A stretch of DNA of 32,134 nucleotides, from the NCBI GenBank assembly GCA_964459935.1, contig CAYWOP010000001.1, positions 1 through 32,134 of the forward strand, in the 5' to 3' direction. This document shows positions 1-32,134 of the stretch, piece after piece (the stretch's first letter is position 1; each line of letters opens with the position of its first letter). The stretch is from an uncultured Methanosarcinales archaeon (GTDB lineage: Archaea; Nanobdellota; Nanobdellia; Woesearchaeales; CAYNLP01). The translations under genes and the position numbers were made by a program. Below the pieces are notes generated by a model. The model saw only the letters and a program-made list of their open reading frames with translations, was not told where the DNA came from and made no database searches.

Positions 1-1
1 C

Positions 2-178
2 GGCTACCTCTGCCCGCCGGGCGATGCAAACGCTTTCACAGAAAGGATCGCACAGTTGTTGACCGATGAGGACGAGCGGGAACGCATGGCGCAAGCGGCA
101 CGACAACGCGCTGAACGGTACCATCGAGAGGACAGCATCGAGAGGGTGCTGGAACATCACGAAGAACTCCTGCAGTAA
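2..178 (+). CDS. 3' end of a glycosyltransferase-like gene (5' part lies outside the window)
   Basis: Open frame from the window edge to TAA at 176-178. It translates GYLCPPGDANAFTERIAQLLTDEDERERMAQAARQRAERYHREDSIERVLEHHEELLQ, which resembles the usual C-terminal helices of GT4/GT1-type glycosyltransferases. Recognised by motif only. Confidence 0.45.
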   Translation, partial: GYLCPPGDANAFTERIAQLLTDEDERERMAQAARQRAERYHREDSIERVLEHHEELLQ

Positions 179-2098
<1,920 letters not shown>

Positions 2099-2179
2099 TC
2101 CAACTTCGTTCGGCGTACTCGGAATTTCTCCGTCGACAGAGTTCTTATCTTCTTAAATGGAGTTAGATGTAAGCACGCC

Positions 2180-3295
2180 ATGGACTGGTTTGCAGAACAT
2201 TTCGGCAGTCTGGCGTCTATCGCAGGAGTTTCCATGGCGGGACTGCTCTGCTATACCGCGTCTGAAGTCGATGAACCCGTGTACCACCGCGTTGCCAGGG
2301 GAGAAACGCTCCATGAGATATACAGGGACCGGGCAGAGAATATGGATTGGAGCTCATTCAAACGCTTGAACCGACATATAGCGGAGCAAAACGGCTCATA
2401 CGATCGATTGTACGTCGGAGATAGCGTGCGAATCTCGTCACCTCTCTCGGATGTTTCGCTAACGCACTGGAGTTCCGTTGACGATATTGTGGAACTCCTC
2501 ACAGAACATCCAGGACTCGGCGTTGATGCCCAACGCTTTAGCGAGGGGAACAGCCCAGCAGATCACGGTCTTGAGTACGAAACGGTGGACTTGCACACCA
2601 TTGATAACGTACGCATTTCAGGCTATTACACGCCTCGGAATGGGGAGGATGCGGTTGTACTGCTCCACGGCAAAGGGATGAACAACACGACCATGTTACA
2701 ATATACAGATTTCCTCGCCGAGTCGGGATACAGTGTCTTACAGATAGATTTTCGAGCACACGGTCATAGCTCTGGTACACGCGTAACATACGGGGCCAAA
2801 GAACGTCTCGACGTAAAAGCATGCATACAGTATCTACAAGATCGGGGCAAGGAAGACATAGGAGTTCTCGGCAACTCTCTCGGAGCGAGTACCGGCCTTA
2901 TATCCGCCGCCGACTACGAAGCGATCGATGCGGTCATCGCAGAATCCCCGTATGCTCAACTCGCCAACGTCGCTCATGCACCGGTATCTGATGGATCAAG
3001 AGTGGCCAAACACCTTTTCGTAAACACGCTCAGAACCTATGCTACCTTGTCTACCGGTATCGATTATTTTGACACTGACCCGCTCGACTACGCTCATGCC
3101 GTCGAAGAACCTGTGCTGTTGATACATGGAACCGAGGACAGGATTACCCGCCCTGAACATTCCAAAAACCTACACGAACGGGTTGCGTCTTCAGAACTCT
3201 GGCTTCGGCCTGGGAGAGGCCACGTACCGTCGCAGAACAGTTCATCAACTGTATATGAAAAACGCGTATTAGAGTTTTTCGCGAGTGCTTTGTAG
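2180..3295 (+). CDS. Membrane-anchored LysM domain protein fused to an alpha/beta-hydrolase (serine hydrolase) domain
   Basis: N-terminal hydrophobic segment (SLASIAGVSMAGLLCYTA). LysM-like stretch YHRVARGETLHEIYRDRAENMDW...LYVGDSVRI. Hydrolase motifs VVLLHGKG, nucleophile elbow GNSLGAS, LLIHGTEDRITRP, and a late GRGH. TTCTTAAAT about 27 nt upstream of the ATG. Confidence 0.8.
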   Translation: MDWFAEHFGSLASIAGVSMAGLLCYTASEVDEPVYHRVARGETLHEIYRDRAENMDWSSFKRLNRHIAEQNGSYDRLYVGDSVRISSPLSDVSLTHWSSVDDIVELLTEHPGLGVDAQRFSEGNSPADHGLEYETVDLHTIDNVRISGYYTPRNGEDAVVLLHGKGMNNTTMLQYTDFLAESGYSVLQIDFRAHGHSSGTRVTYGAKERLDVKACIQYLQDRGKEDIGVLGNSLGASTGLISAADYEAIDAVIAESPYAQLANVAHAPVSDGSRVAKHLFVNTLRTYATLSTGIDYFDTDPLDYAHAVEEPVLLIHGTEDRITRPEHSKNLHERVASSELWLRPGRGHVPSQNSSSTVYEKRVLEFFASAL

Positions 3296-3299
3296 GAAG

Positions 3300-6212
3300 T
3301 CATCTCGTGGGTCGTAGATAAGAAGCGGCAGAGAAAGTGTTCTGCACGTATTCATCAGCTCCGAGATCTATCTCTCCGTTAGCCTGCCAGGCGAACTGGT
3401 CCTGCAAACTGGATGGGGTCGAGGATTTCGCCTTCCAGTTAAAGATCCGAGGACCGTACGGCCAGCTCTTCACAGTTGCCTGCAATGCCTGTCTTCCTGC
3501 CCAGCCGTGCTGTTTCGCTTGCATATACCGTTTCGCCATCAGCAGCACGGTTGCTTTCCCAGCTGTCTCCATGTCGTGTATCGTTTCTTCGTTGATGTTC
3601 CACCGCTCTCGTTCCTCCTCGGTGAAATTTTCTTTTACTGTTATCTGGCTCGGTCCTCTGCTGACCTCACCTCTGCCCAGCCAGGAAGCCACGATATCCA
3701 GGGAACCTCGGTCAAAGGTATTGAAGAGGTAATCTGCCTTCCGCACACCATCGTTATTCGTCCGCCACTCGGTTTCCACCTTCATTATGCCGAAACTGAG
3801 TTCCGCCAGGGCGTTGATTTTCTGGTTTGCCAGACCGAAGCGCTTCTGCACATAGGGTGCGGCTTCGTCGATACCGATAACGTATTCTACGAGATCGGTG
3901 CGCAGCAGATGTGGGTTCGTGATTTTATAGTTGGCGTTGATATATTTATTTGCGGACTCGTGAGAGATCTCATTGTCGATGAAATCGTAAATGACGGAGG
4001 TGCTCGCCGCCCAGACAATCTGAGAGTGGGAGCGGTTTTGAGAGGTGAGTAAATCTCGTGCCCTATCGTAGTGAAGATCTCCTTTGATGTTGTGGGCTAT
4101 GACCCTCGTACCGTTCGGGCGTACTTCCGCGACGATACCGACATGGGTATTGAATGTGCGGCTCTCTTGAGATATCCCTTCTAGAAATGCCCTTGCCTGG
4201 TTAACGCTTTTTTCATAGTACAACCCTACTATATCGCCAGTCTGCAGCTTTTGCACATTAAAGTCTGTGCGTTGCGGGAAGAAAGATCTTACCTTGTCGG
4301 CATGTGCTGTGTTCAGCTTTGCATACACTGTTTCCTCGTCGTTATTGCTGCGGAGTTCCTTGAATTCTTTTCGCATCTTTTTATGCAGTTGCTGTATAGC
4401 GTTCTTATTGGATGCATAGATATCTGGGAAGAGGTTTAGCTTTTGCTCGGCACCTATCTTGCGAAGAATGTCCAGGACGTACTGGAACGTGCCTTCTTTA
4501 TTCGTCAGATTGTCCAGCATGTTCCAGGCATTACCTACGATTCCCAGGTTTGTGACAAATTCTCTACTCCAATCCGTCCGGTCGGCGAACGCGTTGATGA
4601 CCCACTTCGCGCAGCCGCGTTCGTCCACTTCTTCAGCGTTGATATGCATGGACTCTACACTTTCCACGGTCTCTCCTGAGGGATTCGAAGTAGTCGGTGA
4701 GGCCGCGGTTCCGGCGGTGACTGCGGCGAGCAGGGCGAAGCCGGTTACGAACTTCTTGGTGTGCTGTCGCAGTCCTTGGAGAACGTTCTTGGTCTCGCCG
4801 AAGGCTTTGTTCGCTTTCTTCTCTATCTTTTTCACGGCGCGCTGCGTCCGTTTCCTGTTCTTGTTCTCTTGGGTGGCCGTTTTCCGCACTTCTTTCTCGA
4901 CCTGTTCTGTTTCTCGCTCTAATCGCTGTTTTTCCTGGTCTGCCTGTGTTTCCAGATTCTTTGCTTTGCTTTGAATCTCCTCATCGGTCCTTGTCTCGGT
5001 TTCCACATCTTGAACAGTTTGTTCTACAGCCTCTTCTTGCTCCTCAATCTCCCTGTAGAAAGCATCGAGTTGCTCTTCTATATCTTCGAGTCGTTGCTCG
5101 TACTTGTTCTGTTCCAATGCCGTTTTCACGATGAGATTTGCCGAGGCGCGCACACGATGGTCGCATGCTTTCAAGAGATTATCTATTTGTTTGCTGAACT
5201 GCTGCACGAAGGTGCGAAGATCTTCGTCCTCATCAGTTTCTCCGTATACCTTGAGGATTTTTTCGAAATCTGTGACGAACTCTTTCAATATCTCGTTTTC
5301 CCGCTGTGATTCAGGATTCTGTACGTCCAGTTCGTCCAGTTGTTTCTTGATATGTTCGCACATGTGGATGAATGAGCTGACGCGTTGATGGAGTTCCTCC
5401 AGTGTGTCTTTGATATCCTCTGCATCCCCTGTGATCTGTTTCTTGAAACTATTCGTTCGTTGGATGACCTTCTGGAGTGACTTTTCGGATATATCCCGTT
5501 TGAACTCTTTCAGGGCTTGGACTTCTCGCTGTAAAACGCGATCCACGTCGCTCAGTAAGTCGTCGAATTCTTCGTTAATATCCTCGACAATCTCCGTTAT
5601 ATTCTGGTGGAACTGTTGGAGTTCTGTACTGAGCTGTTCGGTGTCGTCCACACTTCCGATCTCCTGCGTCGTAAGATCTGGTTTTGACGGGGTGGTTTGC
5701 GCGAACCGTCGGGCATGTTCCCCGAGTTCCTGTAACGGAAGGGCTTCGAGGGTCTTTATGAGTTGCGCTAGGAATGACTTCGTGATGGTTATTGGTTGGC
5801 GAATATCGTACAGAACTTCCCTGTGTTCTTTCTGTATTATCGATTCACAGAGGGAAACAATATCTCGTATATCGTCCAGCTCTGCTTCGAGCTGTTGACT
5901 ATAGCTGTTTAGCGTTTCCTCCTCCTGATGTTCTATGTCTTGGAGTTGCTGCAGCAGGGAATCAACTTCGTTCTCGTCCTTGGCATCCTCAATCCGATTT
6001 TCTAATCTCTTGGCCGTTTCCCCGAGGTCTTCGACTGTGGATTCTGTACTCTGTAAATCCTGCATCAATTCGTTGACATGGTGCGCTTCGTTGAGAAGTT
6101 GCTGCTCGTAATACTTCGTGTCTTGTCGTAGACGATCGCTACCTTTCCACGGGTTACGGAGTAGGGTTCCGTAGCGTTTGGCCCCTTCTGCCATGGTGGA
6201 AAGGATGCCCAT
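3300..6212 (-). CDS. Type II membrane protein: ~480-aa acidic coiled-coil N-terminus, one TM helix, and an external region with a papain-fold (NlpC/P60/CHAP-like) domain and a lytic-transglycosylase/lysozyme-like domain
   Basis: 970-aa ORF. The N-terminal half is rich in heptad-like E/K/Q/L sequence. TM helix FVTGFALLAAVTAGTAAS is encoded at ~4698-4751. Candidate Cys-His pair: RGCAKWVINAF (Cys codon 4611-4613) and GDIVGLYY...THVGIVAEV...RVIAHN (His codon 4143-4145). SLT-like IMKVETEW (Glu codon 3774-3776) followed by SRGPSQIT. The ORF call is strong; the domain calls rest on motifs only. Confidence 0.7.
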   Translation of the reverse strand: MGILSTMAEGAKRYGTLLRNPWKGSDRLRQDTKYYEQQLLNEAHHVNELMQDLQSTESTVEDLGETAKRLENRIEDAKDENEVDSLLQQLQDIEHQEEETLNSYSQQLEAELDDIRDIVSLCESIIQKEHREVLYDIRQPITITKSFLAQLIKTLEALPLQELGEHARRFAQTTPSKPDLTTQEIGSVDDTEQLSTELQQFHQNITEIVEDINEEFDDLLSDVDRVLQREVQALKEFKRDISEKSLQKVIQRTNSFKKQITGDAEDIKDTLEELHQRVSSFIHMCEHIKKQLDELDVQNPESQRENEILKEFVTDFEKILKVYGETDEDEDLRTFVQQFSKQIDNLLKACDHRVRASANLIVKTALEQNKYEQRLEDIEEQLDAFYREIEEQEEAVEQTVQDVETETRTDEEIQSKAKNLETQADQEKQRLERETEQVEKEVRKTATQENKNRKRTQRAVKKIEKKANKAFGETKNVLQGLRQHTKKFVTGFALLAAVTAGTAASPTTSNPSGETVESVESMHINAEEVDERGCAKWVINAFADRTDWSREFVTNLGIVGNAWNMLDNLTNKEGTFQYVLDILRKIGAEQKLNLFPDIYASNKNAIQQLHKKMRKEFKELRSNNDEETVYAKLNTAHADKVRSFFPQRTDFNVQKLQTGDIVGLYYEKSVNQARAFLEGISQESRTFNTHVGIVAEVRPNGTRVIAHNIKGDLHYDRARDLLTSQNRSHSQIVWAASTSVIYDFIDNEISHESANKYINANYKITNPHLLRTDLVEYVIGIDEAAPYVQKRFGLANQKINALAELSFGIMKVETEWRTNNDGVRKADYLFNTFDRGSLDIVASWLGRGEVSRGPSQITVKENFTEEERERWNINEETIHDMETAGKATVLLMAKRYMQAKQHGWAGRQALQATVKSWPYGPRIFNWKAKSSTPSSLQDQFAWQANGEIDLGADEYVQNTFSAASYLRPTR

Positions 6213-6235
6213 ATATCATACAGGTCATAGGTACC

Positions 6236-6277
6236 ATTTAAAGTTTCCTTAGATAGCTCACACCAACCTTTTTAAAA
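6236..6277. promoter_or_regulatory. Divergent promoter region between the 970-aa gene and rps3ae
   Basis: ATTTAAAG at 6236-6243, about 25 nt from the minus-strand ATG at 6212. TTTTTAAAA at 6269-6277, about 27 nt upstream of the plus-strand ATG at 6300. CTTAGATAGCT at 6248-6258 lies between them. Confidence 0.5.
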
Positions 6278-6299
6278 CGAGTCACGTTTCACCACGAAT

Positions 6300-6857
6300 A
6301 TGCCAGCAACACTCCAAGCGAAGAAAAAGGAATGGCACCCGATCATCGCACCCGACCGGTTCGATAATGAAAAGATCTGTGAGAGCTACGTCGCCGACAG
6401 CGACGACCTCGAAGGTCGGAACGTCACCGTCAACATGCGCGACGTCACGGGTGACAAGCGCACGCAGAACATGGAGATCGATTTTCTCATCACCGACGTG
6501 CAAGAGGGCAAGGCCCGCACGATGGTACAGGGCTTCAAGGTCCTCGACGGCGCGATCAAACGCTACATCCGCAAAGGACGGAGTCGCGTGGACGATAGCT
6601 TCACCGCGACCACCGCGGACGGAAAGCGAGTCAGGGTCAAACCGCTCGTCGTCACGTACAACCGCGCTCCTGAAGAGGTACTGACGAAGATCCGCAAGCG
6701 GACGAAAGAACGCATCCGCGAGCTCTGCGAAGAGAATGCCTATGAAGGAGTGCTGGACAACGTGTTGAACTTCAACGTGCAGGACGAGCTGAAGGAAGAT
6801 TTGAGCGAACTCCACCCGGTGCGGAACTTCGAGATCCGCGCATTCAGACTTCTATGA
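6300..6857 (+). CDS. rps3ae: 30S ribosomal protein S3Ae (eS1)
   Basis: 185 aa. The N-terminus AKKKEWHPIIAPDRFDNEKICESYVAD and the overall basic profile match the archaeal S3Ae/eS1 family. Its 4-nt ATGA overlap with the next ORF fits the usual rps3ae neighbourhood. Confidence 0.92.
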   Translation: MPATLQAKKKEWHPIIAPDRFDNEKICESYVADSDDLEGRNVTVNMRDVTGDKRTQNMEIDFLITDVQEGKARTMVQGFKVLDGAIKRYIRKGRSRVDDSFTATTADGKRVRVKPLVVTYNRAPEEVLTKIRKRTKERIRELCEENAYEGVLDNVLNFNVQDELKEDLSELHPVRNFEIRAFRLL

Positions 6858-7159
6858 GCCTCTACGTCGCCGATTACGAACTCGAACTCGCGAAAGCACG
6901 CGACGCGATCCGGGAGAACGAAGCGGAGCGCGTCCTGTTGCACATGCCGGACGGGGTCAAGCCCAAGGCGGACGAGGTCATCCAGGAGCTCCAGTCCTCC
7001 GTCGAGCATGAGTTTGACGTACTGGTCTGGGGCGGTTCGTGCTTCGGCGCGTGCGACCTTCCGGTGGAAGCTGAAAATGTGGGTGTCGACCTACTGATAC
7101 ACTGGGGGCACAGTCGGTGGAAGGTGACCAAAGAGGAGCGACATCCGGACGACCTTTAA
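6854..7159 (+). pseudogene. dph2: Truncated diphthamide synthase Dph2 (only the N-terminal ~100 of ~330-340 codons)
   Basis: YELELAKARDAIRENEAERVLLHMPDGVKPKADEVIQEL...VLVWGGSCFGACDLPVEAENVGVDLLIHWGHS aligns by eye with the first ~85 residues of archaeal Dph2 (..RVLIQSPEGL..YGACD..ALIHLGHS). The ORF stops at 7157-7159 and the next 2.8 kb is filled by a convergent minus-strand gene. Only the first of the three Fe-S cysteines is present. Confidence 0.8.
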
Positions 7160-9951
7160 TCCATCTCCTCGAAGAACTCCTGTTTCTCCAACTCTTTCGT
7201 GTGATCTGTCAGGTGAGAATAGTGCTCGCGAGTGTACGCGGCCAGGTCCGACTCACTTCCCAACCGGTGATAGAGCTCTTTGATCTCCTGAAGGCGGTCC
7301 ACGAGTTCGTCCCGATCGGACCGGTCCTTCGCCTCGTGGGCGGCCCCGATGTGCTCGATGAGCTGGAACTTCGTATACAGCTTCTCCGCCTCCCTGCTCA
7401 ACGTTTCCTTGAACTCCTCATTCGCGTCCTCCGCTCGCATGTACACGTCCATCTTCTCCACTAGTTGATCATAGAGTTCGCGTGCTGCCTCGAAATCGGT
7501 CGCGTCCAGTCGATCATGTGTGGAACGGATGAGGTTGTAGAAGCCCGTCCTGTTCTTACGGTGGGTCTGGTCGATCCGCTCCTTCTCTTGTCCTGTCTCG
7601 TCCGTCGGGAAGACGTGTTGGGAGACGATGCGATGCGTCGTTTCTCGATTCCGCAGATAGGCGTAGTACCCTGTGAGTGTGAGTAGCAGTACAAGGCCGA
7701 CAACGGTCGCCGCCTTCGCAGACCCTCCGCTGCCCCCTGTTTGGGTCGCTACCTGTCCCGTCACCGCGTTCGTCTCGTTCCGCTCCGGCTTCGTCAGGAT
7801 GACCGTCGAGGACTGTTTCACATCCGCAAGACTGGTCACCGCGTCCACGCTGTACCACACGTCCTTTGCATCGAGCGATGCTTCCTCCCACTTCACCACG
7901 GGATCTTCTTCCAGTACCACCGGTTCCTCGGAGAAACGGATATCATCTACCGTTCTCGCAACGCTCTTCGGCACGTTCTCCACGACGACCGAGTCGTTCA
8001 CCACAGAGTCTGTGGTTATCGCTTTGTGGATTAAGGTGCGCTTGTTTGTTTTGACCGTGTCGTGATACGTTATCCGCCCTGTGAACGCGTCGAGCCGTAC
8101 CGAGGCCCGGTCCTGCAGTTGCCGCATGTTCTCGGTATATCCTTGGAGTTCCGCATCGGACATGTTGAAGCCGACGGTGATATGCTCCACCGCGTGTTTC
8201 ACCTGCCCGCTCATCGGTACGTGGTCGTGACGTACGCTACCGGTAATCTCAACCTCTTTCGGGACGGAACGCATGAACGTTTCCGACCGGTCCAGTATTG
8301 ACTCGATGCGTTCCTGCACCGTTCCCTTGTCCAGTTCTGCGAGTCTGAGCTTGGCGATCTCTTGTATCAGTCGTTGCATGTCATTCTTCGCCTGCTTGGC
8401 CTCCTCTATCAGGTCGAGTCGTGAAACGAGGGTTACCCGGCGTTGATTGTCGTATGACCGGAGTTGTTCGATCGCTTGCTCTATCGTGAAGACGTTCTGC
8501 TTCAGTATCTCACGTGTCTCGTTCAGTTTCCGTTGCGCGTCTCGCGACGGAGATCCTTCCTGCGGGGCGAAGGAGATCGACAGTTCGTCGCTTAACGGAC
8601 CGACGTTCCCGCCCTGATCGACGGGAGCGATCTTGTAATGATACGTGGCGTTGGGCAGGACGTTCCGGTCCACGAATGTCGTCTCGACCGTTTCTGTGTA
8701 CGTATCCGTCTTACCAACTCCCGGCTCGTTGGAGCGGTAGATGGTGAAGTGGTCGACGGTCTCCCCGCTGTAGTACCAGGTGAGCTTGGCTGAGAGGTTC
8801 GCTTTCTCCACGGATGCGCTCTCTACCGGGGGTGGTGGTTCTGTGTCCACGAGGAACATCTTACCGCTCGTTATCACGGTCCCCTTGAGATCGGTACGGT
8901 CCGTGGCGGTGAACGAGAAGCTCCCGACATCACTGTTCACGTCCTCCGGTATGGAGATATAGCCTTGCCAGTCCGTTCCGGAGCCTGAGAGTGACACGTC
9001 TTTGATATCGCCGTCGTTGCTGAAGCTGTACTCCAGCGTTGGTTCGAGCACCGGCTCCGAAGTAGTGAGGCGGACCTCGTACGTGCCGGCGTTGAGCCGT
9101 CCGTCTCCGTCTTCGATCGCGATACGCGCCGTTGGTCGTAGATTCGCGTGGAACGTTACGGGTTTCGGCGTGCCGGTATTGCCCCACTGATCCTTGCACG
9201 CGACATAGAGTGTGTAGTTCCCCTGCGTATCGCGGTCCAGCAACTGCGTGTGGTTGGTTCCTCCGGTCTGCGAGAACTCGTTTTCCAGTGTTCCGTATGC
9301 TCCGTTAGTGGTGCCGTAGCGACAGGTCGCTATCTCGTCCGTCGCGACTTCTACGCGGATGGGCGTCCCTCGGAACGAACCGTTCGGTGAGCGCATATCG
9401 ATGGTCGGAGGACTCGTATCTAGCATGAAAACGGTGCCGGCATTTGCGGTGGCGTTATCGAGTTGGCAGGAGACGTTGAGCTGGTACACGCCGTCTTCTA
9501 GGAGCACGGTGGTCGTCCAGTGCTCGTCGTCTCTGGTGAGGTCATCCGAGGTGGAGTCAAGGCTGTACTGACATGAATCGGCCCGCCAGTTCGTCGACGC
9601 TCGGATAGCTATCTCTTTGCTCCCGACCGTGTCCGTTTCGGGTCGTTCGATGAACGCTCGGAACGGGACGTCGAGTACTTGCACGGTGCGGTTCTTGCTG
9701 GACTCGTTTGTGCGGAACGTGAACGTGTACGTACCGCTGTCCTGACGACCGGTCTCCCACTGGTAGCTTTTATTCGTGGATACGATGCTCCCGTCGCGCA
9801 GGATGGTGTGGTTCTCCCCGGTCGAGTTGATGAAGCGTGCAGTGACCGTCTCACCTTCGCGCACCGTCGTATTGATATGCGTGTCGAATGCGTGGATCGT
9901 GGGTAGGAGAAGTAGCAATCCGAGCAGGACTGGCGTGGCGCGTTGGTTCAT
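7156..9951 (-). CDS. Type I membrane surface protein with Ig-like and FN3 domains, an extracellular coiled-coil, a TM anchor and a ~170-aa helical cytoplasmic tail
   Basis: 931 aa. Signal peptide MNQRATPVLLGLLLLLPTIHA. Ig-like modules with paired Cys (SCQYSLDS...VSCQLDN; TCRYGTTN...YVACKDQWGN). FN3-like KLTWYYSGETVDHFTIYRSNEPG...YHYKIAPVDQGGNVG. TM helix AATVVGLVLLLTLTGYYAYL followed by RNR. Many N-x-S/T sequons. Confidence 0.85.
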   Translation of the reverse strand: MNQRATPVLLGLLLLLPTIHAFDTHINTTVREGETVTARFINSTGENHTILRDGSIVSTNKSYQWETGRQDSGTYTFTFRTNESSKNRTVQVLDVPFRAFIERPETDTVGSKEIAIRASTNWRADSCQYSLDSTSDDLTRDDEHWTTTVLLEDGVYQLNVSCQLDNATANAGTVFMLDTSPPTIDMRSPNGSFRGTPIRVEVATDEIATCRYGTTNGAYGTLENEFSQTGGTNHTQLLDRDTQGNYTLYVACKDQWGNTGTPKPVTFHANLRPTARIAIEDGDGRLNAGTYEVRLTTSEPVLEPTLEYSFSNDGDIKDVSLSGSGTDWQGYISIPEDVNSDVGSFSFTATDRTDLKGTVITSGKMFLVDTEPPPPVESASVEKANLSAKLTWYYSGETVDHFTIYRSNEPGVGKTDTYTETVETTFVDRNVLPNATYHYKIAPVDQGGNVGPLSDELSISFAPQEGSPSRDAQRKLNETREILKQNVFTIEQAIEQLRSYDNQRRVTLVSRLDLIEEAKQAKNDMQRLIQEIAKLRLAELDKGTVQERIESILDRSETFMRSVPKEVEITGSVRHDHVPMSGQVKHAVEHITVGFNMSDAELQGYTENMRQLQDRASVRLDAFTGRITYHDTVKTNKRTLIHKAITTDSVVNDSVVVENVPKSVARTVDDIRFSEEPVVLEEDPVVKWEEASLDAKDVWYSVDAVTSLADVKQSSTVILTKPERNETNAVTGQVATQTGGSGGSAKAATVVGLVLLLTLTGYYAYLRNRETTHRIVSQHVFPTDETGQEKERIDQTHRKNRTGFYNLIRSTHDRLDATDFEAARELYDQLVEKMDVYMRAEDANEEFKETLSREAEKLYTKFQLIEHIGAAHEAKDRSDRDELVDRLQEIKELYHRLGSESDLAAYTREHYSHLTDHTKELEKQEFFEEMD

Positions 9952-9954
9952 CGC

Positions 9955-10116
9955 TTACCGTGGTATCTGGTCGAGTACGTCGTCGTCGCGCTCGAGTTTC
10001 TCTGCGATCGCCTCTTCAAGATACGCGTTGAGCGTCGTGTCCTTGATGGTGGAGATCACCTTCGCCTTCGTGTGCAGGTCTTCGTCCAGTCTGATATTTA
10101 CTCTTTGTTCGCCCAT
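9955..10116 (-). CDS. Small ribbon-helix-helix (CopG/Arc-like) DNA-binding protein, first gene of the operon with the 931-aa surface protein
   Basis: I prefer the internal start MGEQRVNIRLDEDLHTKAKVIS...LNAYLEEAIAEKL (53 aa). GAGGTGA lies 4 nt upstream of the ATG at 10116. It shows an RHH beta-strand/helix pattern. Its stop is 3 nt before the 931-aa gene start. A TATA-like ATAAATAT lies at ~10163-10170. Confidence 0.65.
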   Translation of the reverse strand: MGEQRVNIRLDEDLHTKAKVISTIKDTTLNAYLEEAIAEKLERDDDVLDQIPR

Positions 10117-10202
10117 GTATTCACCTCTGGTCGGAACCGTGGTCGTCCACGCATGATGGTCATATAAATATGTTTGCACAGAAATAACGAAGCTATCTAA
10201 GT

Positions 10203-10210
10203 GGAAAAAG
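10203..10210 (-). terminator. Oligo-T tract downstream of the 617-aa gene (archaeal-type termination signal)
   Basis: The minus strand reads CTTTTTCC about 35 nt after the stop at 10243, before the RHH gene promoter. Confidence 0.3.
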
Positions 10211-10242
10211 TGTCGAAATGATGGAGATGATAGGAATGATTG

Positions 10243-12096
10243 CTATGATTCTTGCACGTCGTCCTCTATCTCATCCTCCACGTGGTCGATCTCATCGTAG
10301 AGCTCCTGTTTGTTCTCGTAGTGCTTGTAGAGCATCTTGAGCTTGTCGTAGATCCGCTGGATGATGGGGTGTCGCGAGGCGAGCTCCTGGAAGTCCTCGT
10401 TCGTCTCGAGCGCGTAGACCTCGTCACAGAGCTCCCGCTCCAGTCCGTACGGTTTCGCCGTCTCCGTGTACCTGTCGTAGAGCCGCATCATATCGTCATA
10501 CACCTCTTGGAGGCGGGGGAACTCGTCGAACAGTGAGGAGAGCTCCTCGTCGGAGACGGCGCGTTCGATCTTCTTCGCGAGTTCCTGCTCGAGTTCCCGT
10601 ATCTGCTGGTTCTCACGTCGGATGAGCTTCTCGAGCTGTTGGTGATGGTCATCATTCATCTTCTTGACGCGCGCCACGAGTTCCTCTTTCCGCAGTTCGG
10701 TCCGCCGGATGATGTAGTAAATGAGCAGGGGGAGGACGAAGACGAGGAGCAGGAGCCACCAGATGTGCTGGTATCCTTTCTCGCAGAGGACGAAGTAGTA
10801 CGTATAGAGGTAGCTCAGCACCGCTATACCGCTTGCGACGGCGGTGAAGATGTAGAAGCGGCGTCGTTCCGATATCTTCTCCTTGATCAGCTCGATGTCG
10901 CGTTCCGTGGATTCGTTCGCCTCTCGAGTCTGCGCGATGCTGCGGAGTTTCTTCCGCATGAAGTACCACCGAGTAGCGATCGTGATGATCGTCAACGCGA
11001 TGAGGATGTAGAGGTTCCTGTTGAAGAACTGCACGTTCTCCTTGCAGACGAAGGAACTTGTCAGCGTCGTCGGCTCCTCTGTCGTCGGACACTTCGTGTC
11101 ACACGGCCCGCCGCAGTCGACGCCTTGCTCGCCACAGTTCTGCAGGTCATCAGAGCAGTAGATCGAGCTGTTGTCACAGGTCATGCGGCGGCACGTCCCG
11201 TCGATGCAGTAGTTGCTCCGGCAGTCACTGTGCTCCTCGCAGGAGCTTCCCAGCGGGCAAAGTGGACATTTCCCCCCGCAGTCGACGTCCGTCTCCAGTC
11301 CGTTTTGCACGCCGTCGTTGCAGGTCGGGATGTACGTGCAGTTCTGCTTGGTCGGTGGTTTGTCCTCCTCCTGTCCACAACTGTTCATATCGACGCAGGA
11401 TCTGTTCTGCGTGCCGTTGATGTTACATTCGCTCCATTCGGTACAGTTCCACGATGGATCGCAGGTCTCGCGCGGTTCCTCCTGGAACAGTCCCTCTCCT
11501 GCAGCGCCTCCGGCACCGCCAGCTCCGCCTCCGCCGGCGCCTCCGCCCGCTCCGCCGCCAGCCCCGCCACCGCCTTGTCCACCGGCTCCTCCGGATCCGC
11601 CTTGATCGCCTCCGCCGTCCGTTGTCCCGTTTGTACCGTTCACAGAGGCGTTCGTCGTGCCATTAACGCTGCAGTCTTCAGGGCACGTGTTGCTGTCCTC
11701 GAACTTGAAGTCACAGAGGTTGTCGCCGCAGGTAGGGTATGGAATAGTGAGGTTGACTTTGGTGAATGCTCCCTTCTCGTACGAGACGTTCCGCCACGGC
11801 TTCGCCGGTTCACCGTCGATCTCGAACGTGAGCCGGTCTCCTGGATCGGGTCCTTCTTCCGTGCTCGTCTCAGGATCGTCGCCGGTACAGCTCAGCAGGC
11901 CGTACTTCCCCTCCTGCTCCATCGTGAACGAACCACATTCCGTACCGTTCTCAGTGCTCACGGTCACGGTCTTCCCCGCGGAGGCGTTCCCGTTCGAGTC
12001 GTACACGTGCCCGTAGAGGTCGGTGGGGCGAGGAGGGAATGCCACTGCGCTCGTGACGAGTATCACAGTGAGCAGTATCAGCATGGTTCTCCGCAT
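10243..12096 (-). CDS. Surface protein: signal peptide, beta-sandwich domain, poly-Gly linker, Cys-rich repeat modules, three TM helices and a helical cytoplasmic tail
   Basis: 617 aa. Signal peptide MRRTMLILLTVILVTSAVA. Linker GGGDQGGSGGAGGQGGGGAGGGAGGGAGGGGAGGAGGAAG. Repeated Cys modules CNDGVQNGLETDVDCGGKCPLC and CSDDLQNCGEQGVDCGGPCDTKC plus further Cys clusters. Hydrophobic helices LYILIALTIITIATRWYF, FYIFTAVASGIAVLSYLYTYYFVL and IWWLLLLVFVLPLLIYYII. Acidic coiled C-terminus. Confidence 0.85.
   Translation of the reverse strand: MRRTMLILLTVILVTSAVAFPPRPTDLYGHVYDSNGNASAGKTVTVSTENGTECGSFTMEQEGKYGLLSCTGDDPETSTEEGPDPGDRLTFEIDGEPAKPWRNVSYEKGAFTKVNLTIPYPTCGDNLCDFKFEDSNTCPEDCSVNGTTNASVNGTNGTTDGGGDQGGSGGAGGQGGGGAGGGAGGGAGGGGAGGAGGAAGEGLFQEEPRETCDPSWNCTEWSECNINGTQNRSCVDMNSCGQEEDKPPTKQNCTYIPTCNDGVQNGLETDVDCGGKCPLCPLGSSCEEHSDCRSNYCIDGTCRRMTCDNSSIYCSDDLQNCGEQGVDCGGPCDTKCPTTEEPTTLTSSFVCKENVQFFNRNLYILIALTIITIATRWYFMRKKLRSIAQTREANESTERDIELIKEKISERRRFYIFTAVASGIAVLSYLYTYYFVLCEKGYQHIWWLLLLVFVLPLLIYYIIRRTELRKEELVARVKKMNDDHHQQLEKLIRRENQQIRELEQELAKKIERAVSDEELSSLFDEFPRLQEVYDDMMRLYDRYTETAKPYGLERELCDEVYALETNEDFQELASRHPIIQRIYDKLKMLYKHYENKQELYDEIDHVEDEIEDDVQES
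11488..11620 (-). repeat. GC-rich cryptic simple repeat (GGN)n encoding the poly-Gly/Ala linker of the 617-aa protein
   Basis: The plus strand reads ...gcctccggcaccgccagctccgcctccgccggcgcctccgcccgctccgccgccagccccgccaccgcc..., i.e. imperfect GCC/TCC triplet reiteration. Confidence 0.8.
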
Positions 12097-12097
12097 C

Positions 12098-12754
12098 TCA
12101 GCTCACCGTCCACGTCGTGTTCTTCGTAGCGTTGATCCAGTACCCTCGTCCGGGCCTGGTCTCGTTCAGTTCCTGCGTCTCGTTCGGTACGTGGACGAGG
12201 AACGTTTTGGAATCGGGATCGTACCCGACCACTTTCGTATAATTGTCTATGGAGTCGAAGACATCGGGAACGGGTCGAGACTCGTTCAACGGGTACCCGA
12301 CGAAGTTGTATCCTTCAGTGAGTGCGATGTCGGTGGTCGCGAGCACACCGTCGCGGTCGAACGTCGATGTGCTGTTGACGACGATCCAGTACGCGTTCCT
12401 CCTGGTGAAGAACTCAAGGTCCTGTACGGTCCAGTTCGGCAGGTTCGGATTGTATGTTCTCCAGGGATCGGCTTCTCCTTCTTTGTACGTCCGGACGCTT
12501 CCCAAGTCCTCGATATCCTGCACGATATCGCTCCGGGGGACGAAGTCGCCGATGCAGAAGAAGGAGACCAGGTTCGCCCCTTTCCGCAGTGTGATGTTGC
12601 AACTCGTGTTTGCTGCACCGCTCACGTTCACGGTCGTCGCCACTTCTCCTGTTATCGTGGTGGCGCTCCGCTCGGGCGGGTGCACGTGGCCGAGTATGAT
12701 CAGGGCTATCACTGCCACGAGGAGCAGCAAGGCGATCTCAGTCTTCCTCCGCAT
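12098..12754 (-). CDS. Secreted or membrane-anchored protein of unknown function
   Basis: 218 aa. N-terminal anchor/signal MRRKTEIALLLLVAVIALIILG. Internal repeat signature ITLRKGANLVSFFC / IALTEGYNFVGYPL and C-terminal RPGRGYWINAT. Its stop is 1 nt from the start of the 617-aa gene, and its start overlaps the AbrB-like gene by 17 nt. Confidence 0.75.
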   Translation of the reverse strand: MRRKTEIALLLLVAVIALIILGHVHPPERSATTITGEVATTVNVSGAANTSCNITLRKGANLVSFFCIGDFVPRSDIVQDIEDLGSVRTYKEGEADPWRTYNPNLPNWTVQDLEFFTRRNAYWIVVNSTSTFDRDGVLATTDIALTEGYNFVGYPLNESRPVPDVFDSIDNYTKVVGYDPDSKTFLVHVPNETQELNETRPGRGYWINATKNTTWTVS

Positions 12755-12917
12755 CCTCGTCCACCCGTTCGAAATCTATGTACCACCGTTCCTTCTCCGC
12801 ATCATAGGAGAAGATGACCTCGTGATCTTCATCCGGATCGATGGCGAACAGCAACGGTCTCGGGATCGTGGTCTCGTAGGAACCTCCTCGCGGGTAGAGT
12901 TTCCGACGGAACTCCAT
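12738..12917 (-). CDS. Small AbrB/SpoVT-type (swapped-hairpin) DNA-binding protein, first gene of the operon with the 218-aa and 617-aa proteins
   Basis: I prefer the internal start MEFRRKLYPRGGSYETTIPRPLLFAIDPDEDHEVIF... (59 aa). The R-K-(x)-GGS-x-x-x-TIP pattern is typical of the SpoVT-AbrB domain. TTTATAAA at 12940-12947 lies 23-30 nt upstream of this ATG (leaderless spacing). The upstream extension in the ORF track would begin inside the AT-rich promoter. Confidence 0.65.
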   Translation of the reverse strand: MEFRRKLYPRGGSYETTIPRPLLFAIDPDEDHEVIFSYDAEKERWYIDFERVDEDAEED

Positions 12918-12939
12918 GCGTGCATCACAGCGCCGCTCA

Positions 12940-12994
12940 TTTATAAATTTACTTATTATATTGCTTACGAATATACTTATTACTTTACTTATTT
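12940..12994 (-). promoter_or_regulatory. Promoter of the AbrB-like operon with three direct TACTTATT repeats
   Basis: TATA box at 12940-12947. TACTTATTA at 12950-12958 and 12974-12982, and TACTTATTT at 12986-12994 (spacings 24 and 12 nt), in an AT-rich gap between two minus-strand genes. Confidence 0.45.
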
Positions 12995-13028
12995 CAATTG
13001 CACTCAAGAATACATATGCATGCTCGTT

Positions 13029-14720
13029 TCACTCCTCTTTCCGTCGGCGACGGATGATGAGGAGGATGAGCACAATCGCTACCGCGATGAGCGCGTAGAA
13101 GAGGTAGTCTCCGCTGGTCTCCTGATACGCGAACTCGGCGCGTTTTTCCTTGATAAGTGCGAGCTCCCGTTCACCGTACCGTGCGCGTACGGTGATCTCC
13201 TGATTGTCCTCAACGTCTGCTTCGGAGAGCTCTACGGGTACCGGTATCGTGGCCGATTCGCCTGGCGGGATCTCCGTCACGTCGGTGGCGCTGACGGTCA
13301 CTTGCTCTTCGTTGAGCACGAGGTCGACGAGCTCTATATCCACATTTGTCGTCACCTCTCCGATGTTGTCCACGTGTACGCGGAATTCCTGGCTGCCCCG
13401 GTCGTAGACCAGGCCGGTGAGGTTGATCTGTGAGTTGTCCGAGATATCGATTGTGTCAAGCGGTACCGAGGTTTCCAGTTGGTTCTCTAAAGAATCGGGT
13501 GATTCGCCGTAGACCGTGAAGATGGAGGCGTTCGTCGCGTTGGCCGGTAAGTTCGTGGGGTACGTGACGGTCCGCACGTCGTTCTCGCCCAGGAAGACCG
13601 ATGTGTTATCCCCGACGCTGGTTAGTGTTGTTCCTTGGTCGTCGGTGAGGGAGATCGTGGAGCGGAAGTACGTCGCTAAGTCCTCCGTGTTCTCATACGT
13701 GACCTCTAACTCACTCGTGCCTTCGTTGAACACGGCCGAGGTCACCGACATGTTCAATGAATAACTGGGAAGTGGGAATCGGTCGAGATCCTCCACCTCT
13801 GAGATGGACCCCTGTGGAGAGCGCGCTCCCTGGGCGAACTTCACGAAAACGCTCAGGCCGAGTTGGCGCCGCACGAACGTCGCGGCATCGATGAGCTCGT
13901 TCCCCACGAGGATACCCACACTGATATCCGAATCCTGGATGAAATCCCGCACCTGCGACGGCACGTTCTGCCGGCCGATGAACACGACAGGATCACTCCC
14001 AGACATGATGCTCTGCTCGATGAACTCGCCGTTGGTCAGGATGGCCTGCGACGCGGATTTCACGTCGAGATACCGCTCGACCATCGCGATATTGTTATCA
14101 AAGCGCCCTCCCTCGTTTATCGTCTCGGGGTCGAACTGCTGGAGCGCTTGTCGTACTTCTCTGTCAACCCGGCCCAGTATGATTACATCGTCCGGTTGTC
14201 GTTCCTCCAGGAAGTCCTGCACCGCTCCGATGGACAGTTCGTCCGCGAAGAGGACGTACCGGTTACTGCTCACGGCGTAGGGCGCTGCCGAGATCGCGTT
14301 GTACCCGTAGGAATCATCCATGACGATGAACCGGGTCACGTTGTCCAACCGCCGCGCTAGTTCAAGGTTGACGTTGTCGTACGTGTACTCCGTGGCGTTG
14401 TTGTACCCGTCCGAGAGGAGGATGGACTCGTAGCCGACGACGAACGGATCTTCTTCTGAGCTAATGACCTCCACGTTGTTCTTATCCGTGGAGATGCTGT
14501 TCAGCAAGGTCGTGCTGTACTGCGTGCTGGTGAGGAAGTCACTGTCCACACCTTGTAGATTGGCGTAGAGCAGGGTGGAGTATACGTCTTGCCAGGACGC
14601 GGAGTTTGCGATGACGTGGTCAGGAGCGGCCGATGCCGTGGCTGCTAGCAGTAGGAGGACGAGGAGAAAGAATCGGAATCGCTTCAACCCACCATCACCT
14701 ATACGGTCAGCCTCGGCCAT
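13029..14720 (-). CDS. Type I membrane surface protein with CWB2-like (cell-wall-binding repeat 2-like) repeats and CARDB/Ig-like domains
   Basis: 563 aa. Signal peptide FFLLVLLLLAATASA. Three repeats of the pattern VIANSASWQDVYSTLLYA / FIVMDDSYGYNAISAAPYAVSSNRYVLFAD...VIILGRVD / AILTNGEF...PVVFIGRQNV...VGILVGNELI. Beta-rich C-terminal domains (NIGEVTTNVDIELVD). TM helix YLFYALIAVAIVLILLII followed by RRRRKEE. Confidence 0.85.
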   Translation of the reverse strand: MAEADRIGDGGLKRFRFFLLVLLLLAATASAAPDHVIANSASWQDVYSTLLYANLQGVDSDFLTSTQYSTTLLNSISTDKNNVEVISSEEDPFVVGYESILLSDGYNNATEYTYDNVNLELARRLDNVTRFIVMDDSYGYNAISAAPYAVSSNRYVLFADELSIGAVQDFLEERQPDDVIILGRVDREVRQALQQFDPETINEGGRFDNNIAMVERYLDVKSASQAILTNGEFIEQSIMSGSDPVVFIGRQNVPSQVRDFIQDSDISVGILVGNELIDAATFVRRQLGLSVFVKFAQGARSPQGSISEVEDLDRFPLPSYSLNMSVTSAVFNEGTSELEVTYENTEDLATYFRSTISLTDDQGTTLTSVGDNTSVFLGENDVRTVTYPTNLPANATNASIFTVYGESPDSLENQLETSVPLDTIDISDNSQINLTGLVYDRGSQEFRVHVDNIGEVTTNVDIELVDLVLNEEQVTVSATDVTEIPPGESATIPVPVELSEADVEDNQEITVRARYGERELALIKEKRAEFAYQETSGDYLFYALIAVAIVLILLIIRRRRKEE

Positions 14721-14793
14721 TCTATATAAATGTTGCGTGCGCGAACCAGGGAAAGGTTTTTATACGCGCGCAGCACAGATTGCTTAAAAAGGG

Positions 14794-15861
14794 GTGGGAT
14801 GTATAGCAGGACTGCTTGACCGGATAGAACAGTTCTTCACGGGCGGTACGCAGGAACGTTCGGAGGACGAGGATCCGCTTCCGTCGCCTGCGCGTTCCCT
14901 CTACGGGGACACGGTGGATGACACCACTGAGAGGAGCGAAACTCAGGACGAGCACGCGCAATCCAAAACGCCTTTAGATAGAGCGAAGCAGGATCAAGAT
15001 GCAGCCGACACTTCGGATGCTCCCGACGAACTGCCCGATATGCAGTTGGACGTATCCTCGGATGACAGGGAGGACGATACAGAGAGCGATGATACAGGAG
15101 GGCACGAGGAACATACCATCGTGCAGGATGAGCTGGATGAACGTGAACGGAGCACGAGAGAGCGGAGAGCCGAGTCATCCGGTGGTTATACGGAGCGAAC
15201 CACCACTGATTTCGATGAGATGGTGAGCGGTATCTACGAGGAAGGGGAGCTTTCCGCAGTGGAAGAGCACGGTGACGTGGCGGAGTTCGGCTTCTTCTCC
15301 GAGTTCCAGACCTTCCTCGAACGGAACGACATCCACATGGTAGGGGACGAGCTTGTGCAGAAGGATTTGCTGAGCGAGATGAAGCGGTACCATGAGGACG
15401 GGCGCGACGAGGATATCTACTTCCACACAGAGGAGATCAAGGAGGACCTTCGTGAGCGGCTACAAGAGCTCCGTTCGCTCGAGCATGACTGGTTCGAGCA
15501 CAAGGAGGCGTTGGCAAGGGAGGAGTCGCGTCTGCTCGAGACGGAAGAGCAGATCGAGGACGCCTTGGGTGATGTGCGTGAGCTCGTGGCGGAGCTTCGG
15601 GAGAAGTCGCAAGCCTCGGCGACGGTCGACGAGGAAGAGTATTTCCACGTTACCGACGGTTCTGTGGTGAAATCGCTGCGAGATCTCCGGACTGCACTCA
15701 GTGTGATGGACGACGATATCTTCAAGTATCACGTTGAGGATGGCAATGATTTCGCCCGGTGGGTCGAAGAAGTGTTCGATGATGCGACGCTCGCCGAGGA
15801 GCTACGGAAATGTGAAACGCGGGACGAGATGATTCAGGTGTTGCAAAAGCATCTAAAGTAG
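14794..15861 (+). CDS. Very acidic cytoplasmic protein with a coiled-coil and a conserved-looking C-terminal helical domain, function unknown
   Basis: 355 aa from a GTG start. TTTTTATAC at 14756-14764 lies ~30 nt upstream. D/E-rich disordered N-terminal half. C-terminal FHVTDGSVVKSLRDLRTALSVMDDDIFKYHVEDGNDFARWVEEVFDD. No signal peptide or TM helix. Confidence 0.7.
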   Translation: MGCIAGLLDRIEQFFTGGTQERSEDEDPLPSPARSLYGDTVDDTTERSETQDEHAQSKTPLDRAKQDQDAADTSDAPDELPDMQLDVSSDDREDDTESDDTGGHEEHTIVQDELDERERSTRERRAESSGGYTERTTTDFDEMVSGIYEEGELSAVEEHGDVAEFGFFSEFQTFLERNDIHMVGDELVQKDLLSEMKRYHEDGRDEDIYFHTEEIKEDLRERLQELRSLEHDWFEHKEALAREESRLLETEEQIEDALGDVRELVAELREKSQASATVDEEEYFHVTDGSVVKSLRDLRTALSVMDDDIFKYHVEDGNDFARWVEEVFDDATLAEELRKCETRDEMIQVLQKHLK

Positions 15862-15920
15862 CTTTTCTAACGTTTTAACGGTTCTTTGTGCGATACGGTG
15901 TTGCTGTGCTGCTTTGTTTT
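15862..15920 (+). terminator. Oligo-T tracts after the acidic-protein gene
   Basis: CTTTTC (15862-15867), GTTTTA (15872-15877) and CTTTGTTTT (~15912-15920) directly after the TAG at 15859-15861. Confidence 0.3.
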
Positions 15921-16053
15921 AGTACCTAATTAGATACACTACTTACTAAAATCAACGAAAGAACTATCAAAATATTTATATATCGGTATACTGATTCGTA
16001 TATCAGAATAGTAATCATCCAGGCGCACGGATAACTGTACGAGGTGATGACCG
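15921..16053 (+). promoter_or_regulatory. AT-rich promoter/leader of the A1-B1-C1 operon
   Basis: TAATTAGATA at 15927-15936. TATA-like ATATTTATATAT at 15971-15982. Leader with GTATACTGAT (15986-15995) and SD GAGGTGA (16041-16047) 6 nt before the ATG at 16054. Confidence 0.55.
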
Positions 16054-16842
16054 ATGGTAACTGCAGAGAACAGTAAAGACACAGCACTGATGACACTGCT
16101 CGCGATCCTAGTCATAACTATCTCCGCGGGCGTGACGCACGCGATCGGCGAACCGGGAGGTCCGGACACGCTGGAAGAACAGCGGACGGAACGGTACACG
16201 ACGCTCGACCCTAACACAACACAGGCTCAGGCCGGTAACCTTACCGAGCTCAACATGACGGCCACCTCAGCGACGAAGGGCTGGCAGGGCTTCTTCGGGA
16301 ACATTTCCGGTACGATCACATTGGAAGATAGTGACGGCGACACGTTCTACGACTGGACCACCAACGAACCGGAAGGCGAAGTCTACGCGTCCACGAACGA
16401 AACTATTCAATGGAGCACGACGCGTTGCTTCGGTTTCAATGATGACGCTTCGCTCAACACCGAGATCAATCTGTCAACTGAAGAAAATCGAACCGGGTTC
16501 AACGCGTCTGACGAGGACGGGATCGACGAAACATTCGATCGAACGGATCATCCTACGTTCTACGTTGGTACAAACAAGATATCCGGTTCCACGTGTCCCA
16601 GCACGAACCCGTACGTGAACAACCAGTCGCAGACGAGTGACTTCTACAACGTGCTCCTGGAGGACGACGGCGAAAGCCTGATCTTCACCAGCATCCTCGA
16701 GAACCGTGACCCGGCGAACGACACGGACAAGGTCGGCTACGACGGGAACACGTATGACTTCCAGATGCTGACCGCGGAGGACGAGCACACACAGGCAGCG
16801 GCAGGATCCACCACCTATTACTTCTGGGTTGAGATCGAGTAG
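16054..16842 (+). CDS. Secreted sequon-rich protein, unrecognised family, subtype A (A1)
   Basis: 262 aa. Sec-type signal peptide ALMTLLAILVITISAGVTHA. Family motifs AQAGNLTELNMT, WQGFFGNISGTITLEDSDGDTFYDW, GEVYASTNETIQW..C, HPTFYVG..I...C, DFQMLT and C-terminal YYFWVEIE. Paralogous to 20220-21020 and 21828-22547. Confidence 0.9.
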   Translation: MVTAENSKDTALMTLLAILVITISAGVTHAIGEPGGPDTLEEQRTERYTTLDPNTTQAQAGNLTELNMTATSATKGWQGFFGNISGTITLEDSDGDTFYDWTTNEPEGEVYASTNETIQWSTTRCFGFNDDASLNTEINLSTEENRTGFNASDEDGIDETFDRTDHPTFYVGTNKISGSTCPSTNPYVNNQSQTSDFYNVLLEDDGESLIFTSILENRDPANDTDKVGYDGNTYDFQMLTAEDEHTQAAAGSTTYYFWVEIE

Positions 16843-16864
16843 GGTCATCACCTTCTGCCTGTAC

Positions 16865-16885
16865 CCAAGGGGTTCATCCCCTTGG
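16865..16885 (+). promoter_or_regulatory. Perfect 8-bp stem / 5-nt loop RNA hairpin in the A1-B1 intercistronic gap
   Basis: CCAAGGGG (16865-16872), TTCAT, CCCCTTGG (16878-16885), located between the A1 stop (16842) and the B1 ATG (16906). Confidence 0.6.
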
Positions 16886-16905
16886 CGGCAGGGGGCTTTA
16901 CCCTC

Positions 16906-17640
16906 ATGAAATCGAGAACCATAGTCATAGGAAGCGTACTCGCGTTGGCCGCGTTCTTCCTCTTCCCGCTCTCCTCCGCAGCACCACAAGGAGCGAGGAT
17001 CTCGGACAACGCGACGGCAAGCCAACCCACGTCCCCACCTGACAATCGCACAGACGACGGTGGCACCATCAACACCCTCATTCTGGACAGCACGCAACAG
17101 AACAACGAGTGGAAGGCGTACGTCGGGAACGTCACCGGTAAGCTCACCCTTGATGATGGGAGCGGCAACAGCATCTACGACTGGAGCCTGGACGACACGA
17201 ACATAGAGGGCGAAGTGTACGTCAGTCGGAACACGAGCATAACTTGGGGGAATGTGAGCTGCGCGAGTCAGTCCACAATCACCGCGGAAGAAGAAGCACT
17301 AAACATCAACAGTACGGACAGTGACAGTATCAACAACACGTTCAATGCTACGAATCACTCTTCTATGCAGGTTGGCGCGGAACCAATAAGTGCGGACTCT
17401 TGCAGGGCGACCGCCACGTATGTGGATGATTCATCGCAGACTGTGAACAAGAACGCTACGTTCCAGGAGATCTTGCTTGAGGATGAGGATACGAAGCTGG
17501 TGTACTCCACGTTCATCGAGCAGGACGCGGACAGCTACATCGACTCCGCTGGCTCCACGTTCGACTTTCAACTCATTGTAGGAGAGGACAAGAGTACATC
17601 CTCACCGACACCGTACAACTTTTACCTGGAGATCACCTGA
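16906..17640 (+). CDS. Secreted sequon-rich protein, same family, subtype B (B1)
   Basis: I prefer the ATG at 16906 (MKSRTIVIGSVLALAAFFLFPLSSAAPQGA) over the TTG at 16882 in the ORF track. Motifs GGTINTLILDST, WKAYVGNVTGKLTLDDGSGNSIYDW, GEVYVSRNTSITWGNVSC, DFQLIV and C-terminal YNFYLEIT. Confidence 0.85.
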   Translation: MKSRTIVIGSVLALAAFFLFPLSSAAPQGARISDNATASQPTSPPDNRTDDGGTINTLILDSTQQNNEWKAYVGNVTGKLTLDDGSGNSIYDWSLDDTNIEGEVYVSRNTSITWGNVSCASQSTITAEEEALNINSTDSDSINNTFNATNHSSMQVGAEPISADSCRATATYVDDSSQTVNKNATFQEILLEDEDTKLVYSTFIEQDADSYIDSAGSTFDFQLIVGEDKSTSSPTPYNFYLEIT

Positions 17641-18563
17641 TGCGGGGTTCGAGCATGCTCTGGATGACCGTAGCCCTGGGAATAGCGACAGTCGCACTGC
17701 TGTTGCTCTCTTCAATCGGCTTAGGAGCGAGCGTCGGGCCAAACTATCGCAACGTCAGTTCTGACACCACTGTGAATATCACGAATTCCGCACCGGAGAT
17801 CGTCAACATAACTGTCGATCCGCAGTCCATCACGCTCAACGCCGGTTCGTCGACGCGCGTCTACGTGAACACGACGATACGGGACTTCGACGGGCAGAAC
17901 GATATCGACACCGTACAGGGGACGTTCTTCGATCAATCGGTCTCGGTCAGTAACGATAGCGACGATAACAACTTTCACTACTCGGATAACGACTGCAATA
18001 AGACGAACGGCGATGGAGACGTCGCGAACTATTCCTGCGCGTTCGATCTCGAATATTATGCGAACAACGGTACATGGGAGGGGAACGTGACGGTCAACGA
18101 TACACAGAACTTCAACGACTCGGAGAACGAGACCGGAGATGTACAGGAACTACGGGCACTGAACGTGACACAACTCCTCGACTATGGTAATCTACAAGTG
18201 GGTGAGGCCAATACGAATCCCGTCACTGCGAACGTTACGAACTTCGGGAACGTAGATATCAACACCTCTGTTTATGGCTACGGCAACGAGACGAACGACG
18301 GACTAGCGATGGTGTGCGACGAGCGGAACATCACCATCGGTTACGAACGGTTCTCGGAGAACTCGTCTAAGACATGGGCGGACATGAACAACCTCACAAC
18401 TGATCCCCAGGACATCCCCGGCTTTTCTGTACTGCAGAGGACGAACGACACCGCGATCACCGATTCACGAAACTCGACCTATTGGAAACTGAAGGTTCCT
18501 GTGGACGAGAACCCTGGCGGTCGCTGCAACGGAACGGTCGTGTTCCAAGCTGAGTTCACTTAA
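17640..18563 (+). CDS. Secreted sequon-rich two-domain protein, unrecognised family C (C1)
   Basis: 307 aa. The ATG overlaps the B1 stop (TGATG). Signal peptide LWMTVALGIATVALLLLSSIGLGA. Motifs NITNSAPEIVNITV, RDFDGQNDIDTV, ANYSCAFDLEYYANNGTW, ALNVTQLLDYGNLQVG, NVTNFGNVDINTSVYGYGN, DGLAMVC and C-terminal CNGTVVFQAEFT. About half of positions are identical to 23277-24185 by eye. Confidence 0.9.
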   Translation: MRGSSMLWMTVALGIATVALLLLSSIGLGASVGPNYRNVSSDTTVNITNSAPEIVNITVDPQSITLNAGSSTRVYVNTTIRDFDGQNDIDTVQGTFFDQSVSVSNDSDDNNFHYSDNDCNKTNGDGDVANYSCAFDLEYYANNGTWEGNVTVNDTQNFNDSENETGDVQELRALNVTQLLDYGNLQVGEANTNPVTANVTNFGNVDINTSVYGYGNETNDGLAMVCDERNITIGYERFSENSSKTWADMNNLTTDPQDIPGFSVLQRTNDTAITDSRNSTYWKLKVPVDENPGGRCNGTVVFQAEFT

Positions 18564-18805
18564 CATGTCGTTAATTTTCTAAGTAATAAAAGCTATTAAT
18601 CAGATTGTGTTACTAATTAGATAATTAGATGGTGTCATATTTTAATGACGTTGTATCTAATTAGTTACTTAAAGAATAAAATACCGTTTGTTTTAATATA
18701 TAATAAGAAAAAAGTACGTATAATTATGATATAATATGTAAGAAAATGTGATAAAATAAGAAACATTTATATAGCGGTTGTCGGATAACGAGTATCAGCG
18801 ACGAC
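18564..18805 (+). promoter_or_regulatory. Strongly AT-rich spacer with TAATTAGATA copies, an imperfect palindrome and a TATA box
   Basis: TAATTAGATA at 18614-18623. TAATTAGAT at 18622-18630. Inverted copy ATCTAATTA at 18655-18663. Inner arms GTCAT (18634-18638) / ATGAC (18645-18649). TTTATATA at 18766-18773, ~33 nt before the ATG at 18806. Confidence 0.55.
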
Positions 18806-19300
18806 ATGGAGTACTCGACGACCATCGGCGACGTAACACAGCACGATTCAGAGCACCACGTTTCTCTTCACGTAGAGAAAAGCGCCGCAGCGACGGCACA
18901 GGAAACCGGTATCGGGCGAGAGGATCGATCCGGAGAAACACGCATACCGCTTGCAGTCTTCAGAAGCGATGCCGGACCGCTCCAAGCACTCGTCACATAC
19001 CTGCACGAAGAACAAGGATATGGATTCACCGAGATAGGTGAACTGCTCGACCGCGACCCTCGCACGATCTGGAGCGCATACGACCAGTGCGATGCATCCG
19101 CGGCGGATAGCGGGGAGGAGGACGTTCGGCTCACAGCGCTGGTAAGAGATGAGTTGACGATACTCCAGTCCTTAGTGTTCCATCTCAAAGCGACCAAAAC
19201 CTATCAAGAGATTGCAGATCTGCTCGACAAGCACTACCAGACCGTCTGGACCGTGCATCGACGAGCGGAGGAGAAGCTGGAGGTGGTGGATGATGCGTAG
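18806..19300 (+). CDS. Tandem helix-turn-helix regulator (two sigma-70 region 4 / LuxR-GerE-like HTH units)
   Basis: 164 aa, no signal peptide. Unit 1: LQALVTYLHEEQGYGFTEIGELLDRDPRTIWSAY. Unit 2: LTILQSLVFHLKATKTYQEIADLLDKHYQTVWTVHRRAEEKL. Family assignment is by motif only. Confidence 0.7.
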   Translation: MEYSTTIGDVTQHDSEHHVSLHVEKSAAATAQETGIGREDRSGETRIPLAVFRSDAGPLQALVTYLHEEQGYGFTEIGELLDRDPRTIWSAYDQCDASAADSGEEDVRLTALVRDELTILQSLVFHLKATKTYQEIADLLDKHYQTVWTVHRRAEEKLEVVDDA

Positions 19301-20006
19301 CCGCGTCCTCGTGCTGGTAAGTCTCCTTGCTCTTTCCTTCTGCATCACGGGGGTGGGTGCGGCACCGTCGGGGGCGAGCATCGTCTCCAATACAACGGAG
19401 GAGGCACCGGTCGAAGCCGCGGACAGTCTCAAGACCGCTGGCGGAACATTCACCACGCTCCTCCTGAACGGGACCGGGCAGACCGAGGCGTGGAAGGCCT
19501 ACGTCGGGAACGTGACAGGTAAGCTGACACTGCAGGACGCGAACGAGTACAGTATCTATGACTGGACGCTGAGCACGATATCCGGCGAAGTCTTTGCCAC
19601 GAGGAACGACAGCATCGACTGGGGCAACGTGGAATGCGCAAACCGTACGACGATCGAACAGACAGATACTGATCTCAACGTGAGCTCATCCGAGGAGATA
19701 AGCATCAACCGCACGTTCAACGAGTCGGTACACGAGAGCTTCTTCGTTGGGGGAACGCAGATCCAGCAGTCCACGTGTCCGGCCATCGCCACCTACGTGA
19801 ACGACTCGGCGCAGGAACAGGATACGAACGCGTCCTTCCAGGAACCCTTGCTACAGGATGACAGCGATCTGATCTACACGACACTGCTCGAAGAAGACGC
19901 GCCAAGCTACCATCCCAACAAGACGTTCGACTTCCAGATGATCGTCCCGGAGAACCGCCGGAACAGTGCGAATGAACGGTACTACTTCTACACTGAACTC
20001 ACGTAG
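19290..20006 (+). CDS. Secreted sequon-rich protein, subtype B (B2)
   Basis: I prefer the start MMRSRVLVLVSLLALSFCITGVGA at 19290, with GGAGGTGGTGG immediately upstream. It overlaps the regulator stop by 11 nt. Motifs GGTFTTLLLNGT, WKAYVGNVTGKLTLQD, GEVFATRNDSIDWGNVEC, DFQMIV and C-terminal YYFYTELT. Confidence 0.85.
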   Translation: MMRSRVLVLVSLLALSFCITGVGAAPSGASIVSNTTEEAPVEAADSLKTAGGTFTTLLLNGTGQTEAWKAYVGNVTGKLTLQDANEYSIYDWTLSTISGEVFATRNDSIDWGNVECANRTTIEQTDTDLNVSSSEEISINRTFNESVHESFFVGGTQIQQSTCPAIATYVNDSAQEQDTNASFQEPLLQDDSDLIYTTLLEEDAPSYHPNKTFDFQMIVPENRRNSANERYYFYTELT

Positions 20007-20219
20007 ATATCCCGGTACAGTGAACCAGATAATAGTTTAAGTGGAAAGTTAGATAATTAGATAGTAAAATTAATTAGTTAACATGTAAAAAATACTAATT
20101 AGATAACAAATAATAACTATTAGTTAGGTAATGCGACGAATTAGACTTACAAAAAATTTAAATATGGATTCGGGTGAAGGAAGGTTACGAGACCATCGGT
20201 CATCCTCGAGGAGGAAACC
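20007..20219 (+). promoter_or_regulatory. AT-rich spacer with several TAATTAGATA-like motifs, a TATA box and an SD, upstream of A2
   Basis: TTAGATAATTAGATA at 20049-20063. TAATTAGTTA at 20071-20080. TAATTAGATA at 20096-20105. TATTAGTTA at 20118-20126. AAAATTTAAATAT at ~20153-20166. GAGGAGG at ~20207-20214, 5 nt before the GTG at 20220. Confidence 0.5.
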
Positions 20220-21020
20220 GTGCGCCTGGAATCCTCCTCCTTCGATGGCTCGTCATACCAAGTGACCAGCAGTGAACACAGGATAAGTGACGCGGAGGAG
20301 AAGGATGCTTGGATAACTGCAGCTAGCTGCATCCTTCTCCTCCTACTTCTCTTTTCTACACGCGGTGGGGCCGTTTCCGGTCCTGACAGCATCCAAGAGG
20401 GCGGGAGCGAACGAGCGAACCTGTCCAATGCTGGGGCTACGGTCGACGCCCAAGCTGGCAACGTGACCGCCCTCAACATCGACGCGACAGCGATCACCGA
20501 AGCATGGCAGGGCTACTACGGGAATATCACCGGTTCCATCACTTTAGAGGATGCAAGCGGTGACGTGTTCTATAACTGGAGCTCGTTCAATTCGCTCACG
20601 GGCGAGGTATACGCGTCCCGGAACGAGAGCATCACGTGGGACGGTATCAACTGCACGAACAGTTCCGAAGTGCAGGACGAAAATAGCTACCTGGGCAAGT
20701 CCGGCGCTGAGTCCGACAGCGTGAACCAGACCTTCGATGATACCACGCATCCGAGCTTTCTCGTCGGGACTACACGGATCGAACAGGACACATGCTATAG
20801 CACCAACACGTTCTCCGGGGGGTCGCAGAACAGTGACCGGTTCCACGAAGTCCTGCTCTCTGACAATGCCAGCAAACTGGTGTACACGACCATCATCGAT
20901 GAGGATCAGGTGGGATTCGACAACGGGCAGTACGACTTCCAGATGCTCGTCGGCGAGAACGGCAACGAGACGCAGGAGTCCAGTACCACTACCTACAATT
21001 TCTACATCGAACTCACATGA
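20220..21020 (+). CDS. Secreted sequon-rich protein, subtype A (A2), monocistronic
   Basis: 266 aa from GTG (no in-frame ATG lies before the hydrophobic segment). Unusually long ~30-aa N-region, then ITAASCILLLLLLFSTRGGA. Motifs AQAGNVTALNIDAT, WQGYYGNITGSITLEDASGDVFYNW, GEVYASRNESITW..INC, DFQMLVGENGNET and C-terminal YNFYIELT. The start codon is uncertain. Confidence 0.8.
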   Translation: MRLESSSFDGSSYQVTSSEHRISDAEEKDAWITAASCILLLLLLFSTRGGAVSGPDSIQEGGSERANLSNAGATVDAQAGNVTALNIDATAITEAWQGYYGNITGSITLEDASGDVFYNWSSFNSLTGEVYASRNESITWDGINCTNSSEVQDENSYLGKSGAESDSVNQTFDDTTHPSFLVGTTRIEQDTCYSTNTFSGGSQNSDRFHEVLLSDNASKLVYTTIIDEDQVGFDNGQYDFQMLVGENGNETQESSTTTYNFYIELT

Positions 21021-21199
21021 TTCACTATTTAATGAATAAGTAAAGTCAGTTAATCACTGTAGTTAACTAATCACCAAAACATTTAAATAAGGGTGTGTGT
21101 GGTTGTATATCAACGTAGGAATCCGTATACTGATGACCGAATCGGTATCGGGTCCTGCCAAGTGACTACACAGAACAGTGACGACACAGGAGTGCATAC
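21021..21199 (+). promoter_or_regulatory. AT-rich promoter plus ~110-nt leader carrying a relic of an A1-type leader and first codons
   Basis: ATTTAAATAA at 21081-21090. GTATACTGAT (21125-21134) and TGATGACCGA (21131-21140) also occur in the A1 leader (15986-15995, 16045-16054). 21162-21194 reads VTTQNSDDTG in another frame, against A1 MVTAENSKDTA. SD AGGAGTG at 21188-21194. Confidence 0.5.
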
Positions 21200-21835
21200 G
21201 TGGACGAAGAAACGCTCTTCACAGCGAGTAAGTGGACGATTCTCGAACAACTGCAGGACGATCCCCAGAGTCCGAAACACCTCGCTGAAGAACTCGGCAC
21301 CTCCGTGGCCAACATTAGCCAGCAACTCCGGCTCCTCGAGATGGCGGACCTCGTCGAGAGCGAACGCGTCTCGAACAGGGAGAAGGGACAGCCACGTGTC
21401 CTGTACTCCCTGGCCGGAGACCACTCTTACCTGATCAGCGCGGCGAACGGCTTCGTCGAGAAGCAGTTCCACGAACTCAGCGACCGGAACAAAGCGATCC
21501 TCCGCATCTGGTTATCCGACATGAATCCGGAAGACCGGTACTTACTCGAAAAATCGTTCTGGCTCGTCGAACCGCACATCGATGATATAACAGGACTCTA
21601 TCTCGACACGACGAAGCGTCAGTTAGAGCTGACAGTCGTCACGGTCTCAGACTCGCTGGAAGACGAGCTCGACGATCTTAATATCGAAGACAGGAATGAA
21701 CGCGAAGCGACCATCACGATCACCACCGTGTCCGTCCAGTCCTTCCTGGACGAGGACGACACGGAACGGTACTACGCGATCTACGACACACGAGAGTTGC
21801 GGCAGAAACGACACAGGGAGGGAAACGATGAGTAA
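21200..21835 (+). CDS. ArsR/TrmB-like winged-helix transcriptional regulator with an uncharacterised C-terminal domain
   Basis: 211 aa from GTG. wHTH: KWTILEQLQDDPQSPKHLAEELGTSVANISQQLRLLEMADLVESERV...GQPRVLYSL. The stop overlaps the A3 start (ATGAGTAA). Confidence 0.8.
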   Translation: MDEETLFTASKWTILEQLQDDPQSPKHLAEELGTSVANISQQLRLLEMADLVESERVSNREKGQPRVLYSLAGDHSYLISAANGFVEKQFHELSDRNKAILRIWLSDMNPEDRYLLEKSFWLVEPHIDDITGLYLDTTKRQLELTVVTVSDSLEDELDDLNIEDRNEREATITITTVSVQSFLDEDDTERYYAIYDTRELRQKRHREGNDE

Positions 21836-22547
21836 CAACACCACGGTTTTGACAGTTCTCGCACTGGCAGTAGCACTACTCTCGCTCCAGGCACTCGCTG
21901 TTCCTGGCGGCCCGGACAGCATCAGCGTGGGGTCCAGCGAACGGGCGAACCTGGACAACACGACGAAGTCGACGCAAGCGCAAGCGGGGAACGTGACAGC
22001 ATTGAACATCTCGCAGACCACGATCACCGACGCGTGGCAAGGTTACTACGGGAATATAACGGGTCAGATCACGTTGGAAGATGCCGGCGGTGACGTGTTC
22101 TACAACTGGAGCGGACTGAACACGCTCAGCGGTGAGGTCTACGCGTCTCGCAACACCAGTATAACATGGGGGCAGATCAACTGCACCAACCAGACAGGTA
22201 TCAACGAAGAAGACAGCGTACTCGGGAAGAACGGAGCCGAAGCGGACAGCGTCAACCAGACGTTCAACACGCAGACACACCCGAGCTTCCAGGTCGGCAG
22301 TCGCTCGGTCGGAACGGATTCGTGCTTCAGCACCAACGCGTACTCGGGGAACGGACAGGACACCAGCCTGTGGCACCAGATCCTCCTCTCCGACAATGCA
22401 AGCAAGCGCGTCTACACCACGCTAATCAACGACACCTCGACCGCGTACGACGGGTCAACGAGAGACTTCCAACTGCTCGTCGGCGAGAACGGCAACGAGA
22501 CCAGCCAGGAATCGACGCAGTACAACTTCTACATCGAGTTGAGCTAA
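21828..22547 (+). CDS. Secreted sequon-rich protein, subtype A (A3)
   Basis: I prefer the ATG at 21828 (MSNNTTVLTVLALAVALLSLQALA), with AGGGAGGG upstream. Motifs AQAGNVTALNISQT, WQGYYGNITGQITLEDAGGDVFYNW, GEVYASRNTSITWGQINC, DFQLLVGENGNET and C-terminal YNFYIELS. Confidence 0.88.
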   Translation: MSNNTTVLTVLALAVALLSLQALAVPGGPDSISVGSSERANLDNTTKSTQAQAGNVTALNISQTTITDAWQGYYGNITGQITLEDAGGDVFYNWSGLNTLSGEVYASRNTSITWGQINCTNQTGINEEDSVLGKNGAEADSVNQTFNTQTHPSFQVGSRSVGTDSCFSTNAYSGNGQDTSLWHQILLSDNASKRVYTTLINDTSTAYDGSTRDFQLLVGENGNETSQESTQYNFYIELS

Positions 22548-22548
22548 G

Positions 22549-23274
22549 ATGAATAGAGAGAGTACCTCCAGAGAAGCACCGCTGGCCGTCCTCCTAGCGG
22601 TGCTTCTCTCCTTCTCTGTACTGGTGTACGCGGAGCCGCAAGGAGCCAGTATCAACGACAACAGCACGGACACAGGACCCACGTTCACTGCGGATAACCG
22701 CACGGACGATGGTGGAACGATCAACACGCTGACCCTCGACAGCACCGGGCAGAATCTGGACTGGAAGGCGTATATCGGGAACGTGACGGGCTCGCTCACA
22801 CTCGACGACAGTAACGAGAACACGATCTACGACTGGCAGAACCTCGACAGTGTTTCAGGAGAAGCGTACGTCGCACGAAACAACACGATCGACTGGGGAG
22901 GTGTCAGCTGCGCGAGTTCAAGTACCATCTCCTCGGAACAGAGTGACCTGGGCTTCGACCCTGGTGAAAGCGACAATATCAACTTCACCTTCAACTACTC
23001 GCAACACCCGCAGATGACCGTAGGGTCGAAGGACATCCCGCAGGATAACTGCAGCGCCACGTACATGTACAACGATAATACATCGCAGAGCGCTTCAAGT
23101 AGCAACAACTTTACTACGATACTCCTTGAAGACTCCAATAGCAATCTGGTCTACGGGACCTTCCTCGAAGATAAGAAAACGGGCTTCGACGGCAAGGCGT
23201 ACGATTTCCAAACGATCGTTCCGGATGAGGAAACCACCGCCACACCGTACTACTTTTACCTCGAACTCAGCTGA
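22549..23274 (+). CDS. Secreted sequon-rich protein, subtype B (B3)
   Basis: 241 aa, starting 1 nt after the A3 stop. Signal peptide PLAVLLAVLLSFSVLVYA. Motifs GGTINTLTLDST, WKAYIGNVTGSLTLDD, GEAYVARNNTIDWGGVSC, DFQTIV and C-terminal YYFYLELS. Confidence 0.9.
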   Translation: MNRESTSREAPLAVLLAVLLSFSVLVYAEPQGASINDNSTDTGPTFTADNRTDDGGTINTLTLDSTGQNLDWKAYIGNVTGSLTLDDSNENTIYDWQNLDSVSGEAYVARNNTIDWGGVSCASSSTISSEQSDLGFDPGESDNINFTFNYSQHPQMTVGSKDIPQDNCSATYMYNDNTSQSASSSNNFTTILLEDSNSNLVYGTFLEDKKTGFDGKAYDFQTIVPDEETTATPYYFYLELS

Positions 23275-23276
23275 CG

Positions 23277-24185
23277 ATGCGTGAAGTACTGGTCTCCCTG
23301 ACACTGGCGCTCGCGGGAGCACTCGTATTCCTCTCCGCAGTGGGTCAGGGGGCCACGGGGGACGCGGTGAACTTCCGGAACGTCTCCGTGGATACAACGG
23401 TGAACATCACGAACTCCTTTCCTGAAGTCACGGATATACGACTGAACGATCCGGTCACGCTCGAGGCGGGTACTACAAAACTGGTCGAATGCAATGTTAC
23501 GGTGCGTGACTTCGACGGGCAGAACGATATCGACAACGTCAACGCAACGTTCTTCGACCCGGACAACACATCGCTCAACGCACCCAATGACAACAATAAT
23601 CACTACGAAAACGCGAGCTGCACAAAGACGAGCGGGAGCGGGAACGTCGCGAACTACACGTGCGGCTTCAACGTCGAATACTACGCGAACAACGCGACGT
23701 GGAACTGCACATCCTTCGCAGAAGATACACAGAATGCAACGGGGAACCTCTCTAATAGTACGACCGTGGAATCACTGCTCGCGTTGAACGTGACACAGCT
23801 GATCGACTACGGCGATATACCGGTGGGGAACATCAGCAGCTCGCAGGAAGCGAACGTGACAAACTTCGGCAACGTGAACATCAACGTCAGCGTTCGCGGG
23901 TACGGCAACCAGAGCGGAGACGGCCTCGCCATGGTCTGCGAAGAGGGAAATATCAGCGTGGAGAACGAACGGTTCGACCTGAACAGCTCGGCCGCGTTCA
24001 ACGAGATGACCAAGTTGAACGACACGAAGAAGATCATCTCCAACTTCACCGTCGATCGAAGGGTCAACGATTCCATCATCAACAACACACGAAACGGTAC
24101 GTACTGGAAACTGCGCGTACCATCGAGCAGTAACCCCAGCGGTGTTTGCAATGGAACCGTCGTGTTCCAAGCGGAGTCCCCATAG
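23277..24185 (+). CDS. Secreted sequon-rich two-domain protein, family C (C2)
   Basis: 302 aa, starting 2 nt after the B3 stop. Signal peptide VLVSLTLALAGALVFLSAVGQGA. Motifs NITNSFPEVTDIRL, RDFDGQNDIDNV, ANYTCGFNVEYYANNATW, ALNVTQLIDYGDIPVG, NVTNFGNVNINVSVRGYGN, DGLAMVC and CNGTVVFQAESP. Confidence 0.9.
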   Translation: MREVLVSLTLALAGALVFLSAVGQGATGDAVNFRNVSVDTTVNITNSFPEVTDIRLNDPVTLEAGTTKLVECNVTVRDFDGQNDIDNVNATFFDPDNTSLNAPNDNNNHYENASCTKTSGSGNVANYTCGFNVEYYANNATWNCTSFAEDTQNATGNLSNSTTVESLLALNVTQLIDYGDIPVGNISSSQEANVTNFGNVNINVSVRGYGNQSGDGLAMVCEEGNISVENERFDLNSSAAFNEMTKLNDTKKIISNFTVDRRVNDSIINNTRNGTYWKLRVPSSSNPSGVCNGTVVFQAESP

Positions 24186-24192
24186 GAGGTGA

Positions 24193-24273
24193 ATGATGCA
24201 ACCACACAACGCTGACAAGGAAGCGAGGAACGAGATCGAACGCCTCGCCCGCGAGTGCGTCATGTACAATTAA
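24193..24273 (+). CDS. Candidate 26-aa micro-ORF with a strong Shine-Dalgarno sequence, directly after C2
   Basis: AGGAGGTGA at 24184-24192, then ATGATG. It encodes MMQPHNADKEARNEIERLARECVMYN. Its stop shares a TTAA with the convergent 1111-aa gene stop. No homology is recognisable. Confidence 0.25.
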   Translation: MMQPHNADKEARNEIERLARECVMYN

Positions 24274-27200
24274 GGCGGGTCGGCCTGGAAGACCACCGTC
24301 CCGTTGCACGTATTACCCCACTGCAACGAGGGTTCCAGGCTTGGTATGAAGAGTTGCCAGAACGTCGAGTTCTCATTCTGCTGCGTCGTCGCCAGTGATT
24401 CCACGGATAGACCGGAATCTTCATACGTACTTGAGAGGTTCTCCTTATCCGTGAAGGCCACGCCTGGCGTCAGCGCGTACCGCTCGTTCTCGATCGAGAT
24501 ATTGTTATTCGGACACTCCATCGCAAAGCCCGAACCGGACTGAGAGTCATTCCCTCCATAACCGAGCACAGACAGGTTGAAACGCGTGTTCCCGATATTA
24601 GTGACATTCACCTTCTGCTCCGCAGACGTCGCGTTTTGCTGCACTTCACCGTAATCGATGACGGATTCCGACACGTTCAACGCGAACAACGGATTGACCG
24701 TTACACCGTCCGTGTCGCTGTCCGTACTCTCGCCGTCTGTCGTCTCAGCCCTGCACGTCCATGTGTTATTCTCCGCGTAGTACGACACGCTCACGTTGCA
24801 GTGATACACCGCGGAGTCTCCAGCGGCTTGTTCTTGCGAGCAGGATTCGTTCGTGTAGTGGTTTGTATCGTCGTCGGGAGCGTCTGCGGAAACGCTATTG
24901 GAGAAGAATGTCGCGTTCACCAGGTTGATGTCACCGGCGCCTTCGCTGTCCTCAACGGACACGTTACAGAGTACCGTACGCCGGGTCCCGGCGTTCAGGT
25001 CGATCTCGTTGTCAGGAGAGCTGATATCATCGTCCACGGTCACTCCGGTCACGACCGGTTGTCCCTCCGCAATCCCCCCACCAGTGCTCCCGTTGAAGTA
25101 CGTGCAGAGCGGTTGGAACCCTGTCTTGAACTCCAACTGGGTGAAGTCGATGAACGATGTCTGTGCACCTCCGGTGTTCTTCGTCAGTTGGTACCGCAGG
25201 GAGACCTGGTTCGCCTCGGTCCTGTTCGTGATCTCATCTGACAGATCACACCGGTCCGTCACGTCAGTCCCGCTCGTATCCAGGTCGGCACAGGGTACCT
25301 CTTGGTATCCGGAGCCGTTGTACCATAATAGGGTGGGGCTATCTAGGTCAGCGTCCTCCGCGTGTTCCAACGTCCAGTTCACCTCCTGTATCTGAATACC
25401 CTCCGCGAAGCTGTTCGTGTAGTTGATCTCCCAGTAAAATACTTGTCCGTTTCCGCCGGACGCGGTGATCGTATCATCAACATCATCCGATACGTTGATC
25501 GCGGAGAGGTCTACACTGCTCCCATCGGTGGATTTCTTTCCCCTGCTTGGTGACGTGTTCGATCGGGTCGTGTTGATCTCGGAGATGTTGAAGACGGCGG
25601 TGTCGTTCAACTGGGAGTTCGTGTTATCGGTAGCGTTGACCGTGTAGATACCGTTGCACGTGTCCGTCGTGTTCCAGAACGTAGCGAAATCACCGGTGTT
25701 GTTCGTGGAAACGTTCTCTGGGAAGCTCGGCCCGATATCACCCGTGTCGTTATCGTAGATCGCGTACTCCACCGTGTCGGAGCGGGTGAAGTTGAGTCCC
25801 GAGATGTTCACGTCCTCGTTCCTTGCGTAGAGGAACTTTTCCGTCAACACAGTTGCGTTCCGCTCCGTGATATTGAAGGAAGCGGTCGCGTTGAGCCGTG
25901 GATAGGTCTGATCGGTCGCGGTCACGTTCGTCCTGCCGAGCGGCGCTGCGTAGGAGAGGTTGCGCACCGTCGTGAACGCACCGTTCGAGTCAGTCTCAGT
26001 TGTGAACTTGTCGGTCGTGTCGTCGCTGAAGGTGAACAGTACCTCTACGGTGGAGTTGGGGCTGTAGTCCGTCCCGGAGACGGTGACGGCTGCTCCCTGC
26101 GGATACCTTTCTTTATCGGTGGAGACTGTGGTCGGGGGTAGTTCGACCGTGAACGAGGCGGTGTCGTTCTTTGAAGCGTCGCTGGTCTGGTACGTGATGA
26201 GGTTGTACGTGCCTGTGGGATCGCTGTAGTTGAGCAAAAGCGTATCATTGGCAACGCCGTTCGGGTCCGTCGTTTCGGTGTTCACTGTGGTAGTGCCGTC
26301 GCTGTACGTGTAGTTGAACGTGAGTTCCGTGGACGCGTCAAAGTTCTCAGCCGTCGCAGATACCGCATCGCCGAGTTCATACGTGTTCGCATCGGTGGTG
26401 ACGATAGGGTCTGACACGTTTATGGTGATGTTCCTACGCACGCTCGCGTTTTCAAACCCATTCGAGTCTGTACAATTCCCACCCCATGTATGGTTGCCAT
26501 TGGTCAGTGACGTGGTGAACTCGAGCGTGGTATCCTCCGCAGGGCTTGTGTTCGTCGCGCGGGGGGAGTCGTCGATGATGAGCTCGCACGAGTCAAGTCC
26601 GGTTTGTGCGTCGCTCGCGTTGAAGCTGAACGTGACGTCGCTGGTCTGCGACACGGTGTCGTTCGCTGGTTGTTCCAGGTTGATAGCGGGCGGTTTCGTG
26701 TCGATCGTGATATTATATGTTGAACTGTTTCCTTGATTACTGTTCCCGTCGAGGCAGGTAACCTGCCACGTGTGCGGACCGTCCGGTATATCGGAGAGGT
26801 TGAACTCGTTCTGCGTCCCGTTCACCGGGTCGTTGTCCGTCGCGTTCTCCTGGTCGTCGAAGCGCAGCGTGCACGACGAGAGGTTCCTGTTATCTTCCGG
26901 TGTGTAGGTGAACGTGACGTTGCCGTCGAGGTCGAACGTGTCGTTCGCCGGGCTGTCGAGGGTGACGTTCGGCGGTGTCTGGTCCGGTAACTGGTAGGTC
27001 ACGTTGTACCTGAGCACGTCCCACGATATCGTGGCCGGACCGCCCTGTTGCGTGGATTTTGACACTTCGGACTTGATCTTGGCGCGCGTTCCGGACGAGC
27101 CGAAGAAGTTCCCGCACGTCCAGTTCTCAGTGGACGTTACCTCGGTGCAGGTCACGCCGGGTTCCGTCGTGGTTCCCGGACAGGAAGCCGTGACCGCGTT

Positions 27201-27605
27201 CCATGTCCCGTCCCCGTCGTTGTCCACGCTGATATCACAGTCGTCCGTATCTGCCGAGTCAGCCCACCACTCATAGCAGACATACACTCTTTGCACGGAG
27301 GTGCAGTTCGCTATCGAACTGTTGTAATCCGTGGTACGGACGCCCGCGTAGCCGTTCTGATCGGCGTCCCACGTTTCCTCTCCGCCGTCGTCACACCGAA
27401 GCAAATCGTTTCCCGTGCCCGATCCACACGCCGCGGGGTATGTCCCATCGCAGGCACTCCCGAACGAGCCTTTCGTCGCCCTGTCTTCGGCACTGCATGC
27501 TTGGATGCCGACGCGCTCCACGGTTGTATTCGCCGCGATCACGAGGATCACAGCTACGGATAGGACGAAGGCTAGCAGTATCCTTACCGGGTCGATCCGC
27601 CTCAT
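24270..27605 (-). CDS. Giant secreted or N-terminally anchored surface protein (1111 aa) with Cys-rich, Ig-like and beta-sandwich repeats and a C-terminal C-family module
   Basis: N-terminal MRRIDPVRILLAFVLSVAVILVIAA. Two Ig-like modules with paired Cys (VTLDSPANDT...SCTLRFDD...WQVTCLDGNSN; INLEQPANDT...SCELIIDD...WGGNCTDSNGF). The last 264 aa (24270-25064) align with C1/C2: DINLVNATFF, NHYTNESC, YHCNVSVSYYAENNTW, ALNVSESVIDYGEV, NVTNIGNTRFNLSVLGYGG, GFAMEC, CNGTVVFQADPP. Confidence 0.9.
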   Translation of the reverse strand: MRRIDPVRILLAFVLSVAVILVIAANTTVERVGIQACSAEDRATKGSFGSACDGTYPAACGSGTGNDLLRCDDGGEETWDADQNGYAGVRTTDYNSSIANCTSVQRVYVCYEWWADSADTDDCDISVDNDGDGTWNAVTASCPGTTTEPGVTCTEVTSTENWTCGNFFGSSGTRAKIKSEVSKSTQQGGPATISWDVLRYNVTYQLPDQTPPNVTLDSPANDTFDLDGNVTFTYTPEDNRNLSSCTLRFDDQENATDNDPVNGTQNEFNLSDIPDGPHTWQVTCLDGNSNQGNSSTYNITIDTKPPAINLEQPANDTVSQTSDVTFSFNASDAQTGLDSCELIIDDSPRATNTSPAEDTTLEFTTSLTNGNHTWGGNCTDSNGFENASVRRNITINVSDPIVTTDANTYELGDAVSATAENFDASTELTFNYTYSDGTTTVNTETTDPNGVANDTLLLNYSDPTGTYNLITYQTSDASKNDTASFTVELPPTTVSTDKERYPQGAAVTVSGTDYSPNSTVEVLFTFSDDTTDKFTTETDSNGAFTTVRNLSYAAPLGRTNVTATDQTYPRLNATASFNITERNATVLTEKFLYARNEDVNISGLNFTRSDTVEYAIYDNDTGDIGPSFPENVSTNNTGDFATFWNTTDTCNGIYTVNATDNTNSQLNDTAVFNISEINTTRSNTSPSRGKKSTDGSSVDLSAINVSDDVDDTITASGGNGQVFYWEINYTNSFAEGIQIQEVNWTLEHAEDADLDSPTLLWYNGSGYQEVPCADLDTSGTDVTDRCDLSDEITNRTEANQVSLRYQLTKNTGGAQTSFIDFTQLEFKTGFQPLCTYFNGSTGGGIAEGQPVVTGVTVDDDISSPDNEIDLNAGTRRTVLCNVSVEDSEGAGDINLVNATFFSNSVSADAPDDDTNHYTNESCSQEQAAGDSAVYHCNVSVSYYAENNTWTCRAETTDGESTDSDTDGVTVNPLFALNVSESVIDYGEVQQNATSAEQKVNVTNIGNTRFNLSVLGYGGNDSQSGSGFAMECPNNNISIENERYALTPGVAFTDKENLSSTYEDSGLSVESLATTQQNENSTFWQLFIPSLEPSLQWGNTCNGTVVFQADPP

Positions 27606-30600
27606 CGTAGTTCGTAGTAGAACGTGACTTGGTCTTCGCTGTCGCTGTTCAACGTCGCTAGGGGGCGTGGGAACTTGACCTCGTAGTCGTAGACGCCGTA
27701 CTGCCCCTGCGTCTCCTGGTTGATCTTCGTGATGAACGCGAGGTCTTGCGTTCCGTTATACTGAGAGTTCCCGTCGCTCGTGTCCCAGAGGATGCCGGTC
27801 TGGAAGGACGAGGTATTCGTACTGTTGATGACCGGTACGTTCTCCACCGGCTCGCCGAAGACCCGGAACGTTCTCGTGTCCTTGGGCGTGCCCGAGTCGG
27901 TCCACGTGACCGTCAGATTATCTTGGTGGTCAGTCATGTTCAACGCCCCGTCCGCCTCCTGGAAGTCCGTAGTCGCGGTGTCATTCGTCGTGTTCCTGGT
28001 CAGCGCTTGGACCTGGGTGAAATCGACGTCGCGGTCGCTCTCCGTTACTACTATATTTCCTGTGGTGTTGCGGGTCAAGGTGAAGTTGATGAGCGTGTCC
28101 GTTTCGTTGTTCCCTAAGGTCCACCGCCCACTGAGGTTGCCGTAGTTCACCTGGTAGCTCGGCACGTCGAACGTCGTGTTCGCTTCGTTATTATCTTCTC
28201 GGGTCTCGTTGACCGTTCCGTTGGTCGAGAACGGCGTGTCGGCCCTCACAAAAACATTGCGCGGTCCGGGTCCGGGGACGGTCCACGAGACGTTCACGCT
28301 CCTGTTCTCTCCAACGTTCAGTCTGTCGATCGTTTGTGCCGTATCGATCTGTGTCCCGCCCGTGTCGGGGTCGCCCTCGTAGAACTCCACGGTGAACGAT
28401 GTGGTCGCGTTCACGTTGCCCTGGTTCGTCACCAGGCTTGAGACGTTGATCGTCTCGCCCTCGCTCGCGTCGGACTCGTTCACGCTGAAATTGATGAAAC
28501 TCCGGTTGACGAAGAGGTCCGGGTTGGTGATGTTCACGGTGAAGTTCGCATCGGCGAACGCACTGTTGTTCGCCACGTCCGTGCATTCAACGTTCCACCG
28601 GTATGTGCCCTGGCCGAGGTCTGCGGTGAAGTTGTTCGTCTGGTCGTTGTCCGGGTTTGTGTCGTTCTGTGTGGCTTGGAACACGCTGTTGTTATCCCGG
28701 TAGAACGTGCAGTAGTCCAGGTTCGCATCACTGGGCGTGTACTCGAACGTGACCTGTCCTACGGGTTTGAACGCGCCGTCAGCTGGTGATTCGAGCGTGA
28801 CCAACGGATCCGTCGTGTCCTCTTCGTACGTGACGGTGGCGCCGAAGAAGTCCGTGCCGTAGTTGATGCTGTTCGCCGTGCCGGTGTAGCGGAACCGTGA
28901 TCGCATCTGGAGTTCATCGTTGAAAGCACTGCGGTTGGGCAGGCCGTTCCCCGATTCAGTAAAGTTACATTTGACCGTGTCCGGTGCTGTGGTGCTGGAC
29001 TGGGTGAACGTCTGACTGCAGGCTTCGAGCCAGTTCCCGCTGGACTCGTTCAACCACTGGATGCTGAGGAATCCTTCGTTCGTGTCCTGGTACTTCACGT
29101 GCGTGACGTTCGCTGAGAGGATAGTCGAACCTGGTGGTATGGAGGTGTTTGTCATGTTGAAGTACACGTCGTTGTAGTCTTGGTTCTTGTCGAATCTGCC
29201 GTGCTCTTCATAGTTTCCATCGCTCTCGTTCACGTTCCCTGCTGTACAGTCGCCTTGGGGGTCGCTGCACTGGAATGGGACTATATTTGGTGTGAACCGG
29301 GTGATGTTCACCGTGATGTTCCTGGTCTCCGACGCTCCGGTGTTCCCGGCCGGGTCGGTACAGTTCACCCGCCACGTGTACTCCCCGTCGTCTACGCCGT
29401 TGAGTGAGAACCCTTGGTCTGTGTCCTTTGTGATCGTATCGTCGGTTTGGTTTTCCTGCCCGTCGAAGATGAGCGCGCACCGGTCGATGTCGCTCGTGTC
29501 GCTCACGTTATACGTGAAGCTGAGATCGCCGTCCGTGTCCGTGGTGTCGTTCGCCGGGCTTATGGCTGTCACGTTGGGCGTGACCGTATCATTCACAAAG
29601 ATAGTATGTGTTTCGTACGTGGAGGTGAAGTTCTGGTTCCCGCTGTAGGTGAAGTTCACCGTCACGTTGCCGGGAGCGTCAATGGAGAGGTTCGCCTGGA
29701 CCGGTGAAGTTTCATTTGTAAGGAGTGTTCCGTCGCGGTACAGGCTCGCGTTGCCCGTGCCCCTGAGGAGGTACCCGGTGGCGTTGACGATGGTGCTCTC
29801 GTTCACCGTTATATTACCGTCGGTCCCGTTGAGTGTGAGGTTGACCGACGCGCTCGCTTTGTCGATGGTGTAGGTCTGCAGCGGTGTCCTGTTCTCGTTG
29901 TTCTGTGTATCGTTCGCGATCGACCGCCAGCTGTAGTTCCCCGCGGCGAGTCCGGAGTCGTTGTAAAAGTAGACGGAACCGTCGTTGCCCGTTGCGGTGT
30001 CGTTCCGGAACGTGCCGGTGAAGTTGTGTTCGAACAGGACCGTGTCCACTTCCCCATTATCCGTCCACGTCGTGTTGAACTGGTAGGTCCGAGTGGCGTT
30101 GTACGTGGCGGGGCTTTGCGGAGCTGCTGTTATATTATCATACACGGGGGGTGTTGAGTCGATCTTCGTGGTGAAGTTGTACTCTTGCGAGGTGTTCGTG
30201 TTCCCCGCGGCGTCGGTGCTGTTGACCTTGTAATAGTAGGTCGTGTTGGGTTCCAGACCGGTGAGTAGGATGCTGTGGTTCTTGACCAGTGTTCCATCGG
30301 TCACGCTCTCGGTGTACGTTCCGGGACTGGTGCCGTACCGTACGCCGCTGTCCGCGTCCTCGTCCGTTTTCCACGTGATGCTGGCGGAGCTGTCCTCGAC
30401 GTTGTCCGCGGAGATATTACTGAGTGCGGGCGGTGTTGTATCCGTGGTGGTATCCGTCTTTGCCGTGTCGTTGACTTCCGTGTCATTTACATTGCCCTGG
30501 TCGTCGGCGGTCAGCACGGTCAGTGTGTAGTTCGTATCGCTGGACAGGCTGGTCACGTTGTAATAGTCTTGCGTGGTGTTCGTCAAAAAGTTTCCATCGA

Positions 30601-32134
30601 GGTAGAGTTCGGAGTGGTTGAAATCATCATCTGAAGGATTGGTCCAGTTCCACAGGATCCAGGATGTACCTGTTTTGGACTCGTTGAGGTCCGAAACGGT
30701 CGCTGGTGGGATGGTATCGTTGACGTACACGTACAGCGTTTCGTTCGAACCGGTGTAGTTCTCGTTTCCCGTGAAGTTCGCGGTGACGGGTTGGTACCCG
30801 TACGTGTCGAAGCGGGTGATGTTCGTCACCGGGGCTGGGCCTTCCTCCAGGAACGTCCCGTTCTTGTACAGTGAAATATTTCCAGAACCGGTCTCGAACG
30901 TTCCCGTGATATTGACCGTGCCGTTGTTATTGACGGTGAAGTTGCTACTGGACCCGTTGAGGAGCAGAGTTACATTAGACGCTGCTTTGTTCACTTCTAA
31001 CGTCGTGAACGTACTGCTGTTCTGGTTCCCGCTCGTATCGTTCGCGTTGCTCCGCCACTGATACGTGCCTGCGGCGATGCCGGTATAGTTGTAGAAGTTC
31101 ACGGCGCTGTCGTTGCCCGTGGCGGTGAAGTTCTGGAACGTGCCTGTGAAGTTGTGTTCGAACAGGACCGTGTCCACCTGTTCGTTGTCCGTCCAGGTCG
31201 TGTTGAACTGATAGGTGCGGTCCGTTTCGTACGTTACCGGACTACTGGGAGATTGGCTGATGTTGTCCCACGCCGGCGCTTCGGTATCTTGCACGGAGAA
31301 GTTGATGATGGTGTACGCGTAGTCGATTGCCGCGCTTGCGGGTCGTGCTCCGTCGTCCGTGCTGATCTCCACGCTGAAGTCGTCGTAGAGCGCGTTATCC
31401 GGCGAGGTACTGTCGAAGTGCGATGTGCAGTTGTACGAGAGTGTATCGGTGGTGACCGGGGCGGTCTTGCTGAACGTTGGCCCGCCATACGTAAGGGTGC
31501 TCCAGTTCCCATACTGCACGGTCCACGTGTTCCCATCGTCGTCGAAGCCGCGTACGTAGAACGTGCACTGCTGCACGTCCTCGATGAGTTCCGACTCGTT
31601 CTCGAAACTGATATCCAACGGCTCCGTCTGTTTGTTGAACTCTTTATCCGTTCCGCCGCTGCTGTTGATCGCGTCCACCTCTGCATCGCTGCAGAACGTG
31701 CCGTCGAACGGTTCGTAGCAGTCGTCGGCGTCGTGAGTGCTCTCCGCGAAGATCGGGTCCTCCGGGGTGAGCGTGAAGTTGTACGTCTCTCCCGGTGTGA
31801 TATCTTTCAACTTCGTCCACGCACCGGTGCAGGTGCGTCGTGTATAGTTATAGGATTTGCACGTCCACAGCTCTGTACCGGTGGCTGTCGCTCTCACCGT
31901 CGCGTTCGTGAAGCCAAGGTTGGTCGGGTCGAGCGCGTAGGCCTGCAGCCATCGCTTCGGCCCGGGCCGGTCTGGTGAGACGTCCTCGTAGCGCAGGTCT
32001 ACGCTGTTGTTCCGCACCTCGAGACCGTGGAACGTGATATCGTCGACGTTCCGCTGCACGTCCACGTGCACGTCGTACTTTCCCTCCTGGAACTCGCCCG
32101 TAGTGGGATGACCGGTGTCGCTCCGTGTGACTGA
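27602..32134 (-). CDS. Giant surface protein (>1510 aa, 5' end beyond the window) with FN3, CARDB and Ig-like repeats and a C-terminal A/B-like module
   Basis: The frame stays open from 32071 to the window edge, so the GTG-derived M in the ORF track is probably not the true start. Two FN3 domains (TSWILWNWTNPSDDDF...; ASITWKTDEDADSGVRYGTSPGTY...NTTYYYKVNSTDAAGN). CARDB domain (GETINVSSLVTNQGNVNATTSFTVEFYEGD...NVGENRSVNVSW). Paired-Cys Ig modules. The stop overlaps the ATG of the 1111-aa gene (ATGA). The last 184 aa (27602-28156) carry YGNLSGRWTLGN...YDYEV...VTFYYELR. Confidence 0.9.
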   Translation of the reverse strand, partial: SVTRSDTGHPTTGEFQEGKYDVHVDVQRNVDDITFHGLEVRNNSVDLRYEDVSPDRPGPKRWLQAYALDPTNLGFTNATVRATATGTELWTCKSYNYTRRTCTGAWTKLKDITPGETYNFTLTPEDPIFAESTHDADDCYEPFDGTFCSDAEVDAINSSGGTDKEFNKQTEPLDISFENESELIEDVQQCTFYVRGFDDDGNTWTVQYGNWSTLTYGGPTFSKTAPVTTDTLSYNCTSHFDSTSPDNALYDDFSVEISTDDGARPASAAIDYAYTIINFSVQDTEAPAWDNISQSPSSPVTYETDRTYQFNTTWTDNEQVDTVLFEHNFTGTFQNFTATGNDSAVNFYNYTGIAAGTYQWRSNANDTSGNQNSSTFTTLEVNKAASNVTLLLNGSSSNFTVNNNGTVNITGTFETGSGNISLYKNGTFLEEGPAPVTNITRFDTYGYQPVTANFTGNENYTGSNETLYVYVNDTIPPATVSDLNESKTGTSWILWNWTNPSDDDFNHSELYLDGNFLTNTTQDYYNVTSLSSDTNYTLTVLTADDQGNVNDTEVNDTAKTDTTTDTTPPALSNISADNVEDSSASITWKTDEDADSGVRYGTSPGTYTESVTDGTLVKNHSILLTGLEPNTTYYYKVNSTDAAGNTNTSQEYNFTTKIDSTPPVYDNITAAPQSPATYNATRTYQFNTTWTDNGEVDTVLFEHNFTGTFRNDTATGNDGSVYFYNDSGLAAGNYSWRSIANDTQNNENRTPLQTYTIDKASASVNLTLNGTDGNITVNESTIVNATGYLLRGTGNASLYRDGTLLTNETSPVQANLSIDAPGNVTVNFTYSGNQNFTSTYETHTIFVNDTVTPNVTAISPANDTTDTDGDLSFTYNVSDTSDIDRCALIFDGQENQTDDTITKDTDQGFSLNGVDDGEYTWRVNCTDPAGNTGASETRNITVNITRFTPNIVPFQCSDPQGDCTAGNVNESDGNYEEHGRFDKNQDYNDVYFNMTNTSIPPGSTILSANVTHVKYQDTNEGFLSIQWLNESSGNWLEACSQTFTQSSTTAPDTVKCNFTESGNGLPNRSAFNDELQMRSRFRYTGTANSINYGTDFFGATVTYEEDTTDPLVTLESPADGAFKPVGQVTFEYTPSDANLDYCTFYRDNNSVFQATQNDTNPDNDQTNNFTADLGQGTYRWNVECTDVANNSAFADANFTVNITNPDLFVNRSFINFSVNESDASEGETINVSSLVTNQGNVNATTSFTVEFYEGDPDTGGTQIDTAQTIDRLNVGENRSVNVSWTVPGPGPRNVFVRADTPFSTNGTVNETREDNNEANTTFDVPSYQVNYGNLSGRWTLGNNETDTLINFTLTRNTTGNIVVTESDRDVDFTQVQALTRNTTNDTATTDFQEADGALNMTDHQDNLTVTWTDSGTPKDTRTFRVFGEPVENVPVINSTNTSSFQTGILWDTSDGNSQYNGTQDLAFITKINQETQGQYGVYDYEVKFPRPLATLNSDSEDQVTFYYELR
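29585..30151 (-). repeat. Internal duplicated ~190-aa module, copy 2, of the giant ORF
   Basis: PPVYDNITAAPQSPATYNATRTYQFNTTWTDNGEVDTVLFEHNFTGTF...TIFVNDT. It is offset from copy 1 by exactly 1128 nt (376 codons), with the two FN3 domains in between. Confidence 0.85.
30713..31279 (-). repeat. Internal duplicated ~190-aa module, copy 1, of the giant ORF
   Basis: APAWDNISQSPSSPVTYETDRTYQFNTTWTDNEQVDTVLFEHNFTGTF...YVYVNDT. The 30-nt stretch gaagttgtgttcgaacaggaccgtgtccac at 31148-31177 is identical to 30020-30049. Confidence 0.85.

Follow-up and report, generated by a model that had tools for sequence, protein, structure and literature searches.

The 970-amino-acid protein encoded at positions 3300-6212 on the minus strand is probably a type-II membrane-anchored, surface-exposed, bifunctional hydrolase of the cell-wall type, made by an archaeon and acting in the role proposed below; we place the probability of this reading at about 0.72. 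It consists of a 487-residue helical N-terminal domain, a single hydrophobic anchor (residues 488-504) and a 465-residue ectodomain. In the list of open reading frames the coding sequence is complete and intact, from an ATG start to a stop codon at 3300-3302, and positions 3300-4697 hold residues 506-970 plus the stop. We refer to the whole 32,134-nucleotide stretch of DNA analyzed here as the window.

An earlier note on this DNA had read the outer part as a papain-fold domain followed by a lytic-transglycosylase-like one. The motifs that it quoted are all present (RGCAKWV, residues 532-538; GDIVGLYY, 659-666; THVGIVAEV, 689-697; RVIAHN, 703-708; IMKVETEW, 809-816; SRGPSQIT, 851-858), and both halves obtained profile or structure matches, by hhalign, by Pfam in relatives and by Foldseek.

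A helical domain and a predicted membrane anchor precede the ectodomain

4752-6212, minus strand: helical (coiled-coil-like) domain, predicted cytoplasmic, residues 1-487
5793-5810, minus strand: YDIRQP (residues 135-140) of the subfamily-conserved motif ...IIQKEHREVLYDIRQP, in the N-terminal domain
4701-4751, minus strand: hydrophobic segment FVTGFALLAAVTAGTAA, predicted type II signal-anchor, N-in/C-out, residues 488-504
4635-4700, minus strand: Ser/Thr/Pro/Glu-rich linker, residues 505-526, low confidence at the start of the model

In residues 1-487, hydrophobicity recurs strongly every 3.5 residues (z = 12.4 relative to shuffled sequences), and library searches returned weak matches to coiled-coil families and nothing else, which together support the label 'helical/coiled-coil-like'. 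The coiled coil of about 480 residues claimed earlier stands to this extent; its continuity and its cytoplasmic location are putative. The domain is homologous in the six full-length proteins of the subfamily and missing from the other 144 of the 150 relatives scored, and we found no relative of it in the PDB.

The anchor is moderately hydrophobic (Kyte-Doolittle about 1.4 over residues 488-506, by hand tally). A Kyte-Doolittle scan with a threshold of 1.6 left residues 488-504 unflagged and passed three of the five full-length homologues; a hydrophobic stretch is visible at this position in all five. Basic residues (RQHTKK) precede the anchor and acidic ones follow it, an arrangement that fits the N-in/C-out orientation in the predicted membrane topology of the 970-residue protein.

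The first half of the ectodomain is papain-like

3969-4634, minus strand: papain-like cysteine peptidase/amidase domain of the NlpC/P60-CHAP-Amidase_6 clan, residues ~527-748
4611-4613, minus strand: codon of Cys534, predicted nucleophile (GCAKW), C in 125 of 125 relatives
4287-4496, minus strand: helical insert between the Cys and His blocks, residues ~573-642
4143-4145, minus strand: codon of His690, predicted general base (THVG), H in 146 of 146 relatives
4089-4094, minus strand: codons of His707-Asn708 (AHNI), predicted third catalytic residue and conserved Asn

Neither the ectodomain nor its close subfamily matched Pfam, NCBIfam, PHROGs or the PDB directly, and all family assignments for them are transitive or based on profiles and structure models. 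Judged in this way, the N-terminal half of the ectodomain is a papain-like Cys-His-His domain whose nearest named families appear to be Amidase_6 and CHAP. In the relative P0063, Pfam Amidase_6 spans the Cys-to-His region with 26.8 bits against a curated cut-off of 23.2. CHAP, Amidase_6 and Peptidase_C92 match 9 of 74 relatives, with every position-checked match falling on the family blocks, and Foldseek of the ectodomain model also returns CHAP and NlpC/P60 proteins. Against a small CHAP reference the alignment was weak and only local (P ~0.04). The papain-fold clan proposed earlier is thus upheld through Amidase_6, CHAP and C92 in relatives, but NlpC/P60 proper is not: hhalign found no match to MepS, MepH, NlpC and YafL of E. 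coli (probability 0.1%).

In the AF2 model of the ectodomain (pLDDT 82.4), Cys, His and Glu are placed canonically. The papain-like half has a helix-then-sheet topology in which, in model numbering, Cys534 is the first residue of helix 14-26, that is at the helix N-terminus, His690 opens strand 170-177, and His707-Asn708 lie on the next strand, 183-189. The His707 column contains His in 141 of 146 relatives and Asp in four; the Asn708 column contains Asn in 132 of 146.

The insert described earlier as unusually long proved to be so. C534 and H690 are 156 residues apart, and the wider family lacks about 70 of these (573-642): its rows are gapped opposite residues ~620-642 (alignment A2, columns ~160-200), and its Cys block and His block give two separate matches with the profile positions between them unmatched. 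In the AF2 model much of the insert region forms two long helices (75-101 and 106-122; block-mean pLDDT 81-97), and at least the second half of the insert is also present in the close subfamily.

The second half resembles lytic transglycosylases

3309-3899, minus strand: SLT/GH23 lysozyme-like (lytic-transglycosylase-like) domain, residues ~772-968
3771-3776, minus strand: codons of Glu813-Thr814 (VETEW), predicted catalytic acid/base and Ser/Thr of SLT motif I
3639-3662, minus strand: SRGPSQIT, equivalent of SLT motif II (GLMQ), residues 851-858
3453-3467, minus strand: SWPYG, equivalent of SLT motif III (A/S-Y-N-x-G), residues 916-920

For this half the earlier assignment was borne out. When 113 family sequences were compared with an alignment of E. 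coli MltE, Slt70, MltC and MltD, hhalign gave a probability of 80.9% (P 1.4e-6), with the ES, G-x-x-Q and YN-G motifs in register; cross-controls stayed below 1%. Transglycosylases also head the Foldseek lists. Against the PDB, the top matches are MltC, phiKZ gp144, MltE and Slt, with probabilities up to 0.97 but E-values of 0.15 or more; the BFVD list is headed by phage transglycosylases (probability 0.98-0.99), the top match being the LysM protein of Virus NIOZ-UU157 over 448 aligned columns. In the relatives P0018, P0046 and P0083, a Pfam SLT match covers this same block.

Glu813 is the sole conserved acidic position of this half and aligns with the ES column of the E. coli reference; its column holds Glu in 112 of 113 relatives, and the next one Ser or Thr in all 113. 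In motif II, Ser851 is invariant, and residue 858 is Thr here and Lys in 95% of relatives. In motif III, Pro918 is the only Pro in a column that is Asn in 96%. Because these substitutions affect two of the best-conserved non-catalytic positions of the SLT half, the glycosidase activity may be altered or weakened. The domain assignment of the ectodomain holds up; its catalytic activity and substrate are predictions.

The two-enzyme cassette recurs in phage and peptidoglycan-binding proteins

HMMER, run exhaustively, recovered 428 relatives. We counted column conservation in the best 150 of these, of which 74 combine the Cys, His and SLT blocks. Since the Cys, His, His and Glu columns are near-invariant among the 150, the motifs picked out by the earlier note are not chance resemblances.

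The ectodomain is a very divergent copy of a wall-cutting module otherwise known from bacteria and phage particles. Most relatives are phage virion-type proteins or proteins with peptidoglycan-binding domains: PG_binding_1 occurs in 27 of 74 (up to 92.6 bits), and LysM, SH3_3, YkuD and Phage_lysozyme are found as well. P0154 is flanked by portal and crAss-type capsid genes on 100.6-kb contigs, P0014 adjoins an Amidase_3 gene and large unannotated ORFs, and P0012 carries ART-PolyVal; tblastn of GenBank phage genomes found no relative.

Full-length homologues number five (P0001 with a BLASTP E of 5e-84). Only six full-length representatives appeared among the 1.84 billion searched with HMMER, on archaeal-looking contigs and with the helical N-domain and anchor in common, and a metagenome scan for further loci found none. 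Archaeal markers lie close to several: deoxyhypusine synthase near P0001, RIO1 near P0004 and archaellin adjoining P0008. No recognisable murein-binding domain occurs in this archaeal subfamily. Its full-length members are only ~28-46% identical, yet all of them keep Cys, His, His, Glu and the Thr next to the Glu, which argues for purifying selection on catalysis.

The gene sits in an archaeal chromosome

6236-6242, minus strand: TATA-like box TTTAAAT, ~27 nt 5' of the ATG, read from the sequence

The TTTAAAT box suggests a leaderless archaeal transcript, with a putative promoter function; the divergent S3Ae gene has a T/A-rich box of its own, in mirror image, at ~6266-6277, likewise roughly 27 nt upstream. 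The TATA-like boxes before both divergent genes, together with ribosomal protein S3Ae and a Dph2 fragment, support the archaeal setting of the window. The gene is placed between gyrB and S3Ae, a chromosomal setting and not a provirus. Its G+C content (0.49-0.52, versus 0.55-0.58 for the contig) and the pI of its ectodomain (6.3, versus ~4.05 for other large, probably surface proteins with Ig-like domains) are atypical and hint at a foreign origin. The source archaeon appears salt-adapted and is probably symbiotic.

Comparison with known systems

With family-1 lytic transglycosylases (SLT PF01464, GH23; MltE, MltC, Slt70, phiKZ gp144) the second half has in common the lysozyme-like helical fold, a single catalytic Glu at a helix end followed by Ser/Thr, motif II (S/G-x-G-x-x-Q) on a small hairpin and, in most family members, motif III (Y-N-x-G). 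By contrast, sequence identity is only ~9-14%, below every direct library threshold, an extra ~20-40 residues separate motifs I and II, and this copy has Pro for the motif-III Asn and Thr for the Lys after motif II.

The first half and the Peptidase_CA clan (PF12671, PF05257, PF05708, PF00877) both have the Cys at a helix N-terminus, a GD-hydrophobic strand, a His opening the next strand and a third polar residue, here His, on the following one. The Cys-His spacing differs: it is ~110 residues in the family and 156 here, versus roughly 50-60 in canonical members. The family's gap holds a conserved G-N-A-W...N-I...GG...Y-N element, joined in this protein by the helical insert. The third residue is His-Asn here, versus E-Q-N in the aligned stretch of the CHAP references used.

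A comparable pairing is found in the Gram-positive conjugation wall hydrolases CwlT (ICEBs1, S. aureus), TraG (pIP501) and PrgK (pCF10), which combine a lysozyme/SLT-type glycosidase with an NlpC/P60 or CHAP peptidase, are anchored N-terminally at the membrane and open the wall locally. PDB entry 4FDY (CwlT of S. aureus) is among the top Foldseek matches (probability 0.90, 209 columns). Glycosidase and peptidase share one membrane-anchored polypeptide in both cases. Here, however, the domain order is reversed, with the peptidase first and SLT second, a T4SS context is absent, a large helical domain, predicted to be cytoplasmic, lies before the anchor, and the organism is an archaeon. Phage virion-associated and polyvalent hydrolases (P0154, the Virus NIOZ-UU157 LysM protein) share the two-domain cassette and its invariant residues. 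They are 1,000-2,500 aa long, with LysM or PG_binding_1 and in some cases Phage_lysozyme or ART-PolyVal, and lack the archaeal N-terminal domain and anchor.

The earlier view that such enzymes are unexpected in archaea was overstated, as murein-type transglycosylase proteins have been published for DPANN archaea and proposed to act on bacterial walls or in cell-cell interaction (PMC8204110). Those proteins likewise expose a murein-transglycosylase-type domain at the surface. As described, they are extracellular, reach 3,000 aa and have a standard transglycosylase domain (PMC8204110), whereas the present protein has 970 aa and a transglycosylase-like domain that standard models miss, paired with a predicted cysteine peptidase and preceded by a predicted cytoplasmic helical domain.

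Alternative explanations

A tool for breaching a host envelope is a tentative alternative that we doubt. The enzyme would sit where symbiont and host touch and would cut a polymer other than murein in the archaeal host (candidates only: pseudomurein, S-layer glycans, or a wall of the poly-gamma-glutamyl or heteropolysaccharide type), and, more speculatively, the cytoplasmic helical domain might tie it to an intracellular contact apparatus. Surface anchoring rather than secretion agrees with such a use, and the NlpC/P60 clan includes gamma-glutamyl hydrolases and GH23 includes chitinases. The archaeal subfamily has also lost all murein-binding modules and gained a helical insert beside the active-site Cys, and the altered SLT motifs II and III of this copy could reflect a changed substrate. 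The window encodes giant surface proteins and a proteome of acidic, halophile type, both compatible with a nanohaloarchaeon-like symbiont, and GyrB is closest to a 'Nanoarchaeota' MAG (65% identity). Yet the present data contain no link of the protein to a host or contact site, the symbiont identity of the organism is itself putative, and every relative with a recognisable targeting domain targets murein. Nor do conserved partner genes surround the homologues; LemA alone recurs, near P0001 and P0004.

We consider it unlikely that the Ser/Thr/Pro-rich linker is cut and the ectodomain diffuses away to lyse neighbouring bacteria, as a weapon or feeding enzyme. Bacteria-killing archaeal peptidoglycan hydrolases are documented (PMC12352652), an action on bacterial walls has been proposed for the DPANN transglycosylase proteins (PMC8204110), relatives of the cassette are murein-directed, and a flexible linker directly follows the anchor. 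But a conserved ~330-490-aa cytoplasmic domain plus anchor would be odd and costly in a secreted toxin; a cell-wall-binding domain is absent, and we found neither a signal peptidase site nor evidence of processing in the protein, and no immunity or secretion genes near the gene. Quite improbable is a catalytically decayed, phage-derived remnant that serves as an adhesin or scaffold or is heading for loss. The substitutions unique to this copy at two conserved SLT positions, the atypical G+C and pI, and the extreme rarity of the architecture could be read in this way; the retention of Cys, His, His, Glu and adjacent Thr in every full-length subfamily member, the intact ORF with its plausible promoter, and the chromosomal gyrB-S3Ae context all speak against decay.

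Proposed role

We favor the membrane-anchored bifunctional hydrolase. Its outer part would form a fixed two-enzyme cassette, papain-like Cys534-His690-His707 followed by SLT/GH23 with Glu813. Papain-like domains of this kind in relatives would cut the peptide or amide part of murein. Lytic transglycosylases, the enzymes that split the beta-1,4 MurNAc-GlcNAc bond, are marked by a single catalytic Glu. Phage virion/polyvalent and peptidoglycan-binding proteins are expected to use the cassette to perforate murein locally. A probably DPANN-type archaeal lineage would have gained the cassette by horizontal acquisition and would bear it without a murein-binding module, joined to a membrane anchor and a lineage-specific ~330-490-aa cytoplasmic helical domain. 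Weighing against this reading are the weak Foldseek E-values in the PDB, the moderate hydrophobicity of the anchor and the absence of a murein-binding domain in the archaeal subfamily; moreover, the hosts to be expected for a nanohaloarchaeon, should the organism be one, lack murein.

Anchored in the membrane, the enzyme would thus stay at the cell surface and act only on objects that the cell touches. Its likeliest target would be a nearby bacterium's wall or another envelope polymer that contains GlcNAc/peptide, and the cytoplasmic domain may oligomerise or position the enzyme. Lytic-transglycosylase proteins of DPANN archaea as such are already published; what the present protein would add is a rare archaeal architecture.

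A predicted two-enzyme ectodomain and its family

The stretch singled out in an earlier note (3300-4697) corresponds exactly to residues 506-970 and the stop codon of a 970-amino-acid protein. Every motif quoted for it is present in that protein: RGCAKWV (532-538), GDIVGLYY (659-666), THVGIVAEV (689-697) and RVIAHN (703-708) in the first half of the ectodomain, and IMKVETEW (809-816) and SRGPSQIT (851-858) in the second. Searches of Pfam, NCBIfam, PHROGs and the PDB sequences with the ectodomain gave no meaningful direct match, and PDB profile searches with our two family alignments (A1 and A2) returned nothing. A word-indexed search of 5.8 billion proteins, run with the single sequence and with an 18-sequence profile, recovered a sole homologue, P0001, a protein of 779 amino acids with 34% identity and the same architecture as the target; a metagenome scan with alignment A1 found nothing beyond P0001's own contig. 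Searched exhaustively by HMMER with a two-sequence profile, a set of 1.84 billion cluster representatives yielded 428 relatives at E <= 1e-3, 115 of them at E <= 1e-10. Among the best 150 of the 428, 74 combine a Cys block, a His block and an SLT-like block. The close subfamily around the target comprises five further full-length representatives (P0001 and P0003-P0006; 779-888 amino acids) and three short proteins that consist of the first enzyme domain only (P0007-P0009).

Across these relatives, the Cys, the two His and the Glu proposed in the earlier note as catalytic are conserved almost absolutely.

Conservation of ectodomain positions among relatives
C534, conserved Cys: 125/125
H690, first His: 146/146
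H707, second His: 141/146 (Asp in 4)
N708, Asn after the second His: 132/146
E813, Glu: 112/113
T814 position, Ser/Thr after the Glu: 113/113
S851, Ser of SRG: 113/113

The target departs from its family at two non-catalytic but well conserved positions, at Thr858, which is Lys in 95% of relatives, and at Pro918, where 96% of relatives carry the motif-III Asn and the target contributes the only Pro in the column. It also contains about 70 residues between the Cys and His blocks (573-642) that are missing from the wider family and that fold mostly into two long helices in our AlphaFold2 model, which was built on 18 diverse family members (mean pLDDT 82.4).

The first half resembles papain-like amidases

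In the model, a helix (14-26, model numbering) starts with Cys534 and a strand (170-177) with His690, and the next strand (183-189) carries His707 and Asn708. Foldseek matched the model to CHAP and NlpC/P60 proteins, and also to the bifunctional hydrolase 4FDY. The target protein itself has no direct match to Amidase_6, CHAP or Peptidase_C92, and the evidence for its clan is transitive through relatives. The strongest match is that of Pfam Amidase_6 in P0063 (26.8 bits against a cut-off of 23.2), which covers residues 182-327 and spans both the Cys and the His blocks. Weaker Amidase_6 matches occur in P0041, P0062, P0065 and P0083, a Peptidase_C92 match in P0018, and CHAP matches in 5 of the 74 relatives (best E 1.7e-5), among them one on the His block of P0009 and one on the Cys region of P0103. 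In all, eight relatives other than P0063 show Amidase_6, CHAP or Peptidase_C92 matches of lesser strength on the family blocks, and where match positions were checked no other enzyme family falls on the blocks of this half.

The earlier note had read this half as NlpC/P60/CHAP-type, which holds at the level of the fold and in the Amidase_6 and CHAP matches of relatives, but not for NlpC/P60 proper (PF00877). Membership in the latter is rejected: hhalign gave a probability of 0.1% when 134 sequences were compared with E. coli MepS, YafL, MepH and NlpC, and no PF00877 match occurs among the 74 relatives. Against a four-sequence CHAP reference, hhalign produced a local, non-significant alignment (P about 0.04). 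Given the Amidase_6, CHAP and Peptidase_C92 matches and the failed NlpC/P60 match, we assign the domain to the NlpC/P60-CHAP-Amidase_6 clan, outside NlpC/P60 proper. Sequence and model together thus support a papain-like cysteine amidase or peptidase of the clan of Amidase_6 (PF12671), CHAP (PF05257) and Peptidase_C92 (PF05708), with predicted activity.

The second half resembles lytic transglycosylases

Aligned by hhalign with an SLT reference made of E. coli MltE, Slt70, MltC and MltD as annotated in the K-12 genome, a 113-sequence family sub-alignment scored a probability of 80.9% (P 1.4e-6) over 109 columns; cross-comparisons used as reciprocal negative controls stayed below 1%. The family motifs rES-f, S-G-x-x-Q-I-K and l-S-Y-N-x-G fall in register with the reference ES, G-L-M-Q and A-Y-N-x-G, so that Glu813-Thr814 aligns with the ES column of motif I. 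For motifs II and III, the family patterns are S-x-G-x-x-Q/K and Y/H/W-N-x-G, for which the target has SRGPSQ, an acceptable variant, and the divergent SWPYG, with Pro918 in place of the Asn. In the model, Glu813 lies close to where a long helix ends, and a small hairpin bearing SRGPSQ follows that helix. The model's top Foldseek matches in the PDB are MltC, phiKZ gp144, MltE and Slt, with probabilities of 0.85-0.97, weak E values (>= 0.15) and target-normalised TM scores of up to 0.52, and among viral models it matches phage lytic transglycosylases with probabilities of 0.98-0.99. Pfam SLT has no direct match in the target protein; it falls on the same block in P0018, P0046 and P0083, always short of the gathering score of 21.3 bits (best match 19.3 bits, E 8.8e-4).

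The alignment, the Foldseek matches and the model bear out, at fold level, the SLT/lysozyme-like reading of the earlier note. They support an SLT/GH23 family-1 lytic-transglycosylase-like domain of lysozyme-like fold and predicted activity. No acidic position in this half other than Glu813 is conserved. From what is known of GH23 enzymes, a lone Glu accords with catalysis by one acid, as in lytic transglycosylases, and not with the two carboxylates of a lysozyme mechanism.

A putative hydrophobic anchor links the ectodomain to a lineage-specific helical domain

The protein has no N-terminal signal sequence and a single hydrophobic segment, FVTGFALLAAVTAGTAA (residues 488-504), with basic residues before it and acidic residues after it. 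The segment is moderately hydrophobic (Kyte-Doolittle about 1.4 by hand tally) and goes unflagged at a threshold of 1.6. A hydrophobic stretch occupies the corresponding position in each of the five full-length homologues, three of which pass that threshold. Most simply, the protein would be of type II, with its N-terminus in the cytoplasm and its C-terminal 465 residues outside.

Residues 1-487 are sparse in Pro and Gly (8 Pro and 15 Gly within the first 533 residues) and about 35% charged. The earlier note had proposed a cytoplasmic coiled coil of about 480 residues here. Hydrophobic residues recur strongly at a period of 3.5 residues (z = 12.4 relative to shuffled sequences), but this periodicity is broken into several blocks separated by stretches of low periodicity, and the only library matches are weak ones to coiled-coil families. 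The region may therefore form a helical bundle instead of one long coiled coil. It is homologous in all six full-length proteins of the subfamily, which share the motif EY-LE-I-x-YDIR-x-P (YDIRQP at 135-140 in the target), and the 144 further relatives scored among the best 150 of the 428 lack it. A PDB search gave no relative of it.

The cassette occurs in phage and murein-binding proteins

Outside the close subfamily, the paired enzyme domains keep different company. PG_binding_1 occurs in 27 of the 74 relatives (up to 92.6 bits), and other distant relatives carry further murein-binding or murein-active modules (LysM, SH3_3, YkuD, Phage_lysozyme). P0014 adjoins an Amidase_3 gene and large unannotated ORFs. 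P0012 joins the cassette to ART-PolyVal, an ADP-ribosyltransferase of polyvalent proteins that is typical of polyvalent phage or conjugative proteins, and P0015 joins it to a second muramidase of Phage_lysozyme type. These associations mark P0012 and P0015, both very large, as apparent multi-effector proteins of phages or mobile elements.

Several relatives lie in phage settings, P0014 and P0012 among them. Another is P0154, a LysM protein of 1,185 amino acids encoded between portal and crAss-type major capsid genes on two 100.6-kb contigs, where the cassette was confirmed in the contig DNA. The called gene (10001-13558 in locus L085, 2935-6492 in L086) does not yield the recorded protein under the standard bacterial code, and the cassette is detected with stops read through, which suggests stop-codon reassignment in these crAss-like contigs. 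The best viral structural match to the model is a LysM protein of Virus NIOZ-UU157 (448 columns aligned). A tblastn search of GenBank phages with the ectodomain and with P0022 gave no match. An IMG/VR scan with P0154 gave 80 loci with the cassette in none of the fetched flanks; because these share only the first ~40 residues of P0154, we do not claim a wide viral distribution.

The close subfamily, by contrast with these phage and murein-binding proteins, lies on cellular contigs with archaeal-type genes, including deoxyhypusine synthase near P0001, RIO1 near P0004 and an archaellin gene beside P0008. In the two archaeal-type contigs examined (L001, 8181-13182; L084, 330-1740), a gene of the LemA family is found 1.1 kb from P0001 and about 8 kb from P0004, respectively; the window's large ORFs include no LemA. 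Further neighbours of P0001 are a Peptidase_M48 gene and a gene for NAGPA, a phosphodiester glycosidase, which flank it.

Genomic setting and source organism

The window is an entire NCBI contig of 32,134 bp. The target gene is solitary, with a divergent gene on one side and a convergent one on the other.

Features around the target gene
2180-3295, plus strand: alpha/beta-hydrolase gene (Hydrolase_4/Peptidase_S9-type), converging on the target, stop codons 4 bp apart
3300..6212, minus strand: target CDS, 970 amino acids, from the ORF list
6236-6242: TATA-like box TTTAAAT, about 27 nt upstream of the target ATG, read from the sequence
about 6266-6277: mirror-image T/A-rich TATA-like box, about 27 nt ahead of the S3Ae start codon, read from the sequence
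6300-6857, divergent from the target: ribosomal protein S3Ae gene (Pfam E 4e-38)

Both TATA-like boxes lie within the 87-bp divergent region between the target and S3Ae genes, and their spacing suggests leaderless archaeal transcripts on both sides, with the boxes as putative promoter elements. The alpha/beta-hydrolase has an N-terminal hydrophobic segment and a stretch resembling the glycan-binding LysM motif (YHRVARGETLHEIY...LYVGDSVRI, residues 36-85), where the sole Pfam match, to LysM, scores 13.7 bits and stays under the 20.9-bit cut-off (E 0.062).

Elsewhere on the contig we noted the following features.

239-2098, plus strand: gyrB
6854-7159, plus strand: diphthamide-synthase (Dph2) fragment, a 101-amino-acid ORF covering only the first ~59 of 302 profile positions (Pfam E 1.3e-12)
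7156-9951, minus strand: gene for a 931-amino-acid protein with a hydrophobic N-terminus and a hydrophobic stretch near its C-terminal end
14794-24185, plus strand: uncharacterised block of about ten same-strand ORFs, mostly very acidic (pI about 4.05-4.7)
24270-27605 and 27602-32071, minus strand: adjacent genes for giant proteins of 1,111 and 1,489 amino acids, with overlapping stop and start codons

S3Ae and the Dph2 fragment are archaeal markers. The Dph2 ORF runs into the opposite-strand gene for the 931-amino-acid protein, itself without a family match, and looks like a truncated or frameshifted gene, or like an assembly artefact. Almost all proteins of the contig are strongly acidic (pI about 4.05-5.2), which fits a salt-in halophile. 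The two giant proteins carry Ig-like, fn3 and purple-acid-phosphatase-N domains and are probably surface proteins; proteins of this kind, the 931-amino-acid one included, are typical of small symbiotic archaea. GyrB finds its best match in the species-representative genome collection in a metagenome-assembled genome labelled 'Nanoarchaeota' (65% identity), and its other closest matches are all bacterial (Bacillota, Saprospiraceae and other Bacteroidota; 53-60%), so that GyrB is a weak guide to the organism's placement; the pattern is compatible with a bacterial-type gyrase in the source archaeon. Together, the archaeal markers, the acidic proteome, the Ig-domain proteins and the GyrB match make a DPANN-type halophile a plausible source.

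The block at 14794-24185 encodes two helix-turn-helix proteins (18806-19300 and 21200-21835); its other ORFs have no informative family match, the sole hit being one to DUF5752, below threshold, in the first of them. The block is possibly an integrated element. We rejected a prophage or mobile-element origin for the target locus, because the gene sits between gyrB and the S3Ae gene. The target region (2000-6000) has a G+C of 0.485-0.516 against 0.545-0.584 for the rest of the contig, and the ectodomain has a pI of 6.3 against about 4.05 for the two giant Ig-domain proteins. This pattern is compatible with a recent foreign origin or with a charge driven by the substrate. The low G+C and the contrast in pI, together with the occurrence of the cassette in phages and bacteria, suggest that the target gene was acquired horizontally.

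Discussion

The best-supported reading of these data is that the target is a surface-anchored bifunctional wall hydrolase of predicted activity. A signal-anchor would hold a cysteine amidase or peptidase and a lytic-transglycosylase-type glycosidase on the cell, and would join the pair to the lineage-specific cytoplasmic helical domain. By analogy with the enzymes of phage virions and Gram-positive conjugation, it would act by opening a wall locally. CwlT, TraG and PrgK of Gram-positive conjugation unite these two kinds of enzyme on a membrane anchor, but the domain order in the target is reversed and no secretion-system genes lie near it.

What polymer would be cut is less certain. The relatives, with their murein-binding modules, point to murein as the substrate. 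In the archaeal branch all recognisable murein-binding modules have been lost, and an insert has been acquired adjacent to the active site; because of these two features and the altered SLT motifs of the target, a polymer other than murein is possible. One elaboration of this, which we consider unlikely, is that the archaeal subfamily serves DPANN-type symbionts as a dedicated device for opening envelopes on contact. The insert and altered SLT motifs would have retargeted a phage-derived two-enzyme cutter to a non-murein polymer of an archaeal host, and through its unique cytoplasmic domain the cutter would be coupled, by mechanics or by regulation, to the machinery that builds the symbiont-host connection. 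The earlier note's suggestions of host-envelope breaching and of coupling to an intracellular scaffold are likewise conjectural.

Woese- and Pacearchaeota are reported to have large extracellular proteins that contain murein-like lytic-transglycosylase domains, with a proposed role against bacterial walls or in cell-cell interaction (PMC8204110), and the killing of bacteria by archaeal peptidoglycan hydrolases has been shown (PMC12352652). Since murein-type hydrolases of DPANN and other archaea are thus already known, the target represents a rare new version rather than a new principle; our literature search found no paper that treats this family, its fusion to a helical domain in the cytoplasm, or comparable enzymes of nanohaloarchaea.

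Standard annotation misses enzymes of this type completely, so surveys of wall-degrading enzymes in archaea and crAss-like phages probably undercount them. The previously unannotated family, of about 430 representatives, ties phage virion hydrolases and PG-binding-domain proteins to a rare archaeal branch. For the ways in which ultrasmall symbiotic archaea attach to, open or feed on other cells, candidate effectors described at residue level are very few. The target provides a testable one, with Cys534, His690, His707 and Glu813 as predicted catalytic residues, and its lineage-specific cytoplasmic domain could reveal interaction partners.

Follow-up and report, generated by a model that had tools for sequence, protein, structure and literature searches.

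The window, by which we mean the entire 32,134-nucleotide stretch of DNA analyzed, carries eight plus-strand genes that a sequence-only reading had sorted into two families, here termed A/B and C, and all eight open reading frames were found at the coordinates it had assigned (Table 1). The tight A-B-C spacing described in that reading was confirmed at the B1/C1 (1-nt overlap), A3/B3 (1-nt gap), and B3/C2 (2-nt gap) junctions but not between A1 and B1, which lie 39 to 63 nt apart instead of 1 to 2 nt. The regulator plus B unit (HTH-B2) and the lone A2 gene reside between the cassettes, as had been noted. Although the duplicated A-B-C cassette is present, this description understates the arrangement, which is one conserved locus of ~17 genes with membrane partners and dedicated regulators. 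This super-locus spans positions 7156 to 32071 of the window (roughly 25 kb) and includes a giant adhesin, w355, A-B-C, HTH-B, ArsR-A-B-C, w563, w218, w617, and w931.

Table 1. Positions of genes and promoter features in the window.
Feature	Coordinates	Strand	Remarks
w931	7156..9951	-	Ig/fn3-like ectodomain with signal peptide; TM at 748; coiled coil in cytoplasm
w617	10243..12096	-	signal peptide; extracellular modules rich in Cys; Gly-rich linker; 2-3 TM segments; coiled coil in cytoplasm
w218	12098..12754	-	small beta-rich protein, either exported or anchored at its N terminus; conserved partner 5' of w617
w563	13029..14720	-	type-I membrane protein with signal peptide, TM at 535, and short tail; CWB2-like alpha/beta region and Ig-like domains
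w355	14794..15861	+	acidic cytoplasmic coiled-coil protein; adjoins giant gene wherever one is present
GGTATACTGAT box	15985..15995	+	59 nt 5' of A1 ATG, 3' of TATA-like TTTATATAT
A1	16054..16842	+	subtype A, 262 aa; first gene 3' of w355 (position X1)
B1	16906..17640	+	subtype B, 244 aa from ATG; TTG alternative at 16882; position X2
C1	17640..18563	+	C-type, 307 aa; signal peptide and two tandem Ig-like beta-sandwich domains
HTH-B2 promoter region	18597..18742	+	five TAATTAGAT-like boxes; TATGTAAG at 18735-18742
HTH regulator	18806..19300	+	164 aa; two sigma70-region-4 / HTH_23-like repeats; overlaps B2 start by 11 nt
B2	19290..20006	+	subtype B, 238 aa; position H (3' of HTH gene)
Three TAATTAGAT-like boxes	20054..20104	+	5' of A2
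A2	20220..21020	+	lone subtype A, 266 aa; GGAGG 5' of GTG start
CGTATACTGAT box	21124..21134	+	66 nt 5' of ArsR-like gene
ArsR/SmtB-type winged-HTH regulator	21200..21835	+	211 aa; ~130-aa C-terminal extension; overlaps A3 start by 8 nt
A3	21828..22547	+	subtype A, 239 aa; position R1; structure modeled
B3	22549..23274	+	subtype B, 241 aa; position R2
C2	23277..24185	+	C-type, 302 aa; structure modeled
g1111	24270..27605	-	sequon-rich giant Ig-repeat protein (Big_7, Big_13); C-type domain in last ~264 aa (nt 24270-25064)
g1489	27602..32134	-	giant fn3/Ig-repeat protein; 5' end cut by contig end, frame open to 32134

In each of the eight A/B and C proteins, the only hydrophobic segment is at the N terminus, which agrees with the earlier claims that there is no membrane anchor and that export is, as judged from sequence, of the Sec type without a class III signal. 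Signal-peptide cleavage is likewise predicted; were the peptide to remain uncleaved, these small proteins would be N-terminally anchored. Their pI values are 4.05 to 4.23, and they contain 3.7 to 8.3 N-x-S/T sequons per 100 aa, or 2 to 3 times the compositional expectation, compared with about zero in the cytoplasmic proteins of the window. Sequon enrichment is family wide (median 2.3-fold), and the sequon GN[VI]TG is kept in 90% of family members.

The six A/B paralogs are 31 to 59% identical to one another, and their alignment over the full mature length contains 34 invariant columns. All motifs quoted in the sequence-only reading (WQG/WKAY-x-GN-[IV]-[ST]-G...TL-x-D, GE[VA][YF], two Cys, DFQ, and the C-terminal Y[YN]F[YW]xE[IL]) occur in the six proteins; the sole deviation is in B3, whose second motif has Ala at the [ST] position. 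A homolog search yielded 570 matches, all of them ~240-aa "hypothetical" proteins of DPANN MAGs, with 30 to 45% identity between the A/B proteins and their Woesearchaeota relatives; the family forms at least 1361 clusters at 50% identity, all from Woesearchaeota/Nanoarchaeota-type MAGs. C1 and C2 share about 52 to 53% identity with one another and 42 to 56% with Woesearchaeota relatives, and the 347 matches to C are all ~305-aa "hypothetical" proteins of DPANN MAGs. Both families had been described as unplaced, and indeed A/B and C members gave no match in Pfam, NCBIfam, PHROGs, or PDB sequence profiles. This includes pilin, TasA, and thread families (Pfam, NCBIfam, and PDB-profile searches) and S-layer families, and no WxL match was found among 102 A/B members scanned or the C proteins of the window. 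That the paralogs reflect a collapsed or duplicated assembly or spurious open reading frames has a negligible probability and was rejected: their DNA identity is 60 to 75% (except for 38 nt over which A2 and A3 agree at 95%), the same gene arrangement appears in different studies, on dozens of independent contigs, and there are hundreds of full-length homologs.

The locus has 273 genomic relatives, and synteny counts are based on 77 loci. The A-B-C order recurs widely, with AB>AB>C in 46/77 loci and ArsR>AB>AB>C in 34/77; an ArsR gene precedes an A/B gene in 65/77 loci, and the HTH gene is followed by a B gene in all 35 loci. The proposed split into subtypes A and B also holds, in that subtype tracks gene position across loci (agreement of 73/73, 19/19, 35/35, 18/18, and 50/57). 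Subtype A lies 3' of the ArsR-like gene or of w355, and subtype B lies 3' of the sigma70-r4-like HTH gene or second in order. The duplication separating A from B is ancient, and its products keep fixed places in the gene order. Because subtype tracks position almost exactly, these data speak for A and B having separate roles in which neither can replace the other.

Domains of both families also terminate the giant proteins, whose genes overlap by 4 nt at the start of g1111. In g1111 (1111 aa), the C-terminal 264 residues align with C1 and C2 at 38% identity. The last ~195 aa of g1489 (nt 27602-28189) form a divergent, Cys-less A/B-type domain (hhalign against A/B: probability 98.2%, E = 5.6e-14), which is the seventh such domain in the window beyond the six A/B genes. 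A/B and C domains are found at the extreme C terminus of large proteins that differ in their N-terminal portions (Ig, fn3, CARDB, beta-helix), and such placement on giant adhesin-like proteins is as expected of subunit or anchor modules. Conservation of A/B and C across lineages is far above that of the variable N-terminal regions and, like that of w563, is unusually high for surface proteins. We suggest a Sec-dependent surface scaffold in which A, B, and C serve as modules for self-association or anchoring; it would be held by conserved membrane proteins and joined by giant adhesins via matching C-terminal domains. We give this reading about an even chance of being correct, and we propose that the scaffold is specific to Woesearchaeota/Nanoarchaeota-type DPANN archaea.

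A/B is an unnamed family without a detectable fold relative. Its domain is a beta-rich unit of ~195 aa with one conserved Cys pair, and the AlphaFold model of A3 (pLDDT 80.9 overall, >90 in the core) gave no match in fold searches of the PDB and BFVD. The top matches, all nonsignificant (E >=0.8, TM <=0.18), were legume lectins, CBMs, and adenovirus fiber knobs. If taken at face value, these would fit a role for A/B and C as lectin-like or receptor-binding factors that either diffuse freely or are displayed distally on giants held by an uncleaved N-terminal signal anchor, for which the hydrophobic N terminus seen in g1111 and its orthologs is a candidate. DPANN archaea do need contact with a host. 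Nevertheless, we consider this explanation improbable, given the scores of the fold matches and a conservation pattern that persists across presumably different hosts and is opposite to that usual for host-binding heads. Moreover, the fixed A-then-B-then-C order and position-specific subtypes suggest a stoichiometric complex and not independent binders.

C is a second unnamed family, whose members are modeled as two tandem Ig-like sandwiches (pLDDT 93.8 overall for C2) with weak Foldseek matches to CsuE (1.6e-4) and FimH (2.7e-4). Such matches, the tandem paralogous genes for secreted beta-subunits in fixed order, and the presence of the subunit domain at the C terminus of adhesin-like giants, as in FimH or CsuE, are reminiscent of donor-strand fibers (Fim, Pap, and Csu chaperone-usher pili, archaeal threads, bundling pili, and TasA). 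In a Sec-dependent, ATPase-free fiber of this kind, A/B proteins would be major and minor subunits, and C and the giant fusions would form the tip or adaptor. The strand donor would be the 25 to 30 residues after the signal peptide, which are conserved, have an alternating pattern (T-I-T-Y / V-S-V-D), and are unplaced in monomer models (pLDDT below 50-68). We regard donor-strand exchange as unlikely, since the A3 and C2 models are compact, complete, and confident, with no obvious open groove and no sign of a missing strand. Furthermore, the Ig-like matches of C are generic (Fab light chains score equally), the A/B fold is unmatched, and in fusion proteins the segment matching the extension is an internal linker and not a free N terminus. 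Genes for a chaperone, usher, sortase, SipW, or prepilin peptidase are absent from both the window and the conserved locus, there is no class III signal, and the window, as previously reported, has no pilus ATPase and no TasA/SipW signature.

Three or four of the proteins encoded in the locus span the membrane and combine a large ectodomain with a cytoplasmic tail. The w563 protein is 42 to 51% identical to its Woesearchaeota orthologs (E to 1e-176), which have a cytoplasmic zinc ribbon, and it gives weak CWB2 and ArlF/G-like signals; the CWB2 signal is present in 6/29 orthologs with a best E value of 4e-4, below threshold. Homologs of w617 match with E values to 8e-140, the order w218>w617 occurs in 26 loci, and w931 sits at the edge of 11 other loci. 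The w355 gene adjoins the giant gene (g1489>w355) in 18/18 loci having one and adjoins an A-B pair in 18 loci. The membrane-anchored partners are analogous to SlaA/SlaB and, together with the high conservation, glycosylation sites, acidic pI, multicopy paralogs, and weak w563 signals, would be compatible with an S-layer in which A, B, and C form a multicomponent lattice with w563 and other membrane proteins as stalks. This possibility appears quite remote, however, since each cassette has a dedicated regulator, several alternative cassettes exist, and no S-layer family is matched. Because separate S-layer genes are annotated, and expressed as such, in Woesearchaeota and nanohaloarchaea (PMC11606122, PMC10266531), the locus is probably not the S-layer itself.

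The regulator encoded upstream of B2 scores 32.4 bits against HTH_23 and 28.2 bits against Sigma70_r4_2. The promoter boxes are conserved across loci and are also present in the window. The GGTATACTGAT box is a candidate ArsR-type operator and the CGTATACTGAT box a candidate autoregulatory operator, and a GTATAC core is found in 43/72 ArsR upstream regions.

Among known systems, the WxL clusters of Firmicutes (PMC10599100, PMC9772566) encode small WxL-only proteins, large proteins with C-terminal WxL domains, and membrane-anchored DUF916/DUF3324 partners. Our locus likewise encodes several small module-only secreted proteins, large proteins of variable N terminus that end in the same module, and a conserved membrane-anchored partner nearby, and attachment would likewise be noncovalent. 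In contrast to WxL clusters, there is no sequence similarity, the organism is an archaeon that lacks peptidoglycan, two unrelated module types (A/B and C) occur in fixed order, and the locus has HTH regulators of its own and partners whose cytoplasmic tails are coiled coils. The Clostridioides difficile CWB2 family (SlpA, ~28 paralogs) similarly combines a shared anchoring module with diverse functional domains on a surface layer, and w563 gives its weak CWB2 signal, but the modules in the window are A/B and C. DPANN archaea are not known to have a secondary cell-wall polymer. SPEARE and other giant surface proteins of Nanohaloarchaeota (PMC6642349, PMC10266531) are also giant, sequon-rich, Ig-repeat DPANN proteins thought to mediate host contact. 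Re-analysis assigned SPEARE-type proteins a transmembrane segment plus a VirB4/TraG-like ATPase on the cytoplasmic side (PMC10266531), whereas g1111 and g1489 have neither and end in C-type and A/B-type domains. A-domain-ending relatives outside the window carry a PF04096-like (Nup98, peptidase S59) domain, absent from the window, that scores 19 to 31 bits versus a Pfam cutoff of 28.4 and functionally resembles SEA and GAIN. Its conserved catalytic HF|S/T motif implies possible self-cleavage, with the cargo staying noncovalently on the A-domain fragment.

In the proposed scaffold, A, B, and C would be exported by the Sec pathway and then probably N-glycosylated. Outside the cell, the free proteins would assemble noncovalently, probably at a fixed A:B(:C) ratio, on a platform formed by the ectodomains of w563, w218, w617, and w931, with intersubunit contacts perhaps made by the conserved, unmodeled stretch that follows each signal peptide. 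The assembly may take the form of a lattice, a basal collar, or a fiber. Giant adhesins and other cargo would join the same structure via their own C-terminal A- or C-type domain, and the ArsR-like and sigma70-r4-like proteins may switch alternative cassettes via the conserved promoter boxes. Several points weigh against this scheme: both monomer models look self-sufficient, constitutive envelope structures are not usually encoded in operons that begin with a dedicated transcription factor, and the high conservation could also reflect an enzymatic or binding function of each protein alone. A/B and C nonetheless constitute the core of a surface-protein locus that is conserved in many DPANN archaea, which are tiny symbionts, and thus represent a candidate system for how DPANN cells build or decorate their surface.

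All eight plus-strand genes that a sequence-only reading had assigned to two families were found in the window at the positions claimed, and the six A/B-type proteins (A1 to A3 and B1 to B3) separate into subtypes A and B by the motifs named in that reading. Aligned, the six share 34 invariant columns across their entire mature length, and all of them carry the features by which we define the A/B family: W-[QK]-[GA]-Y-x-G-N-[VI]-T-G...TL-x-D, GEVY-x-S-R-N, a Cys pair, YDFQ, a C-terminal YYFY-x-E-L and a conserved A-x-P-x-G behind the signal peptide. C1 and C2 make up the second family together with the last 264 residues of g1111, a convergently transcribed giant Ig-repeat protein of 1111 aa (identity 53% and 38%). 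Export without a membrane anchor was likewise borne out at the level of prediction, since in each of the eight proteins the only predicted membrane segment is a hydrophobic stretch at the N-terminus, with an A-x-A-like site behind it. The A, B and C proteins of the window have pI values of 4.05 to 4.23, and their sequon (N-x-S/T) density is two to three times the compositional expectation; sequons are almost absent from the window's cytoplasmic proteins. The proposed spacing of 1 to 2 nt within the A-B-C cassettes holds for B1/C1, A3/B3 and B3/C2, which are tight, but not for A1-B1, where the spacer is 39 to 63 nt. Both HTH genes of the window overlap their downstream neighbors. Because the paralogs are only 60 to 75% identical in DNA, with the exception of one 38-nt stretch that is 95% identical between A2 and A3, we regard them as old duplicates and reject an assembly artefact. 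No RNA genes were found in the window by Rfam and tRNA scans.

Features of the window, and S59-A proteins encoded outside it. The A, B and C genes are given from their most plausible start.
Feature	Position	Strand	Remark
A1	16054-16842	+	
B1	16906-17640	+	
C1	17640-18563	+	
B2	19290-20006	+	
A2	20220-21020	+	
A3	21828-22547	+	
B3	22549-23274	+	
C2	23277-24185	+	
Tandem-HTH gene	18806-19300	+	
ArsR-like gene	21200-21835	+	
w355	14794-15861	+	
w563	13029-14720	-	
w218	12098-12754	-	
w617	10243-12096	-	
w931	7156-9951	-	
g1111	24270-27605	-	Giant Ig-repeat protein
g1489	27602-32134	-	Giant fn3/Ig-repeat protein
S3Ae gene (rpS3Ae)	6300-6857	+	
970-aa coiled-coil protein	3300-6212	-	Weak SMC/Rad50-like and apolipoprotein-like matches
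TAATTAGAT-like sites	15924-15935, 18597-18666, 20054-20104		AT-rich promoter regions of A1, tandem-HTH gene + B2, and A2
CGTATACTGAT	15985-15995 and 21124-21134		Only two window copies; 59 nt before A1, 66 nt before ArsR-like gene
TATGTAAG	18735-18742		64 nt before tandem-HTH gene
S59-A proteins	P0293, P0316, P0319, P0323, P0336, P0338, P0364; L056:8135-9943; L050:5237-10654		

The families had been described as impossible to place by eye, and this assessment extends to profile searches. The A/B and C proteins of the window have no match in Pfam (2025), NCBIfam (June 2026) or PHROGs, 102 aligned A/B homologs gave zero Pfam matches, and sequence-profile searches of the PDB (2026) with alignments of 6, 102 and 99 sequences returned noise only. 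Apart from a weak N-terminal stretch, hhalign detected no homology between A/B and C, and we therefore treat them as two families rather than one. Both families and the locus are undescribed in the full-text literature searched and appear to be new; the functions that we give for them below are proposals. An AlphaFold2 model of A3, based on the 102-sequence alignment, has a mean pLDDT of 80.9 and a confident core (>90 in most 10-residue blocks from residue 100 on), and its fold consists of about 12 strands and two short helices. Foldseek searches with full-length models as queries recovered no relative of A3 from the PDB (best E 0.84, TM ≤0.18) or from BFVD (best E 0.22), and the A/B fold, as modeled, appears to be without a detectable relative in these two libraries. 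The C2 model (pLDDT 93.8) comprises a signal helix and two tandem all-beta Ig/FnIII-like domains, and its Foldseek matches are generic two-domain Ig proteins such as RbmA, integrins, Fab light chains, CsuE and FimH (E 3e-5 to 1e-3, TM 0.2-0.34).

We compared the proteins with known surface-protein families. The marks of type IV pilins and archaellins are a short charged N-terminus, [KR]-[GA] as the cleavage site ahead of the hydrophobic helix, and the presence of a prepilin peptidase of the PibD/FlaK type and of a pilus ATPase. The A, B and C N-termini are instead built of n-h-c regions with the A-x-A-like site behind the hydrophobic stretch and a conserved x-P-x-G motif downstream of that site; no pilin or archaellin matches were found in Pfam or NCBIfam, and neither the window nor the conserved loci contain ATPase or prepilin peptidase genes. 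TasA/camelysin (Peptidase_M73) proteins are recognized by a match to PF12389 or TIGR04088 in combination with a neighboring gene for the signal peptidase SipW. This family was rejected on the lack of any Pfam match among the window proteins and the 102 A/B members and of any NCBIfam match among the window proteins; PDB profile searches, TasA entries included, were empty, and the locus has no SipW gene. The reported absence of a class III signal, a pilus ATPase and a TasA signature from the window stands. The WxL domain (PF13731), a C-terminal domain of about 200 aa with two W-x-L motifs, was rejected as well, without a Pfam match in C or in the 102 A/B members. Known archaeal S-layer families, for which we looked for S-layer matches in Pfam and NCBIfam or a PGF-CTERM/archaeosortase signal, gave zero matches; a C-terminal TM segment and a PGF motif are absent, the C-terminal residues being ...YYFYxEL or ...VVFQAE. 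That A, B and C constitute the S-layer proper is improbable, given that the locus has dedicated regulators and that related organisms have separately annotated S-layer genes.

All three families share a conserved, beta-prone segment behind the signal peptide (A-x-P-x-G-P..I..SSR in A, A-x-P-x-G-A-T-I-T-Y-N in B and G-P-N-Y-R-N-V-S-V in C) that is unplaced in the monomer models; in A3, residues 24 to 54, right behind the signal helix, have pLDDT <50. A fibre assembled by donor-strand exchange is compatible with the data, its positive support being limited to this segment and the generic Ig-like matches of C; we consider it unlikely. Chaperone-usher systems are recognized by an incomplete Ig fold with a donor strand, a PapD-like chaperone and an usher. 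The matches of C to CsuE and FimH are of the generic Ig-like kind (E ~1e-4, TM ~0.3), and no Fimbrial, PapD or Usher matches were found in Pfam.

The genes belong to a larger conserved unit. When ORFs were called in 77 non-redundant related loci and searched with HMMs and with the flanking proteins of the window, positions 7156 to 32071 emerged as a single conserved gene neighborhood in the order g1489, w355, A-B(-C), tandem-HTH-B, (ArsR-A), ArsR-A-B-C, w563, (one variable gene), w218, w617, w931, where g1489 is a giant fn3/Ig-repeat protein and the w designations are flanking proteins. Note that the counts are out of 77 loci, many of which are interrupted by contig ends. The A-B-C synteny, whose recurrence in related genomes had been proposed as a check, does recur, with AB>AB>C in 46 of 77 loci; ArsR>AB is present in 65 loci, ArsR>AB>AB in 57, ArsR>AB>AB>C in 34, HTH>AB in 35/35, w355>AB>AB in 18, g1489>w355 in 18/18 and w218>w617 in 26. 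The flanking proteins exceed A/B in conservation, with matches to E 1e-176 for w563 (42-51% identity) and to 8e-140 for w617. A type-I membrane topology, Ig-like domains and a weakly CWB2-like region characterize w563. CWB2 proteins carry three tandem PF04122 repeats above threshold; 6/29 w563 orthologs match PF04122 (best E 4e-4), and the w563 of the window gives no match. About 20 of the 29 orthologs have a cytoplasmic C-x2-C...C-x2-C zinc ribbon past the TM helix. The window w563 has no zinc ribbon and ends directly past this helix (…RRRRKEE). Cys-rich ectodomain modules, two to three TM segments and a cytoplasmic coiled coil make up w617; in w931 a single TM segment connects an Ig/fn3 ectodomain to a coiled coil in the cytoplasm, and w355 is cytoplasmic. 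PDB profiles of w563 and w617 gave low-complexity or zinc-ribbon noise only, and the conserved locus set includes no ATPase, peptidase, sortase-like enzyme or glycosyltransferase. The 970-aa coiled-coil gene sits between an alpha/beta-hydrolase gene and rpS3Ae, and a counterpart of its product is absent from all 77 loci.

Within this neighborhood, subtype follows position. Average-linkage clustering of 254 A/B ORFs from the loci gave a first split that coincides almost exactly with gene position: subtype A occupies the gene after the ArsR-like regulator (73/73) and the first gene after w355 (19/19), and subtype B the gene after the tandem-HTH regulator (35/35), the second gene after w355 (18/18) and the second gene after ArsR (50/57). 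The window obeys the same rule. The A/B split is judged from this clustering to be ancient, predating the divergence of these lineages. Because subtype tracks position, A and B would be non-interchangeable partners that are kept side by side, and the pattern suggests a hetero-oligomer with defined roles as opposed to redundant copies of an adhesin.

Two regulators accompany the cassettes. The ArsR-like protein scores above the curated ArsR/SmtB cut-offs (HTH_20, 33.1 bits, cut-off 27; HTH_5, 30.6 bits, cut-off 22), matches NmtR in the PDB (E 0.008), and is a winged-HTH protein with an additional C-terminal domain. Sigma-70 factors combine regions 2 and 4 and exceed 42.9 bits for TIGR02937; the second regulator has two region-4-like HTH repeats only (Sigma70_r4_2, 28.2 bits; HTH_23, 32.4 bits) and reaches 17.6 bits for TIGR02937. 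We therefore reject it as a sigma factor and class it, on its domain content, as a tandem-HTH protein. A 'sigma-70' family, fam00359, has been reported as prevalent in Woesearchaeota (Castelle et al. 2021, PMC8204110), and the window protein may belong to it; if so, the 'sigma factors' of fam00359 would be partners dedicated to the subtype-B genes.

Upstream of each cassette lies a promoter region that is AT-rich and contains a TATA-like box. With one mismatch allowed, TAATTAGAT has 10 sites in the window, all upstream of A1, the tandem-HTH gene with B2, or A2, against 2.0 expected (0/100 shuffles reached 10). It is not among the top enriched 7-mers of the other loci and may be a lineage-specific operator. 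A palindromic GTATAC core, in the window in the form (C/G)GTATACTGAT, precedes A1 and the ArsR-like gene. In a comparison of upstream 7-mers across loci L005 to L081, this core was the top enriched 7-mer before first-A genes (15/19 loci, ~20x) and the most widespread strongly enriched 7-mer before ArsR genes (43/72 loci, ~16x), and TATGTAAG-type words were enriched before HTH genes (24-27/36 loci, 26-38x). We regard TATGTAAG, TAATTAGAT and CGTATACTGAT as candidate operators to which the regulators would bind.

The same domains also terminate giant proteins. A C-type domain forms the C-terminal end of g1111, and the 1489-aa g1489 closes with a divergent A/B-type domain that lacks the Cys pair (hhalign probability 98.2%, E 5.6e-14); the bodies of both consist of Ig, fn3, Big_13 and CARDB repeats. 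The g1489 reading frame is open to 32134, the end of window and contig, and the gene is 5'-truncated. The two orthologs compared align from residues 209 and 284, so about 210 to 280 N-terminal residues are missing; one of the two begins with a signal-type hydrophobic segment. A GTG at 32071 was rejected as the start because the orthologs extend further N-terminally. An exhaustive search revealed a very C-terminal A/B domain in many proteins of 350 to 2359 aa. This fusion architecture places the variable, presumably functional parts N-terminally and the A/B or C domain always last. That A, B and C are distal host-binding heads is accordingly a poor fit, since the module is highly conserved and the remainder of each fusion protein varies, and we hold this reading to be quite unlikely.

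In 8/10 such proteins, a match to the Nup98-type S59 autopeptidase (PF04096, 19-31 bits) lies about 130 residues before the A domain. These proteins are encoded outside the window, their C-terminal domain is of subtype A, and they retain an intact HF|S/T catalytic motif (...VQHFSAYS, ...VNHFSNYS and ...VPHFTTYS, for example FNVQHFSAYS and FSVPHFTTYS). Their N-terminal cargo varies and includes a NosD-like beta-helix. Real ORFs of the window lack the HFS motif. A predicted prokaryotic Nup98-like self-cleaving module tied to a putative surface anchor domain merits separate study.

The families are widespread. The A/B profile retrieved 570 proteins and the C profile 347; among the matches listed, three window proteins had A/B E-values of 1e-97 to 1e-102, nearly all were 'hypothetical proteins' of about 240 or 305 aa without a Pfam domain, and they came nearly all from Woesearchaeota, Nanoarchaeota or Nanoarchaeia MAGs. 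With clustering at 50% identity, an exhaustive HMM search gave at least 1361 A/B clusters, of which 483 had E-values under 1e-30, and a genome scan found 273 relatives encoded in species-representative genomes. Identity to the window proteins (42-56% for C, 30-45% for A/B) is high for surface proteins, C-type proteins of very distant lineages being about 50% identical, and the sequon GN[VI]TG is conserved in 90% of A/B members.

The 254 A/B ORFs have a median pI of 4.3, and this acidity is family-wide rather than specific to the window. We therefore rejected the low pI of A/B as a sign of halophily, which leaves only the cytoplasmic proteins informative about salt adaptation; GyrB (pI 4.8) and S3Ae (pI 7.7) give a weak hint of a salt-adapted proteome. 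When 5.8 billion proteins were searched by word seeding, S3Ae retrieved the query alone, whereas the secreted C-type proteins have hundreds of relatives that are 42-56% identical. The difference would be explained either by very sparse sampling of the lineage or by surface proteins that are more conserved than S3Ae. Many GTDB-representative contigs with the locus, from binchicken/SRP co-assemblies, are titled 'uncultured Methanosarcinales archaeon' (L005, L007, L008, L016, L020, L024, L035, L040, L041, L044 and others), one is titled 'Euryarchaeota archaeon SM23-78', and one C homolog is labelled Nitrosarchaeum. Such titles are probably taxonomic mislabels or the result of mis-binning, and the Methanosarcinales label is probably wrong because the same locus occurs on contigs labelled Woesearchaeota. 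We assign the lineage of the window broadly to Woesearchaeota/Nanoarchaeota-like DPANN with an acidic proteome.

We count as established the export signals, the conserved sequons, the Cys pair, the fixed order and subtype, the membrane-spanning partners and the shared domains that end the giants. On the reading that we favor, A, B and C would associate non-covalently on the outer side of the membrane and so form a scaffold borne by w563, w218, w617 and w931, with the post-signal segment as the best candidate for the contact between subunits, and giant adhesins and cleavable cargo would join this scaffold via their own C-terminal A- or C-type domain. We give such a scaffold, with recruitment of the giants by matching C-terminal domains, about an even chance of being correct. 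A more far-reaching and tentative possibility is that A, B and C form an unrecognized self-assembling surface organelle, a conserved host-attachment apparatus that depends on Sec export only and no ATPase, with w563, w617 and w931 as its link to the cytoplasm. Such an organelle would be a fibre or basal lattice on the unprecedented A/B fold, would display interchangeable giant adhesins, some freed by Nup98-like self-cleavage, and would be common to DPANN of the Woesearchaeota/Nanoarchaeota type and this relative with an acidic proteome.

In its logic the locus most resembles the WxL cluster of Firmicutes, in which small module-only proteins, large proteins that share the C-terminal module and a membrane-anchored partner occur together (PMC10599100). 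The proteins of the two are unrelated in sequence, and the wall chemistry is different. Chaperone-usher, thread and TasA fibres, the CWB2 protein family and the nanohaloarchaeal SPEARE proteins each have one aspect in common with the locus.

DPANN archaea account for a large part of the diversity of the Archaea and presumably live in attachment to hosts; to our knowledge, what builds their contact surface is known for a few cultured lineages only. Their lineage-specific proteins are mostly membrane-bound or secreted 'hypotheticals' (PMC8204110). The locus offers a concrete entry to this surface, with about 17 co-conserved genes and two unnamed domain families, a fixed gene order with an apparently ancient A/B specialization, membrane-spanning partners, candidate operators of two regulators, and a proposed rule for attaching giant adhesins by a shared domain at the C-terminus. 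Given their high conservation, with about 50% identity for C, the proteins could serve as markers or antigens with which to label uncultured Woesearchaeota.

Follow-up and report, generated by a model that had tools for sequence, protein, structure and literature searches.

Gene content of the locus

The window, that is, the whole stretch of DNA analysed (32,134 nucleotides), comes from a Woesearchaeota-like (DPANN) archaeon and encodes small secreted proteins of three families (A, B and C), conserved neighbours (w218 and w563) and two giant surface proteins (G1 and G2), with the following features:

12098-12754, minus strand: w218, conserved neighbour with an N-terminal TM helix followed by ITGEVATTVNVS
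13029-14720, minus strand: w563, conserved neighbour with a signal peptide, a TM segment at the C-terminus and regions weakly resembling CWB2 and Ig-like domains
16054-16842, plus strand: A1, small secreted A-family protein
16882-17640, plus strand: B1, small secreted protein of the B family, with a stop codon overlapping the start of C1 (TGATG)
17640-18563, plus strand: C1, small secreted protein of the C family; N-terminal extension NYRNVSSDTTVNITN
19212-20006, plus strand: B2, small B-family protein, probably starting internally at MMRSRV...
20220-21020, plus strand: A2, small A-family protein
21200-21835, plus strand: ArsR/MarR-like HTH protein, preceding the third cassette
21696-22547, plus strand: A3, small A-family protein, likely starting at ATG 21828, which overlaps the end of the HTH gene
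22549-23274, plus strand: B3, small B-family protein (AF2 pLDDT 90.4)
23277-24185, plus strand: C3, small C-family protein with two Ig-like beta-sandwiches (AF2 pLDDT 93.4)
24270-27605, minus strand: G2, C-type giant surface protein of 1111 aa
24270-25064, minus strand: C module of G2 (residues ~850-1111), two Ig-like domains, identified by BLASTP and alignment
27602-27605, minus strand: ATGA overlap of the G1 stop (TGA) and the G2 start (ATG)
27602-32134, minus strand: G1, D-type giant surface protein, running off the contig end with 1510 codons open
27602-28156, minus strand: D module, C-terminal 184 aa of G1; divergent domain of the A/B superfamily, identified by hhalign and cross-HMM searches
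28178-28522, minus strand: CARDB domain of G1 (Pfam PF07705), directly upstream of the D module

The cassette genes are coupled through the TGATG overlap and gaps of 1-2 nt, and homologs of the HTH protein were found in 44 of the loci collected. The signal peptides of A, B and C are ordinary and look cleavable, having small residues at positions -3 and -1, and the surface proteins contain 3.7-8.3 sequons per 100 aa, compared with 0-1.1 in cytoplasmic proteins. Signal peptides and sequon density together suggest an extracellular location for A, B, C and the giants.

G2 begins with a signal/anchor sequence, followed further on by Cys-rich regions and Big_7/Big_13/MG2-like Ig domains, with 5.7 sequons per 100 aa; its orthologs in loci L017, L055 and L071 are 1054-1086 aa long. 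The passenger of G1 contains fn3/PAP-N, Big_13 and Big_7 Ig-like domains, with 7.0 N-glycosylation sequons per 100 aa. Since its orthologs in L010, L012 and L071 (42-45% identity) reach 1704-1764 aa, about 200-250 aa of G1 are missing. The ATGA overlap of the two giant genes, reported in the initial annotation, was confirmed in the sequence and indicates translational coupling. Both giants are convergent with the cassette and are not co-transcribed with it.

C-terminal modules of the giant proteins

The C-terminus of G2 (~262 aa) had been described as a clear C-family module, and the assignment holds: it matched C3 by BLASTP (E 3e-53, 110/268 identical residues, 41%) as well as C1 (E 3e-39), and retains all six Cys of the C module. 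Each motif named earlier (NATFF, NHY..SC, YYA.NNTW, ALNV, DYG, NVTN[FI]GN, GYG, AM.C and CNGTVVFQA) was recovered in the alignment.

For G1, a weak A/B signature at the C-terminus had been proposed. BLASTP of the D module against A/B returned no match, and hhalign of G1 against only the six in-window A/B sequences was weak (E 0.0074-0.037), with the end-to-end C-terminal alignment as the top one in a scan along the whole of G1. With deep profiles (78 A/B sequences against five G1-module sequences), the similarity of 27602-28156 to A/B was significant (probability 97.2-97.5%, E 3e-11 to 5e-12), extending over 160-162 columns that begin with the W-x-x-Y-GN motif and end with the terminal YYFxxEL, and aligning all three motif pairs that had been put forward (YGNLSGRWTLGN, YDYEV and VTFYYELR). 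The controls were clean: the observed score was 81.8, compared with at most 19.2 for 30 column shuffles, 15.4 for the reversed alignment and 22.5 for the C family. In addition, searching with an A/B HMM recovered 12 of the 16 D-module ORFs at E<1e-3, among them G1 (2.5e-4), and no unrelated ORF fell below E=1 among the 2462 ORFs searched. Compared with mature A/B, the D module is missing ~45 residues at the N-terminus as well as the two Cys conserved in A/B. It directly follows the CARDB domain (PF07705, E 9.3e-12; 45.5 bits, cutoff 22.7), a juxtaposition also present in 9/9 other D proteins tested.

No relative of A/B/D was found in Pfam, NCBIfam or PDB, and the AF2 model of B3 had no match in PDB or BFVD; the top fold matches of the B model, weak and non-significant, were lectin-like or jelly-roll proteins. 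The C fold is generic tandem Ig-like, and its matches include FimH and CsuE at a generic tandem-Ig level only (TM 0.3). AF2 predicts complete, confident folds for the B and C monomers; as no missing strand is evident in the secondary-structure listing of either model, the structures give no indication of donor-strand complementation. Homology searches linked the modules to no pilin family and identified no anchor or assembly machinery.

Distribution of the modules in DPANN genomes

The locus survey covered 78 DPANN loci. Matches ended within 9 aa of the stop codon in 111/111 cases for C, 16/16 for D and 153/155 for A/B; over at least 280 occurrences, the modules were never internal and were N-terminal only in two weak exceptions. 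The D module closes 783 protein clusters with members up to 6061 aa long, and 149 of the 150 best D matches end no more than 5 aa from the C-terminus, in proteins of ~150 to 6061 aa. The modules are the most conserved part of these proteins and the passengers the most variable. Across Woesearchaeota, the C family shows 43-56% identity.

The A>B>C order is kept in dozens of loci, and superloci of up to eight paralogous subunits show the fixed layout A B C / B / A / A B C. At least 10 independent loci (L005, L010, L012, L015, L023, L032, L034, L053, L069 and L072) have a D-giant next to an A-B-C cassette, and a small C gene is followed by a C-giant in eight loci. The predicted co-occurrence of large module-bearing surface proteins with small A/B/C genes is supported and reaches far past the window. 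The proposed order of a D-like followed by a C-like giant, by contrast, is present in the window and in L071, where D1764 and C1054 form a second coupled pair with a 4-nt gap, but is not general (2/13 loci with a visible downstream gene). The tip-adhesin reading of the initial annotation is partly supported: its structural claim and the co-occurrence hold, whereas the mirrored order is conserved only occasionally.

N-terminal extension of the small C proteins

Small C proteins carry a conserved, strand-like N-terminal extension (N-Y-R-N-V-S-V-D-T-T-V-N-I-T-N) with near-invariant positions N43 (65/65), T45 (63/65) and V42 (61/65). In C3, the extension (residues 31-45) is partly modelled at low confidence by AF2 (pLDDT 57-70 at residues 21-40). 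The 31 fused C-giants, G2 among them, are all devoid of it, and across 512,789 ORF residues the motif turned up only in small C (30 occurrences) and w218 (7 occurrences). This difference between free and fused C resembles that between chaperone-usher pilins and tip adhesins, and lends one support to the tip-adhesin analogy. However, the extension also holds two conserved N-x-S/T sequons, and a role in glycosylation or processing, instead of an interface, could explain its conservation.

The neighbour w218, found in 28 loci, carries this same motif as ITGEVATTVNVS, making it a candidate membrane-proximal partner. The neighbour w563 (33 loci, ~50% identity; directly after C in L001, L003 and L032) is a candidate membrane anchor.

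A putative heteromeric surface structure and its alternatives

On balance, it appears slightly more probable than otherwise that A, B (with the divergent branch D) and C are assembly or docking modules of a heteromeric surface structure of Woesearchaeota-type DPANN archaea, into which the giants are plugged. Such a structure would be conserved and heavily N-glycosylated. Free A, B and C would be Sec-secreted in near-equal amounts from the tightly coupled A>B>C operons and form its body, possibly by polymerisation. G1 (passenger, CARDB and D) and G2 (passenger and C module) would be exported likewise; sharing their last domain with a body subunit would let them enter the structure and display variable Ig/fn3-rich passengers, probably as adhesins towards hosts or substrates. 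In the preferred sub-model, the small C extension would serve as an inter-subunit strand, as in donor-strand exchange. Giants, which do not carry it, could then only take a terminal (distal or capping) position, like that of FimH or PapG in chaperone-usher pili; w218, in which this strand motif directly follows the TM helix, would be the candidate proximal partner. The structure may be a fibre or a lattice: coupled, equimolar A-B-C operons fit a heteromeric protomer (of a fibre or a 2-D lattice) no less well than they fit a classical major-subunit pilus, and are atypical of major/minor-pilin systems. Recurrence in dozens of related genomes points to an undescribed surface assembly carrying very large, probably adhesive, proteins.

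An S-layer, in which A-B-C heterotrimers tile the cell surface as a 2-D lattice held by a w563-like anchor and G1/G2 occasionally replace A/B or C positions, is a rather unlikely alternative. The equimolar, translationally coupled genes, the high conservation of the C family, the dense sequons and the position of the TM protein w563, with its weak CWB2-like region, directly after C in several loci are all consistent with it, and no S-layer protein is known for this lineage. However, up to eight paralogous subunits exceed the complexity of known one- or two-component S-layers, and an extension confined to free subunits would have no obvious role in a lattice.

Somewhat less likely still is envelope anchoring, in which C and CARDB+D bind an unrelated envelope component (a glycan, lipid or other protein), in the manner of SLH, CWB2 or T9SS C-terminal domains, and small A/B/C are minimal, non-polymerising members. 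One C-terminal module under hundreds of different passengers is the signature of an anchoring or sorting domain, and the invariable CARDB-D pairing and the lectin-like or jelly-roll tendency of the non-significant B matches point the same way. Anchoring nevertheless leaves the three-gene operons and paralogous sets, the high conservation of module-only proteins and the fusion-excluded extension unexplained; at 185-265 aa and two to three domains, the modules are far bigger than sorting signals, and the sequences contain no C-terminal hydrophobic tail, PGF-CTERM or LPXTG-like motif.

It is improbable that an uncleaved N-terminal signal anchor holds the giants with the module as the outward ligand- or host-binding end and the small proteins as short binders. 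The hydrophobic N-terminal segment of G2 could be such an anchor, and the strict C-terminal position places the module farthest from the membrane, but conserved modules beneath variable passengers are the opposite of usual host-binding tips under diversifying selection, and the signal peptides of A, B and C look cleavable. DPANN surface proteins are mosaics of Ig-like domains, but a relic of domain shuffling in a lineage-specific pool, with giants and cassettes functionally uncoupled, is very improbable and already disfavoured by the near-exclusive terminal position, the recurrent module-cassette linkage in many genomes and the six Cys kept in G2.

Comparison with known systems

The proposed assembly shares individual traits with several systems. 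Vibrio cholerae RbmA, a biofilm matrix scaffold, is the top Foldseek match of the C model (E 3e-5) and, like C, a secreted tandem fn3/Ig-like protein; however, the resemblance is that of generic two-domain beta-sandwiches (TM 0.23-0.30, 10% identity), and lineage and operon context are unrelated.

Clostridioides difficile CWB2/Cwp proteins with SlpA, SLH-domain proteins and T9SS C-terminal domains are shared-anchor families whose modules either attach to wall polymers or serve as sorting signals that are cleaved off. As in the woesearchaeal system, one common terminal module occurs under passengers of very different size, and the main envelope protein bears the same module. In contrast, no wall polymer is known for the woesearchaeal system, its modules comprise several domains and also occur on their own as operon-encoded proteins, and its sole CWB2 signal is weak and lies in w563, not in the modules.

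Sulfolobus threads and Pyrobaculum bundling pili (AbpA/TasA-like) are archaeal donor-strand filaments that assemble extracellularly with no ATPase machine. They likewise consist of Sec-secreted, glycosylated, beta-rich subunits from small operons. However, the woesearchaeal system comprises three distinct families with no Pfam TasA/peptidase_M73 match and no PDB sequence or fold match to these filaments, and fusion to giant passengers is not known for the latter.

Chaperone-usher pili differ in their chaperone, usher and outer membrane, none of which the woesearchaeal system has. Sequence homology is absent, the C fold match is only generic, the A/B/D fold has no PDB match, the AF2 folds of B and C look complete, and the A, B and C genes are equimolar. 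In architecture, however, the tip adhesins of these pili (FimH, PapG and CsuE) likewise combine a large N-terminal passenger with a C-terminal domain homologous to small polymerising subunits, their free subunits have an N-terminal extension that is missing from the adhesin, and several paralogous subunits are encoded in one locus.

Gene organization around the cassettes

The window is one whole contig of 32,134 bases, which also encodes gyrB and ribosomal protein S3Ae, and homologues of its surface genes are labelled Woesearchaeota, Nanoarchaeota/Nanoarchaeia or Pacearchaeota; the source is accordingly a Woesearchaeota-type DPANN archaeon. The acidic proteome of the window suggests a saline habitat. 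Eight small cassette genes of the A, B and C families lie on the plus strand, and the two giant genes, G1 and G2, share the ATGA overlap that the initial annotation had described.

Cassette genes, giant genes and their neighbours in the window
3300-6212, minus strand: 970-aa protein whose N-terminal half is a long acidic coiled coil, with a hydrophobic segment and a large domain at the C-terminus
7156-9951, minus strand: w931, with signal peptide, Ig/fn3 domains, TM helix and cytosolic coiled coil
10243-12096, minus strand: w617, with signal peptide, 29 Cys, Gly-rich linker, TM segments and coiled coil
12098-12754, minus strand: w218, ~220 aa, a conserved domain behind an N-terminal TM helix
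13029-14720, minus strand: w563, with signal peptide, weak CWB2-like signal, Ig-like region and TM helix
14794-15861, plus strand: w355, very acidic; 14 loci, usually between a giant ending in a D module and the first A gene
16054-16842, plus strand: A1, small A-family gene
16882-17640, plus strand: B1, small B-family gene
17640-18563, plus strand: C1, small C-family gene
18806-19300, plus strand: w164, small cytoplasmic protein ahead of a cassette; 20 loci
19212-20006, plus strand: B2, small B-family gene
20220-21020, plus strand: A2, small A-family gene
21200-21835, plus strand: ArsR/MarR-like HTH gene, ahead of the last cassette (A3-B3-C3); homologues in 44 loci
21696-22547, plus strand: A3, small A-family gene
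22549-23274, plus strand: B3, small B-family gene
23277-24185, plus strand: C3, small C-family gene
24270-27605, minus strand: G2, giant of 1111 aa, convergent with the small genes
27602-32134, minus strand: G1, giant of 1510 codons, open to the contig end and convergent with the small genes

The longest-ORF starts listed for A3 and B2 are probably wrong; their signal peptides start at internal methionines, the probable start being the ATG at 21828 for A3, which overlaps the HTH stop, and MMRSRV for B2. A 438-aa apparent HTH-A read-through ORF in comparison locus L019 could represent a fusion or else an artefact. The 970-aa protein has no homologue in any of the 80 fetched loci, and its large C-terminal domain has no Pfam match.

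Seven neighbours of the cassettes (w563, w218, w617, w931, w355, w164 and the HTH protein) are kept in 14-44 of the DPANN loci fetched for comparison. The type I membrane protein w563, found in 33 loci with ~50% identity, is often encoded directly downstream of an A-B-C cassette (immediately after C in L001 (10946-12823), L003 and L032), and in its orthologues there is a zinc ribbon on the cytosolic side; w563 may be the membrane anchor of a surface structure. Members of the w218 family, encoded in L016, L018, L019, L022, L029 and L041 as well as in the window, carry directly after the TM helix the sequence ITGxVVTTVNITQ, a motif that small C proteins have in their N-terminal extension. Both w931 and w617 are kept in 29-30 loci, with w931 immediately ahead of a small C gene and a G2 orthologue in L017 and L055. 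The conserved neighbours are candidate anchors or assembly factors; they have no known homologue, and PDB profile searches with w563 and w218 gave nothing credible. In addition, the presence of a small cytoplasmic gene ahead of each cassette suggests cassette-specific regulation.

Secretion, glycosylation and predicted folds

The A, B, C and giant proteins carry Sec-type signal peptides, read from the sequence, in which the hydrophobic core is followed by an A-x-A-like cleavage site. N-x-S/T sequons occur at 3.7-8.3 per 100 residues in the cassette and giant proteins (16054-32134), compared with 0-1.1 in cytoplasmic proteins of the window, and the cassette and giant proteins are predicted on these grounds to be extracellular glycoproteins.

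Scans of all cassette proteins returned no Pfam or NCBIfam model for A, B, C or D, and PDB sequence-profile searches gave no credible match at E<=1 for A/B, C or D. The AF2 model of B3 (pLDDT 90.4) shows a beta-sandwich into which a short helical segment is inserted; Foldseek found nothing like it in the PDB or BFVD (best E 0.69 and 0.05, respectively), so that no fold is assigned to A/B/D. The AF2 model of C3 (pLDDT 93.4) comprises two Ig-like sandwiches; its Foldseek matches (RbmA, Fab light chains, transglutaminase, FimH and CsuE; TM 0.2-0.3) are generic tandem-Ig proteins and were dismissed as evidence of family membership.

Terminal modules of the giant proteins

The initial annotation held that G2 ends in a C-family module and G1 in an A/B-like one, and both assignments are borne out. 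For G2, BLASTP matched residues 850-1111 to residues 49-302 of C3 (E 3e-53, 41% identity), and the same terminus to C1 (E 3e-39); the module scores 407 bits against the C-family HMM. Both Ig-like domains are present at full length and end in the terminal CNGT[VI][VI]F.AE, and a three-way alignment of G2, C1 and C3 superimposes all six Cys and every motif originally listed. Since the C3 model matches only generic tandem-Ig proteins in the PDB, the similarity between G2 and C is family-specific and not that of a generic Ig domain.

The terminus of G1 is more divergent. BLASTP of G1 against the A and B proteins yielded no C-terminal alignment and was replaced by profile methods. With the six A/B sequences of the window, the best hhalign alignment of G1 ran end to end at the C-terminus and was non-significant (E 0.0074-0.037). 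An A/B profile search returned 121 homologues of 231-295 aa, from which a 78-sequence A/B alignment was built, and the last 232 aa of G1 as query returned four homologues, two of them complete 324/334-aa proteins consisting of a signal peptide, a CARDB domain and the same terminal module, hereafter D. The hhalign comparison of the G1 tail with A/B, on which its A/B-likeness had been staked beforehand, is significant with these deep profiles: the probability is 97.2-97.5% and E lies between 3e-11 and 5e-12 across 160-162 columns, spanning W-x-x-Y-GN-[LV]-[ST]-G through the terminal YYFxxEL, and the alignment reproduces the three motif correspondences first proposed between G1 and A/B. It scores 81.8, whereas the maximum over 30 column shuffles is 19.2 and the C family reaches 22.5, with 15.4 for the reversed alignment; the shuffle and reversal controls rule out a compositional artefact of N/S/T-rich sequence. 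In the fetched loci, the A/B HMM finds 12 of 16 D-type ORFs at E<1e-3 (best 2.4e-12; G1 2.5e-4) and no unrelated ORF below E=1 among 2462.

The D module thus shares the A/B-superfamily profile between the W-x-G-Y-GN-[IV]-[ST]-G motif and YYF.[VL]E[LI], both included. It lacks Cys at the columns of C121 and C168 of B3, the conserved disulfide pair of A/B, and also the N-terminal ~45 residues of mature A/B, with the alignment beginning at W72 of B3; D is therefore a separate divergent branch and not an ordinary A or B. The segment of G1 at 28157-28564 is a CARDB domain (Pfam PF07705; 45.5 bits against a cutoff of 22.7), and CARDB stands directly ahead of D in 9/9 other D proteins tested.

Recurrence of modules and cassettes in other genomes

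When the D profile was run against 1.84 billion representative proteins, the module was identified in 783 clusters, 574 of them at E<1e-30. Among the best 150 of these 783, the match ends at most 5 residues from the C-terminus in 149, and protein lengths run from about 150 to 6061 aa, with ~60 exceeding 1000 aa and six exceeding 5000 aa. The same position holds in 78 loci from species-representative genomes, obtained with the C profile and scanned over all ORFs with three HMMs: matches end at most 9 residues from the stop codon in 111/111 cases for C, 16/16 for D and 153/155 for A/B. The only exceptions, L007 1602-5342 (+) and L068 2604-6248 (+), are 1215-1247-aa proteins with a weak N-terminal A/B-like domain (30-36 bits). 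C modules terminate proteins of 382-2427 aa in ~30 loci, and a 602-aa protein in L062 ends in a canonical A/B module.

Gene order is likewise conserved. The A>B>C order with few-base gaps is seen in dozens of loci, and the full pattern of the window (A B C, B, A, A B C) is found again in L005 and L009. Giants ending in D adjoin cassettes in L005, L010, L012, L015, L023, L032, L034, L053, L069 and L072, and a small C gene is followed by a C-type giant in eight loci. In L071, the D-type giant D1764 is followed after a 4-nt gap by the C-type giant C1054, and the two are orthologues of G1 and G2 (42% and 35% identity). The order of a D-like and then a C-like giant, to which the initial annotation had drawn attention, therefore recurs, but it is found in only 2 of 13 loci with a visible downstream gene. 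Tandem D-type giants with a 1-nt overlap or short gaps occur in L069 (3-4180), L012 (14480-20928) and L071 (2-6267), which suggests that alternative passengers are encoded in arrays.

N-terminal extension of small C proteins

In small C proteins, the signal peptide is followed at once by an extension of ~15 residues, N-Y-R-N-V-S-V-D-T-T-V-N-I-T-N, which is almost invariant (N43 in 65/65, T45 in 63/65 and V42 in 61/65) and has the alternating pattern of a beta-strand. In the C3 model, residues 23-49 are coil, with pLDDT 57-70 at 21-40 and 91 at 41-50. The extension is recognisable in essentially all 76 small C ORFs, as opposed to 0/31 fused C proteins, G2 included, and D likewise lacks the N-terminal segment of mature A/B. 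Its core motif occurs 37 times in 512,789 ORF residues, 30 times in small C and 7 times in the w218 family.

This distribution is suggestive of an Ig fold completed by the donor strand of a neighbouring subunit. The AF2 monomer models of B3 and C3 show no incomplete fold, and the extension, which contains two conserved sequons, could instead be conserved for glycosylation or processing.

A model for the surface structure and its implications

The reading with the best support makes A, B/D and C the assembly or docking modules of a conserved heteromeric structure on the cell surface, into which G1 and G2 would be brought as passenger-bearing subunits through their cassette-protein modules. A terminal (distal or capping) position of the giants is favoured because they lack N-terminal extensions, which is consistent, by analogy, with the tip adhesins proposed in the initial annotation. 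A heteromeric protomer is favoured by the equimolar A-B-C operons, which are compatible with both a fibre and a 2-D lattice. One rival reading is an S-layer-type lattice. Alternatively, the modules could be pure envelope-binding anchor domains; the last element of the cassette and giant proteins is a polar beta-strand (…FYYELR, …VVFQADPP), not a hydrophobic tail, and no C-terminal membrane anchor or known sorting motif was found in them. A further rival would make them distal ligand-binding domains on proteins anchored at the N-terminus. Functionless domain shuffling is strongly disfavoured, being countered by the C-terminal positional rule and by synteny.

A host-attached life is presumed for DPANN archaea, and to our knowledge nothing is known of the envelope and attachment machinery of Woesearchaeota. 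A bolder version of the assembly reading, which we regard as less likely than not, though its chance is substantial, is that Woesearchaeota and related DPANN archaea have a surface organelle of a genuinely new class, in which A/B/C would polymerise via conserved N-terminal strands and hundreds of giants of up to ~6000 aa would take the terminal position via C or CARDB+D, forming an episymbiont attachment apparatus non-homologous to any bacterial or archaeal pilus.

Collectively, these analyses delimit three protein families that lack annotation, together with a fourth module, CARDB+D, which marks at least 783 surface-protein clusters, and provide a recognition rule for such proteins, namely the module at the extreme C-terminus, with which the adhesin repertoire of uncultured DPANN genomes could be catalogued. 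They also offer a concrete assembly model in which an N-terminal strand is present on free subunits and absent from giants, with w218 and w563 as candidate membrane partners. Structural biology gains defined targets from them; the A/B/D fold has no PDB or BFVD match.

Comparison with known surface systems

The closest parallel is with chaperone-usher pili, whose pilins and tip adhesins show the same split as here between free subunits with an N-terminal extension and fused giants without it. However, this archaeon has no outer membrane, and no window protein matches a pilin, chaperone or usher model in Pfam or NCBIfam. For TasA/peptidase_M73 and Sulfolobus-thread subunits, there was no Pfam match and no PDB sequence match at E<=1, nor did Foldseek with the B model return anything below E 0.69; TasA/AbpA was dismissed for lack of similarity. 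Type IV pilins were rejected as well, the N-termini being Sec-type with cleavage after the hydrophobic core and not class III signal peptides, as were the C-terminal sorting signals PGF-CTERM, LPXTG and T9SS CTD, given the missing hydrophobic tail and the lack of a Pfam or NCBIfam match. Literature searches on Woesearchaeota/DPANN surface proteins, pili, donor strand and giant proteins turned up no description of the A/B/C/D families. The families are non-homologous to known systems, but their organising principle is already familiar from pili and wall-anchored families, in which a common terminal module joins small structural subunits and large surface proteins.
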